Shown here piece by piece: positions 1 to 32,000 of a stretch of 32,000 bases of DNA. Position numbers and translations under genes: made by a program. Source of the stretch: Candidatus Saccharimonadota bacterium. GTDB lineage: Bacteria; Patescibacteriota; Saccharimonadia; Saccharimonadales; Saccharimonadaceae. How positions within the stretch are numbered: position 1 is the first letter of the stretch; each line of letters starts with the position of its first letter. Where the stretch lies: the NCBI GenBank assembly GCA_025349965.1, contig CP075337.1:180001-212000 (forward strand), read 5' to 3'. The notes under the pieces are model-generated. The model worked only from the letters and a program-made list of their open reading frames with translations. It was not told the DNA's origin and searched no databases.

Positions 1-135
1 ATCCCGGATGATACGTTGCCACCTTTTAGGCCAAGCGGGATACGGTTGGGGACACCGGCGATGACGACACGAGGTGCGACTGTTGACGATATGATAGCGA
101 TTGCTCGTAAGGTCATCGAAGTATTAAGAGGGTAG
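1..135 (+). CDS. glyA: serine hydroxymethyltransferase, C-terminal fragment (5' end lies outside the window)
   Basis: Frame 1 reads IPDDTLPPFRPSGIRLGTPAMTTRGATVDDMIAIARKVIEVLRG*, with the TAG stop at 133-135. The PF..SGIR.GTPA.TTRG block is the conserved SHMT C-terminal signature. A hairpin terminator follows. Confidence 0.7.
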   Translation: MPDDTLPPFRPSGIRLGTPAMTTRGATVDDMIAIARKVIEVLRG

Positions 136-157
136 CAAGATAGCCCTTTTGAGAGAA

Positions 158-190
158 TAAAAATAGAGTCTGTGCAGACTCTATTTTTTA
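158..190. terminator. bidirectional rho-independent terminator between convergent glyA and the pilin gene
   Basis: aaaaATAGAGTCTGtgCAGACTCTATttttt: a perfect 10-bp stem at 163-184, with an A-run on the left and a T-run on the right. Confidence 0.7.
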
Positions 191-210
191 TGCAAGTTTT
201 TGGTTAAGTA

Positions 211-714
211 TTAGCTTGCCTGTCCGGCCATGTTTGCACAACTTGAGCCTGGAGTACCAACACTAATGGTCGTAAGACCTGCATTTGGAGATTTGTCGTA
301 CTGCCAGTAGCTAATTATTACGCCACCAGTTGAAGCGTCGTCAGAAGCTGCTGTTGAAGATTTTCCGCAAGCCTGAAGGTTAATGCGCTTTGTCCCGTTG
401 TCCTTAGTAACAACAGTCGCTGGAACGCCTGTTATTGTTGAGCTGTTGTCAATGTAGTAAGCCTTTGATGTATCAGTACCAAAGCTTGCGATTGCATATG
501 GGTAGCTACCAGTTTCAGCTTGGAAAAGCTCAATCTTCTTCTTCCATGTATTCGCAAGTGAAAGTGACGCTGAAGCGTTAGCCCTGTTTGTAATACCGTT
601 GTAAGAAACAATCGTGATCGCAGCAAGGATAGCGATAACGACAACAACGATGAGAAGTTCTACGATAGTGAAACCGCGCTTCGCTGTATTTAGTTTGATG
701 TCTGCAAGACTCAT
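211..714 (-). CDS. type IV pilin-like protein (probable major pilin)
   Basis: 167-aa ORF. The class III signal is KRG|FTIVELLIVVVVIAILAAITIV, with Glu at +5 and a hydrophobic helix. It has its own promoter-like element, a GGGGG Shine-Dalgarno (SD) sequence and a terminator. Confidence 0.85.
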   Translation of the reverse strand: MSLADIKLNTAKRGFTIVELLIVVVVIAILAAITIVSYNGITNRANASASLSLANTWKKKIELFQAETGSYPYAIASFGTDTSKAYYIDNSSTITGVPATVVTKDNGTKRINLQACGKSSTAASDDASTGGVIISYWQYDKSPNAGLTTISVGTPGSSCANMAGQAS

Positions 715-754
715 AGTAGAGTTGCCCCCTATTTGTTACTAATTATATGTCTAT

Positions 755-783
755 ATTCTAGCGTTCTTTTGTCTTAAGCACAA
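755..783 (-). promoter_or_regulatory. sigma70-like promoter for the major pilin gene
   Basis: The minus strand reads TTGTGC-17 nt-TAGAAT. The -35 is the complement of 778-783 and the -10 is the complement of 755-760. Confidence 0.45.
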
Positions 784-813
784 GCTTTTTACTCTAAGAT
801 TGAAATGTTCCTA

Positions 814-2883
814 CTATGACTCGGGTATAAAGGAGATGCCGTCGAGAGAGACCCAGGTGTTCGATGCGCCGTGCGCGGTAATTTGGCCGTCTGCCCATAC
901 GTCAAGTCGGCTATGTGCGCCCGCTGCAGGTGTCTGCATAAGGAGGCGTTCGGCTGGACGGTACCCAGGGGGAAGTGTAGCAATGGCGGCGCCAAGTGTG
1001 CCAGAGGCAACGAGACCTTTTAGGTGGACAACGCCGTCACTTGTCTTTGTGTACTGTGGCGTAGTAAACCCTGAGCCGCTATAGTTTGCCCAGCCATTTG
1101 AGAGGGGAAGGTTTATCCAGCCCGAATAAGACCCGGGAAGGTAAGCTACGTTAATAGAGTAAGCACCCGTTCCATCCCCCTTGGCAAGAAGGCCCTGAGT
1201 GGCATCAATGCCAAGATGGTGGAAGGTTCCTGAGCGTGATGGGAAGTGCATGTATTGAGAAGGTCGTGACGCTGCAGGGATGCTGAAGATTACAGTGCCA
1301 TTTGTTCGCGTTCCATTGGCGAGAAGCCCTTGTATGACAACTCGTCCAGCACTATCTTTCACATATGATGCAGGCGCCCAAGCCCCACCGTAGTTAGTGA
1401 AGCCATTTAGTAGTGTCGGTGTCGTTCTTGTATATGGCGCTGACTTTGCCGTGTAGCGAATGGAGTCGAGTGAATACCAGGCCGTATTACCGCCATCCAT
1501 GAAGACAATTTTTCCATCCTCCCAGAGGTCGACGCGTGAACTTGCATTTGAGTTAGTGGTATTTCCAAAGAAAAGTCTTCCGGTTGGTTGGTATTTTGCT
1601 GGAAGTTGGGCGATGGTGCTGCCTTGTGCAGCTGCCGATGCTTTTATCATCCCTTTGATAACTACGAACCCAGCAGAAGTCATCGAATACATAGCTGGAG
1701 AATAATTAGAAGAGTAGCGCGTCCAAGTGCCTTCTAGCGGTAGTGGTGACCAGAGTGGTATGCGTGTATCCTTTGTTGCATATGTTGAAGATCCTGTATT
1801 ATTTCGTGCAATTACACGGACCGACACAGTATCATTATTAATTGCTTCAGTAAGCTTGTAGGATGTGGCTGTAAGATTTGTGGCTGCTGATTGCCATGCA
1901 CCGCCATTAAGGCGATAATCCACGTCGTATACAGAGGCGTAGGATGCGCTTTGCCACGATATATCGACATCACTTCCATCAACGACTGCCATCGTAATAG
2001 ATGCTGGGGTAAAGGGACGGGGCTCGGATGTAACGGAGTTAAGTCGAGTTGCCCTCCGCTCCGTTGACTTGACGGTTTCACGTCCAGCAATATTTTTGCG
2101 CGCAGTAAGTGAGACTTGTACCGAACTTACATTTTGAAGTGCGGTGTCGCGTGCTGCGTCCGTGCCTGTTTTTGCTGCATTATTAGGGGAGACTGCGTTT
2201 GCGGAATTGTAGTAGGTGAAATTGAAGTCATTTTCCGATATACCGTCCAGAAGCTTGGTGTCGCTCGCCGCGCAGAAGGTATGCGTTGTTGCGGGTGCGC
2301 AGGTTGGGCGCTGGAAGAAAGTAGTGCCACCGCAGTACGTGAGAGGGTTGTTGTAGAAGTTCGGAACTACTACACGTCGCCATAGCGCATTTCCTGCTAC
2401 AAAATAGACGACATTTGTGTATAAAGGCGTGTTGAGTCTGTAATTCCCGGAACACGAATTGGGCTGATTGTTGAGGTAAAGGATCTGGGCGCCTGCGCCG
2501 CCAGCTGCTTGACGAAGGGGGTCTGCAGTGTAAGCAAATTGCTTAAGAATGAGCGCCTGTGGAGTGGCGTTGGATATATTCGTGAAATCTGTCGTGCTTC
2601 CTGTAGATGAGGGTGTGTCGGGATTGGCATTATACCCCTGAGGATTAGTGCTTGAGAATGCGATATCATTTTTTGCCAAAAATCGAGCACTGAGTCGCAC
2701 GTCTTCATCGATGCGATCAATAGCGTCCTGTACGTTATACTGTAGTACGCTTGCCTCTCTTGACTCAAGTGTACTGCCTGTGAGCGTTATGACAAGTGCG
2801 ATAAAGGCACCGATAGAAAGAATGATGATTGGCGCTACAACAAGCACTTCAACGAGGGTAAAGCCGCGCTGTAATCCACGCAT
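814..2883 (-). CDS. large minor-pilin-like protein with a C-terminal FN3 domain and a triple repeat module (pilus adhesin candidate)
   Basis: The ORF is open back to 2916. The ATG at 2883 (MRGLQRG|FTLVEVL, Glu +5) has a GGAGG 8-9 nt upstream and sits 1 nt after the stop of the upstream gene, so I prefer it. That gives 689 aa. Confidence 0.8.
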   Translation of the reverse strand: MRGLQRGFTLVEVLVVAPIIILSIGAFIALVITLTGSTLESREASVLQYNVQDAIDRIDEDVRLSARFLAKNDIAFSSTNPQGYNANPDTPSSTGSTTDFTNISNATPQALILKQFAYTADPLRQAAGGAGAQILYLNNQPNSCSGNYRLNTPLYTNVVYFVAGNALWRRVVVPNFYNNPLTYCGGTTFFQRPTCAPATTHTFCAASDTKLLDGISENDFNFTYYNSANAVSPNNAAKTGTDAARDTALQNVSSVQVSLTARKNIAGRETVKSTERRATRLNSVTSEPRPFTPASITMAVVDGSDVDISWQSASYASVYDVDYRLNGGAWQSAATNLTATSYKLTEAINNDTVSVRVIARNNTGSSTYATKDTRIPLWSPLPLEGTWTRYSSNYSPAMYSMTSAGFVVIKGMIKASAAAQGSTIAQLPAKYQPTGRLFFGNTTNSNASSRVDLWEDGKIVFMDGGNTAWYSLDSIRYTAKSAPYTRTTPTLLNGFTNYGGAWAPASYVKDSAGRVVIQGLLANGTRTNGTVIFSIPAASRPSQYMHFPSRSGTFHHLGIDATQGLLAKGDGTGAYSINVAYLPGSYSGWINLPLSNGWANYSGSGFTTPQYTKTSDGVVHLKGLVASGTLGAAIATLPPGYRPAERLLMQTPAAGAHSRLDVWADGQITAHGASNTWVSLDGISFIPES
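817..1752 (-). repeat. three tandem ~100-aa protein repeats inside the pilin-adhesin gene
   Basis: Units at 1429-1752, 1120-1428 and 817-1119 share the pattern L.L.NG(W/F).NY.......Y.K...G.V...G........G..I..(L/I)P...RP.........R(L/V)D.W.DG.I.....W.SLD.I. An FN3-like segment lies just upstream at 1753-2007. Confidence 0.6.
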
Positions 2884-2884
2884 C

Positions 2885-3283
2885 TTAAAGGCCCTCCGGT
2901 GATACATACGTGGCATGTGTTACTGTCTTCTGCGGTGAGCCATAGCGAATACTTGCGGTGATACGGTTGAGGTTAGGAAGTGACATATTTGGGCAGTCTC
3001 TTGTGACAGTTATCATTCCATCGCCAATGCCGTTGCCGAGATTTATCGATGGCTGATAGAAGAGCGTCGCAGGGGTGCACGGCGCAACCGCGCTGGTTGT
3101 GTAGCTTCTGACTCTAGAATACGCCATCGAGCCCACCTCCGCTTCCATTCGTGTGTTGCCACTCTCTGTAATGATTGCTATGTACAGTTGGTATCCAGTT
3201 GCAAGCGCCATGGCGGCAATAAAGAGTGTAATAAGGAGTTCGATAGCGGTAAAGCCTGGGTGAGTGGAATTATTGCGCATCAT
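2885..3283 (-). CDS. prepilin-type N-terminal cleavage/methylation domain protein (minor pilin-like)
   Basis: 132 aa with the signal THPG|FTAIELLITLFIAAMALA (Glu +5). Its start shares a 4-nt ATGA overlap with the upstream gene's stop. Confidence 0.8.
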   Translation of the reverse strand: MMRNNSTHPGFTAIELLITLFIAAMALATGYQLYIAIITESGNTRMEAEVGSMAYSRVRSYTTSAVAPCTPATLFYQPSINLGNGIGDGMITVTRDCPNMSLPNLNRITASIRYGSPQKTVTHATYVSPEGL

Positions 3284-3819
3284 TGATTTTTACTCGTTAC
3301 CATTTGAATAGAATCGTCTTTCTCAAGCCGATAATAAAGATTGAACTTCACACAGGTTGCGAGGAATGGGTCGATACAAACAGCTCCGGTTTTAGTGAGC
3401 GCTTGGTATACGTATGTCTTTGTGGTGGGTTGTGGCTGGACTCCGGTGGGTGTTTGCACGGCATTGGTAGCTTTTATAATGCTCGGTGGTTGATCGACGG
3501 ATACGCCAGGTGCCCGGAATATTTTTGGATCAGCTTCAGGTGTAATAATAGTGAGGCCTGAATTATCTAGGTATTCCACGCCAGGATACGAGCCGCCACT
3601 CATGAAGTACTGGTCGCCCCACATGGTAGAGCTACCGCTCATGGGGTTCTTGTAGTAACCCTCAAACTGTATTGCAATCGCCTCGATATCAGCTTTTCTT
3701 TCGGCGTCACGGGCGTTCACCTGACTTGCGTTCATACTGACAACAGCAAGCGCTAAAAGAATTCCAAGGATTGTAATTGTAATAACTATTTCAATAATAG
3801 AAAATCCACCACGCCGCAT
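3280..3819 (-). CDS. prepilin-type N-terminal cleavage/methylation domain protein (minor pilin-like)
   Basis: 179 aa with the signal MRRGG|FSIIEIVITITILGILLALAVV (Glu +5). It is the first gene of a three-gene pilin block. Confidence 0.8.
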   Translation of the reverse strand: MRRGGFSIIEIVITITILGILLALAVVSMNASQVNARDAERKADIEAIAIQFEGYYKNPMSGSSTMWGDQYFMSGGSYPGVEYLDNSGLTIITPEADPKIFRAPGVSVDQPPSIIKATNAVQTPTGVQPQPTTKTYVYQALTKTGAVCIDPFLATCVKFNLYYRLEKDDSIQMVTSKNQ

Positions 3820-3822
3820 ATG

Positions 3823-3831
3823 TATATAGCA
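3823..3831 (-). promoter_or_regulatory. extended -10-like box upstream of the pilin block
   Basis: The minus strand reads TGcTATATA, followed by only 3 nt (cat) before the ATG at 3819. That spacing is unusually short, so the call is uncertain. Confidence 0.3.
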
Positions 3832-3872
3832 TAAGAGTTTTGAGGCGATTCTGCAAGTGAAAAAGAGTAGGG

Positions 3873-4898
3873 CTAGGCGGTGATTTCGAGCGGTTCTTGC
3901 TCGATAATGACTTGGAATGTGTCACGTACTTTGCTGATAATCTCTTCGCGTGCCGCGGCAAGATCTTGATAGCCAGTCGCCGCTTCATTCACAAGCACGA
4001 GTGCATTTTTCTCGTAGACACGGATACCGTGAGAGACACTGCCTTTAAGACCTGCCTTCTCTATGAGCCACCCACTCGGCACCTTCATGCGCCCATCAGC
4101 CATCTCAAACATTTTAATGTCTGGGAAGTTTTGCCTTAATTCATTAGCGCGCCATGCGTCGATAATACTGTTTTTGAAGAAAGAGCCACTATTTGCAATA
4201 ACAGTAGGGTCGGGGAGCTTTTCGGCGCGAATTGTTTTTACTGCATCGCGAATTGTTTGCTGTGTGTAGAATGAGATATTGTTTGCATCAAGATATGATT
4301 GAAGCGTGTCATAGAACGGTGGAGCGGGAAGTGATTTGGAAAGCTGAAGTGTTATGCTCGTGATGATATAGCGTCCCTGCTGGTCACCTCTGAAAATACT
4401 GTGCCGATATGAAAAGTTGCAGTCCTCATTTTGCAGAACAGCAAACGCATCGTTTTGGGTGTCGTAGGCTTCAAGTGAAATGAGCGTCTCAGCAATTTCC
4501 TGCCCGTAGGCGCCTACATTTTGTACGGGTGCAGCCCCTGCTGTGCCAGGAATGGCGGACATAGCTTCAATTCCTGAAAGATTCATACTTACAGTGCGTT
4601 CGACGACACTATCCCATATTTCCCCCGCCCCAACCTTAATAGTCGTTGTGTTAAGGTCATCTGCAATAACTTCAAACCCAAGGATGCGCATACGAATAAC
4701 AAGCCCATCGAAGCCCTCGTCTCGTGCAAGCAGATTGCTTCCACCGCCCAGAATGAAGACAGGAAGTTGCTGTTGTTTCGCATTGCGGTAAAGAGCTTGT
4801 GCCTCTGCTGGGGAATGGGCATCAGCAAAAAATCGGGCTGGGCCACCGAGGCGCATCGTAGTAAAGTTTTTTAGGGGAATGTTTGTTCTGATATCCAT
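3873..4898 (-). CDS. murB: UDP-N-acetylenolpyruvoylglucosamine reductase
   Basis: 341 aa. The N-terminus PLKNFTTMRLGGPARFF and the GGGSNLL motif are typical of the MurB FAD-binding domain. Confidence 0.9.
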   Translation of the reverse strand: MDIRTNIPLKNFTTMRLGGPARFFADAHSPAEAQALYRNAKQQQLPVFILGGGSNLLARDEGFDGLVIRMRILGFEVIADDLNTTTIKVGAGEIWDSVVERTVSMNLSGIEAMSAIPGTAGAAPVQNVGAYGQEIAETLISLEAYDTQNDAFAVLQNEDCNFSYRHSIFRGDQQGRYIITSITLQLSKSLPAPPFYDTLQSYLDANNISFYTQQTIRDAVKTIRAEKLPDPTVIANSGSFFKNSIIDAWRANELRQNFPDIKMFEMADGRMKVPSGWLIEKAGLKGSVSHGIRVYEKNALVLVNEAATGYQDLAAAREEIISKVRDTFQVIIEQEPLEITA

Positions 4899-4938
4899 AG
4901 TTTCTCTTAATTTAAGTATAGCCCTTGAGGAGGGTTTA

Positions 4939-4947
4939 TGCTACAAT
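4939..4947 (+). promoter_or_regulatory. extended -10 box upstream of tRNA-Arg
   Basis: TGcTACAAT, 26 nt upstream of the mature tRNA 5' end. Confidence 0.4.
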
Positions 4948-4973
4948 AATTTTTGTACTTTGGTATGGTGTCT

Positions 4974-5050
4974 GCACCTGTAGCTCAGTGGATTAGAGCA
5001 TCTGTCTTCGGAACAGAGGGTCGTAGGTTCGAATCCTACCGGGTGTACCA
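4974..5050 (+). tRNA. tRNA-Arg (anticodon TCG), CCA encoded
   Basis: Hand-folded cloverleaf. Acceptor gcacctg/cgggtgt, D arm gctc..gagc, anticodon stem tctgt/acaga with loop ctTCGga, T arm gtagg-ttcgaat-cctac, discriminator a, then cca. Total 77 nt. Confidence 0.85.
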
Positions 5051-5052
5051 TA

Positions 5053-5081
5053 TTGACAAAACACACTAAGTGTGCTAAAGT
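5053..5081 (+). promoter_or_regulatory. sigma70-like promoter for tRNA-Lys
   Basis: TTGACA (5053-5058), a 17-nt spacer, then TGcTAAAGT with the -10 at 5076-5081. The tRNA begins at 5092. Confidence 0.55.
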
Positions 5082-5091
5082 AGAAGTATAT

Positions 5092-5168
5092 GGGACAGTA
5101 GCTCAGTTGGTTAGAGCGTCTGCCTCTTAAGCAGAATGTCGTGGGTTCAAATCCCACCTGTCCCTCCA
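5092..5168 (+). tRNA. tRNA-Lys (anticodon CTT), CCA encoded
   Basis: Hand-folded cloverleaf. Acceptor gggacag/ctgtccc, anticodon stem tctgc/gcaga with loop ctCTTaa, T arm gtggg-ttcaaat-cccac. Total 77 nt. Confidence 0.85.
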
Positions 5169-5175
5169 AGAAATC

Positions 5176-5212
5176 CCGCCGTTTCCACTTCTGGTGAACG
5201 GCGGCTTTTCTT
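5176..5212 (+). terminator. rho-independent terminator after the tRNA pair
   Basis: CCGCCGTT-13 nt loop-AACGGCGG, followed by cTTTTcTT. Confidence 0.6.
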
Positions 5213-5284
5213 GTAATGAGCCTTTAAAGAATGGTGCTTATGGCCTATAGTCAATGGTAAATAGGTGAGGGCGAGGGTATACAG

Positions 5285-6778
5285 ATGAGCATTTTTCTGA
5301 ACAAAAATAAGCAGCGTGGAAGAGGATTTACTCTTGTTGAACTTCTTATCGTTGTTGTTGTGATTGCGATTTTGGCAGCAATCATAGTAGTTGGATATAG
5401 GGGAGTGGTAGGCTCGGCTCGCGAAGCCTCTCTGCGGTCTGATCTTAAAAATGCAATTTCAGAATTATCGCAGTATAATCTCGCGAATCGTACCTATCCA
5501 GCGGACGGTTCTTCGCTTAAGTCGAGCAATGGAAATGTCTTTACGTACCAGAGTGATGGCTCAACCTATTGTCTTGCCGCCTACTCTGAATCGAATCCAG
5601 GCATGGTTTTCCGTGTCACTCAAGAGGAGAAGATTGAAAGCGGAAAGTGTGGTGCGGTAACTACAGTCATTGCGACAGGTAATCTGGCTACCTGCTCTGT
5701 CGCTTCGGCTAAGGCATATTGTTGGGGGCATGCTATGTGGGGCAAGCTTGGTACTATCTCGGGTGCAGATTCGAAAATCCCCGTAGCTGTCGATACTACT
5801 GGGGTGTTGGCCGGTAAGGAGGTCACGGCTATTGCTATAGGCCCTAATCATAGTTGTGCTATCGCTACCGGAAAGGTGTATTGTTGGGGCAAGAATCTAA
5901 GTGGACAACTTGGCGACACTACGACAACTCAGCGAATGACACCAGTTGCCGTTGATACAGCTGGTGCACTGGCGGGGAAGACTGCAACTGCCGTTACGGT
6001 AGGTGAAGATTATACCTGCACCCTTGCTTCGGGCGCGGTATATTGTTGGGGCAAGAATCAGTATGGGCAACTCGGCAATAATTCAACAGTTGCTGATGCA
6101 AAAGTTCCAGTCGCCGTTGATACCACTGGAGTACTCTCAGGAAAAACAGTAACAGCGATTGGCGGAGGATCATACCGAACTTGCGCCATTGCATCAGGCA
6201 AGGCATATTGCTGGGGCTGGAATGAGTATGGCGCCCTCGGGAATGGCTCGACAGTCGCTAGTTCAAATATCCCGGTCGCTGCTGATATTCCAGGAAAAAC
6301 AGTTACGGCGATTACGGCGGGGACGTGGCACACTTGCGCCATTGCCTCTGGGCAGGCATATTGCTGGGGGTCTGCTGGCTCTGGACGACTTGGTAATGGC
6401 GACTCGATGGCAAGTTCCAGTACGCCAGTTCCTGTCAGCACTGCTGGAGCGCTTGCTGGAAAGACAGTTACGGCGATTTCTTCGGGCAGTAATCATACTT
6501 GCGCCATTGCCTCTGGGCAGGCATATTGCTGGGGGTCTGCTAGCTCCGGACAGCTTGGTAACAATTCGACAATTGACTCTGATGTTCCGGTTGCTGTCAG
6601 TGTGGGAGGTGTATTGGCGGGTAAATCGGTCACAGCTATTGCGGGTGGAAGCTCTCATTCCTGTGCTATAGCTACCGGAAAGGTGTACTGCTGGGGTCTC
6701 AATAATTACGGAGGGCTAGGCAACGATTCCACGGCAAGTTCACCTATTCCAGTGCAGGCTGTCGATTACCCCTTGTAA
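5285..6778 (+). CDS. type IV pilin N-terminus fused to a seven-blade RCC1-like beta-propeller
   Basis: 497 aa. The signal is RGRG|FTLVELLIVVVVIAILAAIIVV (Glu +5). Seven repeats of (A/V)YCWG.....G.LG(N/D) follow, each next to a ...P(V/I)(A/P)V... segment. A GAGGG SD sits 9 nt upstream, and a strong terminator lies downstream. Confidence 0.85.
   Translation: MSIFLNKNKQRGRGFTLVELLIVVVVIAILAAIIVVGYRGVVGSAREASLRSDLKNAISELSQYNLANRTYPADGSSLKSSNGNVFTYQSDGSTYCLAAYSESNPGMVFRVTQEEKIESGKCGAVTTVIATGNLATCSVASAKAYCWGHAMWGKLGTISGADSKIPVAVDTTGVLAGKEVTAIAIGPNHSCAIATGKVYCWGKNLSGQLGDTTTTQRMTPVAVDTAGALAGKTATAVTVGEDYTCTLASGAVYCWGKNQYGQLGNNSTVADAKVPVAVDTTGVLSGKTVTAIGGGSYRTCAIASGKAYCWGWNEYGALGNGSTVASSNIPVAADIPGKTVTAITAGTWHTCAIASGQAYCWGSAGSGRLGNGDSMASSSTPVPVSTAGALAGKTVTAISSGSNHTCAIASGQAYCWGSASSGQLGNNSTIDSDVPVAVSVGGVLAGKSVTAIAGGSSHSCAIATGKVYCWGLNNYGGLGNDSTASSPIPVQAVDYPL
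5654..6775 (+). repeat. seven RCC1-type blade repeats (about 50-55 aa each)
   Basis: YCWG motifs recur seven times. Blades 5 and 6 share an identical 45-nt stretch (6332-6376 = 6497-6541). Blades 2 and 7 share tgtgctat.gctaccggaaaggtgta.tg.tgggg. Confidence 0.7.
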
Positions 6779-6786
6779 ATCGTTGT

Positions 6787-6828
6787 AGTCAATTAAAACA
6801 CCGCCCTTGAGCGGTGTTTTAATTGACT
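6787..6828. terminator. bidirectional terminator between convergent genes
   Basis: AGTCAATTAAAACACCGC-ccttga-GCGGTGTTTTAATTGACT: a perfect 18-bp stem whose A/T runs lie within the stem on both sides. Confidence 0.75.
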
Positions 6829-6840
6829 GTGATAGTTTTG

Positions 6841-7407
6841 CTACGCCTGTGAGTTGTTTTGAGGGGTTGGTGCTTCGTCGAGTGAAACTGTTGAGCTTTC
6901 TGGCTGCGCAGCTCCTTGTGGCGTATTTAGATCAAGTGAGGGGGCATTTGGCGCTGCGGATTCATCCCATGTTGACTTATCAACTGCAAGCCAAATAAAC
7001 CATACGATTGGGAAGAAAATTGCCCAGAGAAGGAATGCGCCGCTCTTGCCAAGTTTGAGGCCGATATTATACTGAGCGATGTAAAGCATTACCGCAGAGA
7101 CGATATTTACAATAGGAATGATTGCAAGTACGGCCCAGAATCCTGGCTGACCGCCAATTTCAAGCATCTTCCATGTATTTGCAAATGGTACCCATGCCAT
7201 CCAGCCCGGGGCGCCAGCTTTTTTGAAGATTTTCATAAGACAAATAGAGCTAACGATATATGATGCCAGAGCCATTGTCAGGACGAAAAATCCAAAGAAA
7301 AGTCCTACTGTTGCCTCGGTGCTTAACGAGTCACTACTGGTTGCTGTTGGTCCGTAAAGATCCATTGTCTCTGCTGTTGCCTGTGCGGTATATGTAAATA
7401 TATTCAT
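6841..7407 (-). CDS. multi-pass membrane protein, DUF5684-like
   Basis: 188 aa. The core MKIFKKAGAPGWMAWVPFANTWKMLEIGGQPGFWAVLAIIPIVNIV resembles the conserved KAG.PGW..(I/V)P..N block of the DUF5684 family, from memory. The C-terminal tail is low-complexity. Confidence 0.65.
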   Translation of the reverse strand: MNIFTYTAQATAETMDLYGPTATSSDSLSTEATVGLFFGFFVLTMALASYIVSSICLMKIFKKAGAPGWMAWVPFANTWKMLEIGGQPGFWAVLAIIPIVNIVSAVMLYIAQYNIGLKLGKSGAFLLWAIFFPIVWFIWLAVDKSTWDESAAPNAPSLDLNTPQGAAQPESSTVSLDEAPTPQNNSQA

Positions 7408-7416
7408 AGTGATTTC

Positions 7417-7425
7417 ATTGTAGCA
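7417..7425 (-). promoter_or_regulatory. extended -10 box for the membrane protein gene
   Basis: The minus strand reads TGcTACAAT, followed by 9 nt and then the ATG at 7407. Confidence 0.45.
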
Positions 7426-7432
7426 CGCAATT

Positions 7433-7441
7433 TGCTAGGCT
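7433..7441 (+). promoter_or_regulatory. extended -10-like box for folD
   Basis: TGcTAGGCT, followed by 6 nt (tagaat) and then the ATG at 7448. No SD is present. Confidence 0.4.
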
Positions 7442-7447
7442 TAGAAT

Positions 7448-8266
7448 ATGAAAGTTTTAAACGGCGCCGAATTGGCATTATTTATTAAAGAACGTCAGGC
7501 GAAGCAGGTTCGTGGGCTTCGACAGGCGTATGGCGTCTTTCCGAAGCTCGTTATTATCGTTGTCGGAGAGAATCCGGTCATTGACACCTTCGTGCGTCTA
7601 AAAGAGGCGTACGGCGCCGATATTCTTATTGATGTGGAAGTGCTTCGTATTTCGCAAGAGTCTATTTCTGAGACGCTTTCTAGGGCAAATGAAGACACGT
7701 CAGTTCATGGTATCGTTTTGCAACTTCCTCTGCCTGATCCATCCCAAACGGATGCGCTGGTTGCGCAGATCGCACCGGAAAAAGACGTTGATAGCCTTGG
7801 TGGCAGTGATGTACACGTTTCTGCGACCGCAATGGCGATTGACTGGCTTCTTAATGGATACAATGTCCAGCTTAAGGATCGTTCTATTGCGATTGTAGGA
7901 CGAGGACGGCTTGTTGGCGCACCGCTTGAAAGACTATGGAAAACAGCGGGACTTAGCGTGGATCTATACGATGATACTGTCCAGGATTTGGGCACCGAAC
8001 TGCGAAAAGCGGATATTATTGTCACTGCCACGGGTGTGCCAGGACTCATTACATCAGATATGATTGCACCCGGTAAAGTGGTGGTTGATGCTGGAACCGC
8101 CTCCGAGGGGGGTGTTATTGTCGGTGATCTCGCGCCGGATGTACGAGAGCGTACTGATCTTACTATTACGCCAATCAAGGGTGGTGTTGGCCCGCTTACA
8201 ATTGCAGCCCTATTTGATAATGTTATCGCGGCAGCACGCGCAACAGTGCCAAAAGAATTGCTTTAG
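7448..8266 (+). CDS. folD: bifunctional methylenetetrahydrofolate dehydrogenase / methenyltetrahydrofolate cyclohydrolase
   Basis: 272 aa with the motifs GIVLQLPLP, VGRGRLVGAPL and PIKGGVGPLTIA. Confidence 0.9.
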   Translation: MKVLNGAELALFIKERQAKQVRGLRQAYGVFPKLVIIVVGENPVIDTFVRLKEAYGADILIDVEVLRISQESISETLSRANEDTSVHGIVLQLPLPDPSQTDALVAQIAPEKDVDSLGGSDVHVSATAMAIDWLLNGYNVQLKDRSIAIVGRGRLVGAPLERLWKTAGLSVDLYDDTVQDLGTELRKADIIVTATGVPGLITSDMIAPGKVVVDAGTASEGGVIVGDLAPDVRERTDLTITPIKGGVGPLTIAALFDNVIAAARATVPKELL

Positions 8267-8634
8267 GCAGTCCCAAGCGCCTCTTTAACGCGCTGTACCA
8301 CTTGGCGCGGGGTGAACTCCGCCTTTACGATGTAGCTATGAATATCGAGTGACTTGAGTGATTTTGGCGCCTCTTCCGCGCCAAGATTCGTCAGGATGAT
8401 AACAGGAACGTCCTTACCCCATTCTTCTTTGCGAATCTTCTCGAGTACTTCATCGCCAGTCATTTCTGGCATCTGCAAGTCAAGAAGTATCATATCTGGT
8501 TGAAAGTCTTCAACAAGTGCGACGCCACGTTTGCCATTATCGGCTAACTTCACATCAAACCCATCAGCTTCAAATTTCATACGATACATCTGGCTGATTA
8601 CTGGGTCGTCTTCTATGATGGCGATTTTTGTCAT
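8263..8634 (-). CDS. single-domain response regulator (REC only)
   Basis: 123 aa with the DD pair (IIEDDP), the phospho-acceptor context MILLDLQMP, and a conserved T and K (ILTNL....K). No output domain is present. Confidence 0.85.
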   Translation of the reverse strand: MTKIAIIEDDPVISQMYRMKFEADGFDVKLADNGKRGVALVEDFQPDMILLDLQMPEMTGDEVLEKIRKEEWGKDVPVIILTNLGAEEAPKSLKSLDIHSYIVKAEFTPRQVVQRVKEALGTA

Positions 8635-8640
8635 GATACA

Positions 8641-8646
8641 ATTGTA
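8641..8646 (-). promoter_or_regulatory. -10-like hexamer 6 nt upstream of the response regulator ATG
   Basis: The minus strand reads TACAAT-tgtatc-ATG. There is no SD and no TG extension. Confidence 0.3.
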
Positions 8647-8672
8647 CTACAGAGGGAGAGTTCTGCATATGG

Positions 8673-8701
8673 TTGTATTTTTTGCAATTTTAAAGTATAA
8701 T
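8673..8701 (+). promoter_or_regulatory. sigma70-like promoter for the methyltransferase-kinase operon
   Basis: TTGTAT (8673-8678), 17 nt, then TATAAT (8696-8701). Confidence 0.45.
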
Positions 8702-8731
8702 ATGGACTTACTAACATCTTGGAATTAAAAA

Positions 8732-9964
8732 ATGTCTATAGCTGAACAGTATCCTACGGGCAATCTTGAAGATTCGTCCCACTCGGCACGCGAGCCGGAA
8801 AAAACCTCCACAAGAGAGTATGAACTTCATCATGTCGAAACCCACGATCCGTATATATCGGACGAAGTTACTTTTCGTCGCATTAATGATCAGCTCGAAA
8901 TCCTTGCGAACATGGGGCTCTACGGCGATTCTTCAATCGACATTGCTCGTAAGCGAAAGAAGATAGATAGAGAGAACCCTGCTACCGCAGCACTCATTAC
9001 TGAGCTCCCTTCTTTTAGCGATTGGCTTGATTTGGTGCCAACTGCAGCAGCACTCGACTCACTGTATGACCCACATAAGGCGACACTCGCCGACGGTAAG
9101 CCGCTTGACCCAAAACTTTCGGAATGGTTTTGCAATATTGTTGATGGTAGGGGTATTCGTAGCCGAGCGGAAGTTGTACGTGGAATTATGATGACAGAAA
9201 CGGCAGCCTTGGATAATCGAGCACAGTGGCTTAGCTTGGCGTCTGGTGCTGCTCAGCCAGTAATTAAGACCGCAAAGCTATTAACTGAGCAAGGCACTCT
9301 TACCCCAGCCGTGACACTCGTAGATGTCGATGCGAACTCGCTTAAATTAGCCAGGCAGTATGCCGACGAAGCTGGTATTGGTGACCATCTAAAGACGCGA
9401 AGAATGAACATTTTACAGCCTCGCGGAATTGATCGGGACGAGAGGTCTTATGACACGCTTGAATCAACAGGTGGTCGCCTGAGCGCAGCCGCTCTTTCAA
9501 TCCGAGGTCTCATGGGCATGGTGCGTGATGGCAATAAGCTACCAAGAAATTTTTACGATACAGTTGAGGTTGTGGGGTTGACCGAGTATCTTCTTGAGGG
9601 AAATTGGGGAAAAACAAAAGCTGAGAGGCAAAGGGGCAAAAACACACCCGAGCTTGAAGATGAAAAATATGTCTACGATCAAGTGATTGAAGAGAAAGAT
9701 AAGCCGTTTGCCGGCGCGCGAGATTTTCTGCAGAATGCATACAGGCTTGTGAAGCCGGGGGGATCGCTCATTGTCGGGAATATGCTTGATACACATCCGC
9801 AACTTGGATTCACGCTGAATGTTATTCAGTGGCCACACATTCAGCCGCGTTCGATTGATGAAATGATGGGTATTTTTGACAGGGCGGAGCTTGATGGTAA
9901 GACGGATGTTTACACGACACCGGATGGAGCGTATGCTATCTATAGGATAACAAAAGGGAGATAG
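8732..9964 (+). CDS. class I SAM-dependent methyltransferase-like protein with an N-terminal extension
   Basis: 410 aa. Rossmann-type blocks are WLSLASGAAQP (degenerate motif I), VTLVDVDANSLKLA (acidic end of beta2) and LVKPGGSLIVGN. The stop TAG at 9962-9964 abuts the kinase ATG at 9965. The function is inferred from motifs only. Confidence 0.55.
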   Translation: MSIAEQYPTGNLEDSSHSAREPEKTSTREYELHHVETHDPYISDEVTFRRINDQLEILANMGLYGDSSIDIARKRKKIDRENPATAALITELPSFSDWLDLVPTAAALDSLYDPHKATLADGKPLDPKLSEWFCNIVDGRGIRSRAEVVRGIMMTETAALDNRAQWLSLASGAAQPVIKTAKLLTEQGTLTPAVTLVDVDANSLKLARQYADEAGIGDHLKTRRMNILQPRGIDRDERSYDTLESTGGRLSAAALSIRGLMGMVRDGNKLPRNFYDTVEVVGLTEYLLEGNWGKTKAERQRGKNTPELEDEKYVYDQVIEEKDKPFAGARDFLQNAYRLVKPGGSLIVGNMLDTHPQLGFTLNVIQWPHIQPRSIDEMMGIFDRAELDGKTDVYTTPDGAYAIYRITKGR

Positions 9965-12115
9965 ATGGAGATATACGGACTGCTGGTGGTGAGTGTCCTG
10001 ACGATATCGCTGGGTGTGGCATCACTTTTTCAGCATACGCGTGACCATACTGTTCATTATTTTTTTGCAACTGTTCTAGGTACATCTTTATGGGCGCTTG
10101 GCATTGCACTCTTTCTTTCTACTTCAAGTATAGAGATCGCAACCTTTGCTGCATCTCTATACTATAGCGCCGCTGCACTCATCGCAGTTGCTACGGCGCT
10201 TATAGGTCTTTCGATTGGTAGGCGAAAGCCGGTCTCGCTGCGGACTGTTATTTCACTTTCAATCCCACCTATTGCGATTATTGCAACCCTATTCTTAGCC
10301 CCGAAGATTCTTTTTACAGAGGTTGTTTTATCGGATAATGGAGCGAATACAATCACGCTTGCTTCGTGGCCGTATATGATATATGGCATCTATTTTCTTT
10401 CCTATTTTAGTATCGGAGTGTATGGGATGTTCGCACAGATGCGACGTACTCGGAAAAAGCAGCAACTCTATGTACGCCTTCAATATATAACGTTCGCGTA
10501 CTTGATTTCGGGAATTATTGGCGCATGGTTTAATCTTATTCTTCCATGGACGGGCGACTATAACTATATATGGATAGGACCACTTGGCCTGCTTTTATTT
10601 GTCCCAATTGTCTACATCGCAATTGCTAAGTATGGGCTATTTGACGTTCGCTCCGCTGTACTTCGTGCCGCTACATACACACTTGCGTTAGCTGCGCTTG
10701 CGGGCGTGTATTACCTTCTTGCTTACGCAGTCTCGGTAGTGGTGTTTAGAGGTTCTGTGAGTAACGAGATGAGCATCAGTCCAATCAATGTGCTCCTTGC
10801 GCTTGTCCTTGCATTCCTCTTCCAGCCTTTTAAGCGATTCTTCGATAAGTTGACGAACAGTATATTTTATAGAAGCATGTACAGTACCGACGAGCTTTAT
10901 TCTCAGCTCAATACTCTCATTCGCTCAACCCCTCCGCTTCGTGCGCTTTTGCAAGGTTCGTCAGAGCTAATTAGCAAGGCACTGAAGGCCGAGTTTGTTA
11001 CCTTCTTTATTTATCGCGAGGATGGTCGACCAACTATGGTCGTAGGGAGCGAGGGTCATAAGAAGATTGCTCCTGCCGATGTACATATGTTTGATGATTT
11101 GAGGGAGCCGCTCTATATTGAGGATTCTCGAATGAGCTCTCCAATGTATAGACTTTTTGTGAGTCACAGGCTATCGATTGTGGTGCCGTTATATCACGCA
11201 GACCAGGTAGTGGGTGTTATGTGTTTGGGTGATCATCGAACGTCGCGTTATTCAAACAGGGATTTGCGCGTGCTGCGTGTAATAGCGGGCGAGCTCGTAG
11301 TTGGTATTCAGAATGCACTTGCAATTCAGGAGATTAAAAGTCTCAACGATAACCTTAAGCAGCGAATTGATGCAGCAACCAAAGAGTTACGCCGCAATAA
11401 TACGCAGTTGCGCCGCCTCGATAAGACCAAAGATGAATTCATCAGCATGGCAAGTCATCAACTCCGTACGCCGCTCACGAGCATCAAGGGCTATATTTCT
11501 ATGCTTATTGATGGTGATCTTGGTAAGGTGACGACCCAACAGCGTGAGGTGCTCGAGGAGGCCTTTTCAAGTAGTGAACGCATGGTGCACCTTATTGGAG
11601 ACTTCTTGAATGTTTCACGTTTACAGACGGGAAAGTTTGTCATTGAAAAGCGGACCACAGATTTCGCTACTCTCGTAGAGAGTGAAGTAAATGCACTTCG
11701 TCAGAGCGCTGAAAGTCGAGAGCTCGAGCTCCAGTATGCGAAGCCGAAAAACATCCCTACGCTTGAGCTTGACGCGGATAAATTCCGCCAGGTAATTATG
11801 AACTTTATTGATAACGCGTTGTATTACTCAAAGAGCGGCAGTGCTATTAAAATTACCCTAAAAAAGACGGCGGATGCGGTTGAGTTTAGAGTGAAGGATA
11901 CAGGTATTGGTGTACCAGAGTCTGAACAGGCGGGTCTTTTTGGTAAGTTTTTCCGCGCATCAAATGCGCGTCGTACGCGTCCGGACGGCACAGGTGTAGG
12001 TCTTTTTCTTGCTAAGAAGGTTGTAGCAGATCATCACGGTGAAATTATTTTTGAATCAAAAGAAGGAAAGGGAAGTACGTTTGGTTTTCGTCTCCCCCTT
12101 CCTAAAGCTGATTAA
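9965..12115 (+). CDS. membrane sensor histidine kinase (multi-TM N-terminus, GAF-like domain, HisKA, HATPase_c)
   Basis: 716 aa. About 7-8 hydrophobic segments lie in the first ~290 aa. Motifs are the H-box SHQLRTPLTSIKGY, N-box NFIDNALYYS, G1 DTGIGVPE and G2 GTGVGL. Confidence 0.85.
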   Translation: MEIYGLLVVSVLTISLGVASLFQHTRDHTVHYFFATVLGTSLWALGIALFLSTSSIEIATFAASLYYSAAALIAVATALIGLSIGRRKPVSLRTVISLSIPPIAIIATLFLAPKILFTEVVLSDNGANTITLASWPYMIYGIYFLSYFSIGVYGMFAQMRRTRKKQQLYVRLQYITFAYLISGIIGAWFNLILPWTGDYNYIWIGPLGLLLFVPIVYIAIAKYGLFDVRSAVLRAATYTLALAALAGVYYLLAYAVSVVVFRGSVSNEMSISPINVLLALVLAFLFQPFKRFFDKLTNSIFYRSMYSTDELYSQLNTLIRSTPPLRALLQGSSELISKALKAEFVTFFIYREDGRPTMVVGSEGHKKIAPADVHMFDDLREPLYIEDSRMSSPMYRLFVSHRLSIVVPLYHADQVVGVMCLGDHRTSRYSNRDLRVLRVIAGELVVGIQNALAIQEIKSLNDNLKQRIDAATKELRRNNTQLRRLDKTKDEFISMASHQLRTPLTSIKGYISMLIDGDLGKVTTQQREVLEEAFSSSERMVHLIGDFLNVSRLQTGKFVIEKRTTDFATLVESEVNALRQSAESRELELQYAKPKNIPTLELDADKFRQVIMNFIDNALYYSKSGSAIKITLKKTADAVEFRVKDTGIGVPESEQAGLFGKFFRASNARRTRPDGTGVGLFLAKKVVADHHGEIIFESKEGKGSTFGFRLPLPKAD

Positions 12116-12129
12116 TTGAAACGCACTTA

Positions 12130-12348
12130 TTAATTTGCAATACGTACAAGCTCAAAGATGAGCCATACGATAACCGCAATAACGAGAGTGGCAATTGCAA
12201 TAGGCTTTACAATTTTCTTTCGCTCAAACCACCATTGGCCAAATTTTGAACGATTGGCAGCGGTAATACGCGTTACGGTCGGGCGGGTTGTTGCGGCATC
12301 TACACCTTGATATACTTTAGTGCGCTTCTTCTTCTGTTTATTCGCCAT
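12130..12348 (-). CDS. small basic single-pass membrane protein
   Basis: I prefer the ATG at 12348 (MANKQKKKRTKVY..., 72 aa). The longer 107-aa ORF would read through the upstream gene's terminator hairpin at 12372-12393. An extended -10 box lies 6 nt upstream. Confidence 0.55.
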   Translation of the reverse strand: MANKQKKKRTKVYQGVDAATTRPTVTRITAANRSKFGQWWFERKKIVKPIAIATLVIAVIVWLIFELVRIAN

Positions 12349-12354
12349 ACCTCT

Positions 12355-12363
12355 AGTGTAGCA
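12355..12363 (-). promoter_or_regulatory. extended -10 box for the small membrane protein gene
   Basis: The minus strand reads TGcTACACT-agaggt-ATG, with 6 nt of spacing. Confidence 0.4.
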
Positions 12364-12393
12364 AACAAAAACCCCGCTCGGAAGTGAGCGGGG
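12363..12393 (-). terminator. rho-independent terminator of the LPXTG gene
   Basis: The minus strand reads CCCCGCTC-acttcc-GAGCGGGG followed by TTTTTGTTT. Confidence 0.7.
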
Positions 12394-12456
12394 TTTCTGG
12401 CTTGAAGCTTGAGGCGCTTCGAGGAGTCGGTTACGACGTCCGGGAGCGGTCAAACT

Positions 12457-14007
12457 CTAGAGGCCAAGTGCACGACGGCTTGCAACGTAGTATACGGTGC
12501 TTGCAATCATTGCGCCAAGACCAACGATAGCGGCAACATCACCTGCACCAGTTTGTGGAAGCTCACCTGGAGTCTCCGGAGTTACTGGTGGAACTTCCTT
12601 ACAGTCTTCAAGGTTCTTTGAGTGCTTCTTAGCATCAAAGGCAGCTTCCTTGATGGTAATGATCGTCTTGCTGTTAAGCTCACAGACAACGATTTCGCCT
12701 GGCTGCTTACAGTCTTCAAGGTTCTTTGAGTGCTTCTTAGCATCAAAGTCGGCTTCCTTGATTGTGATGATCTTCTTTGTTGTAAGGTCACAAACAGTGA
12801 TCTTCTTACAGTCAGCGAGGTTCTTTGAGTGCTTCTTAGCATCAAAGTCCTTTTCGTTGATTGTGATGATCTTGTTTGTCGCTAGTTCACAAACTTGAAT
12901 CTTTACTTCAGGAGGGCAGTCCTTTTCAACTGTTACAGTTGCCTGATCTTCCTTTTTGTAACCGCCAGTAGAAACGCTACCGGTGTTTGTAAGTGTATTT
13001 GTACCACACTTAAGGTCTTTCTTGTCAGCAACCTTGGCGCTGAGCTTTGCCCATGCATTTGCCTTTGGTGCGTAAGAGCCCACATTAACGCCAACACCGT
13101 TTGTAAGTGCTAGGTCGCTTGTTGGCTTAACCTTTGGGTTACTTGCGTTACCCCAGTTTGCAGAGTTTGCTACATAGGTAAGTCCTGTAGGGAGCTTATC
13201 ACGGAAAGTAACATCGTTCTGGTTTGTCTGTCCTACGTTCTGGTATGAAAGAAGGAAGTCGACAGTTTCACCTGGTTGCGCCTTGTAGTTCTTTTCCCAC
13301 TTATCAGCACCCTTCTTACTTACAAACTTTGTAAGGTTGAAGTCGCTTTGCTTTTCAAATTGTGGCTTTACCTTGAAGGTAACATAGCCAGCGTACTGGA
13401 AACATCCAGGAATTTTACCGTCAAGCTTGTTATACCCAAGCTTCGCACCAGCACTTGTGAAAATGCTTTCAGGAAGCGTAGTACCAGCAGCGCCAAAGGC
13501 GTTGTTTTCATACTTTAGGCTGTTCTTGATGTAGGCAAGGTTAAAGTTTTTGTCGCTATTAAAGTTTGCGTGGTCGTATACTTCAACAGGCTTTGCGTTA
13601 CTTGAGTTAACAAATCCTTGTACCTGAATTGACTTTGCAGTTGTTGTAGGAAGGTTAAACTTCGCAGTTACGTTTTCTGCAACGAGGTTGAGGTTAGCAG
13701 CGGCGTTATTGTGTACATACATACGCACAAAGTATTCCTTGCCTTCCTTAACGGTCATGTCGTCGTACCAAACGTTGCTTGAGCCAACTTCGCGGATGCC
13801 CACAAAGTTACGTTCGTCGCCAATGTTTGGATTGTTTGTGATTGAGTTGAATGTTACATATGTAGCAGGTTTCTCAATTGTGAATGTCGCACGGCTTGGG
13901 CCCCAAGCAAACACAGCTGCCGGAACAATAATTGCTGCAGCAATAATCGCTACGATTGCGCTGAAGCGTCGAGGTGCGCGACGGATGAGAGATGTGAGTG
14001 ATTTCAT
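12457..14007 (-). CDS. LPXTG-anchored cell-surface protein with three Cys-bracketed repeats
   Basis: The ORF is open to a TTG at 14049. The ATG at 14007 (MKSLTSLIRRAPRRFSAIVAIIAAAIIVPAAVFA) has a GGAGA SD. The C-terminus is LPQTG plus a hydrophobic stretch plus SRRALGL, the classic sortase sorting signal. Confidence 0.8.
   Translation of the reverse strand: MKSLTSLIRRAPRRFSAIVAIIAAAIIVPAAVFAWGPSRATFTIEKPATYVTFNSITNNPNIGDERNFVGIREVGSSNVWYDDMTVKEGKEYFVRMYVHNNAAANLNLVAENVTAKFNLPTTTAKSIQVQGFVNSSNAKPVEVYDHANFNSDKNFNLAYIKNSLKYENNAFGAAGTTLPESIFTSAGAKLGYNKLDGKIPGCFQYAGYVTFKVKPQFEKQSDFNLTKFVSKKGADKWEKNYKAQPGETVDFLLSYQNVGQTNQNDVTFRDKLPTGLTYVANSANWGNASNPKVKPTSDLALTNGVGVNVGSYAPKANAWAKLSAKVADKKDLKCGTNTLTNTGSVSTGGYKKEDQATVTVEKDCPPEVKIQVCELATNKIITINEKDFDAKKHSKNLADCKKITVCDLTTKKIITIKEADFDAKKHSKNLEDCKQPGEIVVCELNSKTIITIKEAAFDAKKHSKNLEDCKEVPPVTPETPGELPQTGAGDVAAIVGLGAMIASTVYYVASRRALGL
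12598..12897 (-). repeat. three tandem coding repeats (108-nt and 99-nt periods)
   Basis: cttacagtcttcaaggttctttgagtgcttcttagcatcaaag recurs at 12598, 12706 and, slightly diverged, 12805. Each unit encodes VC(E/D)L...K.IITI.E..FDAKKHSKNL.DCK. Confidence 0.8.
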
Positions 14008-14072
14008 ATCTTTTCTCCTTTTCTTGATTCGTCTCGCAGATAGAATCAAATTAATTTATTGCGTAAATAATA

Positions 14073-14088
14073 AGACATACATATGTCT
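14073..14088. promoter_or_regulatory. palindromic operator-like site upstream of the LPXTG gene
   Basis: AGACATA-ca-TATGTCT, with 7-bp arms, lies 66-81 nt upstream of the ATG at 14007. Confidence 0.25.
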
Positions 14089-14130
14089 AGTATATGAGCG
14101 GAAGTGATGTCGCCGAATTGTTAATTACGC

Positions 14131-14161
14131 AACAAATCAGATTATTACAATGTGCACGTCT
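14131..14161. repeat. left copy of an imperfect inverted repeat bracketing the high-GC gene
   Basis: AACAAATCAGATTATTACAatGTGCAcGTCT. Its partner is the reverse complement of 15730-15758. Confidence 0.75.
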
Positions 14162-14249
14162 GAGCCATTGGGCTCACAAAACTACTCTACGGCGAATTGT
14201 ATATACAACTCAAGCTGGAGTGGGTTTGGAACGGGAGAATAGGGGTAGG

Positions 14250-14288
14250 GTGAGTGGGTGATCTGCGAAAGGCAGACCACCCACTCAC
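14250..14288 (-). terminator. long GC-rich hairpin 9 nt after the stop of the high-GC gene (terminator candidate with no U-tract)
   Basis: GTGAGTGGGTG (14250-14260) pairs perfectly with CACCCACTCAC (14278-14288). An inner TCTGC/GCAGA stem has a gaaag loop. The sequence downstream on the minus strand is C/T-rich rather than a T-run. Confidence 0.5.
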
Positions 14289-14297
14289 GGTGGATAG

Positions 14298-15512
14298 TTA
14301 GCAGCTGACACCCGGCATCGGCACGCATCCGGTCTCCGGCGCCTTCGGCTCAGGAGCCTTGGGTTCGGGAGCCGGCGGCGGCGTCGGGTCGGGCTTGGCT
14401 GCGGGCGGCGGTGCCACGGGGGGTGGCGGGTTCTCGCGAGGAGTGCTCGGCGGCTGCGTCGGAGTCGTCGGAGCACCTGGGCCGGGATCGTTGTTCTGGC
14501 CACCACCATCAGGGGCATTGCCCTGCTGGTACGGATCCTGTGACGGGTCCTTCGGCTCGACAACCGGTCCACAGTCCACGGTGCAAGGAGGGGGTCCACA
14601 GTCCACCGTACAAGGCGGCGGGCCGCAGTTCTCCGTGCACTCGGGGTTGGGCTTCGGCGACTTCGGCGTTTCGGATGGCTTCGGCTTTTCGGGCTCAACG
14701 CAGTGGAAGAGCTCGATGCGCCGGTCCTCAGCGTTGAAGCCGATCTTGATCAGGCATTTGTCGTTCTTGTCCGTGAGGACGCGAACCCATGCCGGCTTCG
14801 ACTCCTGATCCTTTGCCTGCTGCACGGACGGAAGACCCTTGCTGGGGTCCCACGTACCGGGCTGCTCCCAGTTACGGACAGAGGTGAGCGAATGCTTTCC
14901 CTCATCGTTGAATCGAAGCAGTACCGTGTTTGCCCAAGAGGCGTACATCTGGTACTGCTCGGTCACGATCCGCTTCTGGACCTCGTCTTTGTCATTGACG
15001 AGGTTCTTGACGAAGGAGTTCAGGCCGTTTGCCTCGATGTCCTTCTGGACTTCGCTGATCCAACCCTTGTTGGATTCCGCTCCCGGGATGCTCTTGTCAT
15101 CCCAGAGTTGCATCTCCTTGAGGTTCATCTCCAGGAACGTGGGGTTGCCACAGTTCTCGGCGAGAATTTCCTTGGTGACTGCAACGTCGTCCTTTCCGGT
15201 AAACGGAATGGAGACGGCGGTGCCGAACTGACGCTTTTCAGCGTTGCCTGCCTTCACGGTGCGAAGCGAGTGATCGACGAACGTGTCCGTCGTGCACAGC
15301 GCCTCTTCCGGAATTGCGTCCTTCTTCGGGTTGAACTCCACGGTGTGAAGTCCCTTGCTGTCAGCGGCGAAAGCCGGCTGGGCAGTCAGGGGGTTTCCGA
15401 AGATGGCCATACCTCCGAAGACGGCACCAGCGACGAGCGCCAATGCCAATGGAATCGCCCAGAGGAGGCGGTTATTGCGCCGCCTCTTCTTGTTATCTGC
15501 TTCCAAGTTCAT
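14298..15512 (-). CDS. secreted hypothetical protein with a Pro-rich, Cys-containing C-terminal tail (high-GC, foreign composition)
   Basis: I prefer the ATG at 15512 because AAGGAG lies 7 nt upstream. That gives 404 aa beginning MNLEADNKKRRRNNRLLWAIPLALALVAGAVFGGMAIFGNPLTAQPAFA|AD. The chosen frame has strongly G/C-biased third positions. I recognise no protein family. Confidence 0.7.
   Translation of the reverse strand: MNLEADNKKRRRNNRLLWAIPLALALVAGAVFGGMAIFGNPLTAQPAFAADSKGLHTVEFNPKKDAIPEEALCTTDTFVDHSLRTVKAGNAEKRQFGTAVSIPFTGKDDVAVTKEILAENCGNPTFLEMNLKEMQLWDDKSIPGAESNKGWISEVQKDIEANGLNSFVKNLVNDKDEVQKRIVTEQYQMYASWANTVLLRFNDEGKHSLTSVRNWEQPGTWDPSKGLPSVQQAKDQESKPAWVRVLTDKNDKCLIKIGFNAEDRRIELFHCVEPEKPKPSETPKSPKPNPECTENCGPPPCTVDCGPPPCTVDCGPVVEPKDPSQDPYQQGNAPDGGGQNNDPGPGAPTTPTQPPSTPRENPPPPVAPPPAAKPDPTPPPAPEPKAPEPKAPETGCVPMPGVSC
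14566..14619 (-). repeat. 27-nt tandem duplication encoding CGPPPCTVD x2
   Basis: ggtccacagtccacggtgcaaggaggg (14566-14592) is followed by ggtccacagtccaccgtacaaggcggc (14593-14619). A degenerate third unit (CTENCGPPP) lies on the higher-coordinate side. Confidence 0.7.
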
Positions 15513-15611
15513 TTTCTTACTCCTTTCCCCCTCGGGGGTGTTTGGTGCGCGTCGGCGCATCTAATTGATATTTAATTAAATGCGTTTCCGCAGCTGCCCC
15601 CACGGGTTCGA

Positions 15612-15657
15612 GAGCAGCAAGTTTGCTCGCTTTGATAAACGGGCTAACTTGCTACTC
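15612..15657 (-). promoter_or_regulatory. 12-bp hairpin in the long upstream region of the high-GC secreted-protein gene
   Basis: The minus strand reads GAGTAGCAAGTT-22 nt-AACTTGCTGCTC: 12 pairs including one G-U. It lies 100-145 nt upstream of the ATG at 15512. Confidence 0.35.
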
Positions 15658-15729
15658 CCGATCGGAGTAAAAAAGCTACTAAACTATTCTCCAGTGCGTG
15701 CTAAATATACTAAAAAGTAAGCACATTCA

Positions 15730-15758
15730 AGACATGCACTGTAATAATCTGATTTGTT
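15730..15758. repeat. right copy of the inverted repeat bracketing the high-GC gene
   Basis: The reverse complement reads AACAAATCAGATTATTACA--GTGCAtGTCT. Against the left copy, 28 of 29 aligned positions match, with one 2-nt indel. Confidence 0.75.
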
Positions 15759-15825
15759 AACGACCTCCTCACTCTAGCTGGCCTCACACCTGCTGGTGAG
15801 TGATGTTATTAATGTATCACAAAAA

Positions 15826-15834
15826 TGCTAAAAT
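15826..15834 (+). promoter_or_regulatory. extended -10-like box in the AT-rich island spacer
   Basis: TGcTAAAAT. No obvious gene or terminator lies directly downstream before the stronger promoter at 15962. Confidence 0.3.
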
Positions 15835-15961
15835 GTCAATCCTTTATACAATAATATACAAAAAGCACAAGCTTCATCGGGGGGCGCTAGTGAGTGGTTT
15901 TTTGGCGCTACGCTATATGTAGTAGTGTATAGTCTGCTGGTGAAGCAATTTTACAAAATAT

Positions 15962-15990
15962 TTGACTTAATACGTCAAACGGGGTATAGT
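15962..15990 (+). promoter_or_regulatory. strong sigma70-like promoter for the 130-aa high-GC gene
   Basis: TTGACT (15962-15967), 17 nt, then TATAGT (15985-15990). The -35 is part of the palindrome TTGACttaatacGTCAA. Confidence 0.6.
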
Positions 15991-16003
15991 GCAGGATAAG
16001 TGT

Positions 16004-16045
16004 GAACCGCATGGTGGCGGTTCGTTTGTTTTAACCGGAACAAAC
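16004..16045 (+). promoter_or_regulatory. terminator-like hairpin plus a U-tract-sequestering hairpin in the 5' leader (attenuator candidate)
   Basis: GAACCGC-atggtg-GCGGTTC is followed by GTTTGTTTT. GTTTGTT (16024-16030) can alternatively pair with AACAAAC (16039-16045). Confidence 0.35.
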
Positions 16046-16105
16046 TCCCATTTCCAAGGGGCACTTACCCAGGGACCGTCTGGGTATTGATAGATAGGAG
16101 AAGGC

Positions 16106-16498
16106 ATGTCCGTTTCGGGAATGCAGGCGTGGCTCAATGAGTCCGGCGTCGGCAACCAGATCTTCGCTGAGGTTGATTCCTCGGAGGAGGGCTCGAAGCT
16201 CACTCCCACGTGGAGGGAGCATCGCGAGCACTTCAACCGACTCATCGATGACAAGAAGAGTATCGGCGAGATCCTCGGCGAGAAGACCAAGGGCAACGAC
16301 CTCATGGCGCTCATGCTCGTGATGGTGCTGATCGAAGACCGTGGCGTGGCGATTTCCGGCATTCCGTCGGTCGTTCGTCGTCGCTGCGAGCTCATCAGGG
16401 GCTACCTGCTGCACACCGGTGATGGAGGCCGCGCGCTTCCGCTCCGTGGTGACACGCAGTCCATCACCGAACGCCGGCGCGAGCTGGTCAACGCCTAA
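16106..16498 (+). CDS. hypothetical 130-aa cytoplasmic protein (high-GC, foreign composition)
   Basis: An AGGAGAAGG SD sits directly upstream. 24 of the first 30 codons end in G or C, which supports this frame over the overlapping antisense ORFs. I recognise no family. Confidence 0.65.
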   Translation: MSVSGMQAWLNESGVGNQIFAEVDSSEEGSKLTPTWREHREHFNRLIDDKKSIGEILGEKTKGNDLMALMLVMVLIEDRGVAISGIPSVVRRRCELIRGYLLHTGDGGRALPLRGDTQSITERRRELVNA

Positions 16499-16563
16499 CG
16501 AGTCGAGAGACTCACGTACTTGTAACCGCAAGTACATCTGCCGTCTGGCGGCCTGGGATTTTT

Positions 16564-16591
16564 CCCGGGCCCCGGGCGGCTCTTTCTTTTT
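16564..16591 (+). terminator. weak terminator candidate after the 130-aa gene
   Basis: CCCGG-gcc-CCGGG is a short GC stem. It is followed at a distance by tctttcttttt. Confidence 0.3.
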
Positions 16592-16626
16592 AGGGGTGTT
16601 TACCTCTAGTCAAGAGCGCATCTTTA

Positions 16627-16635
16627 TGCTATACT
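16627..16635 (+). promoter_or_regulatory. extended -10 box upstream of tRNA-Glu
   Basis: TGcTATACT, 43 nt upstream of the tRNA 5' end. Confidence 0.4.
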
Positions 16636-16678
16636 CTTTCAGGTAAGCAATTATATTGTTTTGTTCCATTCTCTTGAT

Positions 16679-16753
16679 GGTCTCATCGTCTAACGGTTAG
16701 GACACCAGGTTTTCATCCTGGCAATCGGAGTTCGATTCTCCGTGAGATCACCA
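16679..16753 (+). tRNA. tRNA-Glu (anticodon TTC), CCA encoded
   Basis: Hand-folded cloverleaf. Acceptor ggtctca/tgagatc, anticodon stem ccagg/cctgg with loop ttTTCat, T arm cggag-ttcgatt-ctccg. Total 75 nt. Confidence 0.85.
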
Positions 16754-16854
16754 GTAGAATTGACCAAAACGGCTAAAGTCGAAGTTGAGTAGGATAATAC
16801 ATGGCTATTTAACTTTGCTCATGTACAGTAGTAAATAGAAAGGCAGATATCACT

Positions 16855-18267
16855 ATGGCAATTACATTCAAACGAACAAAAATCCTCGCGACACTTGGTC
16901 CATCAACAAGCACCCCTGAGATGGTCGAGGAACTCCTCGACGCCGGCGTAAATGGTGTTCGTCTTAATTTTAGTCATGGTGATCACGCTGAGCGCACCGA
17001 TCAAATTCAGTGGATTCGTGAAGCCAGCAAGAAGGTAGGAAAGCCAGTGGCAATTCTCCAAGACCTTCAGGGGCCAAAGATTCGTCTTGGCATGCTTAAT
17101 GATAAAGTTGAAGTAAAGACAGGTGATGAAATTATTCTTGATTATGCCGCGGAACACGACGGTCTGACGTTCCCTGTGCAATATAACCTTGCTGAAAAAG
17201 TGAAGGTGGGTGAGCCAATTTATATCTTTGATGGTAAAGTGCGCACAACAGTTGTTGAAATCACCTCTGATACCGCTATCAAGCTTCGCGTTGAAAATAA
17301 TGGCGTACTTATGAGCAAGAAGGGGATTAACCTTCCGGATACTGACTTTGCCGGTGATATCCTTACCCCTAAGGATATGGCAGATATCGAGTATGGTCTT
17401 ACGCAAGATATTGATTACGTTGCATTGAGCTTTGTGCAGAGTCCGGAAGACATTCACAACCTTCGGCAAATTCTTGTCGCTGGTGGCTCAAAGGCACAGA
17501 TTGTCGCAAAGATTGAAACAAAGGCGGCCATTAAGGATGATGTACTTGAAGAAATCGTTAAGGCAACAGATGGTATTATGGTGGCACGTGGCGACCTTGC
17601 AGTAGAGGCGGGTGCAGAAATTGTGCCGATTGTGCAACGTCGGTTGATTGCGCTTTGTCGCAAGCACGGTAAATTGAGCATCGTTGCTACGCAAATGATG
17701 GCAAGCATGGTCGAGAGTCCAGAGCCAACTCGTGCTGAGGTAGGTGACGTTGCGAATGCTGTTATTCAAGGCGCAGATGCCGTTATGCTTTCAGACGAGA
17801 CAGCTAATGGTGAGTATCCACTTGAGACCGTTGCAGCAATGAAGAAGGTGATTCTTTACACTCAGGATAACGCCCCCGTAAGTACTATCGAGGACACTGT
17901 AACTGAAGATCATCAGCTCGACGCTATTAGTGTTGCGGCCGTATCTCTTGCGGAGCAACTTAATGTAGATGTTATTATTGCCGAAACACTCTCGGGCCGT
18001 ACTGCGGCAACAATTGCTGCAAATCGTCCGAATCTCCCAATTATTAGCGTAACGAGTTCCGAAAAGACAGCGCAGCAACTCGGTCTTAGCTATGCTAACC
18101 GTAGTTACGTTCGTCCGGATTCTCCAGATGCCGGTATCGATCTTTTCAAAGAGTTAAAAGAGACTGGCTTCTTCGGCGAAGGTCGCAACACAGTTATTAT
18201 CGTGAGCGGGCAAGAGCCTGGTGTGGAAGGAACTACTGACACGATTAAAGTTCGCGTGCTAGAATAA
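16855..18267 (+). CDS. pyk: pyruvate kinase
   Basis: 470 aa with the motifs KILATLGPS, RLNFSHGDH, MVARGDLAVE and MLSDETANG. Confidence 0.9.
   Translation: MAITFKRTKILATLGPSTSTPEMVEELLDAGVNGVRLNFSHGDHAERTDQIQWIREASKKVGKPVAILQDLQGPKIRLGMLNDKVEVKTGDEIILDYAAEHDGLTFPVQYNLAEKVKVGEPIYIFDGKVRTTVVEITSDTAIKLRVENNGVLMSKKGINLPDTDFAGDILTPKDMADIEYGLTQDIDYVALSFVQSPEDIHNLRQILVAGGSKAQIVAKIETKAAIKDDVLEEIVKATDGIMVARGDLAVEAGAEIVPIVQRRLIALCRKHGKLSIVATQMMASMVESPEPTRAEVGDVANAVIQGADAVMLSDETANGEYPLETVAAMKKVILYTQDNAPVSTIEDTVTEDHQLDAISVAAVSLAEQLNVDVIIAETLSGRTAATIAANRPNLPIISVTSSEKTAQQLGLSYANRSYVRPDSPDAGIDLFKELKETGFFGEGRNTVIIVSGQEPGVEGTTDTIKVRVLE
18257..18265 (+). promoter_or_regulatory. extended -10 box overlapping the pyk stop codon (possible internal promoter for pgk)
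   Basis: TGcTAGAAT, whose final T is the first base of the pyk TAA stop. Confidence 0.35.
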
Positions 18268-18288
18268 AATAAAGCATAAACAACTAAC

Positions 18289-19530
18289 ATGAAACGGGTG
18301 GGTATGGGTTTTCATAAGCGAACAATTAAAAATGTCCCTCTGGACAATAAAACCATCTTAGTGAGGGTTGATTATAACGTGCCACTTAACAAAGACGGCA
18401 CCATAAGGAATGATCTTCGCATAAGGGCGAGCCTCCCTACTATTCGCTACCTTCTTCGTCACGGTTGCAAAGTGGTACTCATGAGCCATCTTGGTCGACC
18501 GGACGGCAAGCGGGATCAAAAGTATACGCTTGAGGCGGTTGCTGAGCATCTTGGGTCGCTCTTGAAAAAACCCGTAGTGTTTGTTGACGACTGTATCGGC
18601 GATAAGGTTAAACAGGCCGTTAAGCGCGCCCCAAAATCTTCAGTCGTGCTTCTTGAGAATGTCCGATTCTACCCAGAAGAAGAAAAAAATAGCCCTGCAT
18701 TTGCCAAAAAGATTGCCGATGCTACTGGTGCTCGGTACTTTGTGCAAGATGCTTTCGGCGCAGTTCATAGGGCGCATGCGAGCACAGATGCGATTGAGCA
18801 GTTCGTTCCAGGTGTAGCGGGACTCCTTGTGCAGCGTGAATATAACCGCATCACAGGTGCAATGGAGCGCCCTAAGCGGCCACTTGTAGCGGTAATTGGT
18901 GGTGCAAAAGTGAGCGATAAGGTTGCGCTAATCGAGCGGTTCGTTGAAAAGGCGGACAAGATTCTTATTGGGGGCGCGATGGCTAATACTTTCCTGAGCT
19001 ACAAGGGTTATTCTATGCAAAAAAGCCTCGTTGAGCCTGATCAAAAAGAAGTTATCGACGCAATTTATGCCGCGGCGCGTACGAAAGTAGGTGAAGGTGG
19101 GGATGTTGATGATTTCATTATTCTTCCTACGGACCTTGCAGTTGCAGTTGAACCAAGTGATGCTGCCGAGCGAAAGGAAGTCGCCATTGATGCAATTCCC
19201 GAAGGATATGCTGCTTTTGATATAGGTGCACGCTCGATTGACCGTATCGTTCGAGAGGTGCAGGGTGTTGGGACAGTTATCTGGAACGGAACACTCGGAT
19301 TCGCAGAGGTGCACAATTTTGCACATGGTTCTGCGCGTCTTGCGCTCGCACTTGCGACACAACCCGACGTCGTATCAATTATTGGCGGTGGTGATACGGC
19401 TGATTTTGTGTTGTCCTGGAGTGGCGATGAGGGTAAGGCCTTTACGCACATTTCAACGGGTGGCGGCGCATCACTTGAGCTCATGGCGGGTGAAGAACTA
19501 CCAGGTATAGAGTGTTTGCTTGACGCATAA
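18289..19530 (+). CDS. pgk: phosphoglycerate kinase
   Basis: 413 aa with the motifs RVDYNVPL, IGGAKVSDK and IIGGGDTA. The alternative start ATG at 18304 (MGFHKRT...) cannot be excluded. Confidence 0.9.
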   Translation: MKRVGMGFHKRTIKNVPLDNKTILVRVDYNVPLNKDGTIRNDLRIRASLPTIRYLLRHGCKVVLMSHLGRPDGKRDQKYTLEAVAEHLGSLLKKPVVFVDDCIGDKVKQAVKRAPKSSVVLLENVRFYPEEEKNSPAFAKKIADATGARYFVQDAFGAVHRAHASTDAIEQFVPGVAGLLVQREYNRITGAMERPKRPLVAVIGGAKVSDKVALIERFVEKADKILIGGAMANTFLSYKGYSMQKSLVEPDQKEVIDAIYAAARTKVGEGGDVDDFIILPTDLAVAVEPSDAAERKEVAIDAIPEGYAAFDIGARSIDRIVREVQGVGTVIWNGTLGFAEVHNFAHGSARLALALATQPDVVSIIGGGDTADFVLSWSGDEGKAFTHISTGGGASLELMAGEELPGIECLLDA

Positions 19531-19567
19531 AGATAAGGTACACTAAAAAACAAGTAACATAAGCATT

Positions 19568-20347
19568 ATGGCAAAAGATAAGAAACTCATTATTGGCAAC
19601 TGGAAGATGAACCTCAGCGTTCATGATGCAAGTTTGTATTTGCATACTCTCTCCGAACGCGTAAAGTCACATCGGTCGGTTGAGGTTGTTATTGCTCCGA
19701 CGACGTTGGCGCTCCAGACGCTTAGTCTTCAGGTAAATCTTCGACAATTCAAGCTTTCGGCGCAAAATTTCTATTGGCGTGATAGTGGCGCATATACGGG
19801 CGAGGTTTCCGCAACGCAGCTTCGCGGCATTGTAAGCTATGGGCTTGTGGGACACTCAGAGCGCCGATATGTTTTTCATGATACAGACAAAGACATTCGT
19901 TATAAGGTGCAGGCAGCGATCCGAAATGGCATGCGTCCAGTGCTCTGTATTGGCGAAACCGCCGGTGAGCGCGCAATGGGTGAAACGTTTGACGTTCTCC
20001 ATGACCAGTTGCTCACGGGTCTCGCAAATGTCACGAGTGATGAGCTTGATCAGGTCGTTATTGCTTACGAGCCGGTATGGGCGATTGGTACGGGTGATAA
20101 TGCACTTCCCGGTGATGTAACGCAGGCAGTTACTGCAATTCGCCGTCAGTTGAAGCACCTTTACGGCGCGAAGGTTGCCGACGATGTCCAGGTTCTCTAT
20201 GGTGGAAGCGTGACCGCAAGTAGTGCGGCCGACTATCTTGCTATAGAGGGTGTTGACGGACTTCTGGTAGGCGGTGCAAGTCTTAAGGCTGATGAATTCT
20301 CAACAATTATTGAAAAGGCTTTTGAAAGTACGAAGAAAAAGGCATAG
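19568..20347 (+). CDS. tpiA: triosephosphate isomerase
   Basis: 259 aa with the motifs GNWKMN, GHSERR, AYEPVWAIGTG and YGGSV. Confidence 0.9.
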   Translation: MAKDKKLIIGNWKMNLSVHDASLYLHTLSERVKSHRSVEVVIAPTTLALQTLSLQVNLRQFKLSAQNFYWRDSGAYTGEVSATQLRGIVSYGLVGHSERRYVFHDTDKDIRYKVQAAIRNGMRPVLCIGETAGERAMGETFDVLHDQLLTGLANVTSDELDQVVIAYEPVWAIGTGDNALPGDVTQAVTAIRRQLKHLYGAKVADDVQVLYGGSVTASSAADYLAIEGVDGLLVGGASLKADEFSTIIEKAFESTKKKA

Positions 20348-21448
20348 GTGGGCATGAAAGATTTTGATTTTGACGAACTAGACAGAGCAGTTTCGAGCGT
20401 ACTTGATGCCAAGGCTAATGCTGGAGATCGACACGTCTCGTCCAGTGTTGAGCCACAGCACACGGAGCGTGCAGAGCCTTCTTTGGAGATTCCCGAGCGT
20501 CAATCCGTAGAAAAGGATATTGCTCCGGCGCGCTCAATTACACCCCCTCGTCCACGAACAGGGCGGTTTATGGATGTTGTGCATCCTTCCGCTGCGGTGC
20601 GACCTATCCCTCAGGCTGAAGCAGTAGCTCCGGTTGAAATACCAGCGTCTCCTGCTCCAGAAGTTCCGACGGCCAGTCCTCGTCGAGAAGTCCCAATGAA
20701 TGATATTTCGATGGTTCCGAGAAGCGAAATGGCCCCTCCTGTAGTGCAGGATACATCTTCTGAAGAAGTTGAATCTGAAGAGGCGAGTAATGATTGGCCG
20801 ATGGCGCCCGAGTCGCCCTTCTTGCCTGACGCTAAAGTTGAAAAGCGTCCACTTGGTGAAAGCCGGCCAACCGGCGCACCTACTCGAGTAGAAGATACTG
20901 TGAGTGACACAGCTCCTAACGATGCACTCATGCAAGATATTAATGCGCTTCTATCTGGAGAAGCGGACGACACTGTTGCGGCGACAGCTAAAGAGACCGA
21001 AGAAGACTTGGTCGTCGATGCTACACCGGAGGATATCCCTGCACCCGAGGAGACTCAGACTGGGGTGCAGGAAGACGAAGCTATAGAGTCAAGCTCCGCT
21101 ATGACAGATATTGAAGCTGAGGCGGTGCCCGAGTTTGATGTTGTTGTAGAATCATCTGAAGTAAGACAAGAAGAGTCCGTGTCTATGCCGGAGACTCCAA
21201 AGGGTACAGCCTCCGAAGAAGCTGCGTTTAGCGGTCCTGTTGCAATCACCCCGCAGTACACCTCGAAGCCAAGCTCAAACCAGCAATCTGGCGAAATCTA
21301 TGACACAGAATCATACCATCAGCCAATCGCAGCCCCTGCAAAGAAGAAGGGCGGGCCACTGAAGCTCATCCTTATTATTTTGCTCGTTATCGTGCTTGGC
21401 CTTGGCATTGGCGCGGTAGGGTATTTCTACATCCTTCCAATGCTCTAG
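20348..21448 (+). CDS. acidic, Pro/Glu/Ser-rich low-complexity protein with a single C-terminal transmembrane helix
   Basis: 366-aa ORF that starts at GTG 20348 or ATG 20354, directly after the tpiA stop. The only hydrophobic segment is C-terminal: LKLILIILLVIVLGLGIGAVGYFYILPML. Confidence 0.6.
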   Translation: MGMKDFDFDELDRAVSSVLDAKANAGDRHVSSSVEPQHTERAEPSLEIPERQSVEKDIAPARSITPPRPRTGRFMDVVHPSAAVRPIPQAEAVAPVEIPASPAPEVPTASPRREVPMNDISMVPRSEMAPPVVQDTSSEEVESEEASNDWPMAPESPFLPDAKVEKRPLGESRPTGAPTRVEDTVSDTAPNDALMQDINALLSGEADDTVAATAKETEEDLVVDATPEDIPAPEETQTGVQEDEAIESSSAMTDIEAEAVPEFDVVVESSEVRQEESVSMPETPKGTASEEAAFSGPVAITPQYTSKPSSNQQSGEIYDTESYHQPIAAPAKKKGGPLKLILIILLVIVLGLGIGAVGYFYILPML

Positions 21449-21449
21449 A

Positions 21450-21458
21450 TGATATACT
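21450..21458 (+). promoter_or_regulatory. extended -10 box for pcrA
   Basis: TGaTATACT, followed by 8 nt and then the ATG at 21467. Confidence 0.4.
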
Positions 21459-21466
21459 AGTAAGAG

Positions 21467-23578
21467 ATGAATTTACTTGAGGAACTAAATGAGGCGCAAC
21501 AAGAAGCAGCCCTAACAACAACGGGGCCGCTTTTAATTTTAGCCGGTGCGGGGAGTGGTAAAACGAAGACGTTGACGCACCGTATTGCGCGGCTGATTGC
21601 CGAAGAAAACGTGTATCCGAGCCAAATTTTGGCGGTGACATTTACAAATAAAGCGGCGAAGGAAATGCGCGAACGTCTGGCGAGTCTTGTTGGCCAGCCG
21701 AACGCACGAAATTTCATGCCGTGGATGGGAACGTTTCACAGTGTTTGCGTGCGTCTTTTGCGCATGGATGGCGCGGCGGTGAATGTTCCAAAGAACTTTG
21801 TTATCTATGATGAGGATGACCGACAGGGGTTGATTAAGCAGATCGTTAAAAGCCACGGTCTTACCGACAAAGATTTAAAGGCTTCAGCGGTAAGTTCTGC
21901 AATTTCTAATGCTAAAAATGCCCTCCAAGACCCAGAAGAGTACGCAGCATCTGCACAGTATCCCTTCTTCAAGAACATCGCGAAGATTTATACAGAATAT
22001 GAAGTTCGCCGTAAGAAGGCACATGCGCTTGATTTTGACGATCTACTGATTGATGCGGTTCGTTTACTTCGTGACGCCCCTGAAGTCCGTGAGAAATGGC
22101 GCACACATTTCAAGCACATCTTGATTGATGAGTATCAGGACACAAACGCCGCGCAGTATCATATTGTGAAGTTGCTTGTGAATGAAGACCGCAATATCTG
22201 TGTAGTGGGTGATGACTGGCAGTCTATCTATAGTTGGCGTGGCGCAGATTTTACAAACATTCTAAACTTTGAGAGAGATTTTCCAGGTGCAAAGGTAGTA
22301 AAGCTTGAGCAAAACTACCGAAGTACTGGAAGTATTCTTGACGCCGCTAATGAAGTCATCGCGAAAAATAAGCAGCGGACTGACAAGAAATTATGGACAG
22401 CTTCTGGCGCGGGCTTGCCGGTGCAGGTGCACGGTACAGATAGCGACATGGAAGAGGCACGGTATGTAGCTGAGCGCATTTCTACCCACGTTACAATGCA
22501 AGCGCGTCGCTATAATGATTTTGCCGTACTGTACCGAACAAACGCACAAAGCTCTACGCTTGAGCGTGCCTTTTTGCAGATGCGGATTCCCTACCAAATT
22601 GTTGGTGGTGTGCGTTTCTACGACCGTAAAGTGATCAAGGATGTGGTAGCGTATTTAAAACTACTTTACCAGCCATTTGACCGCATGAGCTTTAGTAGAA
22701 TTGCCAACGTTCCGACTCGTGGCGTCGGTGCAACCAGCCTTGAGCGATTCCTTACGTGGCAAGCGGAAGGTGATCTCGATATTATTACCGCGATGGAGCG
22801 CATGGGTGGTGAAACGGTTGTTTCTGGTAAGGCGAAAATGGCCTTGGCTCGTCTTGGTGGTTCATTGCAACGAATCCGCGAGCGGATCGATACTGCATCT
22901 CCAGTAGAGATTATCGAAGAGGTACTTGCAGTAACGGGGTATAGTGATTTTATAAAAGACGGTTCACCGCAGGCGGAAGATAATGAAGAAAATCTCGGCT
23001 CATTGATCTCTGATGCGCAGAGCTTCGTGGCGCTGCCTGATTTCCTCGAAGAAGTAGCCCTGATGTCGAGTGCAGACTCGACGGTTGGTGATGATGTCGT
23101 GACGCTCATGACACTTCATGCCGCCAAAGGCCTCGAATTCCCCGTTGTCTTTATGGTAGGTCTTGAAGAGGGGGTATTGCCGCATTCGCGTGTATTTGAC
23201 TCTGACCCCTCCGAACTCGAAGAGGAGCGGCGACTTTGCTATGTTGGCATGACTCGTGCACGTGAAGAGCTTCATATGAGCTATGCGTATAGCCGTTTGC
23301 AGTTTGGCCAGTGGAGCTATAATCCGCCGTCACGATTTATTACTGATATGGGTAATCAAGTGGCTATCACGAATCCTGAGCCGCAAATTATGGGCTACAA
23401 GGAAGAGGTTTCCTTTTATAGTGATGATATTGGCTTTGAAGTGGGCGATAGAGTGCGTTCATCTGCCTTTGGTGACGGTGAGATTATTGATATTGAGGGC
23501 ATGGCGGTGACTATTGCTTTCTTGAGTGGACAGACGAAGCGGCTGAATATTGAATACGCCCAACTAACGAAGTTGTAA
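21467..23578 (+). CDS. pcrA: ATP-dependent DNA helicase PcrA/UvrD family
   Basis: 703 aa with the motifs GAGSGKTKT (Walker A), DEYQDTN, QNYRS, TLHAAKGLEFPVVF and YVGMTRARE. Confidence 0.9.
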   Translation: MNLLEELNEAQQEAALTTTGPLLILAGAGSGKTKTLTHRIARLIAEENVYPSQILAVTFTNKAAKEMRERLASLVGQPNARNFMPWMGTFHSVCVRLLRMDGAAVNVPKNFVIYDEDDRQGLIKQIVKSHGLTDKDLKASAVSSAISNAKNALQDPEEYAASAQYPFFKNIAKIYTEYEVRRKKAHALDFDDLLIDAVRLLRDAPEVREKWRTHFKHILIDEYQDTNAAQYHIVKLLVNEDRNICVVGDDWQSIYSWRGADFTNILNFERDFPGAKVVKLEQNYRSTGSILDAANEVIAKNKQRTDKKLWTASGAGLPVQVHGTDSDMEEARYVAERISTHVTMQARRYNDFAVLYRTNAQSSTLERAFLQMRIPYQIVGGVRFYDRKVIKDVVAYLKLLYQPFDRMSFSRIANVPTRGVGATSLERFLTWQAEGDLDIITAMERMGGETVVSGKAKMALARLGGSLQRIRERIDTASPVEIIEEVLAVTGYSDFIKDGSPQAEDNEENLGSLISDAQSFVALPDFLEEVALMSSADSTVGDDVVTLMTLHAAKGLEFPVVFMVGLEEGVLPHSRVFDSDPSELEEERRLCYVGMTRAREELHMSYAYSRLQFGQWSYNPPSRFITDMGNQVAITNPEPQIMGYKEEVSFYSDDIGFEVGDRVRSSAFGDGEIIDIEGMAVTIAFLSGQTKRLNIEYAQLTKL

Positions 23579-23599
23579 ATTGGTGTGAGTCTGAAAAAA

Positions 23600-23608
23600 T
23601 GCTATACT
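23600..23608 (+). promoter_or_regulatory. extended -10 box upstream of the Rpf-like gene
   Basis: TGcTATACT, with TTGGTG 17 nt upstream. The leader to the ATG at 23646 is about 30 nt. Confidence 0.4.
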
Positions 23609-23645
23609 GATTGGGTAGTATAGCTTCATTGAAGCTGCTTTATTT

Positions 23646-24809
23646 ATGAGAGTATACAGTAGAAATAATAATAAGTTCACCTTCAAGCTTGCCCTTGGTG
23701 TTGCCGTGGGATTGTTAAGTATTATAGGTATCGCTCAGTTTGTAAATAATACAACACAAACAGCACTTGCTCAGCAGCAAGGTGCACGTCTTATTACGCT
23801 CTACGACAGGGGTGAGACAACTTCTTTCATGACCGACAAGGCGACGATTGGCGAAGCGCTTGAGGCGGCCAGTATTCAGCTTGATGCTCGCGATGCGGTT
23901 GAGCCGGCACGTGATGAGAAGCTTGTCGCACCTGATTATCAGGTGAATGTCTATCGAGCACGTCCGGTAACGGTCATCGAGGGTGCGCAGCGCCAAAAAG
24001 TCTTTACGCCCTACCAGTCGGCCGAGCGAATTGTACGTGATCTAGGCATTGCACTTTATCCTGAAGACCATACAGACGTAACTCGTTCGGAGGATGTTCT
24101 TGGACAGGGCTCTGGCTTACAGCTAAGAATTATTCGCGCGGTACCATTTGAACTGACGCTGTATGGCCAGACAAACGCCGCTCGTACTCAGGCGAAGACA
24201 GTTGGTGAAATGTTGAAAGAGAAAGGTGTGAAGCTCGGTCAAGATGATCGTGTTTCTGTTCCGCTAGAAACTCCAATCACGGAAGGTATGCAGCTTCGTG
24301 TGTGGCGCGAGGGCAAGCAAACGATTACGGTTGATGAAGAGGTTGATTTCGCAACCGAGAAGATTCAGGATGCCGACCGCGAAGTTGGCTATAAGGAAGT
24401 AAAGACACCCGGTGAAAAGGGTGAGCGTTCTGTGACGTACGAAGTGGTTATTCAGGACGGTAAAGAGGTGAGTCGTACGGAAATTGCCAGCGTGACAAAG
24501 AAAGAGTCAAAGAAGCAAGTTGAAGTTGTCGGAACGAAGATGAAGAACAGTTTTAGTGGTAGTTTTGCCGAAGCGCTTGCACGCCTTCGTAGCTGTGAAG
24601 GAAGTTATACTTCTAATACCGGAAATGGGTATTATGGCGCATATCAGTATGACCTTAGGACATGGGGAAATTATAAGGGATATGCCAACGCATCACTTGC
24701 GCCTCCTCAGGTGCAGGATGAAAAGGCGTGGATTACTTATCAAGCTCGTGGCTGGCAGCCATGGCCAAGCTGTAGAATCTCGCAAGGTTTGCAGGATATC
24801 TACCGATAA
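23646..24809 (+). CDS. DUF348-G5 protein with a C-terminal Rpf-type transglycosylase-like domain (RpfB-like)
   Basis: 387 aa. It has an N-terminal membrane anchor and repeated DUF348-like segments. G5-like motifs are TPGEKGERSVTYEVVIQDGKEV. The C-terminus SCEGSYTSNTGNGYYGAYQYDLRTW...GWQPWPSC resembles Rpf domains. Confidence 0.8.
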   Translation: MRVYSRNNNKFTFKLALGVAVGLLSIIGIAQFVNNTTQTALAQQQGARLITLYDRGETTSFMTDKATIGEALEAASIQLDARDAVEPARDEKLVAPDYQVNVYRARPVTVIEGAQRQKVFTPYQSAERIVRDLGIALYPEDHTDVTRSEDVLGQGSGLQLRIIRAVPFELTLYGQTNAARTQAKTVGEMLKEKGVKLGQDDRVSVPLETPITEGMQLRVWREGKQTITVDEEVDFATEKIQDADREVGYKEVKTPGEKGERSVTYEVVIQDGKEVSRTEIASVTKKESKKQVEVVGTKMKNSFSGSFAEALARLRSCEGSYTSNTGNGYYGAYQYDLRTWGNYKGYANASLAPPQVQDEKAWITYQARGWQPWPSCRISQGLQDIYR

Positions 24810-25594
24810 TGGCGGGTCCTAAAAAATCACTCGGCCAGCATTGGCTCAAAGACCGTGAAATATTAGCGGAAATTGCCAATGAAGTGACACTTACAAAGAG
24901 TGATACTGTCCTTGAGATTGGTCCGGGTCTTGGAACATTAACCAGTGAACTACTGCGCCGTTCTGGTAGGGTGGTTGCGGTTGAGATTGACCAAGACTTA
25001 GCACGCAAGCTTCCGGGGCAATTTCCGGGTACGTCACTAGAAGTAGTAAACCAAGATATTCTCACCTATGATTTAACGCAACTTCCAAAAGGGTATAGCG
25101 TTGTCGCAAATGTGCCGTACTATATTACATCGAAAATCGTTCAGTATTTAGTCACTTCCGATAATCCACCGCGTGAAATTGTCTTATTGATTCAAAAGGA
25201 AGTCGCAGAGCGTATTGTTGCCGAGCCGGGTGACATGAGTATTTTGGCGATTAGTGCTCAAATATACGCGACTGCACGTCTTGGCATTGAAGTGCCGGCT
25301 GAATACTTTACACCACCGCCAAAGGTGGACAGTCAAGTGGTAATTCTTACTATGCGCACAGAGCCTCTTGTGAAGAAAGAAGATGAACGGCTTTTCTTTA
25401 GGGTTGTTAAGGCTGGATTTGCGGCAAAGCGCAAGAAACTGCGCAGTAGTCTTGCTGGCGGGCTTCACTTAAGTAAGCCTGACGTAGAAGACCTCCTGGG
25501 TAAAGCTGGTATTTCACCGGAAAAACGCGCAGAAGACCTATCTATTGCCGAGTGGCTTCAGCTGATGGCGGTTGTTGCTCCTGCGCTCTCGTAA
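24809..25594 (+). CDS. rsmA: 16S rRNA (adenine1518/1519-N6)-dimethyltransferase
   Basis: 261 aa with the motifs SLGQHWL, EIGPGLGTLT and ANVPYYITS. The start overlaps the upstream stop by 1 nt (TAATG). Confidence 0.9.
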   Translation: MAGPKKSLGQHWLKDREILAEIANEVTLTKSDTVLEIGPGLGTLTSELLRRSGRVVAVEIDQDLARKLPGQFPGTSLEVVNQDILTYDLTQLPKGYSVVANVPYYITSKIVQYLVTSDNPPREIVLLIQKEVAERIVAEPGDMSILAISAQIYATARLGIEVPAEYFTPPPKVDSQVVILTMRTEPLVKKEDERLFFRVVKAGFAAKRKKLRSSLAGGLHLSKPDVEDLLGKAGISPEKRAEDLSIAEWLQLMAVVAPALS

Positions 25595-25597
25595 AAG

Positions 25598-25606
25598 TGC
25601 TACAAT
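25598..25606 (+). promoter_or_regulatory. extended -10 box for the second DUF348-G5 gene
   Basis: TGcTACAAT, followed by 7 nt and then the ATG at 25614. Confidence 0.45.
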
Positions 25607-25613
25607 ATACCTA

Positions 25614-26789
25614 ATGGTGTGGCGTTTTATTTTAGTCTTAGGGCTTACCTTTGTCTCAGTACTTGGTGCTGTGGATATTGTGTCGGCAAGTGAGCAGACG
25701 GGACGCCTTATTACGGTACACGATAGAGGTCTTAAGACGAGTTTTGTCTCGCATGAGAAAACAATTGGTGAAGCACTCAAGGCGCAATCAATTACATTAG
25801 ATGCGTTTGATGCCACGGAACCCTCAGTGCAAGAAGAGATGGTTGCACCCGACTATCAGGTGAATATTTACAGAGCCCGGCCGGTGACGGTGGTGGATGG
25901 TGCAACACGCACTAAGATTATGACGCCGTATCAATCAATTGAACGGATTGTGAAAAGCGCTGATATTACACTCTATCCTGAGGATAAAACATCACTTGCA
26001 CCTTCTCGGGATTTTAATGTCGACGGCGCAGGGCTTCTCCTTACTATTGACCGGGCGGTAGATTTCACGCTCGATTTGTATGGAAAAAAGCAGGCGGCTC
26101 GTACGCACAAGGCAACGGTTGGCGCAATGCTTGACGAAAAAGGTGTAAAACTTGGCGCGAATGACCGTGTATCGGTTGCGCTTGAAACACCTATTACGTA
26201 CGGCATGGAGGTGCGTGTTTGGCGCGAAGGTAAGCAGACTATTGCTGAAGACCAGCCAATTGGATTTACAACTGAGCTTGTCTATGACGCTGATCGTCCA
26301 GTTGGGTATCGCGCGATTCAAACTCCGGGCGTCGAAGGTGTTCGCTCGGTAACCTATGAAGTTGAGATTAAAGAAGGTAAAGAGATTTCCAAAAAGAAGA
26401 TTGCGGAGATTGTTACCGCTGAGCCGAAACGGCAGCAGCTCGCAATTGGAATTAAGGGACTTGAGAATGGCTTAACCCGTAATAAGGGCGCGCTCCACTT
26501 TAAGGATAGTAAGGGCGTTGTGCATCGTGAAACATATTACGATCTTGATATGGGTGTTGTGATGGGAAGCTGTGGTCAAGGTGGTCGCTATTCGGTCCGC
26601 TTTGATGGTATGAAGATTGATGCCGAGGGGTACATTCTTATTGCTGCCAACTATGCGCGCTATCCGAAGTGTTCAATTGTTGAAACGAGCGCGGGGCCGG
26701 GGCGTGTGTATGATACTGGCGGCTTTGTTAAAAACCATCCTGATGGCTTTGACTTGGCGACGGATTGGACGAATAGTAACGGCCGGTAA
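25614..26789 (+). CDS. DUF348-G5 protein with a C-terminal 3D/DPBB-like (YabE/MltA-type) domain
   Basis: The ORF is open from a TTG at 25572, overlapping rsmA. I prefer the ATG at 25614 (MVWRFILVLGLTFVSVLGA...) because of the adjacent extended -10 box, but the longer form would match the paralog's N-terminal length better. The C-terminus is CSIVETSAGPGRVYDTGGFVKNHPDGFDLATDW. Confidence 0.75.
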   Translation: MVWRFILVLGLTFVSVLGAVDIVSASEQTGRLITVHDRGLKTSFVSHEKTIGEALKAQSITLDAFDATEPSVQEEMVAPDYQVNIYRARPVTVVDGATRTKIMTPYQSIERIVKSADITLYPEDKTSLAPSRDFNVDGAGLLLTIDRAVDFTLDLYGKKQAARTHKATVGAMLDEKGVKLGANDRVSVALETPITYGMEVRVWREGKQTIAEDQPIGFTTELVYDADRPVGYRAIQTPGVEGVRSVTYEVEIKEGKEISKKKIAEIVTAEPKRQQLAIGIKGLENGLTRNKGALHFKDSKGVVHRETYYDLDMGVVMGSCGQGGRYSVRFDGMKIDAEGYILIAANYARYPKCSIVETSAGPGRVYDTGGFVKNHPDGFDLATDWTNSNGR

Positions 26790-26815
26790 ACCTTGAGGCG
26801 CTCCCTGTGGATTTC

Positions 26816-26824
26816 TGCTATAAT
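26816..26824 (+). promoter_or_regulatory. consensus extended -10 box for metG
   Basis: TGcTATAAT, followed by 8 nt and then the ATG at 26833. No SD is present. Confidence 0.5.
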
Positions 26825-26832
26825 AATGAGTA

Positions 26833-28329
26833 ATGGAAACTCCTGAAAAACAACTGTATATTACTACTGCTATTCCTTATGTGAACGGCACCCCGCATAT
26901 TGGTAATGCGCTTGACTATCTTTTGGCGGATATCTGGGCTCGTTACCAAAAACAAAACGGCCGTACGGTTCGCTTTCAGGTAGGAACTGACGAACATGGT
27001 AATAAGATTGCTGCGAAAGCAATTGAGGCCGGTATCACTCCACAGGCATATACCGATTCTATGTACGGCAACTTTGAAAATCTTATGAAAAAGGTTGGCG
27101 CTGAATATACGGACTTTGTTCGCACAACTGATACGCATCACGTCCAGGCGGTTCAATACATTTGGCAACAGCTCAAGCCGTACATCTACAAAGATTCATA
27201 TAGTGGCTGGTACTGCATGGGGCATGAAGCATTCTTTACTGATAAAGAAGTGCAAGAAACGGGTGGCGTATGTCCTGATCACCAAACGCCATTTCAGCAG
27301 GTGAGTGAAGAGAATTATTTCTTCAAGACTAGCGCGTTTACTGATCGTATTAAGGAAGCAATTAACTCAGGTGAAATGAAGATTATTCCAGAGTTCCGCA
27401 AGAATGAATTCATGGAACTTATCAAGGATGGCTTGGCTGACGTGAGTGTTTCCCGTCCGAAGAAGAGTCTTTCGTGGGGTATTCCTGTGCCGGATGACCC
27501 AGAGCAGGTTATGTATGTGTGGCTTGATGCGCTTGCTAACTACATTACGGTGATCGGCTACCCAGACCGTCCATCAGAATATCAATCTGTTTGGCCGGCT
27601 GATGTCGAGGTAATTGGTAAGGATATTCTTCGTTTCCACGCTGGTATTTGGCCGGCAATGCTACTTGGGCTTGGGCTTGAGCTTCCAAAGAAACTCCTTG
27701 TGCACGGCCATGTAAATGTGGGCGGCTCAAAGATGAGTAAGACGGTTGGAAATGTTGTTGATCCAAATGAGGTGATTGATCAGTACGGCGTTGATGCGTT
27801 TCGTTACTTCTTCTCTCGCCATATCCCAACGCTTGATGACGGTGACTTTACATGGGAAAAGTTTGAATACGCTTATAACGGTGAACTTGGTAATGATTTC
27901 GGTAATCTTATCCAGCGTGTTGCCGGTATGATTAATCGCTACCAATCCGGTGTGATTGGCGTTGCCGAGCAGGCGGAGCATGATATGACTGCGTATCACG
28001 AAGCAATGGAAAAGCTTGAATTTAACAAAGCGCTCGATGAGGTGTGGAACAAGGTGCACAGCCTCAACCGTTACATTGATAACGTCAAGCCGTGGGAAAT
28101 TGCGAAGCGCCGTGAATCAGACCCTGACGCCGAAGCACATCTTGGTGAAGTGCTTGCGCATTGTGCGGGTGCAATCCTTCAAATCGGTGACCTTCTTGTG
28201 CCATTCATGCCAACTACTGCTACAGCAGTACACGCTATGTTTGATACTGGGGTGGTCAAGACGGATGGCACGGTACTTTTCCCGAAGCTCTACATTCATA
28301 CGCCCGATCCACGCGCTCCAAAAGCTTAG
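26833..28329 (+). CDS. metG: methionine--tRNA ligase (short form)
   Basis: 498 aa with the motifs PYVNGTPHIGN (HIGH) and KMSKT (KMSKS). Confidence 0.9.
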   Translation: METPEKQLYITTAIPYVNGTPHIGNALDYLLADIWARYQKQNGRTVRFQVGTDEHGNKIAAKAIEAGITPQAYTDSMYGNFENLMKKVGAEYTDFVRTTDTHHVQAVQYIWQQLKPYIYKDSYSGWYCMGHEAFFTDKEVQETGGVCPDHQTPFQQVSEENYFFKTSAFTDRIKEAINSGEMKIIPEFRKNEFMELIKDGLADVSVSRPKKSLSWGIPVPDDPEQVMYVWLDALANYITVIGYPDRPSEYQSVWPADVEVIGKDILRFHAGIWPAMLLGLGLELPKKLLVHGHVNVGGSKMSKTVGNVVDPNEVIDQYGVDAFRYFFSRHIPTLDDGDFTWEKFEYAYNGELGNDFGNLIQRVAGMINRYQSGVIGVAEQAEHDMTAYHEAMEKLEFNKALDEVWNKVHSLNRYIDNVKPWEIAKRRESDPDAEAHLGEVLAHCAGAILQIGDLLVPFMPTTATAVHAMFDTGVVKTDGTVLFPKLYIHTPDPRAPKA

Positions 28330-28775
28330 TTGTCTAAAGAGCGGAGTGCATTTTCTACAATTTGCTGGTGCGACCCATACAATTCTGGAAGGGTGTCAAG
28401 TGGTGTCCATTGGGCTGACTTTGCGTCATCTCCGGCAGTAGCCTCTAGTTCTGCGGTAAGGCGAAAAAGATAGCCTGATGTTTCAATCCAGGCGGTGTCG
28501 CTGTTGCGCGGATCTTCAACTGGTCCTTGATACACTAAGTCTTTATCGCTCGTAGTGATAACGAGGCCGGTTTCTTCAAAAGCTTCACGCTGTACTGCTT
28601 GGAGCGGGGTTTCGTCTTCATCAACAAAGCCACCAGGGAGTGCCCATTGTTCGGTATCCTCTCTTTGGATGAGGAGGATTTTTTGCTCGGTGGTATTAAT
28701 AATGACAGCGTCCGCAGTGTAGTTGGGACCTTTGTGCCATAGTTTTCGTTCTGCGTTGTCCATGTGTACTTCCAT
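28326..28775 (-). CDS. NUDIX hydrolase (probably acts on ADP-ribose or an NAD-related dinucleotide, given its context)
   Basis: 149 aa with the Nudix box GGFVDEDETPLQAVQREAFEETGL. The start overlaps the pncB stop by 1 nt (TAATG). Confidence 0.8.
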   Translation of the reverse strand: MEVHMDNAERKLWHKGPNYTADAVIINTTEQKILLIQREDTEQWALPGGFVDEDETPLQAVQREAFEETGLVITTSDKDLVYQGPVEDPRNSDTAWIETSGYLFRLTAELEATAGDDAKSAQWTPLDTLPELYGSHQQIVENALRSLDN

Positions 28776-30019
28776 TATGCGCCCCGAACACCGTTAAGGA
28801 CAAGGCTGCCGAGACGCTCTGTAACGCGGGATTCGTATCGGCTGATTTTTTCCACCGGGCCTGTATGCTTGCCTTCGTCATCGCTAAGTTTTACTGTCTT
28901 GGTGCCATTCACCTCAACTGCTTTCATGACAATATTATTCGCTTTTACGCCAAGATCATTGGTGAGGGTGGTGCCCCAGCCAAAGACGACATTAATGCGC
29001 CCCTTGAAGTAATCTGCAAGTTCGATAATAGTAGGGAGGTCGAGGCCATCGCTGAAAACAATCGTCTTTTCAATAGGGTTAATGTCACGGCTTTCGTAAA
29101 AGGCAATGACCTGCTCGCCAAACTCACTGGGGTCGCCAGAGTCGTGCCGCAAGCCATCCCACTTTCGTGCTTGGTCAAGTGCAAAATCCCTGAAAAAGAA
29201 GTCGCTTGTGAATGTATCTGTCAATGCGATTGATAAGTCACCGCGGTACACTTCTTCCCAATCGCGAAGCATTTCTGAATGACCTTCAAGCGGGTTACGC
29301 TTCTCTTTATCTGTGAGTGCTGCGTACACCATTGGAAGTTCATGTGCGTAGGTGCCAATTGGTGGAACGCCGAGCGTATGTGCAAGATAAATGTTTGAAG
29401 TGCCAATAAAATTATCAGGTAGCTCATTGGCAACACGTTCAACTACGTGTTTTTGCCAGCCGTAACTAAAGCGGCGCCTGGTGCCAAAGTCGGCAAATTT
29501 AATGTCTGGGCGTTCTTTGAGTGTGCTGATTTTCTCATCAAGGCGACCATCACCTTCTTCGTACAGTACTTGGAGCGAACTACCTTCGGCGGCCAACTTA
29601 TTTTCAAAGTAGAGCTCGTTCAGTTCGCTCATCACTACCGTTTCCCAGAAGGTGACAAGTGGCCATTCTCCAGTTGTTTTGGCGGCAATGTCACCGTTTG
29701 CATCAAGATGAATATTAATAGGTGGGAGCGCGCTCTCGATGAGATGGTCAAGGTACGCTTCGGTAAATTGTGCTTTGCCATCTTGATTCTGAAGCCCGGC
29801 AAGGTAGGCGACTTCTTCTGGCTGCCAGCCTTGTTGGAATGTATCAAGGCGTTCATGGAGTGCTGCTGGCGTGACGTACTCTGAGAGGAGATTAGCGCCA
29901 CGGTTTTTGAGCTCAAAGGAGACAGTTGCATGACGATGTTTTTCAAACTCAAGCTGGCTCATAGTGGCCTTGTAGTAATCAAGTCCTTGGGTAAGGAGGG
30001 TAGTTTGTTCTTGTTCCAC
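28775..30019 (-). CDS. pncB: nicotinate phosphoribosyltransferase
   Basis: 414 aa with FADFGTRRRFS and GTYAHE blocks typical of the PncB-type NAPRTase family. Confidence 0.85.
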   Translation of the reverse strand: MEQEQTTLLTQGLDYYKATMSQLEFEKHRHATVSFELKNRGANLLSEYVTPAALHERLDTFQQGWQPEEVAYLAGLQNQDGKAQFTEAYLDHLIESALPPINIHLDANGDIAAKTTGEWPLVTFWETVVMSELNELYFENKLAAEGSSLQVLYEEGDGRLDEKISTLKERPDIKFADFGTRRRFSYGWQKHVVERVANELPDNFIGTSNIYLAHTLGVPPIGTYAHELPMVYAALTDKEKRNPLEGHSEMLRDWEEVYRGDLSIALTDTFTSDFFFRDFALDQARKWDGLRHDSGDPSEFGEQVIAFYESRDINPIEKTIVFSDGLDLPTIIELADYFKGRINVVFGWGTTLTNDLGVKANNIVMKAVEVNGTKTVKLSDDEGKHTGPVEKISRYESRVTERLGSLVLNGVRGA

Positions 30020-30021
30020 GG

Positions 30022-30645
30022 CTATTCTCCCTGAATCATTGCGATAGCTTCTTCGCTTGAAATGGCAAGTACCTGTGCGGCCTCAAGTGCTTTGAGCGCA
30101 TTTGCTTCATCTGCTTGATTGAGCGCCACGGCCCGGACGGCGTCACGGAGGAGGTAGGTGGTGACGCGCTCGTTACCTGCAAAGTATGTGGCAATATCAA
30201 TTCCGGTTGCTTTGACGCAGTAGTCGGTTGCGAGGCCGCCAAGGAAGACGCGAACTGTTTCTTGTGTGTTTCGCGGGGCGATGAGTGTTTCAAGCGTTTC
30301 ACCCTTATCGCTGATACCTTCCCATCCAGAGTAGCCGTCGGTGAGTCCAGTGCCTTTCGAGATGATGCTATCCGTTTCTTGGATATCGAGTGTTGATACA
30401 AACTCGGCACCTTCTGTACCTGCCACGCAGTGTGATGGCCAGGTGTCAAAGTGGGGTGTCTCGGCAGGGTGCCAATCTCGTGTGAAGGCGACGGTGCCGT
30501 CGGTTGAGCGGACCGCTTCGGCAACTTTATTAGTTGGTTCAATGACTTCTGCACCATCCTTTACTGCGAGTGTGCCGGTGATAAAATCGTTTTGAATATC
30601 AACGCCAATGAGGACGTTACGGGTGTGAGTGGTGAGTGTTTCCAT
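30022..30645 (-). CDS. pncA: nicotinamidase (isochorismatase family)
   Basis: 207 aa with the motifs VDIQNDF, DWHP...H, HCV and the catalytic-Cys context LATDYCVKAT. An AAGGAG SD lies 6 nt upstream. Confidence 0.85.
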   Translation of the reverse strand: METLTTHTRNVLIGVDIQNDFITGTLAVKDGAEVIEPTNKVAEAVRSTDGTVAFTRDWHPAETPHFDTWPSHCVAGTEGAEFVSTLDIQETDSIISKGTGLTDGYSGWEGISDKGETLETLIAPRNTQETVRVFLGGLATDYCVKATGIDIATYFAGNERVTTYLLRDAVRAVALNQADEANALKALEAAQVLAISSEEAIAMIQGE

Positions 30646-30691
30646 AGGGAACTCCTTTACTTAGTGTGTAATCTACACTTTCTATACTTCA

Positions 30692-30720
30692 ATCATATAC
30701 CTATGTTAGTGTTATGTCAA
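30692..30720 (-). promoter_or_regulatory. sigma70 promoter of the pncA-pncB-nudix operon
   Basis: The minus strand reads TTGACA (complement of 30715-30720), 17 nt, then TATGAT (complement of 30692-30697). Confidence 0.6.
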
Positions 30721-30726
30721 CACTAA
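30706..30726. promoter_or_regulatory. 21-bp palindrome overlapping the -35 (operator candidate and/or nadR terminator stem)
   Basis: TTAGTGTT-atgtc-AACACTAA. A third TTAGTGT half-site sits at 30661-30667. Confidence 0.4.
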
Positions 30727-30738
30727 GTACATATAAAA

Positions 30739-31776
30739 TTAAAGATTGTGACGGTCAAAGAATAGTTCTTTGTATTTTACATAGGCAGATTCATGAGCTG
30801 CTGCGAGTGCTTGTGTGAGTCGTTCTGTCTGGTTTGCAGTGTCTAAAATCACATACGGTAAGTCATACTGTTTGCATAATGTAAGCCAGTACTCATCACT
30901 GCCTTCGCGTTTATCACCACCGTAGCGGAGTGGATCCGCTTCAAAGGGAATATTACTTTTGGTGATAATATACAGGTCAGATTTGAGCCGTATGGCATCA
31001 TCAATAAGGCCCTGTGGACACGTGCCAATTACTGATTGCCAATGCGGGAAACTCCAGTAGCCAACAGTTGAGAATAAATCGGTATCCTGAACGATAAACG
31101 ACGAGGCGCTGATTATGTTGGCGTGTTCTTGGAGCGCTCGTTGTCCTTGCCAGATTGCAGTCATCGAGCGTGGAGTAATCTCATTAACTGTTTCTTCAAG
31201 GTAGGGGCGGGCATACTCGAAAAGCCATGTTGCATTGAGCGCCTGTGCGAGTTCGCGAGATAGTGTTGTCTTCCCTGTTGACTCAGCACCAAAGACGGTA
31301 ATGCGTGTGCGTAGATATGGCTGGAATTCGGGAATAATATTGGCAAAATGTGCAGAAGGATTGTTCCGAATTGGTGTTCCCTTTGCCGAGTTGATAGTGC
31401 GGTCAATATCATAGGGAAAGAATTCGGTGCCAGTAATTTCAGCAAGCTTCTTGCCGTACCGTTCACTTGCGACAATAATGTCTTGGCCCGTGATGCCGAA
31501 GTCAACGAGCATAGTGCGCCACATATCCCAAAAGCCAGGCGCAGAAGGATTCTGCTCAATGGCTTTATCATAGTGGATGAGCGTAACTCGCTTTCCCATG
31601 CCGGTACGTTCGATTGCTTGCTTCAGGGCTGCAACACGTTCTGTGGGAAACGGTTCGTGTGGTTGTGTGTTGATAATCGCAACGACGCCATCCGCGGCAA
31701 GGCTATTCGCGAACTGCAGCAGTTGCAAGTGGCCGGTTGTTGGCGGCATCGCCGTCAAAAGTACGAAGGCTTTCAT
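30739..31776 (-). CDS. nadR: NadR-type bifunctional NMN adenylyltransferase / ribosylnicotinamide kinase (no HTH domain)
   Basis: 345 aa. The N-terminal nucleotidyltransferase motif is MPPTTGHLQLL and the Walker A of the kinase half is GAESTGKTT. An AAGGAG SD lies 8 nt upstream. Confidence 0.8.
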   Translation of the reverse strand: MKAFVLLTAMPPTTGHLQLLQFANSLAADGVVAIINTQPHEPFPTERVAALKQAIERTGMGKRVTLIHYDKAIEQNPSAPGFWDMWRTMLVDFGITGQDIIVASERYGKKLAEITGTEFFPYDIDRTINSAKGTPIRNNPSAHFANIIPEFQPYLRTRITVFGAESTGKTTLSRELAQALNATWLFEYARPYLEETVNEITPRSMTAIWQGQRALQEHANIISASSFIVQDTDLFSTVGYWSFPHWQSVIGTCPQGLIDDAIRLKSDLYIITKSNIPFEADPLRYGGDKREGSDEYWLTLCKQYDLPYVILDTANQTERLTQALAAAHESAYVKYKELFFDRHNL

Positions 31777-32000
31777 GTGTAAGGCTCCTTTTCCAGGTTA
31801 TGTATCCGTAAACTGTATTTGCGAGGAAGAAAACGTATTGGAAGGCAACGAGTGGTAGTCCACTTGTCGCGTAGGTGTAAATGGCAAAGATGTTAACGAG
31901 TGCCCAAATAATCCATGTCTCCAGCTTTTTGTTATCAAGCAGGAATTGTGCCAAGATTGTTCCAACGAGAATGATGCCATCGGTCCAGGCCATCGCGCCA
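31703..32000 (-). CDS. pnuC: nicotinamide riboside transporter PnuC, C-terminal part (5' end lies outside the window)
   Basis: The frame stays open to the window edge. Hydrophobic segments ...LLDNKKLETWIIWALVNIFAIYTY...FFLANTVYGYITWKR match the PnuC C-terminal pattern. The 3' end overlaps nadR by 74 nt. Confidence 0.7.
   Translation of the reverse strand, partial: GAMAWTDGIILVGTILAQFLLDNKKLETWIIWALVNIFAIYTYATSGLPLVAFQYVFFLANTVYGYITWKRSLTHESLRTFDGDAANNRPLATAAVRE

Follow-up and report, generated by a model that had tools for sequence, protein, structure and literature searches.

In the stretch of DNA analysed here (the window, 32,000 nucleotides), one gene of a pilin operon encodes a protein that begins as a type IV prepilin and ends in repeats of the kind found in phage tail proteins. 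The 689-aa protein has a four-part layout that comprises a prepilin leader, a pilin domain, a weak FN3/Ig-like spacer and three ~100-aa repeats (Table 1). The reading that we favour, with moderate confidence, is that of a modular type IV minor pilin which is located at the pilus tip, acts as a host-glycan-binding adhesin and has its C-terminal cassette swapped independently of the pilin scaffold.

Table 1. Positions of the pilin genes and of the parts of the modular pilin in the window
Feature	Position	Strand	Basis
Downstream 167-aa major-pilin-like gene	211..714	−	N_methyl 29.1 bits; PpdD-like E 6.9e-10; GspG E 2.3e-8
Modular minor pilin CDS, 689 aa	814..2883	−	Stop codon 816–814
Repeat 3 (aa 588–689), extreme C-terminus	817..1122	−	PHROG; nearest to single-copy phage modules
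Repeat 2 (aa 488–587)	1123..1422	−	hhalign; most divergent copy
Repeat 1 (aa 375–487), phage-RBP-head-like module	1423..1761	−	hhalign; PHROG; AF2 pLDDT >90
FN3/Ig-like β-sandwich spacer (aa 285–374)	1762..2031	−	PDB phmmer; Pfam fn3 under cutoff
Globular pilin domain (aa 65–284), GspJ/EpsJ/XcpW(PilW)-like	2032..2691	−	AF2 + Foldseek
Mature N-terminus and long α1 helix (aa 8–64), including mature Glu5	2692..2862	−	AF2 model; conservation
Prepilin leader MRGLQRG (aa 1–7), ends in Gly−1	2863..2883	−	Sequence; orthologue conservation
Upstream 132-aa pilin gene	2885..3283	−	N_methyl 22.0, TIGR02532 21.6 bits, both over cutoff
Shine–Dalgarno GGAGGG	2892..2897	−	8 nt 5′ of ATG 2883; read from sequence
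First pilin gene of operon, 179 aa	3280..3819	−	N_methyl 23.0 bits; weak GspG/GspH/PilA matches

Operon and pilin module

The list of open reading frames gives the gene as 814..2916 (−), with 700 aa counted from the first ATG. The ATG at 2883 is favoured as the start because it is preceded by a Shine–Dalgarno sequence, is separated by a 1-nt gap (2884) from the TAA of the upstream gene (2887–2885) and agrees with a second gene prediction, made independently for the source contig, which also yielded 689 aa. The start at 2916 was rejected, as it would overlap the upstream gene by 32 nt, has no Shine–Dalgarno sequence and would give a leader that exceeds those of most aligned orthologues. The full-length orthologues of the protein (n = 46) are 28–58% identical to it.

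The operon runs from the 179-aa pilin gene through the 132-aa pilin gene and the modular pilin gene to the major-pilin-like gene, and the stops and starts of the first three genes overlap or abut. The ATGA overlap of 4 nt at 3280–3283 between the 179-aa and 132-aa genes and the single nucleotide between the 132-aa and modular pilin genes, both reported in the first-pass annotation, were verified, the former base by base. The same annotation had placed the modular pilin gene last in a three-gene pilin block, which is incorrect, as a fourth pilin gene (211–714) follows 99 nt further on; the GAST content of its 167-aa product is 43.7%. No terminator-like site was found on the minus strand between positions 100 and 5300, including the interval between the modular pilin and downstream pilin genes. 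The operon order is kept in dozens of genomes, with a conserved position of the 132-aa pilin gene in related loci, most of which have one or two major-pilin-like genes 3′ of the big pilin. The operon is placed between murB and an SHMT gene, with no phage genes nearby, and a PilX2-like gene for a pilin–RCC1 protein (5285–6778) lies 2.4 kb from the modular pilin gene. The operon contains no GspK/PilX-like capping pilin, and no gene for type IV pilus machinery or prepilin peptidase (PilD) was found in the window. Weak NCBIfam matches to ComGD and ComGF were also obtained.

The leader and mature start of the modular pilin (MRGLQRG followed by FTLVEVLVVAPIIIL) contain the features of a class III signal, namely a short basic leader, Gly−1, Phe+1, a hydrophobic N-terminus and Glu+5. 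The canonical signal that had been read from the sequence (LQRG/FTLVEVL, Glu+5) is thereby confirmed at Gly−1, Phe+1 and Glu+5; among 24 aligned orthologues, F8, T9 and E12 are invariant and G7 is nearly so (at least 90%). The protein scores under the curated cutoffs of Pfam PF07963 N_methyl (14.8 versus 21.2 bits) and TIGR02532 (15.9 versus 16.3 bits). This shortfall is marginal, and the three neighbouring pilins pass. In the AF2 model, α1 is a single 55-residue helix (residues 10–64) followed by a β domain, an arrangement that corresponds to the lollipop fold of pilins, and the helix region (aa 8–64) is the most conserved part of the protein, with a mean pairwise identity of 60%.

The N-terminal 292 aa were modelled with a pLDDT of 88.9 and a pTM of 0.84, and the globular domain contains four invariant cysteines (144, 184, 195 and 204). 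The best Foldseek match of the pilin domain in the PDB was 2ret_B from the EpsI:EpsJ complex (E 4.7e-4, prob 1.0, TMt 0.60), and ranks 1–11 were all occupied by EpsI:EpsJ, XcpW, XcpVWX or GspK-I-J chains, among them 3nje XcpW and 3ci0_J GspJ (prob 0.85–1.0, TMt 0.39–0.63). The leading matches 2ret_B, XcpW and GspJ, all of them minor pseudopilins, had probabilities of 0.98–1.0. Judged by the model, the pilin domain is that of a GspJ/PilW-class minor pilin, which argues for a location at the pilus tip. The curated sequence models of this class did not recover the protein: PF16074 PilW scored 13.1 bits against a cutoff of 26, and TIGR01711 GspJ was not listed for it.

Spacer and C-terminal triplet

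The sequence of the segment that follows the pilin domain (aa ~285–374) weakly suggests an FN3 identity. When compared with the PDB by phmmer, it matched titin FN3 (E 1.7e-5) and FN3con (E 0.007), and it scored 19.4 bits (E 1.3e-3) against Pfam PF00041 fn3, under the cutoff of 25. The FN3-like segment of the first-pass annotation can thus be retained as a tentative assignment, but not its start after about 330 aa, as the segment begins near aa 285–293. In the orthologue P0040, an Ig_3 match is found at the position of the spacer. Orthologues of ~600 aa (P0041, L048, L051, L057 and L079) do not contain the spacer, which is dispensable in these members of the family.

BLASTP self-comparison of the C-terminal region detected no internal repeat, so profile–profile comparison was needed to show the repeats. 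In hhalign comparisons of orthologue sub-alignments, the repeats were mutually homologous with a probability of 99.7–100%. The three ~100-aa repeats that had been noticed by eye are therefore borne out, with E-values between 1e-25 and 1e-42 (1.8e-25 for repeats 1 and 2, 6.3e-42 for repeats 1 and 3 and 4.8e-27 for repeats 2 and 3), and they span nt 1761–817. The consensus pattern proposed for them holds for repeats 1 and 3 and is degenerate in repeat 2, which has the lowest pairwise identity of the three (35%). Every complete orthologue that was scanned contains exactly three copies.

Pfam searches with the three isolated repeats returned nothing meaningful (one chance-level match at E 0.29), and PF08931, the lactophage RBP head, did not match them even at E ≤10; the same model is above its cutoff in the multi-repeat relative P0062 (33.9 versus 26.7 bits). 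The repeats match the C-termini of several PHROG tail families, namely 3285 (E 6e-23), 3639, 11445 and 7127, the last being a ‘receptor binding tail protein’. Repeat 3 matched phrog_13022 (E 9.4e-15) and the minor tail family phrog_3285 (E 6.7e-10), and the single-copy phage matches fall on residues ~204–312 of the triplet query, i.e. on repeat 3. In the PDB, the repeat profile matched PSA gp15 weakly (E 0.0039).

The triplet (aa 375–689) was modelled by AF2 with a pLDDT of 95.4 and a pTM of 0.92, and the three repeats are modelled as one compact rigid body; the pilin module (aa 1–284) and the triplet are separate confident domains in the models. Foldseek comparison of the triplet with the PDB identified gp15 of Listeria phage PSA (6r5w; prob 1.0, rmsd 3.1 over ~115 columns) and the RBPs of TP901-1 (2f0c/3d8m/3da0; prob 0.97–0.99) and p2 (2bsd/1zru/2wzp; prob 0.69–0.95), with E-values that are weak (0.01–0.2) despite the high probabilities. 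The top ranks by E-value in this search were β-propellers (TolB, BamB), which superpose with a TM of 0.15 and were discarded as spurious. In BFVD, many single-domain matches to the repeats were found (rmsd 1–3), and all three repeats together can be superposed on the C-terminal part of Microbacterium phage Truong gp37 (TMq 0.91, rmsd 2.1, 22% identity), a minor tail protein encoded by the last tail gene ahead of the endolysin. Each of the three phage repeats best matches the pilin repeat at the same position. Profile and structure searches, including PHROG, the PSA gp15 profile, Foldseek and the Truong gp37 superposition, therefore agree with the early association of the repeats with receptor-binding modules of phage tails, and they assign the repeats to the phage receptor-binding head fold alongside a pilin N-terminus and an FN3-like spacer. 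Phages of Arthrobacter, Microbacterium or Streptomyces account for 80 of the 107 phage records with the module, a share that may partly mirror which phages are sequenced.

Among the top carriers scanned, the copy number is a multiple of three in 125 of 146, with a short-short-long spacing, and the triplet is thus the structural unit. The repeats had been described as three receptor-binding modules; their RBP-head-like nature stands, but they are probably not three independent modules, given the single rigid triplet in the model. Siphophage RBP heads are present in a single copy per chain and work as homotrimers, and the PSA gp15 head entry 6r5w was deposited with three chains. The model suggests that the triplet may be a single-chain mimic, or pseudo-trimer, of such a trimeric phage head, with pseudo-threefold packing.

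Cassette exchange and proposed function

The modular pilin family is found in ~144 species-level genomes, nearly all of them named as Saccharibacteria. Pilin domains that are 97–99% identical are joined to repeats of just 30–48% identity in the pairs P0014/P0033 and P0015/P0020, and in the pair P0003/P0004 the pattern is reversed. A 330-nt block is 100% identical in the loci L001 and L002, for which assembly chimerism may be a cause. The syntenic locus L058 encodes the 289-aa pilin scaffold alone, without a cassette, and other proteins with the same scaffold carry fibrinogen-C (fibrinogen-like) or Laminin_G_3 (LamG) modules. The comparison among relatives that was proposed in the first-pass annotation shows that the cassette region is not invariant but mosaic relative to the pilin scaffold, on which it is exchangeable.

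In the mechanism that we propose, the GspJ/PilW-class module and the two small upstream-encoded pilins would enter the complex of minor pilins by which pilus assembly is primed, and this complex, with the modular pilin in it, would end up at the filament tip. The FN3-like spacer would hold out the C-terminal effector module, which would consist of three tandem β-sandwich heads of the siphophage RBP type that binds cell-wall saccharides as homotrimers. As a single-chain pseudo-trimer, the effector would let a subunit that is present once per pilus show a complete phage-type head. This head would bind the surface glycan of the host bacterium, and pilus extension and retraction would capture the host and pull the epibiont onto it, while recombination would exchange the cassette independently of the pilin scaffold and thereby retune specificity. 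Tip location, glycan binding and host recognition are thus what we infer for the modular pilin, and an RBP-head triplet on a tip-type minor pilin makes it a strong, testable candidate for host recognition by the epibiont. A wider version of this reading, which we regard as tentative, is that one pool of receptor-binding cassettes serves both Saccharibacteria and the phages that infect the Gram-positive bacteria, mainly Actinobacteria, on which they live, and that the pseudo-trimer head at the tip is swapped to change host range, as phages swap tail-fibre tips. The few Patescibacteria in cultivation, most of them Saccharibacteria, have their hosts in the phylum Actinobacteria (PMC10633639).

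The protein could also be a tip adhesin with another ligand, such as a polysaccharide of the environment or of a biofilm, the surface of other epibionts or the envelope of the cell itself, or it could serve general surface attachment or twitching. The saccharides bound by RBP-head and lectin-like folds are diverse. In TM7x, a cultivated Saccharibacterium, it is PilX2, a pilin with an RCC1 propeller, for which a host-binding phenotype was demonstrated; PilX1, the pilin with a jelly roll, is encoded in a twitching-pilus locus (PMC11623550). The nearby PilX2-like pilin–RCC1 gene could likewise be the host-binding determinant instead. We nevertheless consider another ligand rather unlikely, because close relatives swap the cassette as they would a specificity determinant, and the proteins nearest to it belong to the tails of phages that infect Gram-positive bacteria, mostly Actinobacteria; such tail proteins recognise bacterial cell envelopes.

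It is improbable that the operon encodes a filament other than a pilus, i.e. a T2SS-like pseudopilus or a competence (Com-type) pseudopilus in which the module would be anchored in the cell wall or would probe it, and would not act at a distance. Type II secretion pseudopilins (2ret_B, XcpW and GspJ) give the best structural matches to the pilin domain. However, GspJ of the pseudopilus tip complex has its structural counterpart in PilW of the type IV pilus tip complex, so the fold cannot tell the two filaments apart. The weak ComGD and ComGF matches and the lack of pilus machinery within the window would also fit such a filament. They are countered by the downstream major-pilin-like gene of the operon, by the outward 400-aa putative binding module, which is easier to reconcile with a surface filament than with a periplasmic piston, and by the true type IV pili that cultivated Saccharibacteria make (PMC11623550, PMC9894109).

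A triplet without a binding function, serving as a structural cap or spacer, or one that acts as a decoy for phages or competitors, would accord with the loss of the consensus motif in repeat 2 and with the fact that no binding residues were identified in the triplet. We judge this very unlikely, as phage tail proteins use this fold family for their receptor-binding tips, the other modules borne by the scaffold (fibrinogen-C, LamG) are also lectin-like, and swapping between near-identical scaffolds is not expected of a purely structural cap. Finally, the module occurs widely among phage tail proteins, but an origin of the gene as a prophage or phage-remnant tail gene with a coincidentally pilin-like N-terminus is effectively refuted by its context in a conserved chromosomal operon, by the confident pilin model of the N-terminal 292 aa and by the breadth of the family.

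If the cassette sets specificity, as the host-adhesin reading proposes, host prediction for uncultivated Saccharibacteria would be directly testable, and engineers would also gain in the triplet a phage-type binder that is compact and made of a single chain. Under the shared-pool version, the host of an uncultivated Saccharibacterium could be predicted from the sequence of its cassette. So far, work on how the ultrasmall CPR epibionts find and hold their hosts has covered just two lectin-like pilins, both from a single cultivated oral strain. The family described here is a concrete and widespread host-recognition candidate in environmental Saccharibacteria, with a confidently modelled putative binding module and a clear evolutionary tie to phage RBPs, and it contains natural ‘experiments’ in which one scaffold occurs with and without the cassette and with different cassettes.

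Comparison with known systems

The N-terminal 292 aa of the modular pilin share the fold of GspJ (EpsJ, XcpW) and PilW. Pseudopilin genes of gsp operons are arranged in the order H-I-J, and the modular pilin gene similarly comes after two small pilin genes. In contrast to GspJ and PilW, the modular pilin has an additional C-terminal extension of 400 aa, and its operon is devoid of a GspK/PilX-like capping pilin.

Each repeat shares the β-sandwich fold of the siphophage RBP heads (PSA gp15, 6R5W; TP901-1, 2F0C; p2, 2BSD/1ZRU; PF08931), and in phages the RBP-head module is also located at the extreme C-terminus, in that case of tail proteins. The siphophage heads are single-copy per chain, whereas the modular pilin contains three diverged copies in one chain. 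The same triplet is present in minor tail proteins of Microbacterium phages (Truong gp37, Akoni gp37 and Big4 gp90, among others), to which tblastn alignments extend over 90–98% of the triplet. However, the N-terminal carrier of these proteins is a tail protein and not a pilin, and their identity to the pilin triplet is 24–34%. Literature searches returned nothing relevant on single-chain pseudo-trimeric RBPs.

Modular pilins, such as PilB (vWA) and PilC (lectin) of S. sanguinis, CofB of ETEC and TcpB of V. cholerae, likewise combine a pilin with a linker and a bulky C-terminal effector. The protein described here has the same composition, in which a pilin module is joined through a linker to a C-terminal domain that is not specific to pilus biology. 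Modular pilins have been argued to be tip-located adhesins, and those with bulky effectors were proposed to fit solely at the pilus tip, where they would mediate adhesion; the concept (Raynaud et al. 2021) covers multi-domain additions and CPR examples (PMC8179133). In comparison with the modular pilins of Raynaud et al., the carrier is large and GspJ/PilW-like, and the effector is a triplet that resembles phage RBP heads and was detected in this protein by no model of the Pfam-A set scanned.

Within Saccharibacteria, a close parallel in architecture is provided by PilX1 and PilX2 of Nanosynbacter lyticus TM7x, which are also large minor pilins with lectin-like C-terminal domains. They are the largest minor pilins of their loci and were proposed to be tip adhesins; SignalP gave no PilD signals for either of them (PMC11623550). 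PilX2 is an RCC1 propeller that contributes to host binding, which is halved by deletion of pilX2, and PilX1 has a single L-type-lectin-like jelly roll and belongs to T4P-1, the machinery-containing locus of the essential pilus known for twitching (PMC11623550). Judged by this description, the modular pilin, with its FN3-like spacer and RBP-head triplet, is set apart from PilX1 with its one jelly roll. The best 80 related loci include none from Nanosynbacter. Scaffold relatives with the Laminin_G_3 module (P0199) may be closer to TM7x PilX1. Literature searches returned no description of an RBP-head triplet effector on pilins or of a tail-fibre-linked pilin in Saccharibacteria. Modular pilins and the lectin-like minor pilins of TM7x are already known, and what appears to be new here is the phage-RBP-head triplet as the effector of a modular pilin.

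Gene, operon and family

The open frame of the large pilin spans positions 814–2916 of the minus strand (700 codons) in the ORF listing of the window. The credible start is the ATG at 2883, since a GGAGGG motif (2897–2892) lies 8 nt 5′ of it, the TAA of the upstream pilin gene (2887–2885) leaves a gap of 1 nt, a gene prediction made independently on the source contig (408 kb, from a metagenome-assembled genome in ENA) also gives 689 aa, and most aligned orthologues have a leader of about the same length. This gap and the ATGA overlap of the first two pilin genes (3283–3280) agree with the first-pass annotation. Its placement of the large pilin as the last gene of a three-pilin block had to be corrected, because in the gene order that is kept in dozens of related loci (~175-aa pilin, ~130-aa pilin, large pilin, one or two ~160-aa pilins) further pilins follow, and in the window it is the third of four. 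No terminator-like site was seen on the minus strand around the pilin genes (100–5300 scanned), and no pilus machinery genes were found within the 32-kb window.

The N-terminus of the large pilin reads MRGLQRG/FTLVEVL. In 24 aligned orthologues F8, T9 and E12 are invariant and G7 nearly so, and the matches to N_methyl (14.8 bits, cutoff 21.2) and TIGR02532 (15.9 bits, cutoff 16.3) are just below threshold. A word-indexed search (E ≤ 0.001) returned 46 proteins, with 28–58% identity if the window's own protein is set aside, and with query coverage of at least 99% in all but two (79% and 43%). When one genome per species was scanned, 144 genomes proved to encode a relative, and nearly all of the 80 best related loci retrieved (L-numbers below; P-numbers are related proteins) have Candidatus Saccharibacteria, Saccharimonadales or Microsaccharimonas in their titles. 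These relatives suggest an environmental Saccharibacterium as the source of the window. The precomputed annotation of one orthologue, P0025, lists PF27455.1, so a Pfam definition of very recent date, covering part of the protein, may exist; a scan of P0025 against the local Pfam copy gave no match to PF27455.

Parts of the large pilin (amino acids) and other genes of the window (nucleotides)
Feature	Position	Strand	Description
Leader and pilin scaffold	aa 1–284	−
Spacer	aa ~285–374	−	FN3/Ig-like
Repeat 1	aa 375–487	−
Repeat 2	aa 488–587	−
Repeat 3	aa 588–689	−
Second modular pilin	5285–6778	+
Predicted surface protein	12457–14049	−	530 aa; N-terminal signal-like segment, DUF11 domain
420-aa protein	14298–15560	−	no Pfam match
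Two paralogous DUF348-G5 proteins	23646–24809 and 25572–26789	+	either side of ksgA-type rRNA dimethylase gene

Among the other genes, the predicted surface protein contains three ~35-aa repeats (KIITIxExxFDAKKHSKNLxDCK) and ends in LPQTG, a hydrophobic tail and basic residues, a putative sortase-type cell-wall anchor. The C-terminal third of the 420-aa protein is proline-rich with repeated CGPPPCTVD units, and its gene gives rise to a local GC peak (0.575 at 14001–15000). The first DUF348-G5 protein also carries a transglycosylase-like (Rpf-type) domain.

The repeat triplet and its phage counterparts

Profile–profile comparison of sub-alignments showed that the three repeats are mutually homologous (probability 99.7–100%; E = 1.8e-25, 6.3e-42 and 4.8e-27), with repeat 2 the most degenerate copy. 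Their motif had been associated with phage tail proteins from the sequence, and database searches bore this out. In PHROG, the repeats align with the last ~100 positions of several families: 3285 (E = 6e-23), 3639 and 11445 bear the annotation minor tail protein, 5339 virion structural protein and 7127 receptor binding tail protein. In addition, the repeat profile matches Listeria phage PSA gp15 in the PDB (E = 0.0039), and PF08931, the head of the lactophage receptor-binding protein (RBP), scores above cutoff in one multi-repeat relative. On the large pilin itself PF08931 gave no match, and no Pfam-A model was detected on its triplet in the copy scanned.

With pLDDT 95.4 and pTM 0.92, the AlphaFold2 model of residues 375–689 has very high confidence and predicts a single rigid body made up of the three repeats, each an eight-to-ten-stranded β domain. 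High-probability Foldseek matches of the triplet in the PDB were single RBP head domains of siphophages: PSA gp15 (prob 1.0, rmsd 3.1 over ~115 columns), TP901-1 (prob 0.97–0.99) and p2 (0.69–0.95). Among predicted viral structures, the whole triplet superposes on gp37 of Microbacterium phage Truong, a minor tail protein (E = 1.3e-21, TMq 0.91, rmsd 2.1, 349 columns), and many other phage proteins fit one repeat (rmsd 1–3, identity 28–35%). Truong gp37 is encoded by the final tail gene ahead of the endolysin, and each of its repeats scores highest against the pilin repeat of corresponding position (diagonal scores of 48.5, 31.5 and 33.4 bits). This position-by-position correspondence argues for a triplet that has long existed as a unit and against a recent triplication.

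HMMER was run with the repeat profile against all 1.84 billion representatives and matched 22,251 proteins at E ≤ 0.001. Of the 150 carriers with the best scores, 146 were re-scanned for copy number, which is a multiple of three in 125 of the 146 (88 with three copies, 26 with six, others with 9, 12, 15, 18 or 24), and the gaps in long arrays run short-short-long (e.g. 7, 5, 48, 6, 8, 48). The triplet lies at the extreme C-terminus in 86 of the 88 three-copy proteins, and 46 of the 88 have a prepilin motif. Among the genome loci, the copy number is three in every complete orthologue. Among phages, the triple form occurs in Microbacterium phages, and one copy is found at the end of tail proteins of Arthrobacter, Streptomyces, Geobacillus, Staphylococcus and Bacillus phages. 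The PSA gp15 structure (6r5w) was deposited with three chains. Because solved phage RBP heads are homotrimers, we interpret the triplet as a putative single-chain pseudo-trimer, which would suit a pilin present once at the pilus tip.

Giant proteins among the HMMER-scan representatives (P0047–P0064; 1,000–6,500 aa) contain 9–33 module copies grouped as triplets with linkers of ~20–50 aa (in P0048, 18 copies with the recurring gap series 7, 5, 48); a pilin motif is absent from all those with at least nine copies. At two loci, an extra ORF with a three-repeat cassette lies just upstream of the large pilin (L027 4467–5963, 498 aa; L035 4319–5956, 545 aa) and looks like a tandem paralogue or spare cassette.

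Pilin scaffold, spacer and cassette exchange

The AlphaFold2 model of the N-terminal module, built on 28 sequences (pLDDT 88.9, pTM 0.84), consists of one helix (residues 10–64) followed by a β-rich domain, and the orthologue alignment has four invariant cysteines in the pilin domain (144, 184, 195 and 204). Its top Foldseek matches in the PDB were minor pseudopilins only: 2ret_B (entry named EpsI:EpsJ complex; E = 4.7e-4, prob 1.0, TMt 0.60), XcpW (3nje) and GspJ in the GspK-I-J complex (3ci0_J), followed by the Thermus type IV-like pilin TTHA1219. The weak Pfam PilW match of the large pilin is in accord with this result. GspJ in pseudopili and PilW in type IV pili are equivalent subunits of the priming complex located at the filament tip. 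A tip model of GspK-I-J is quoted in PMC8179133.

The segment first described as FN3-like matches titin FN3 (E = 1.7e-5) and FN3con (E = 0.007) in the PDB, and one orthologue has an Ig_3 match. Support from sequence for an FN3/Ig-like sandwich is thus real, although weak, with Pfam fn3 at 19.4 bits under the cutoff of 25. The segment behaves as an optional spacer, because it is missing in several ~600-aa orthologues (P0041, L048, L051, L057, L079).

Sequence comparisons indicate that the C-terminal cassette is exchangeable on the scaffold. L058 shares the order folD, DUF5684, murB, two pilins, large-pilin gene, pilin, SHMT gene with the window and encodes a 289-aa scaffold with no C-terminal module; such scaffold-only proteins are common (243–291 aa). 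Other modules on the same scaffold are fibrinogen-C/COLFI-like (P0045, P0196), Laminin_G_3 (P0199) and an unassigned 422-aa form. The repeat region, whose invariance the first-pass annotation would have counted against its proposal, varies and shows recombination. The pairs P0014/P0033 and P0015/P0020 combine pilin domains of 97–99% identity with repeats of just 30–48%, whereas P0003/P0004 show the reverse (pilin 55–67%, repeats 78–95%). In two species-level Saccharibacteria genomes (L001 gene 5965–8067, L002 gene 6001–8091), a ~330-nt block at gene-alignment positions ~1230–1560, which spans repeat 1 and reaches into the first part of repeat 2, is 100% identical, whereas identity outside it is 41–81% in the same sliding windows; the block stems either from a chimeric assembly or from recombination in the very recent past.

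Loci with scaffold-only paralogues also code for large proteins beginning with the variant motif GFALPTVLIAS, and L073 encodes an RCC1-like protein as well (L073 3981–5573, L075 3301–5562 and L073 942–3266 for these proteins), which suggests that these genomes hold a second, differently composed minor-pilin set.

Proposed function and precedents

The large pilin is most likely a modular minor pilin as Raynaud et al. (PMC8179133) use the term, in which a carrier of the tip-complex class would present a phage-type receptor-binding head, making it a candidate adhesin. Of 107 module-bearing phage records, 80 come from Arthrobacter, Microbacterium or Streptomyces phages (raw counts, which may reflect sampling), and Actinobacteria are the host phylum of the few cultivated Patescibacteria, mostly Saccharibacteria (PMC10633639). 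That the phage hosts belong to the same phylum as known epibiont hosts is suggestive.

Modular pilins, and lectin-like minor pilins in Saccharibacteria, were already known. What appears to be new is an effector made of a triplet of RBP-head-like domains, its structural identity, in predicted models, with actinophage tail-protein tips, and the evidence of cassette exchange on a GspJ/PilW-like scaffold; no description of these three was found in the literature searched.

The closest biological precedent is provided by the large minor pilins of TM7x, the cultivated Saccharibacterium Nanosynbacter lyticus. Both PilX1, with a jelly roll, and PilX2, with an RCC1 propeller, are lectin-like; host binding falls by half when pilX2 is lost, and attachment was blocked almost completely by rhamnose (PMC11623550). 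The second modular pilin of the window, located 2.4 kb from the large pilin on the opposite strand, combines a prepilin N-terminus (N_methyl, 30.3 bits) with a seven-repeat RCC1 β-propeller (WD40_RLD, E = 2.5e-93) and contains 16 cysteines and 46.5% Gly, Ala, Ser and Thr. Its architecture matches that of PilX2 in TM7x, where deleting the gene lowers host binding.

Follow-up and report, generated by a model that had tools for sequence, protein, structure and literature searches.

A modular type IV pilin with a seven-blade RCC1 propeller, a probable pilus-displayed host adhesin of a Nanosynbacteraceae episymbiont

Saccharibacteria need to find and to hold a specific host bacterium, and the only attachment devices demonstrated for them so far are, to our knowledge, type IV pili (T4P) that carry lectin-like minor pilins. 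A seven-blade β-propeller is also shown by the type IV pilus for adhesion in the case of PilY1/PilC of Pseudomonas and Neisseria; PilY1 is not a pilin and docks on the minor-pilin tip complex. In Nanosynbacter lyticus TM7x, an RCC1-propeller minor pilin of T4P-2, PilX2, has been shown to act as a host-binding adhesin: its deletion halves host binding, and its propeller attaches to host cells as well as to peptidoglycan and cell-wall polysaccharide (Grossman et al., ISME J 2025, PMC12206443; bioRxiv 10.64898/2026.10.06.756255). For host binding, PilX2 works together with PilA2 and PilB2, and the thin T4P-2 filament of TM7x has a width of only ~1.8 nm (Grossman et al.; PMC12206443). Furthermore, PilB and PilC of Streptococcus sanguinis combine an IPR012902 pilin module with a grafted functional module in a monoderm-type T4P, with ligand binding from the filament as the predicted role (Raynaud et al. 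2021, PMC8179133; Shahin et al. 2023, PMC9934059).

Here we describe a gene of related design in a window of 32,000 nucleotides, i.e. the whole stretch of DNA that was analysed, from the 781-kb genome of a tiny, parasitic member of the Nanosynbacteraceae (Saccharibacteria). With an N_methyl domain followed by RCC1/WD40_RLD, its product is a modular pilin sensu Raynaud et al. 2021. An earlier note, made from the sequence alone, did not know this as a characterised pilin class; this view had to be given up, as Raynaud et al. 2021 (PMC8179133) include IPR012902 plus IPR000408/PF13540 (N_methyl plus RCC1) architectures in their Dataset S1 and PilX2 of TM7x has been tested. The gene thus represents a canonical-pilin version of the RCC1-propeller adhesin, a design that is already catalogued. 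It comprises the following features:

4974-5050: tRNA-Arg, upstream of the pilin::RCC1 gene
5092-5168: tRNA-Lys, upstream of the pilin::RCC1 gene
5169..5211, + strand: hairpin with U-run 3' of tRNA-Lys (RNA fold dG -22 kcal/mol, z -4.71)
5223..5251, + strand: promoter-like site TTTAAA-17-TATAGT, 34 nt 5' of the ATG (consensus scan, 9/12 matches, a pattern match only)
5263..5277, + strand: Shine-Dalgarno region AGGTGAGGGCGAGGG, read from the sequence
5285..6778, + strand: modular type IV pilin CDS, an ORF with ATG start, 497 aa plus stop (Pfam N_methyl, RCC1 x7 and WD40_RLD)
5285..5326, + strand: class III (prepilin) leader, aa 1-14, ending in Gly-1 (invariant residues in homologues; AF2 pLDDT <50 for residues 1-14)
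5327..5650, + strand: pilin module, aa 15-122 (AF2 secondary structure, Cys positions, paralog identity)
5651..6775, + strand: seven-blade RCC1-like β-propeller, aa 123-497, 375 residues (AF2, Foldseek, conserved Cys columns, PilX2 identity)
6787..6828, both strands: 18-bp perfect inverted repeat with a GC core between A and T tracts (arms 6787-6804 and 6811-6828)

The N-terminus carries a class III signal, in which a short basic leader runs up to a Gly and is followed by Phe+1, Glu+5 and ~20 hydrophobic residues. The leader reads MSIFLNKNKQRGRG and the mature part begins with FTLVELLIVVVVIAILAAIIVV, which yields Gly-1, Phe+1 and Glu+5 and the prepilin signature RGRG/FTLVE that had been read from the sequence before. 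Pfam N_methyl matches aa 13-34 (E 2.8e-7, 30.3 bits, cut-off 21.2) and NCBIfam IV_pilin_GFxxxE (TIGR02532) is also exceeded (26.8 bits, cut-off 16.3), while 18 full-length homologues all retain Gly14, Phe15, Thr16, Val18 and Glu19. The pilin-like head, earlier put at ~100 aa, is a module of roughly 108 aa, for which AF2 predicts an α1 helix (aa 17-68) and a four-stranded sheet (aa 84-119; strands 84-90, 95-101, 104-112 and 117-119). Together with the Cys96/Cys122 pair, this model corresponds to a pilin fold, i.e. a long α1 on a sheet of about four strands, where a C-terminal disulfide is common. The module is 52% identical to that of another modular pilin of the same genome, and the GAST content of the mature protein (47%) lies within the range reported for exposed pilins. 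An assignment as T2SS major pseudopilin GspG was rejected, since TIGR01710 scores 39.3 bits where 88.85 would be needed, and matches residues 13-79 only.

The pilin module is fused to a propeller, as the earlier note had claimed: Pfam RCC1 matches seven stretches (E 1.6e-67), RCC1_2 matches six, and WD40_RLD is found with E 2.5e-93. Seven (A/V)YCWG repeats are located at aa 144, 198, 252, 307, 358, 413 and 467. The motif given for them, (A/V)YCWG.....G.LG(N/D), is correct in the number of copies and needs to be amended in its spacing, which is YCWG-x4-G-x-LG and not x5, and in its last position, as the first repeat ends in T and not in N/D. The AF2 model (pLDDT 88.9) contains 28 strands, i.e. 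7 x 4, and superimposes on UVR8 in Foldseek with E 5e-35, TMt 0.92 and an rmsd of 1.8 Å over ~380 columns, such that the predicted propeller closes as a seven-blade RLD. Each blade holds an invariant Cys-x8-Cys pair, all 14 propeller cysteines being invariant in the 18 full-length homologues. Because the C-x8-C pattern is invariant across the hairpin, one cross-strand disulfide per blade probably stabilises the propeller. No catalytic family was matched in the protein by Pfam or NCBIfam.

Signals at both ends suggest a transcription unit of its own. The hairpin at 5169-5211, the stability of which was reached by 0/200 shuffles in RNA folding, likely is the terminator of the tRNA unit, as previously proposed, and would set the upstream limit of the pilin::RCC1 transcription unit. 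The gene has its own Shine-Dalgarno sequence, GAGGG at 5273-5277, ending 7 nt 5' of the ATG. At its 3' side, the inverted repeat 6787-6828 was placed exactly by the earlier note; it lies between two convergent genes, pilin::RCC1 (+) and a DUF5684 gene (6841-7407, -), folds stably in both directions (dG -29.3 on the + and -28.6 on the - strand; z -7.3 and -9.2) and likely serves both genes as a bidirectional terminator. A (CT)n-type phase-variation tract is absent from the sequence of the pilin::RCC1 leader. The statement that the gene stands alone hence holds for its predicted transcription, but not for its neighbourhood, since at a distance of 1.4 kb the opposite strand carries a four-gene pilin operon:

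211..3819, - strand: four-gene pilin operon, syntenic with 'T4P locus three' of TM7x (N_methyl matches, BLAST, glyA/murB flanks)
211-714, - strand: PilA2-like major pilin
814-2916, - strand: PilW2-like 700-aa protein
2885-3283, - strand: pilin
3280-3819, - strand: pilin
3873-4898: murB, after the four-gene pilin operon

Positions 211-4898 are syntenic with murB-pilZ2-pilV2-pilW2-pilX2-pilA2-glyA of Nanosynbacter (loci L130 and L131), where the pilX2 gene was located via a published knockout primer. Inside the operon 211-3819 (-) there is neither an RCC1 gene nor pilX2; the pilin::RCC1 gene is found beyond murB and the two tRNAs. Another candidate for PilX2, a 739-aa RCC1+ricin protein of Nanosynbacter sp. 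BB002, was rejected, being encoded by an orphan gene beside the atp operon.

The genome encodes PilD, three PilB, PilT and two PilC, which amounts to two T4P machineries. Lack of a prepilin peptidase had been named as a finding that would speak against processing of the N-terminus; a PilD homologue is encoded at G000:C1:711422-712309, with 76.8 bits for A24_N_bact and a borderline Peptidase_A24 match (cut-off 26.5; the genome scan gave 28.2 bits, hmmscan 25.9). Of the 30 N-terminal residues of the mature protein, 21 are identical in the PilA2-like pilin of locus three. The second machinery locus encodes a pilin with 10 identical residues, and the PilT/PilD cluster a PilA1-like pilin with 4. 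Because the N-terminus of α1 resembles the PilA2-like pilin 4.6 kb away and not the PilA1-like one, pilin::RCC1 is most likely a low-abundance subunit of a PilA2-type ('thin', T4P-2-like) filament, judged from sequence; the helix is an indirect guide here, as ~17 other orphan pilins carry the same helix type.

The propeller shares 32-36% identity with that of PilX2 (E 5e-49 and 1e-53), including the same Cys pairs. Both proteins come from the same bacterial family, and in both the N-terminus is hydrophobic and of pilin type and leads into a seven-blade RCC1 propeller with TCA...YCWG Cys pairs; they are encoded at (PilX2) or next to (the window gene) the murB-...-pilA2-glyA pilin locus, and host attachment is the expected role. 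An identity of 33% does not allow the binding specificity of PilX2 to be carried over. PilX2 (582-593 aa), however, has its gene within the operon, flanked by pilW2 and pilA2, and possesses a non-canonical N-terminus (NG/YSLVLIVL) without Glu5 and without N_methyl match as well as a PilX-type domain of roughly 150 aa before the propeller, whereas the window gene stands apart as a monocistron in divergent orientation, and its product combines a canonical Glu5 signal with a small head that resembles a major pilin. As such, the propeller is homologous, but in the absence of the operon position and of the Glu5-less PilX-type N-terminus, we do not regard the protein as the PilX2 orthologue. It also does not belong to the PilY1/PilC adhesin family (IPR008707 propeller, non-pilin), since Pfam gave no such match and the window protein is a pilin in its own right.

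Glu5 is often missing from tip subunits, PilX2 among them. A propeller of roughly 40 kDa on a Glu5 subunit is sterically awkward within a filament, which speaks against the pilus reading.

At least 25 prepilin-type ORFs are present in the genome, at least 10 of which are modular pilins. Their modules comprise RCC1 (x2), NHL, FISUMP (x3), a CBM, an FGE-like domain, LRR and the PilW2-like 700-aa protein. Eight of them were compared with pilin::RCC1, and in each the similarity between the two pilin modules is detectable. In S. sanguinis, the PilB and PilC modules are a vWA and a ConA-like lectin domain, not a propeller, and both proteins are encoded in the pil locus; in this 0.78-Mb genome, by contrast, one carrier type bears several different modules. 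Besides the window gene, there are two further RCC1 pilus-type genes, which are listed here together with the NHL-propeller pilin:

G000:C1:366796-368358: RCC1 paralog of N_methyl+RCC1 design, 520 aa
G000:C1:427103-428491: NHL-propeller pilin with comparable pilin module
G000:C1:479806-483796: giant, roughly 20-blade RCC1 ORF with a homologue of the PilX2-type N-domain

The RCC1 paralog at 366796-368358 is 36% identical in the pilin module (17/30 in the helix) and 42% in the propeller; this paralog and the NHL-propeller pilin occupy genomic positions different from that of the window gene. Within the giant ORF, the PilX2 N-domain (aa 1-165) matches G000:C1:483343-483765.

Comparison with the sister strain, the orthologue of which is 97.4% identical, shows purifying selection on the gene (codon differences: 39 synonymous, 13 non-synonymous). 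Its position is kept only in this near-identical strain: murB, DUF5684 and folD were not found beside the homologues in L034, L035, L114 and L116, where the neighbours differ, and a conserved orthologous locus throughout the family was therefore rejected. A profile search of genome contigs with the pilin N-terminal pattern only yielded mostly unrelated pilins (Planctomycetota and similar groups), full-length pilin::RCC1 being recovered only from L034-L036, all of them Saccharibacteria. The earlier note had also allowed for an architecture that is widespread and already assigned a non-pilus function. RCC1 repeats are indeed widespread (85 of the 121 genomes searched of the family), but the function assigned to them is a pilus function.

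Altogether, we consider the protein to be, most likely, a PilD-processed, pilus-displayed host adhesin of a Nanosynbacteraceae episymbiont, and display of the propeller by a pilus, as first suggested in the earlier note, is the best reading of the data. The prepilin would insert into the membrane, where the PilD homologue would cut the 14-residue leader after Gly14 and presumably methylate Phe+1. The hydrophobic α1 with Glu5 would then allow entry into a type IV pilus, at the tip or along the shaft, by which the 375-residue propeller would be kept away from the cell surface; there it may bind a cell-wall component of the host bacterium (polysaccharide or peptidoglycan) and so contribute to host attachment or host range.

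The pilin-type N-terminus might instead act only as signal and anchor, or build a short pseudopilus stub, such that the propeller is a membrane-anchored surface lectin and no long pilus is involved. The bulk of the module relative to a thin filament would fit this, as would the presence of ~17 orphan pilin genes with a common helix type, a number beyond the obvious needs of a filament, and the weak GspG similarity (TIGR01710, 39.3 bits, cut-off 88.85). Yet Glu5, Gly-1 and Phe+1, invariant in the 18 homologues, matter for processing and filament packing and not for simple anchoring, a full pilin head with predicted disulfide is kept, and the related PilX2 acts in host binding together with PilA2 and PilB2; we thus hold such a lectin to be distinctly unlikely. 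Secreted RCC1-like propellers can also serve other ends, as BLIP-II, a β-lactamase inhibitor, does, and modular pilins with peptidase modules exist, so that the pilus might deliver an inhibitor, an enzyme-like module or a sensor instead of an adhesin. BLIP-II (3qi0, 1jtd) is indeed among the RCC1-like Foldseek matches (E ~1e-14), but this match (TMq 0.40) is much weaker than those to the RLDs of UVR8, RPGR and HERC2. Given also that no catalytic family is matched, that the modules accompanying it in the genome (CBM_4_9, FISUMP, LRR, NHL) are mainly binding-type domains and that PilX2 binds cell walls, a non-adhesive propeller appears very improbable. That the gene is a decaying or silent paralog without current function, as the two other RCC1 pilus-type genes and the position not kept in more distant relatives might suggest, is hardly credible in view of the intact frame with its own promoter-like site, Shine-Dalgarno sequence and terminators, the excess of synonymous differences and kept synteny in the sister strain, and the conservation of all structural residues.

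The probable pilus-displayed adhesin leaves the current picture of how the Saccharibacteria pilus works unchanged. In the conserved 'locus three', the slot for the adhesin emerges as plastic, with pilX2 absent from the operon, PilW2 extended by new domains and RCC1 propellers encoded elsewhere, which helps to predict host range from genomes and to select targets in the cultivated strain. One may speculate, although we consider this rather unlikely, that the RCC1 module was relocated from the Glu5-less PilX2 to a canonical, PilA2-matching Glu5 scaffold, and that the window protein and the ~17 orphan pilins (~8 of them modular) are interchangeable subunits along or capping one thin filament, a combinatorial determinant of host range with which the hypervariable PilA2-like pilin evolves in step. 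Between strains with 98-100% identity in the rest of the locus, this neighbouring PilA2-like major pilin is 63% identical.

With this reading in mind, the product of the gene at 5285-6778, a modular type IV pilin, indeed carries a prepilin signal and a seven-blade RCC1 propeller, as the earlier note had claimed. In Pfam, residues 13-34 match the prokaryotic N-terminal methylation motif (30.3 bits against a cut-off of 21.2); the protein also matches RCC1 in seven stretches (E 1.6e-67), RCC1_2 in six, and WD40_RLD, the model of the RCC1-like domain (E 2.5e-93). NCBIfam adds a GFxxxE prepilin domain over cut-off, and GspG, PilA and ComGC-type matches that stay below threshold and cover the N-terminus only. 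The leader, written with a slash between -1 and +1, reads MSIFLNKNKQRGRG/FTLVELLIVVVVIAILAAIIVV, with Gly-1, Phe+1 and Glu+5. All seven (A/V)YCWG copies are present, starting at residues 144, 198, 252, 307, 358, 413 and 467, yet their spacing is YCWG-x4-G-x-LG and not x5, with Thr in place of N/D at the end of the first copy. Gly, Ala, Ser and Thr make up 47% of the mature protein, at the upper end of the values reported for exposed pilins. The gene boundaries are likewise as described before, and the earlier sequence description of the gene is correct well beyond chance.

Features of the gene and its surroundings (window positions)
211-714, minus strand: PilA2-like major pilin
814-2916, minus strand: modular pilin, 700 residues
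2885-3283, minus strand: pilin-type gene
3280-3819, minus strand: pilin-type gene
3873-4898: murB, adjoining the four pilin-type genes
5' of the pilin::RCC1 gene: tRNA-Arg and tRNA-Lys, then a hairpin with U-run (-22 kcal/mol by RNA folding)
5223-5251: promoter-like site, 5' of the pilin::RCC1 gene
5285-6778, plus strand: pilin::RCC1 ORF, 497 residues; SD 7 nt 5' of its ATG
6787-6804/6811-6828: 18-nt perfect inverted repeat between convergent genes (~-29 kcal/mol on either strand)

Close full-length homologues are found in MAGs of Candidatus Microsaccharimonas, Saccharimonas and Saccharibacteria. This places the genome in the Nanosynbacteraceae (Saccharibacteria), the family that also includes Candidatus Nanosynbacter. 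Among 18 full-length metagenome homologues of ~500 aa (40-52% identity, plus one at 97%), Gly-1, Phe+1, Thr+2, Val+4 and Glu+5 are invariant, as are, in the propeller, two Cys per blade (C-x8-C in ...TCAIA...YCWG...), the Trp-Gly of every YCWG and several Gly/Pro positions. The AlphaFold2 model built on this alignment (mean pLDDT 88.9, pTM 0.78) shows a 52-residue alpha1 helix (residues 17-68), a four-stranded sheet (residues 84-119) with Cys96 and Cys122 in or just past it, and a propeller whose 28 strands form seven blades of four. Its top Foldseek match in the PDB is the plant UVR8 propeller (E 5e-35, target TM 0.92, rmsd 1.8 Å, ~380 columns), followed by RPGR, HERC2, RCC2 and RCC1. As far as prediction goes, there is thus good support for a classical "lollipop" pilin bearing a closed seven-blade RCC1 fold; the closure that the earlier note proposed to test by modelling is seen in the model.

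The suggestion that this architecture is not a characterised pilin class does not hold. "Modular pilins" were defined by Raynaud et al. 2021, with 264 architectures in InterPro, and their Dataset S1 already records several combinations of IPR012902 with IPR000408/PF13540 (RCC1) (PMC8179133). Furthermore, the minor pilin PilX2 of Nanosynbacter lyticus TM7x has an RCC1 propeller of seven blades (Grossman et al., bioRxiv 2024; ISME J 2025, PMC12206443). When PilX2 is deleted, host binding falls from ~10.6% to 4.6% and competitive fitness is lost (Grossman et al., PMC12206443). For the recombinant PilX2 propeller, binding to host cells, to peptidoglycan and to fractions of cell-wall polysaccharide has been shown (2026 preprint, bioRxiv 10.64898/2026.10.06.756255). 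The best explanation of the protein studied here is a predicted pilus-displayed propeller adhesin.

We located pilX2 in Nanosynbacter by the published knockout primer (Grossman et al. supplement), whose site is present in 10 of 61 Nanosynbacter genomes with at most one mismatch, directly past the stop of a 582-593-aa gene. The resulting order, murB-pilZ2-pilV2-pilW2-pilX2-pilA2-glyA, agrees with that published for TM7x_02975-02995. The four pilin-type genes just upstream of the pilin::RCC1 gene are the syntenic equivalent of this locus: identity to the Nanosynbacter counterparts is 76% for glyA (just before the window), 58% for murB, 38% between the 167-aa pilin and PilA2, and 26% (E 4e-17) between residues 1-282 of the 700-aa protein and PilW2. 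Compared with the Nanosynbacter locus, pilX2 is absent from this operon. The gene said to stand alone is its own unit, but it is not isolated, since a PilA2-type pilin operon lies 1.4 kb away. Past residue 282, the 700-aa protein has ~420 extra residues, an FN3-like segment and three ~100-aa repeats, with no Pfam match; it fills the combined pilW2 and pilX2 positions, as if the RCC1 adhesin had given way to another binding module.

PilX2 itself has a non-canonical N-terminus (NG/YSLVLIVL), without Glu5 and without an N_methyl match, followed by seven RCC1 repeats. Its propeller is 32-36% identical to that of the pilin::RCC1 protein (E 5e-49 and 1e-53) and shares its cysteine pairs, whereas the homologue of its N-domain in this genome is a giant ORF (contig positions 479,806-483,796, minus strand). 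The latter combines a Glu5-less PilX-type N-terminus (RG/FALPTVLIA; N-domain 30-41% identical to those of Nanosynbacter PilX2 and BB002) with ~20 RCC1 blades, and is the PilX2-type homologue of the genome. The pilin::RCC1 gene is thus a PilX2-propeller relative on a different, canonical pilin scaffold. Its local particularity is this Glu5 scaffold in an orphan monocistron beside a locus three, the TM7x pilA2/pilX2 locus, that lacks pilX2. The proposed count of paralogs yielded a 520-aa RCC1 pilin and the giant ORF within the genome; across genomes, the figure obtained is for RCC1 repeats, found in 85 of 121 searched genomes of the same family. Oral Nanosynbacter have a second, separate type of propeller pilin: an orphan protein of 739 aa in Ca. 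Nanosynbacter sp. BB002 (L125 6875-9094). Its N-terminus is prepilin-like but Glu5-less (TG/FTLPTVL), a ricin-type beta-trefoil lectin domain breaks up its RCC1 repeats, and the cluster it belongs to at 90% identity counts 352 members.

The genome (single contig, 780,698 bp, 47.7% G+C) encodes three PilB-type ATPases, one PilT and two PilC, with a full machinery cluster at ~709-716.5 kb and a second at ~125-133 kb, mirroring the two T4P systems of N. lyticus TM7x. A missing prepilin peptidase had been named as evidence against the pilin reading; one is encoded at contig positions 711422-712309 (A24_N_bact 76.8 bits; Peptidase_A24 28.2 bits in the genome scan and 25.9 by hmmscan, cut-off 26.5), and therefore this objection fails. 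Motif scan and inspection gave at least 25 prepilin-type ORFs (window 2885-3283 included), at least 10 of them modular pilins: the pilin::RCC1 gene and its 520-aa paralog (366,796-368,358), one with an NHL propeller, three with Fib_succ_major (FISUMP; two by Pfam, the third from sequence signature), one each with CBM_4_9, an FGE-sulfatase-like domain and a BspA-type LRR, and the 700-aa protein. The pilin::RCC1 gene thereby belongs to a large modular-pilin set with mutually similar pilin modules. The FISUMP-type pilin assigned by signature only (contig positions 748601-749686, minus strand) has Ala, not Gly, at -1 (MKRA/FTIVELL); its pilin module is the closest to that of the pilin::RCC1 protein (52%).

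As to the filament, the comparison covered mature residues 1-30, which pack in the filament core. They share 21 of 30 positions with the PilA2-like pilin encoded in the syntenic operon, 10 with the pilin from the second machinery locus and 4 with the PilA1-like pilin adjoining PilT/PilD. The helix FTIVELLIV(V/I)VVIAILAA is common to ~17 orphan pilins of the genome, and over the whole pilin module, identity to eight other modular pilins is 29-52%. The most economical inference is thus that the protein would co-assemble with the PilA2-type pilus, the thin, host-binding one.

In a sister strain (ENA contig, 408 kb), the gene order around the pilin::RCC1 gene is kept, and the orthologue (97.4% identity) differs by 39 synonymous and 13 non-synonymous codons and no indels, which indicates purifying selection. 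The pilin::RCC1 genes of more distant relatives lie among unrelated housekeeping genes; thus orphan placement is the rule and position is not conserved. The PilA2-like major pilin (211-714) is only 62.9% identical between the strains, with flanking genes at 98-100%; its 23 synonymous and 55 non-synonymous codon differences and 7 gap columns suggest that the thin-pilus major pilin is under diversifying selection or has undergone allele replacement. Finally, codon differences amount to ~10% for the pilin::RCC1 gene and for a 410-aa methyltransferase-like gene (8732-9964), against 0-3% in most other neighbours, the exceptions being the PilA2-like gene and a response-regulator gene (9%, all synonymous). 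This mosaic suggests recombination tracts between the two near-identical strains.

Follow-up and report, generated by a model that had tools for sequence, protein, structure and literature searches.

The 32-kb stretch of DNA analysed here (hereafter the window) comes from Saccharibacteria TM7i, whose closed genome was assembled from PacBio and Illumina data (PMC9894109). This identification agrees with the initial annotation, which had described the rest of the window as Saccharibacteria-type. Two ORFs make up the island that is the subject of this study, one of 404 aa on the minus strand (14298-15512) and one of 130 aa on the plus strand (16106-16498), and both gene models hold, matching the NCBI annotations KI440_01045 and KI440_01050, respectively. 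The abrupt switch in composition noticed earlier was confirmed by windowed GC and by GC at each codon position. Recomputing the G+C hand counts gave exactly the same values (48/60 at 14401-14460, 15/60 at 14041-14100 and 29/60 at 17041-17100), and the GC3 counts over the first 30 codons were likewise reproduced (24/30 for the gene at 16106 and 15/30 for pyk). Averaged over 300-nt windows, GC is about 0.41 at 14000-14299, climbs to 0.63-0.71 over 14150-14749, remains at or above 0.54 until about 15650, drops to 0.40-0.46 across the spacer between the two genes, reaches 0.60-0.62 at 16100-16549 and then returns to 0.43-0.46, while no 1-kb window outside the island exceeds a GC of 0.52 anywhere in the 32 kb. 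The 404-aa gene has GC1/2/3 values of.61/.47/.76, and the 130-aa gene has.63/.42/.80. Compared with the backbone GC3 of 0.44±0.03 (maximum 0.51, for the 22 ORFs of at least 150 aa within the window), this places the island at z = 11.7 (about 12) and bears out the difference in codon usage suggested earlier.

On its left side, the island is flanked by the gene of a DUF11/CLIPPER surface protein (12457-14049, minus strand), the LPXTG gene of the initial annotation, with a backbone-like GC3 of 0.45. Its product matches Pfam DUF11 at 8e-9 and, weakly, the LPXTG anchor, and it carries an LPQTG sortase signal together with a TM segment and RRALGL. This neighbour is shared by L001, L004, L007-L012, L019 and L020 (L numbers denote loci of relatives). 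Upstream of this gene lies the first copy of a conserved non-coding block (14109-14160, minus strand) with the palindromic core AATCTGATT, which contains invariant columns in an alignment of eight genomes. The 16-mer GYAAYRATCYGATTTG of the block was found in 21 of 25 loci, and a 19-mer of it is identical in L008 and L012. As judged from this conservation, copy 1 is probably an operator or leader element. A second copy (15727-15760, plus strand) is located in the spacer, inverted with respect to the first and directed toward the 130-aa gene. It coincides with the inverted repeat I2 (22 nt, 95 % complementary), and the number of matches expected by chance is zero. The two-copy layout also occurs in L018, and the spacers of L017, L024 and L025 hold one copy each. 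The spacer itself (15513-16105, GC about 0.41) contains divergent promoter-like sites in the promoter scan, one on the minus strand at 15839-15811 and one on the plus strand at 15962-15990, the latter being the TTGACT-17-TATAGT promoter already pointed out. A GC-rich hairpin (inverted repeat I6, 14250-14288, minus strand; 17-nt arms, 94 % complementary, 5-nt loop) directly follows the 404-aa gene and is likely its terminator; hairpins are found at the equivalent position in the aligned relatives. On the other side, the terminator scan placed a terminator-like hairpin with a T-run 3' of the 130-aa gene (16567-16592, plus strand). It is followed by tRNA-Glu(ttc) at 16679-16753 (plus strand; ARAGORN and Rfam), whose presence had been recognised before, and by the pyruvate kinase gene pyk (16855-18267, plus strand; backbone-like GC3 of 0.41, assigned from the ORF list and from Pfam matches in relatives), then pgk and tpi.

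The 404-aa ORF is preceded by a GGAG ribosome-binding site 8 nt upstream and begins with a signal or anchor sequence. Together with a head of about 220 aa containing four invariant Cys, this sequence forms the first of two segments treated below as replaceable cassettes (14697-15512, minus strand; GC1/2/3 of.57/.38/.77, family alignment A1). In the AF2 model, pLDDT is above 90 over about residues 56-275, and the head has no match in Pfam, NCBIfam, PHROG, PDB or BFVD. The initial annotation had recognised neither protein of the island, which still stands for the 404-aa protein with regard to known families and no longer does for the 130-aa protein, for which seven relatives were found. The remaining part of the 404-aa protein (residues 273-404, 14298-14696, minus strand, GC3 0.73) is a constant tail or stalk with CTENCGPPPCTVDCGPPPCTVDCGP, a Pro-rich stretch and the C-terminal APETGCVPMPGVSC. 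Its architecture, as read from the sequence, comprises a (C-x-x-x-C-x-PPP)n hinge rich in disulfides, a stalk rich in Pro and, at the C-terminus, a Cys loop. The hinge is encoded by three tandem 27-nt units (C-x-x-x-C-G-P-P-P; 14566-14646, minus strand), which form the direct-repeat family D2 (85 % and 67 % identical to the reference copy) and differ in number between relatives. By motif the protein is not a sortase substrate: APETG is followed by only 9 residues, so that there is no complete LPXTG sorting signal, and the protein ends in APETGCVPMPGVSC without a hydrophobic segment. The signal or anchor sequence and the Cys/Pro tail suggest that it is secreted or wall-associated.

The second segment (16106-16498, plus strand) encodes an all-alpha cytoplasmic protein of 130 aa, whose AF2 model has a pLDDT of 79 and gave no fold match. 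Its seven relatives share 38-52 % identity with it and have GC3 values of.62-.75. The relative in L017 lies directly upstream of pyk (this is the sole fetched locus of the family reaching that far), and those in L024 and L025 are divergent from the partner gene. At this locus, most relatives additionally encode a membrane partner with a coiled coil, which has been lost in TM7i, and a small cytoplasmic protein.

Homologs of both proteins were searched for among 5.8 billion proteins (with single sequences and profiles), 1.84 billion cluster representatives and 185,579 species genomes, and further in JGI metagenomes, plasmids, phages and viral contigs, a collection that does not include the genome of the host strain J1. 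Relatives were found solely in Saccharibacteria-type contexts, and none in the actinobacterial proteins, plasmids, phages or viral contigs searched. Those of the head come from 10 genome loci and 6 metagenome loci, all of them Saccharibacteria-type with mid-GC flanks. Across relatives, the genes recur in the order HisKA (histidine kinase) - DUF11 - [island] - tRNA-Glu - pyk - pgk - tpi, with both flanks conserved where the contig is long enough (the window, L001, L008-L012, L017, L020 and L022), while the L004 and L005 contigs extend to the DUF11/HisKA side only. A scan of 11 loci placed tRNA-Glu close to the island in 9 of them, the two exceptions being short contigs. The comparison of synteny proposed earlier thus places both families at one shared locus, between HisKA/DUF11 and tRNA-Glu/pyk. 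This recurrence also bears on whether the island could result from reads of the Leucobacter host mis-joined into the TM7i contig, which the co-culture of TM7i with Leucobacter and the abruptness of the switch might suggest. The assembly is a closed one from PacBio and Illumina data, more than 15 assemblies made independently from other samples have the same architecture and GC steps, and the junctions are spanned by conserved sequence (tail, spacer and cis-element), so that an artefact has a negligible probability and a chimeric assembly is excluded in practice.

Comparison of TM7i with its relatives shows where the island changes. With L020, whose backbone is 73-76 % identical, similarity is lost over the head (14587-15681) and the 130-aa gene (16102-16533) and retained in the AT-rich spacer, the tail and the flanks, which indicates that lateral replacement of the ORFs is real. 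Neither L017 nor L020 has nucleotide similarity to TM7i over 14587-15681. The spacer is 73-75 % identical to that of L017 and L020, which is backbone level, and pyk is 76-77 % identical to theirs at the nucleotide level. The tail is conserved at 65 % with L017 and at about 75 % with L020 (up to window position 14586). TM7i and L017, with a pyk identity of 91 %, have non-homologous heads on a common tail, and across relatives at least five unrelated heads occur with this one tail. In L020, the slot of the 130-aa gene holds an unrelated 130-aa gene, and at least two unrelated 130-aa proteins share this slot across relatives. L008 and L012 are closer still (95 % amino-acid identity for pyk, 81-88 % nucleotide identity in the flanks), yet over 9408-10708 they have only two matches of about 75 nt and their heads are just 44 % identical. 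Sharp mosaic breakpoints are seen in three pairs (TM7i/L020, TM7i/L017 and L008/L012). An identical allele in two divergent backbones, which would be a direct sign of recent exchange, was not found among the loci, L004 and L026 representing one lineage. With regard to mobile elements, there is no integrase or recombinase ORF between 12 kb and 19 kb, and the 3' 23-mer of tRNA-Glu occurs only once in the window with up to 3 mismatches allowed, leaving no att-like repeat; tRNA-Glu is a flank marker here and not an attachment site.

The initial annotation had explained the island by transfer from host to epibiont, each gene being re-fitted with a low-GC promoter. According to this explanation, TM7i would recently have gained both genes from a high-GC actinobacterial host (Leucobacter or similar) and equipped them with native low-GC promoters. 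The host of TM7i is indeed an actinobacterium (PMC9894109). In composition and codon-box profile, the island matches a genome of about 60 % GC, and the GC-rich ORFs stand out against their AT-rich promoters. However, no actinobacterial, plasmid or phage homolog appeared in any database searched, and both families are restricted to Saccharibacteria, at one locus, with the GC excess throughout. Relatives share the spacer and its promoters in conserved form, so that these were not re-fitted. The amino acids of the head are Lys-rich and backbone-like (GARP 20 %, FYMINK 27 %, K 9.3 %, R 3.6 % in TM7i; K exceeds R in 11 of 13 heads), unlike those of a high-GC proteome (Arg above Lys, high GARP); this holds for the head only, the 130-aa protein being Arg-rich (K 3.9, R 10.1). 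For an actinobacterium of about 67-70 % GC, GC3 is expected to be above the 0.76-0.80 found here. A recent gain from the host is hence very improbable. What stands of the proposed foreign-looking ORFs in native regulatory DNA is that replacement was lateral and the promoters are native; what falls is the recent event in TM7i and the actinobacterial donor.

The excess in GC is shared by most of the family. Among the loci with homologs of the 404-aa protein, 14 of the 17 examined are clearly GC-rich inside flanks of 42-52 % GC, one takes an intermediate position and two lack the enrichment. For 11 of the 12 genome loci, the GC3 of the main gene is 0.66-0.86, compared with 0.39-0.52 for the backbone (z of 3.4-11.7). 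The pooled heads have GC1/2/3 values of.58/.44/.78, against.55/.42/.46 for the backbone, and the excess by position is +0.32 at GC3, +0.03 at GC1 and +0.02 at GC2. It had been stated earlier that relatives in low-GC genomes with the same GC excess would mean selection on amino-acid content; such relatives were indeed found, and the inference is wrong since it is GC3, and not GC2, that is in excess. Fourfold-site identity between homologs is 0.30-0.45, where about 0.29 is expected from composition alone, and GC4 is 0.60-0.82 in the homologs and 0.30-0.55 in pyk of the same genomes. As the fourfold sites are nearly saturated, the enrichment is maintained and is not a relic. The unenriched members L016 and L030 (GC3 0.42) sit within enriched clades, which indicates that amelioration does happen where the maintaining force lapses. 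Read from these alignments, the GC excess proves to be a maintained, mostly synonymous property of the cassette pool and not the fading trace of a transfer from a host.

These data also weigh on a single ancient acquisition from a high-GC donor by the ancestor of the clade, followed by vertical inheritance with very slow amelioration or by refreshing from an unsampled high-GC reservoir. In the head family, elevated GC is placed on each of the two deep branches, and GC3 ranges from 0.42 to 0.86, as though the members were at differing stages of amelioration. The island shares its codon-box pattern with a genuine 63 % GC actinophage, so that its codon usage resembles that of a genome of about 60 % GC, which leaves room for an unsampled high-GC source. 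On the other hand, with synonymous sites nearly saturated and GC4 kept around 0.7, neutral amelioration should be finished. All of the roughly 20 loci examined have mid-GC flanks, meaning that no reservoir was sampled, head identity does not track pyk identity, so that inheritance is not simply vertical, and unrelated cassette families at the locus are GC-rich throughout. We regard such an origin as quite unlikely.

As for the nature of the maintaining force, it may perhaps be a GC-favouring fixation bias on the coding sequence, by mRNA/expression selection or by recombination-coupled biased repair. Under the former, the island mRNAs would be highly abundant or long-lived, as for a major surface protein, with G/C-ending codons or the avoidance of AU tracts aiding translation or mRNA stability. 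This would fit the largely synonymous excess, its ending at CDS/terminator boundaries with the spacers remaining AT-rich, and the near absence of A-ending codons (AAA.06, CAA.05, ACA.00). However, pyk, pgk, tpi and eno are at backbone GC3, although glycolytic genes are usually highly expressed in fermenters, and translational selection is thus not supported. The codon-box ranking is identical in the ordinary 63 % GC phage genome and hence not diagnostic, and the bias is common to small cytoplasmic proteins of several unrelated families. Selection for expression appears an unlikely explanation. Recombination-coupled bias, for its part, should enrich the recombination anchors too, and while the tail anchor is GC-rich, the spacer anchor has a GC of about 0.41.

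The reading we favour, and consider reasonably probable, is that Saccharibacteria (Saccharimonadales) have, throughout the lineage, a flexible island of the replacement type between DUF11/LPXTG and tRNA-Glu/pyk, and that exchanged cassettes there provide a surface protein with a variable head and a constant stalk. Two cassettes would be replaceable independently of each other, the head of the 404-aa protein and the 130-aa gene, and TM7i would carry one allele of each. Cassettes would be swapped among Saccharibacteria via homologous recombination, which could be anchored in the conserved tail, in the AT-rich spacer with its regulatory sites and in the tRNA-Glu/pyk flank, after DNA uptake that was probably by natural transformation. 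The outcome would be a diversified surface structure, likely for host contact or for evading phage or host defence. All functions given for the island proteins are putative, no family or structure match tying any of them to adhesion. A more specific and rather doubtful possibility is that of a dedicated, laterally exchanged pool of host-interaction cassettes, in which variable heads on a constant Cys/Pro stalk would be accompanied by small cytoplasmic partners and whose coding GC would be actively held at about 60-65 % (GC3 0.7-0.9) inside genomes of 45-50 % GC by a locus-specific process, either recombination-coupled biased repair or selection linked to the high-GC actinobacterial hosts. If so, the GC contrast would be no scar of a foreign origin but a signature, functional or mechanistic, of the flexible pool.

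The favoured reading, a flexible island with exchanged cassettes, has its closest parallel in the replacement flexible genomic islands described by Lopez-Perez, Martin-Cuadrado and Rodriguez-Valera in 2014, which are exemplified by O-chain, flagellar-glycosylation and S-layer clusters and have peaks of synonymous SNPs at their borders (PMC4033161). Common to both are the fixed position between conserved flanks, the differing or non-homologous content of one apparent kind (exposed structures, which for TM7i are predicted from sequence), the lack of an integrase or transposase, and replacement via homologous recombination in common borders, to which the mosaic breakpoints point here. Unlike those islands, that of TM7i is tiny (1-3 genes, about 2.4 kb), encodes proteins and not glycan pathways, has breakpoints within a gene, giving the constant tail and variable head, and displays a high-GC anomaly that persists among genomes with up to about 24 % divergence between their pyk proteins.

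A signal sequence, a variable N-terminal domain, a proline-rich wall-spanning region and the shuffling of alleles by recombination are also characteristic of pneumococcal PspA and PspC and of streptococcal M proteins, for the genes of which we know of no compositional anomaly. The 404-aa protein resembles these mosaic Gram-positive surface proteins (PMC5850329) in its signal, hypervariable N-terminal domain, conserved Pro-rich C-terminal part and allele shuffling. It differs from them in having no sequence or fold homology (Pfam, NCBIfam, PDB), no choline-binding repeats and no complete LPXTG signal, and in its disulfide-rich hinge. The coiled-coil partner of one relative matches the PspA model at only E=0.0036, scoring 16 bits where the cutoff is 850.

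In Borrelia, the vls surface-protein locus has a G+C well above that of the genome, this anomaly is kept across species despite divergence, and recombination is central to the locus. The TM7i locus is alike in being a high-GC locus of a putative surface protein, with an anomaly conserved while sequences diverge; it differs in that the window has neither a silent-cassette array nor 17-bp direct repeats, in that there is no strong GC skew outside the Pro-codon tail, and in that variation occurs between lineages and not within a clone. With tRNA-linked islands and host-to-symbiont transfers, finally, the island shares an atypical composition, an adjoining tRNA and a content that varies between relatives, whereas it has no integrase, no repeat of the tRNA 3' end and no homologs on the donor side, and occupies one and the same site in essentially every relative.

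The 404-aa and 130-aa ORFs (14298-15512, minus strand, and 16106-16498, plus strand) are identical to KI440_01045 and KI440_01050 on the 780,698-bp contig of Candidatus Saccharibacteria bacterium TM7i, whose closed genome was obtained with PacBio and Illumina sequencing from a co-culture with Leucobacter aridicollis J1 (PMC9894109). The gene models of the initial annotation were confirmed, as was the presence of tRNA-Glu(ttc) at 16679-16753, the LPXTG neighbour, the AT-rich spacer between the two ORFs (15513-16105) and its TTGACT-17-TATAGT site. Recomputing gave the same G+C counts in three 60-mers (48/60, 15/60 and 29/60) and the same number of codons with G/C in third position for the 130-aa gene (24/30) and pyk (15/30). 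Along the window, the G+C content rises up to 0.63-0.71 over 14150-14749, stays at or above 0.54 until approximately 15650, drops to 0.40-0.46 in the spacer, is approximately 0.60 across 16100-16549, and is at backbone level thereafter; no 1-kb window outside the island exceeds 0.52 in the 32 kb. The GC content at third codon positions (GC3) of the backbone is 0.44±0.03 (22 ORFs), from which the island deviates with a z of 11.7. GC1/2/3 are.61/.47/.76 for the 404-aa gene,.57/.38/.77 for its head alone (aa 1-272), and.63/.42/.80 for the 130-aa gene. The anomaly of both genes is far beyond chance, and the comparison of codon positions with the backbone indicates that the excess is mainly synonymous rather than a matter of amino-acid content.

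The 404-aa protein starts with a basic n-region, a hydrophobic segment and an A-F-A/A site, and has a head of ~220 aa with four invariant Cys, a hinge made of three C-G-P-P-P-C-T-V-D repeats (27-nt tandem units, 14566-14646), and a Pro-rich C-terminal part of ~100 aa with a terminal C-x8-C loop. Its APETG motif is no sortase signal, because only 9 residues come after it. The AlphaFold2 model, built on the family alignment, has a pLDDT above 90 for about residues 56-275, with no Foldseek match at E≤1e-3 in the PDB or BFVD, and no model for this protein was found in Pfam, NCBIfam or PHROGs. For the 130-aa protein an all-alpha structure is predicted (pLDDT 79), with no significant fold match when compared with the PDB using Foldseek. 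Assigning a function through homology or fold (Pfam, NCBIfam, Foldseek against the PDB) thus gave nothing significant for either protein.

Single-sequence and profile searches alike returned ~30 relatives of the 404-aa protein among 5.8 billion proteins, and those with a named source are from Saccharibacteria only. When 185,579 species genomes were scanned with a pattern and by tblastn, 10 loci came up, every one from Saccharibacteria or Saccharimonadales, and a metagenome scan added 6 further loci. A phage or plasmid vector was also considered and rejected, with zero matches in plasmids, phages, IMG/VR, PHROGs and BFVD. The 130-aa protein appeared to be an orphan in a word-indexed search, which gave only itself, but an exhaustive phmmer search of 1.84 billion representatives gave 7 relatives (38-52 % identity, 110-157 aa). 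No homolog of it was found amongst the small GC-rich genes of the more distant loci L001, L004, L008-L012 and L020; these genes belong to unrelated families. Wherever the context suffices, both families are found at one place, with a DUF11/CLIPPER LPXTG gene, a 73-aa gene, a HisKA kinase and a response regulator on one flank, and tRNA-Glu, pyk, pgk and tpi on the opposite one. These recurring flanks indicate that the genes are native to a conserved Saccharibacteria locus, for which, as for its GC anomaly, no earlier description was found in the literature. Transfer from an actinobacterial host into TM7i, as had been proposed for both genes, finds no support: the homologs found lie in Saccharibacteria and are themselves mostly GC-rich, an outcome that the initial interpretation had itself named as refuting it.

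The locus is best read as a small replacement-type Saccharibacteria island. It encodes a putative modular surface protein together with a small partner protein, and its synonymous GC enrichment is conserved. The backbone of locus L020 has 73-76 % nucleotide identity to TM7i. Similarity between the two extends across HisKA, DUF11 and the 404-aa gene's tail as far as position 14586, is lost over 14587-15681 (head), reappears at 75 % in the spacer (15682-16101), is lost again over 16102-16533 (130-aa gene), where L020 carries an unrelated 130-aa gene that is likewise GC-rich, and is back from 16534 on, including tRNA-Glu, pyk and pgk. Locus L017, which is closer to TM7i (91 % amino-acid identity for pyk), carries the TM7i-type 13x-aa gene and spacer together with a non-homologous head, followed by the TM7i tail, ending in ...APETGCVPIPGVVSC. 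Loci L008 and L012, with identities of 95 % for pyk and 81-88 % for the flanks, share two ~75-nt matches and nearly no other nucleotide similarity within a 1.3-kb block that takes in the head and the partner gene's 3' half; protein identity there is 44 %, and the sequences become similar again in the tail. Amongst the loci, head identity does not track pyk identity. The L004/L026 pair, whose heads are 95 % identical, was considered as a recent exchange and rejected, since the two are collinear at 89 % throughout and hence represent one lineage. Neither an integrase nor an att-like copy of the tRNA end was found at the island. Replacement flexible genomic islands are known to swap genes for exposed structures via homologous recombination in conserved borders (PMC4033161). 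The TM7i locus follows the same exchange logic, but at the scale of single ORFs and with one border inside a gene. What holds of the initial interpretation is therefore the lateral replacement of ORFs, within native regulatory DNA, and not the actinobacterial host as donor.

The GC excess is shared by most relatives. In 11 of the 12 genome loci the main gene has a GC3 of 0.66-0.86, compared with backbone means of 0.39-0.52 (z 3.4-11.7), and five of the six metagenome loci are also enriched. The unrelated neighbours within the island (coiled-coil partners and small cytoplasmic proteins) have values of 0.57-0.80, and the relatives of the 130-aa protein 0.62-0.75. Identity at fourfold sites between homologs (shared codon families) is 0.30-0.45, close to the ~0.29 predicted from composition alone, so that synonymous sites must be close to saturation. 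GC4 is nonetheless still 0.60-0.82 in each lineage, against 0.30-0.55 for pyk in these genomes; over such a span, the trace of a single transfer evolving neutrally would be expected to have ameliorated. Two homologs, L016 2177-3406 and L030 1175-1864, have a backbone-like GC3 (0.42); they pair together in the family, as sister to its most GC-rich members L013, L014 and L015 (0.74-0.86). Their position indicates that the enriched state is ancestral to the family and able to decay, which implies active maintenance elsewhere. In the L016/L030 lineage the GC excess has lapsed, and perhaps the cassette behaviour as well. Locus L019 is intermediate (0.55).

The maintained synonymous GC excess of the island is a fact, while its causes can be ranked only loosely. 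An origin of the genes in a high-GC proteome is disfavoured by the GC1/2 of the pooled heads,.58/.44 compared with.55/.42 for the backbone, and by 11 of 13 heads having more Lys than Arg. An external high-GC reservoir feeding the island is faced with the fact that no locus was found within high-GC flanks, the 6 metagenome loci included. Against ordinary translational selection is the lack of bias in pyk, pgk, tpi and eno. In the 31 island genes pooled (9,260 codons), GC3 in twofold boxes is raised from 0.46 to 0.78, and that in fourfold boxes from 0.45 to 0.65, with Gly unmoved, Ala nearly so and WWN boxes strongly shifted. This uneven shift was considered as proof of translational selection, but mycobacteriophage L5 (63 % GC), used as control, ranks codon boxes alike; the codon usage of the island is thus simply like that of a ~60 % GC genome, and the reading as codon selection was withdrawn. 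Simple recombination-coupled biased conversion fits poorly with the GC content of the spacer, which is itself a recombination anchor (0.41), although promoter function may constrain this region. For screens of horizontal gene transfer, the island is a caution: a GC3 anomaly with sharp edges at gene boundaries can belong to a native flexible locus, where it is conserved and actively maintained. An anomaly which outlasts synonymous saturation and is lost in one sub-clade is also a natural test bed for biased gene conversion versus synonymous-site selection in bacteria.

A non-coding block of ~50 nt (GACGTGCAC..TTGTAATRATCTGATTTG..TTAACAA), with the palindromic core AATC(W)GATT / AATCWGATT, is conserved upstream of the DUF11/LPXTG gene in ~20 Saccharibacteria loci, mostly as a single copy (amongst others L001 9216-9231, L008 11207-11222, L012 11142-11157 and L020 7243-7258). 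TM7i has one copy at 14109-14160 (minus strand) and a second, inverted one in the spacer at 15727-15760 (plus strand), which is also found in its closest allele L018 (8-23 and 1626-1641); the spacers of L017, L024 and L025 contain one copy each. The two copies explain the inverted repeat around the 404-aa gene (22 nt, 14131-14152 and 15737-15758). Ends of a mobile cassette were considered for this repeat and rejected, as it is a conserved, mostly single-copy cis-element, whose second copy lies in a conserved spacer. The repeat points to co-regulation rather than to the end of a mobile element, and the block probably serves a dimeric regulator as its operator. A 19-mer of the block is shared without mismatch by genomes in which the adjacent proteins have no more than 36-45 % identity. 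In L016, the DUF11 gene begins 20 nt after the homolog, and the element is absent. The spacer is conserved as strongly as the coding backbone; its promoters are therefore native, and not re-fitted to the genes as had been suggested. The spacer and leader were also considered as sites of a riboswitch or other structural RNA, but Rfam matched the tRNA only. A candidate promoter, TTGACA-17-TACATT (15839-15811, minus strand), would, if real, give the 404-aa gene a leader of ~290 nt (15513-15811), holding the second block copy and a 25-nt imperfect hairpin (15608-15661); no Rfam family matches this leader.

The Cys/Pro-rich tail (14298-14696, minus strand), with the motif (C-x-x-N-C-x-PPP)n ... EPKDPSQDP-QGNAP-GGG-N-DPGPG ... 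PSTPR-NP ... APETGC-VPMPGV-C, is a portable module, present on at least five unrelated heads (family proteins P0027, P0028, P0030, P0032 and P0034). We infer that the 404-aa protein is a surface protein with a variable head and a constant stalk, and hypothesize that it acts in host contact or in the evasion of phage or host defences. Family members have two kinds of endings, a Cys loop (…PETGC-x7-9-C) or …GGF/GGW, which suggests two alternative signals for sorting or attachment at the C-terminus. Most relatives carry a co-oriented GC-rich partner gene directly upstream of the main gene (L001 7175-7873, L008 9083-9730, L010 2597-3358, L012 9107-9733, L013 9082-9693, L014 9000-9743, L017 1157-2041 and L020 5107-5985); TM7i lacks this partner, whose product has an N-terminal coiled coil, a Pro/Ala linker and C-terminal TM helices. 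The main protein itself carries a fused multi-TM extension instead in P0003, P0005, P0006 and P0008-P0011. The L015 homolog (8777-10942) bears a fused, polytopic membrane N-domain (~300 aa), and has the highest GC3 of the family (0.86-0.90) in a backbone of ~49 % GC. Between the main operon and tRNA-Glu, different lineages carry genes for small cytoplasmic proteins from several families that are unrelated to one another; in L020 (4132-4524), L001 (5929-6608), L008 (7544-8661) and L009 (7793-8897), all on the minus strand, their GC3 is moderately to strongly raised (0.57-0.69).

Beyond type IV pili, little has been established about the means by which ultrasmall epibionts such as the Saccharibacteria recognize particular host bacteria and stay attached to them. 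The island is a concrete candidate determinant of these processes, given that the head is swapped between lineages while the stalk, the regulatory spacer and the palindromic cis-element are fixed, and that the genes for an LPXTG surface protein and for a two-component system lie next to it. Relatives of TM7i are genetically tractable by natural transformation and TM7i itself is cultivated with its host, so head swaps and knockouts are feasible.

Host attachment in this organism depends on type IV pili, and two other proteins of the window may act as pilus-tip proteins or unusual minor pilins: an RCC1-repeat beta-propeller protein of 497 aa with an N-terminal prepilin-type methylation motif (PF07963; 5285-6778, plus strand), and a 700-aa protein with no Pfam domain and a pilin-like FTLVE start (814-2916, minus strand). 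The DUF11 LPXTG protein (12457-14049, minus strand) contains three tandem repeats of ~31 aa (…KKIITIKEADFDAKKHSKNLEDCK…), around 12582-12845, just ahead of its LPQTG anchor. Two neighbouring paralogs (23646-24809 and 25572-26789, both plus strand) carry DUF348 and G5 domains, to which the former adds a transglycosylase-like domain, resulting in the Rpf-type architecture typical of Actinobacteria and Firmicutes.
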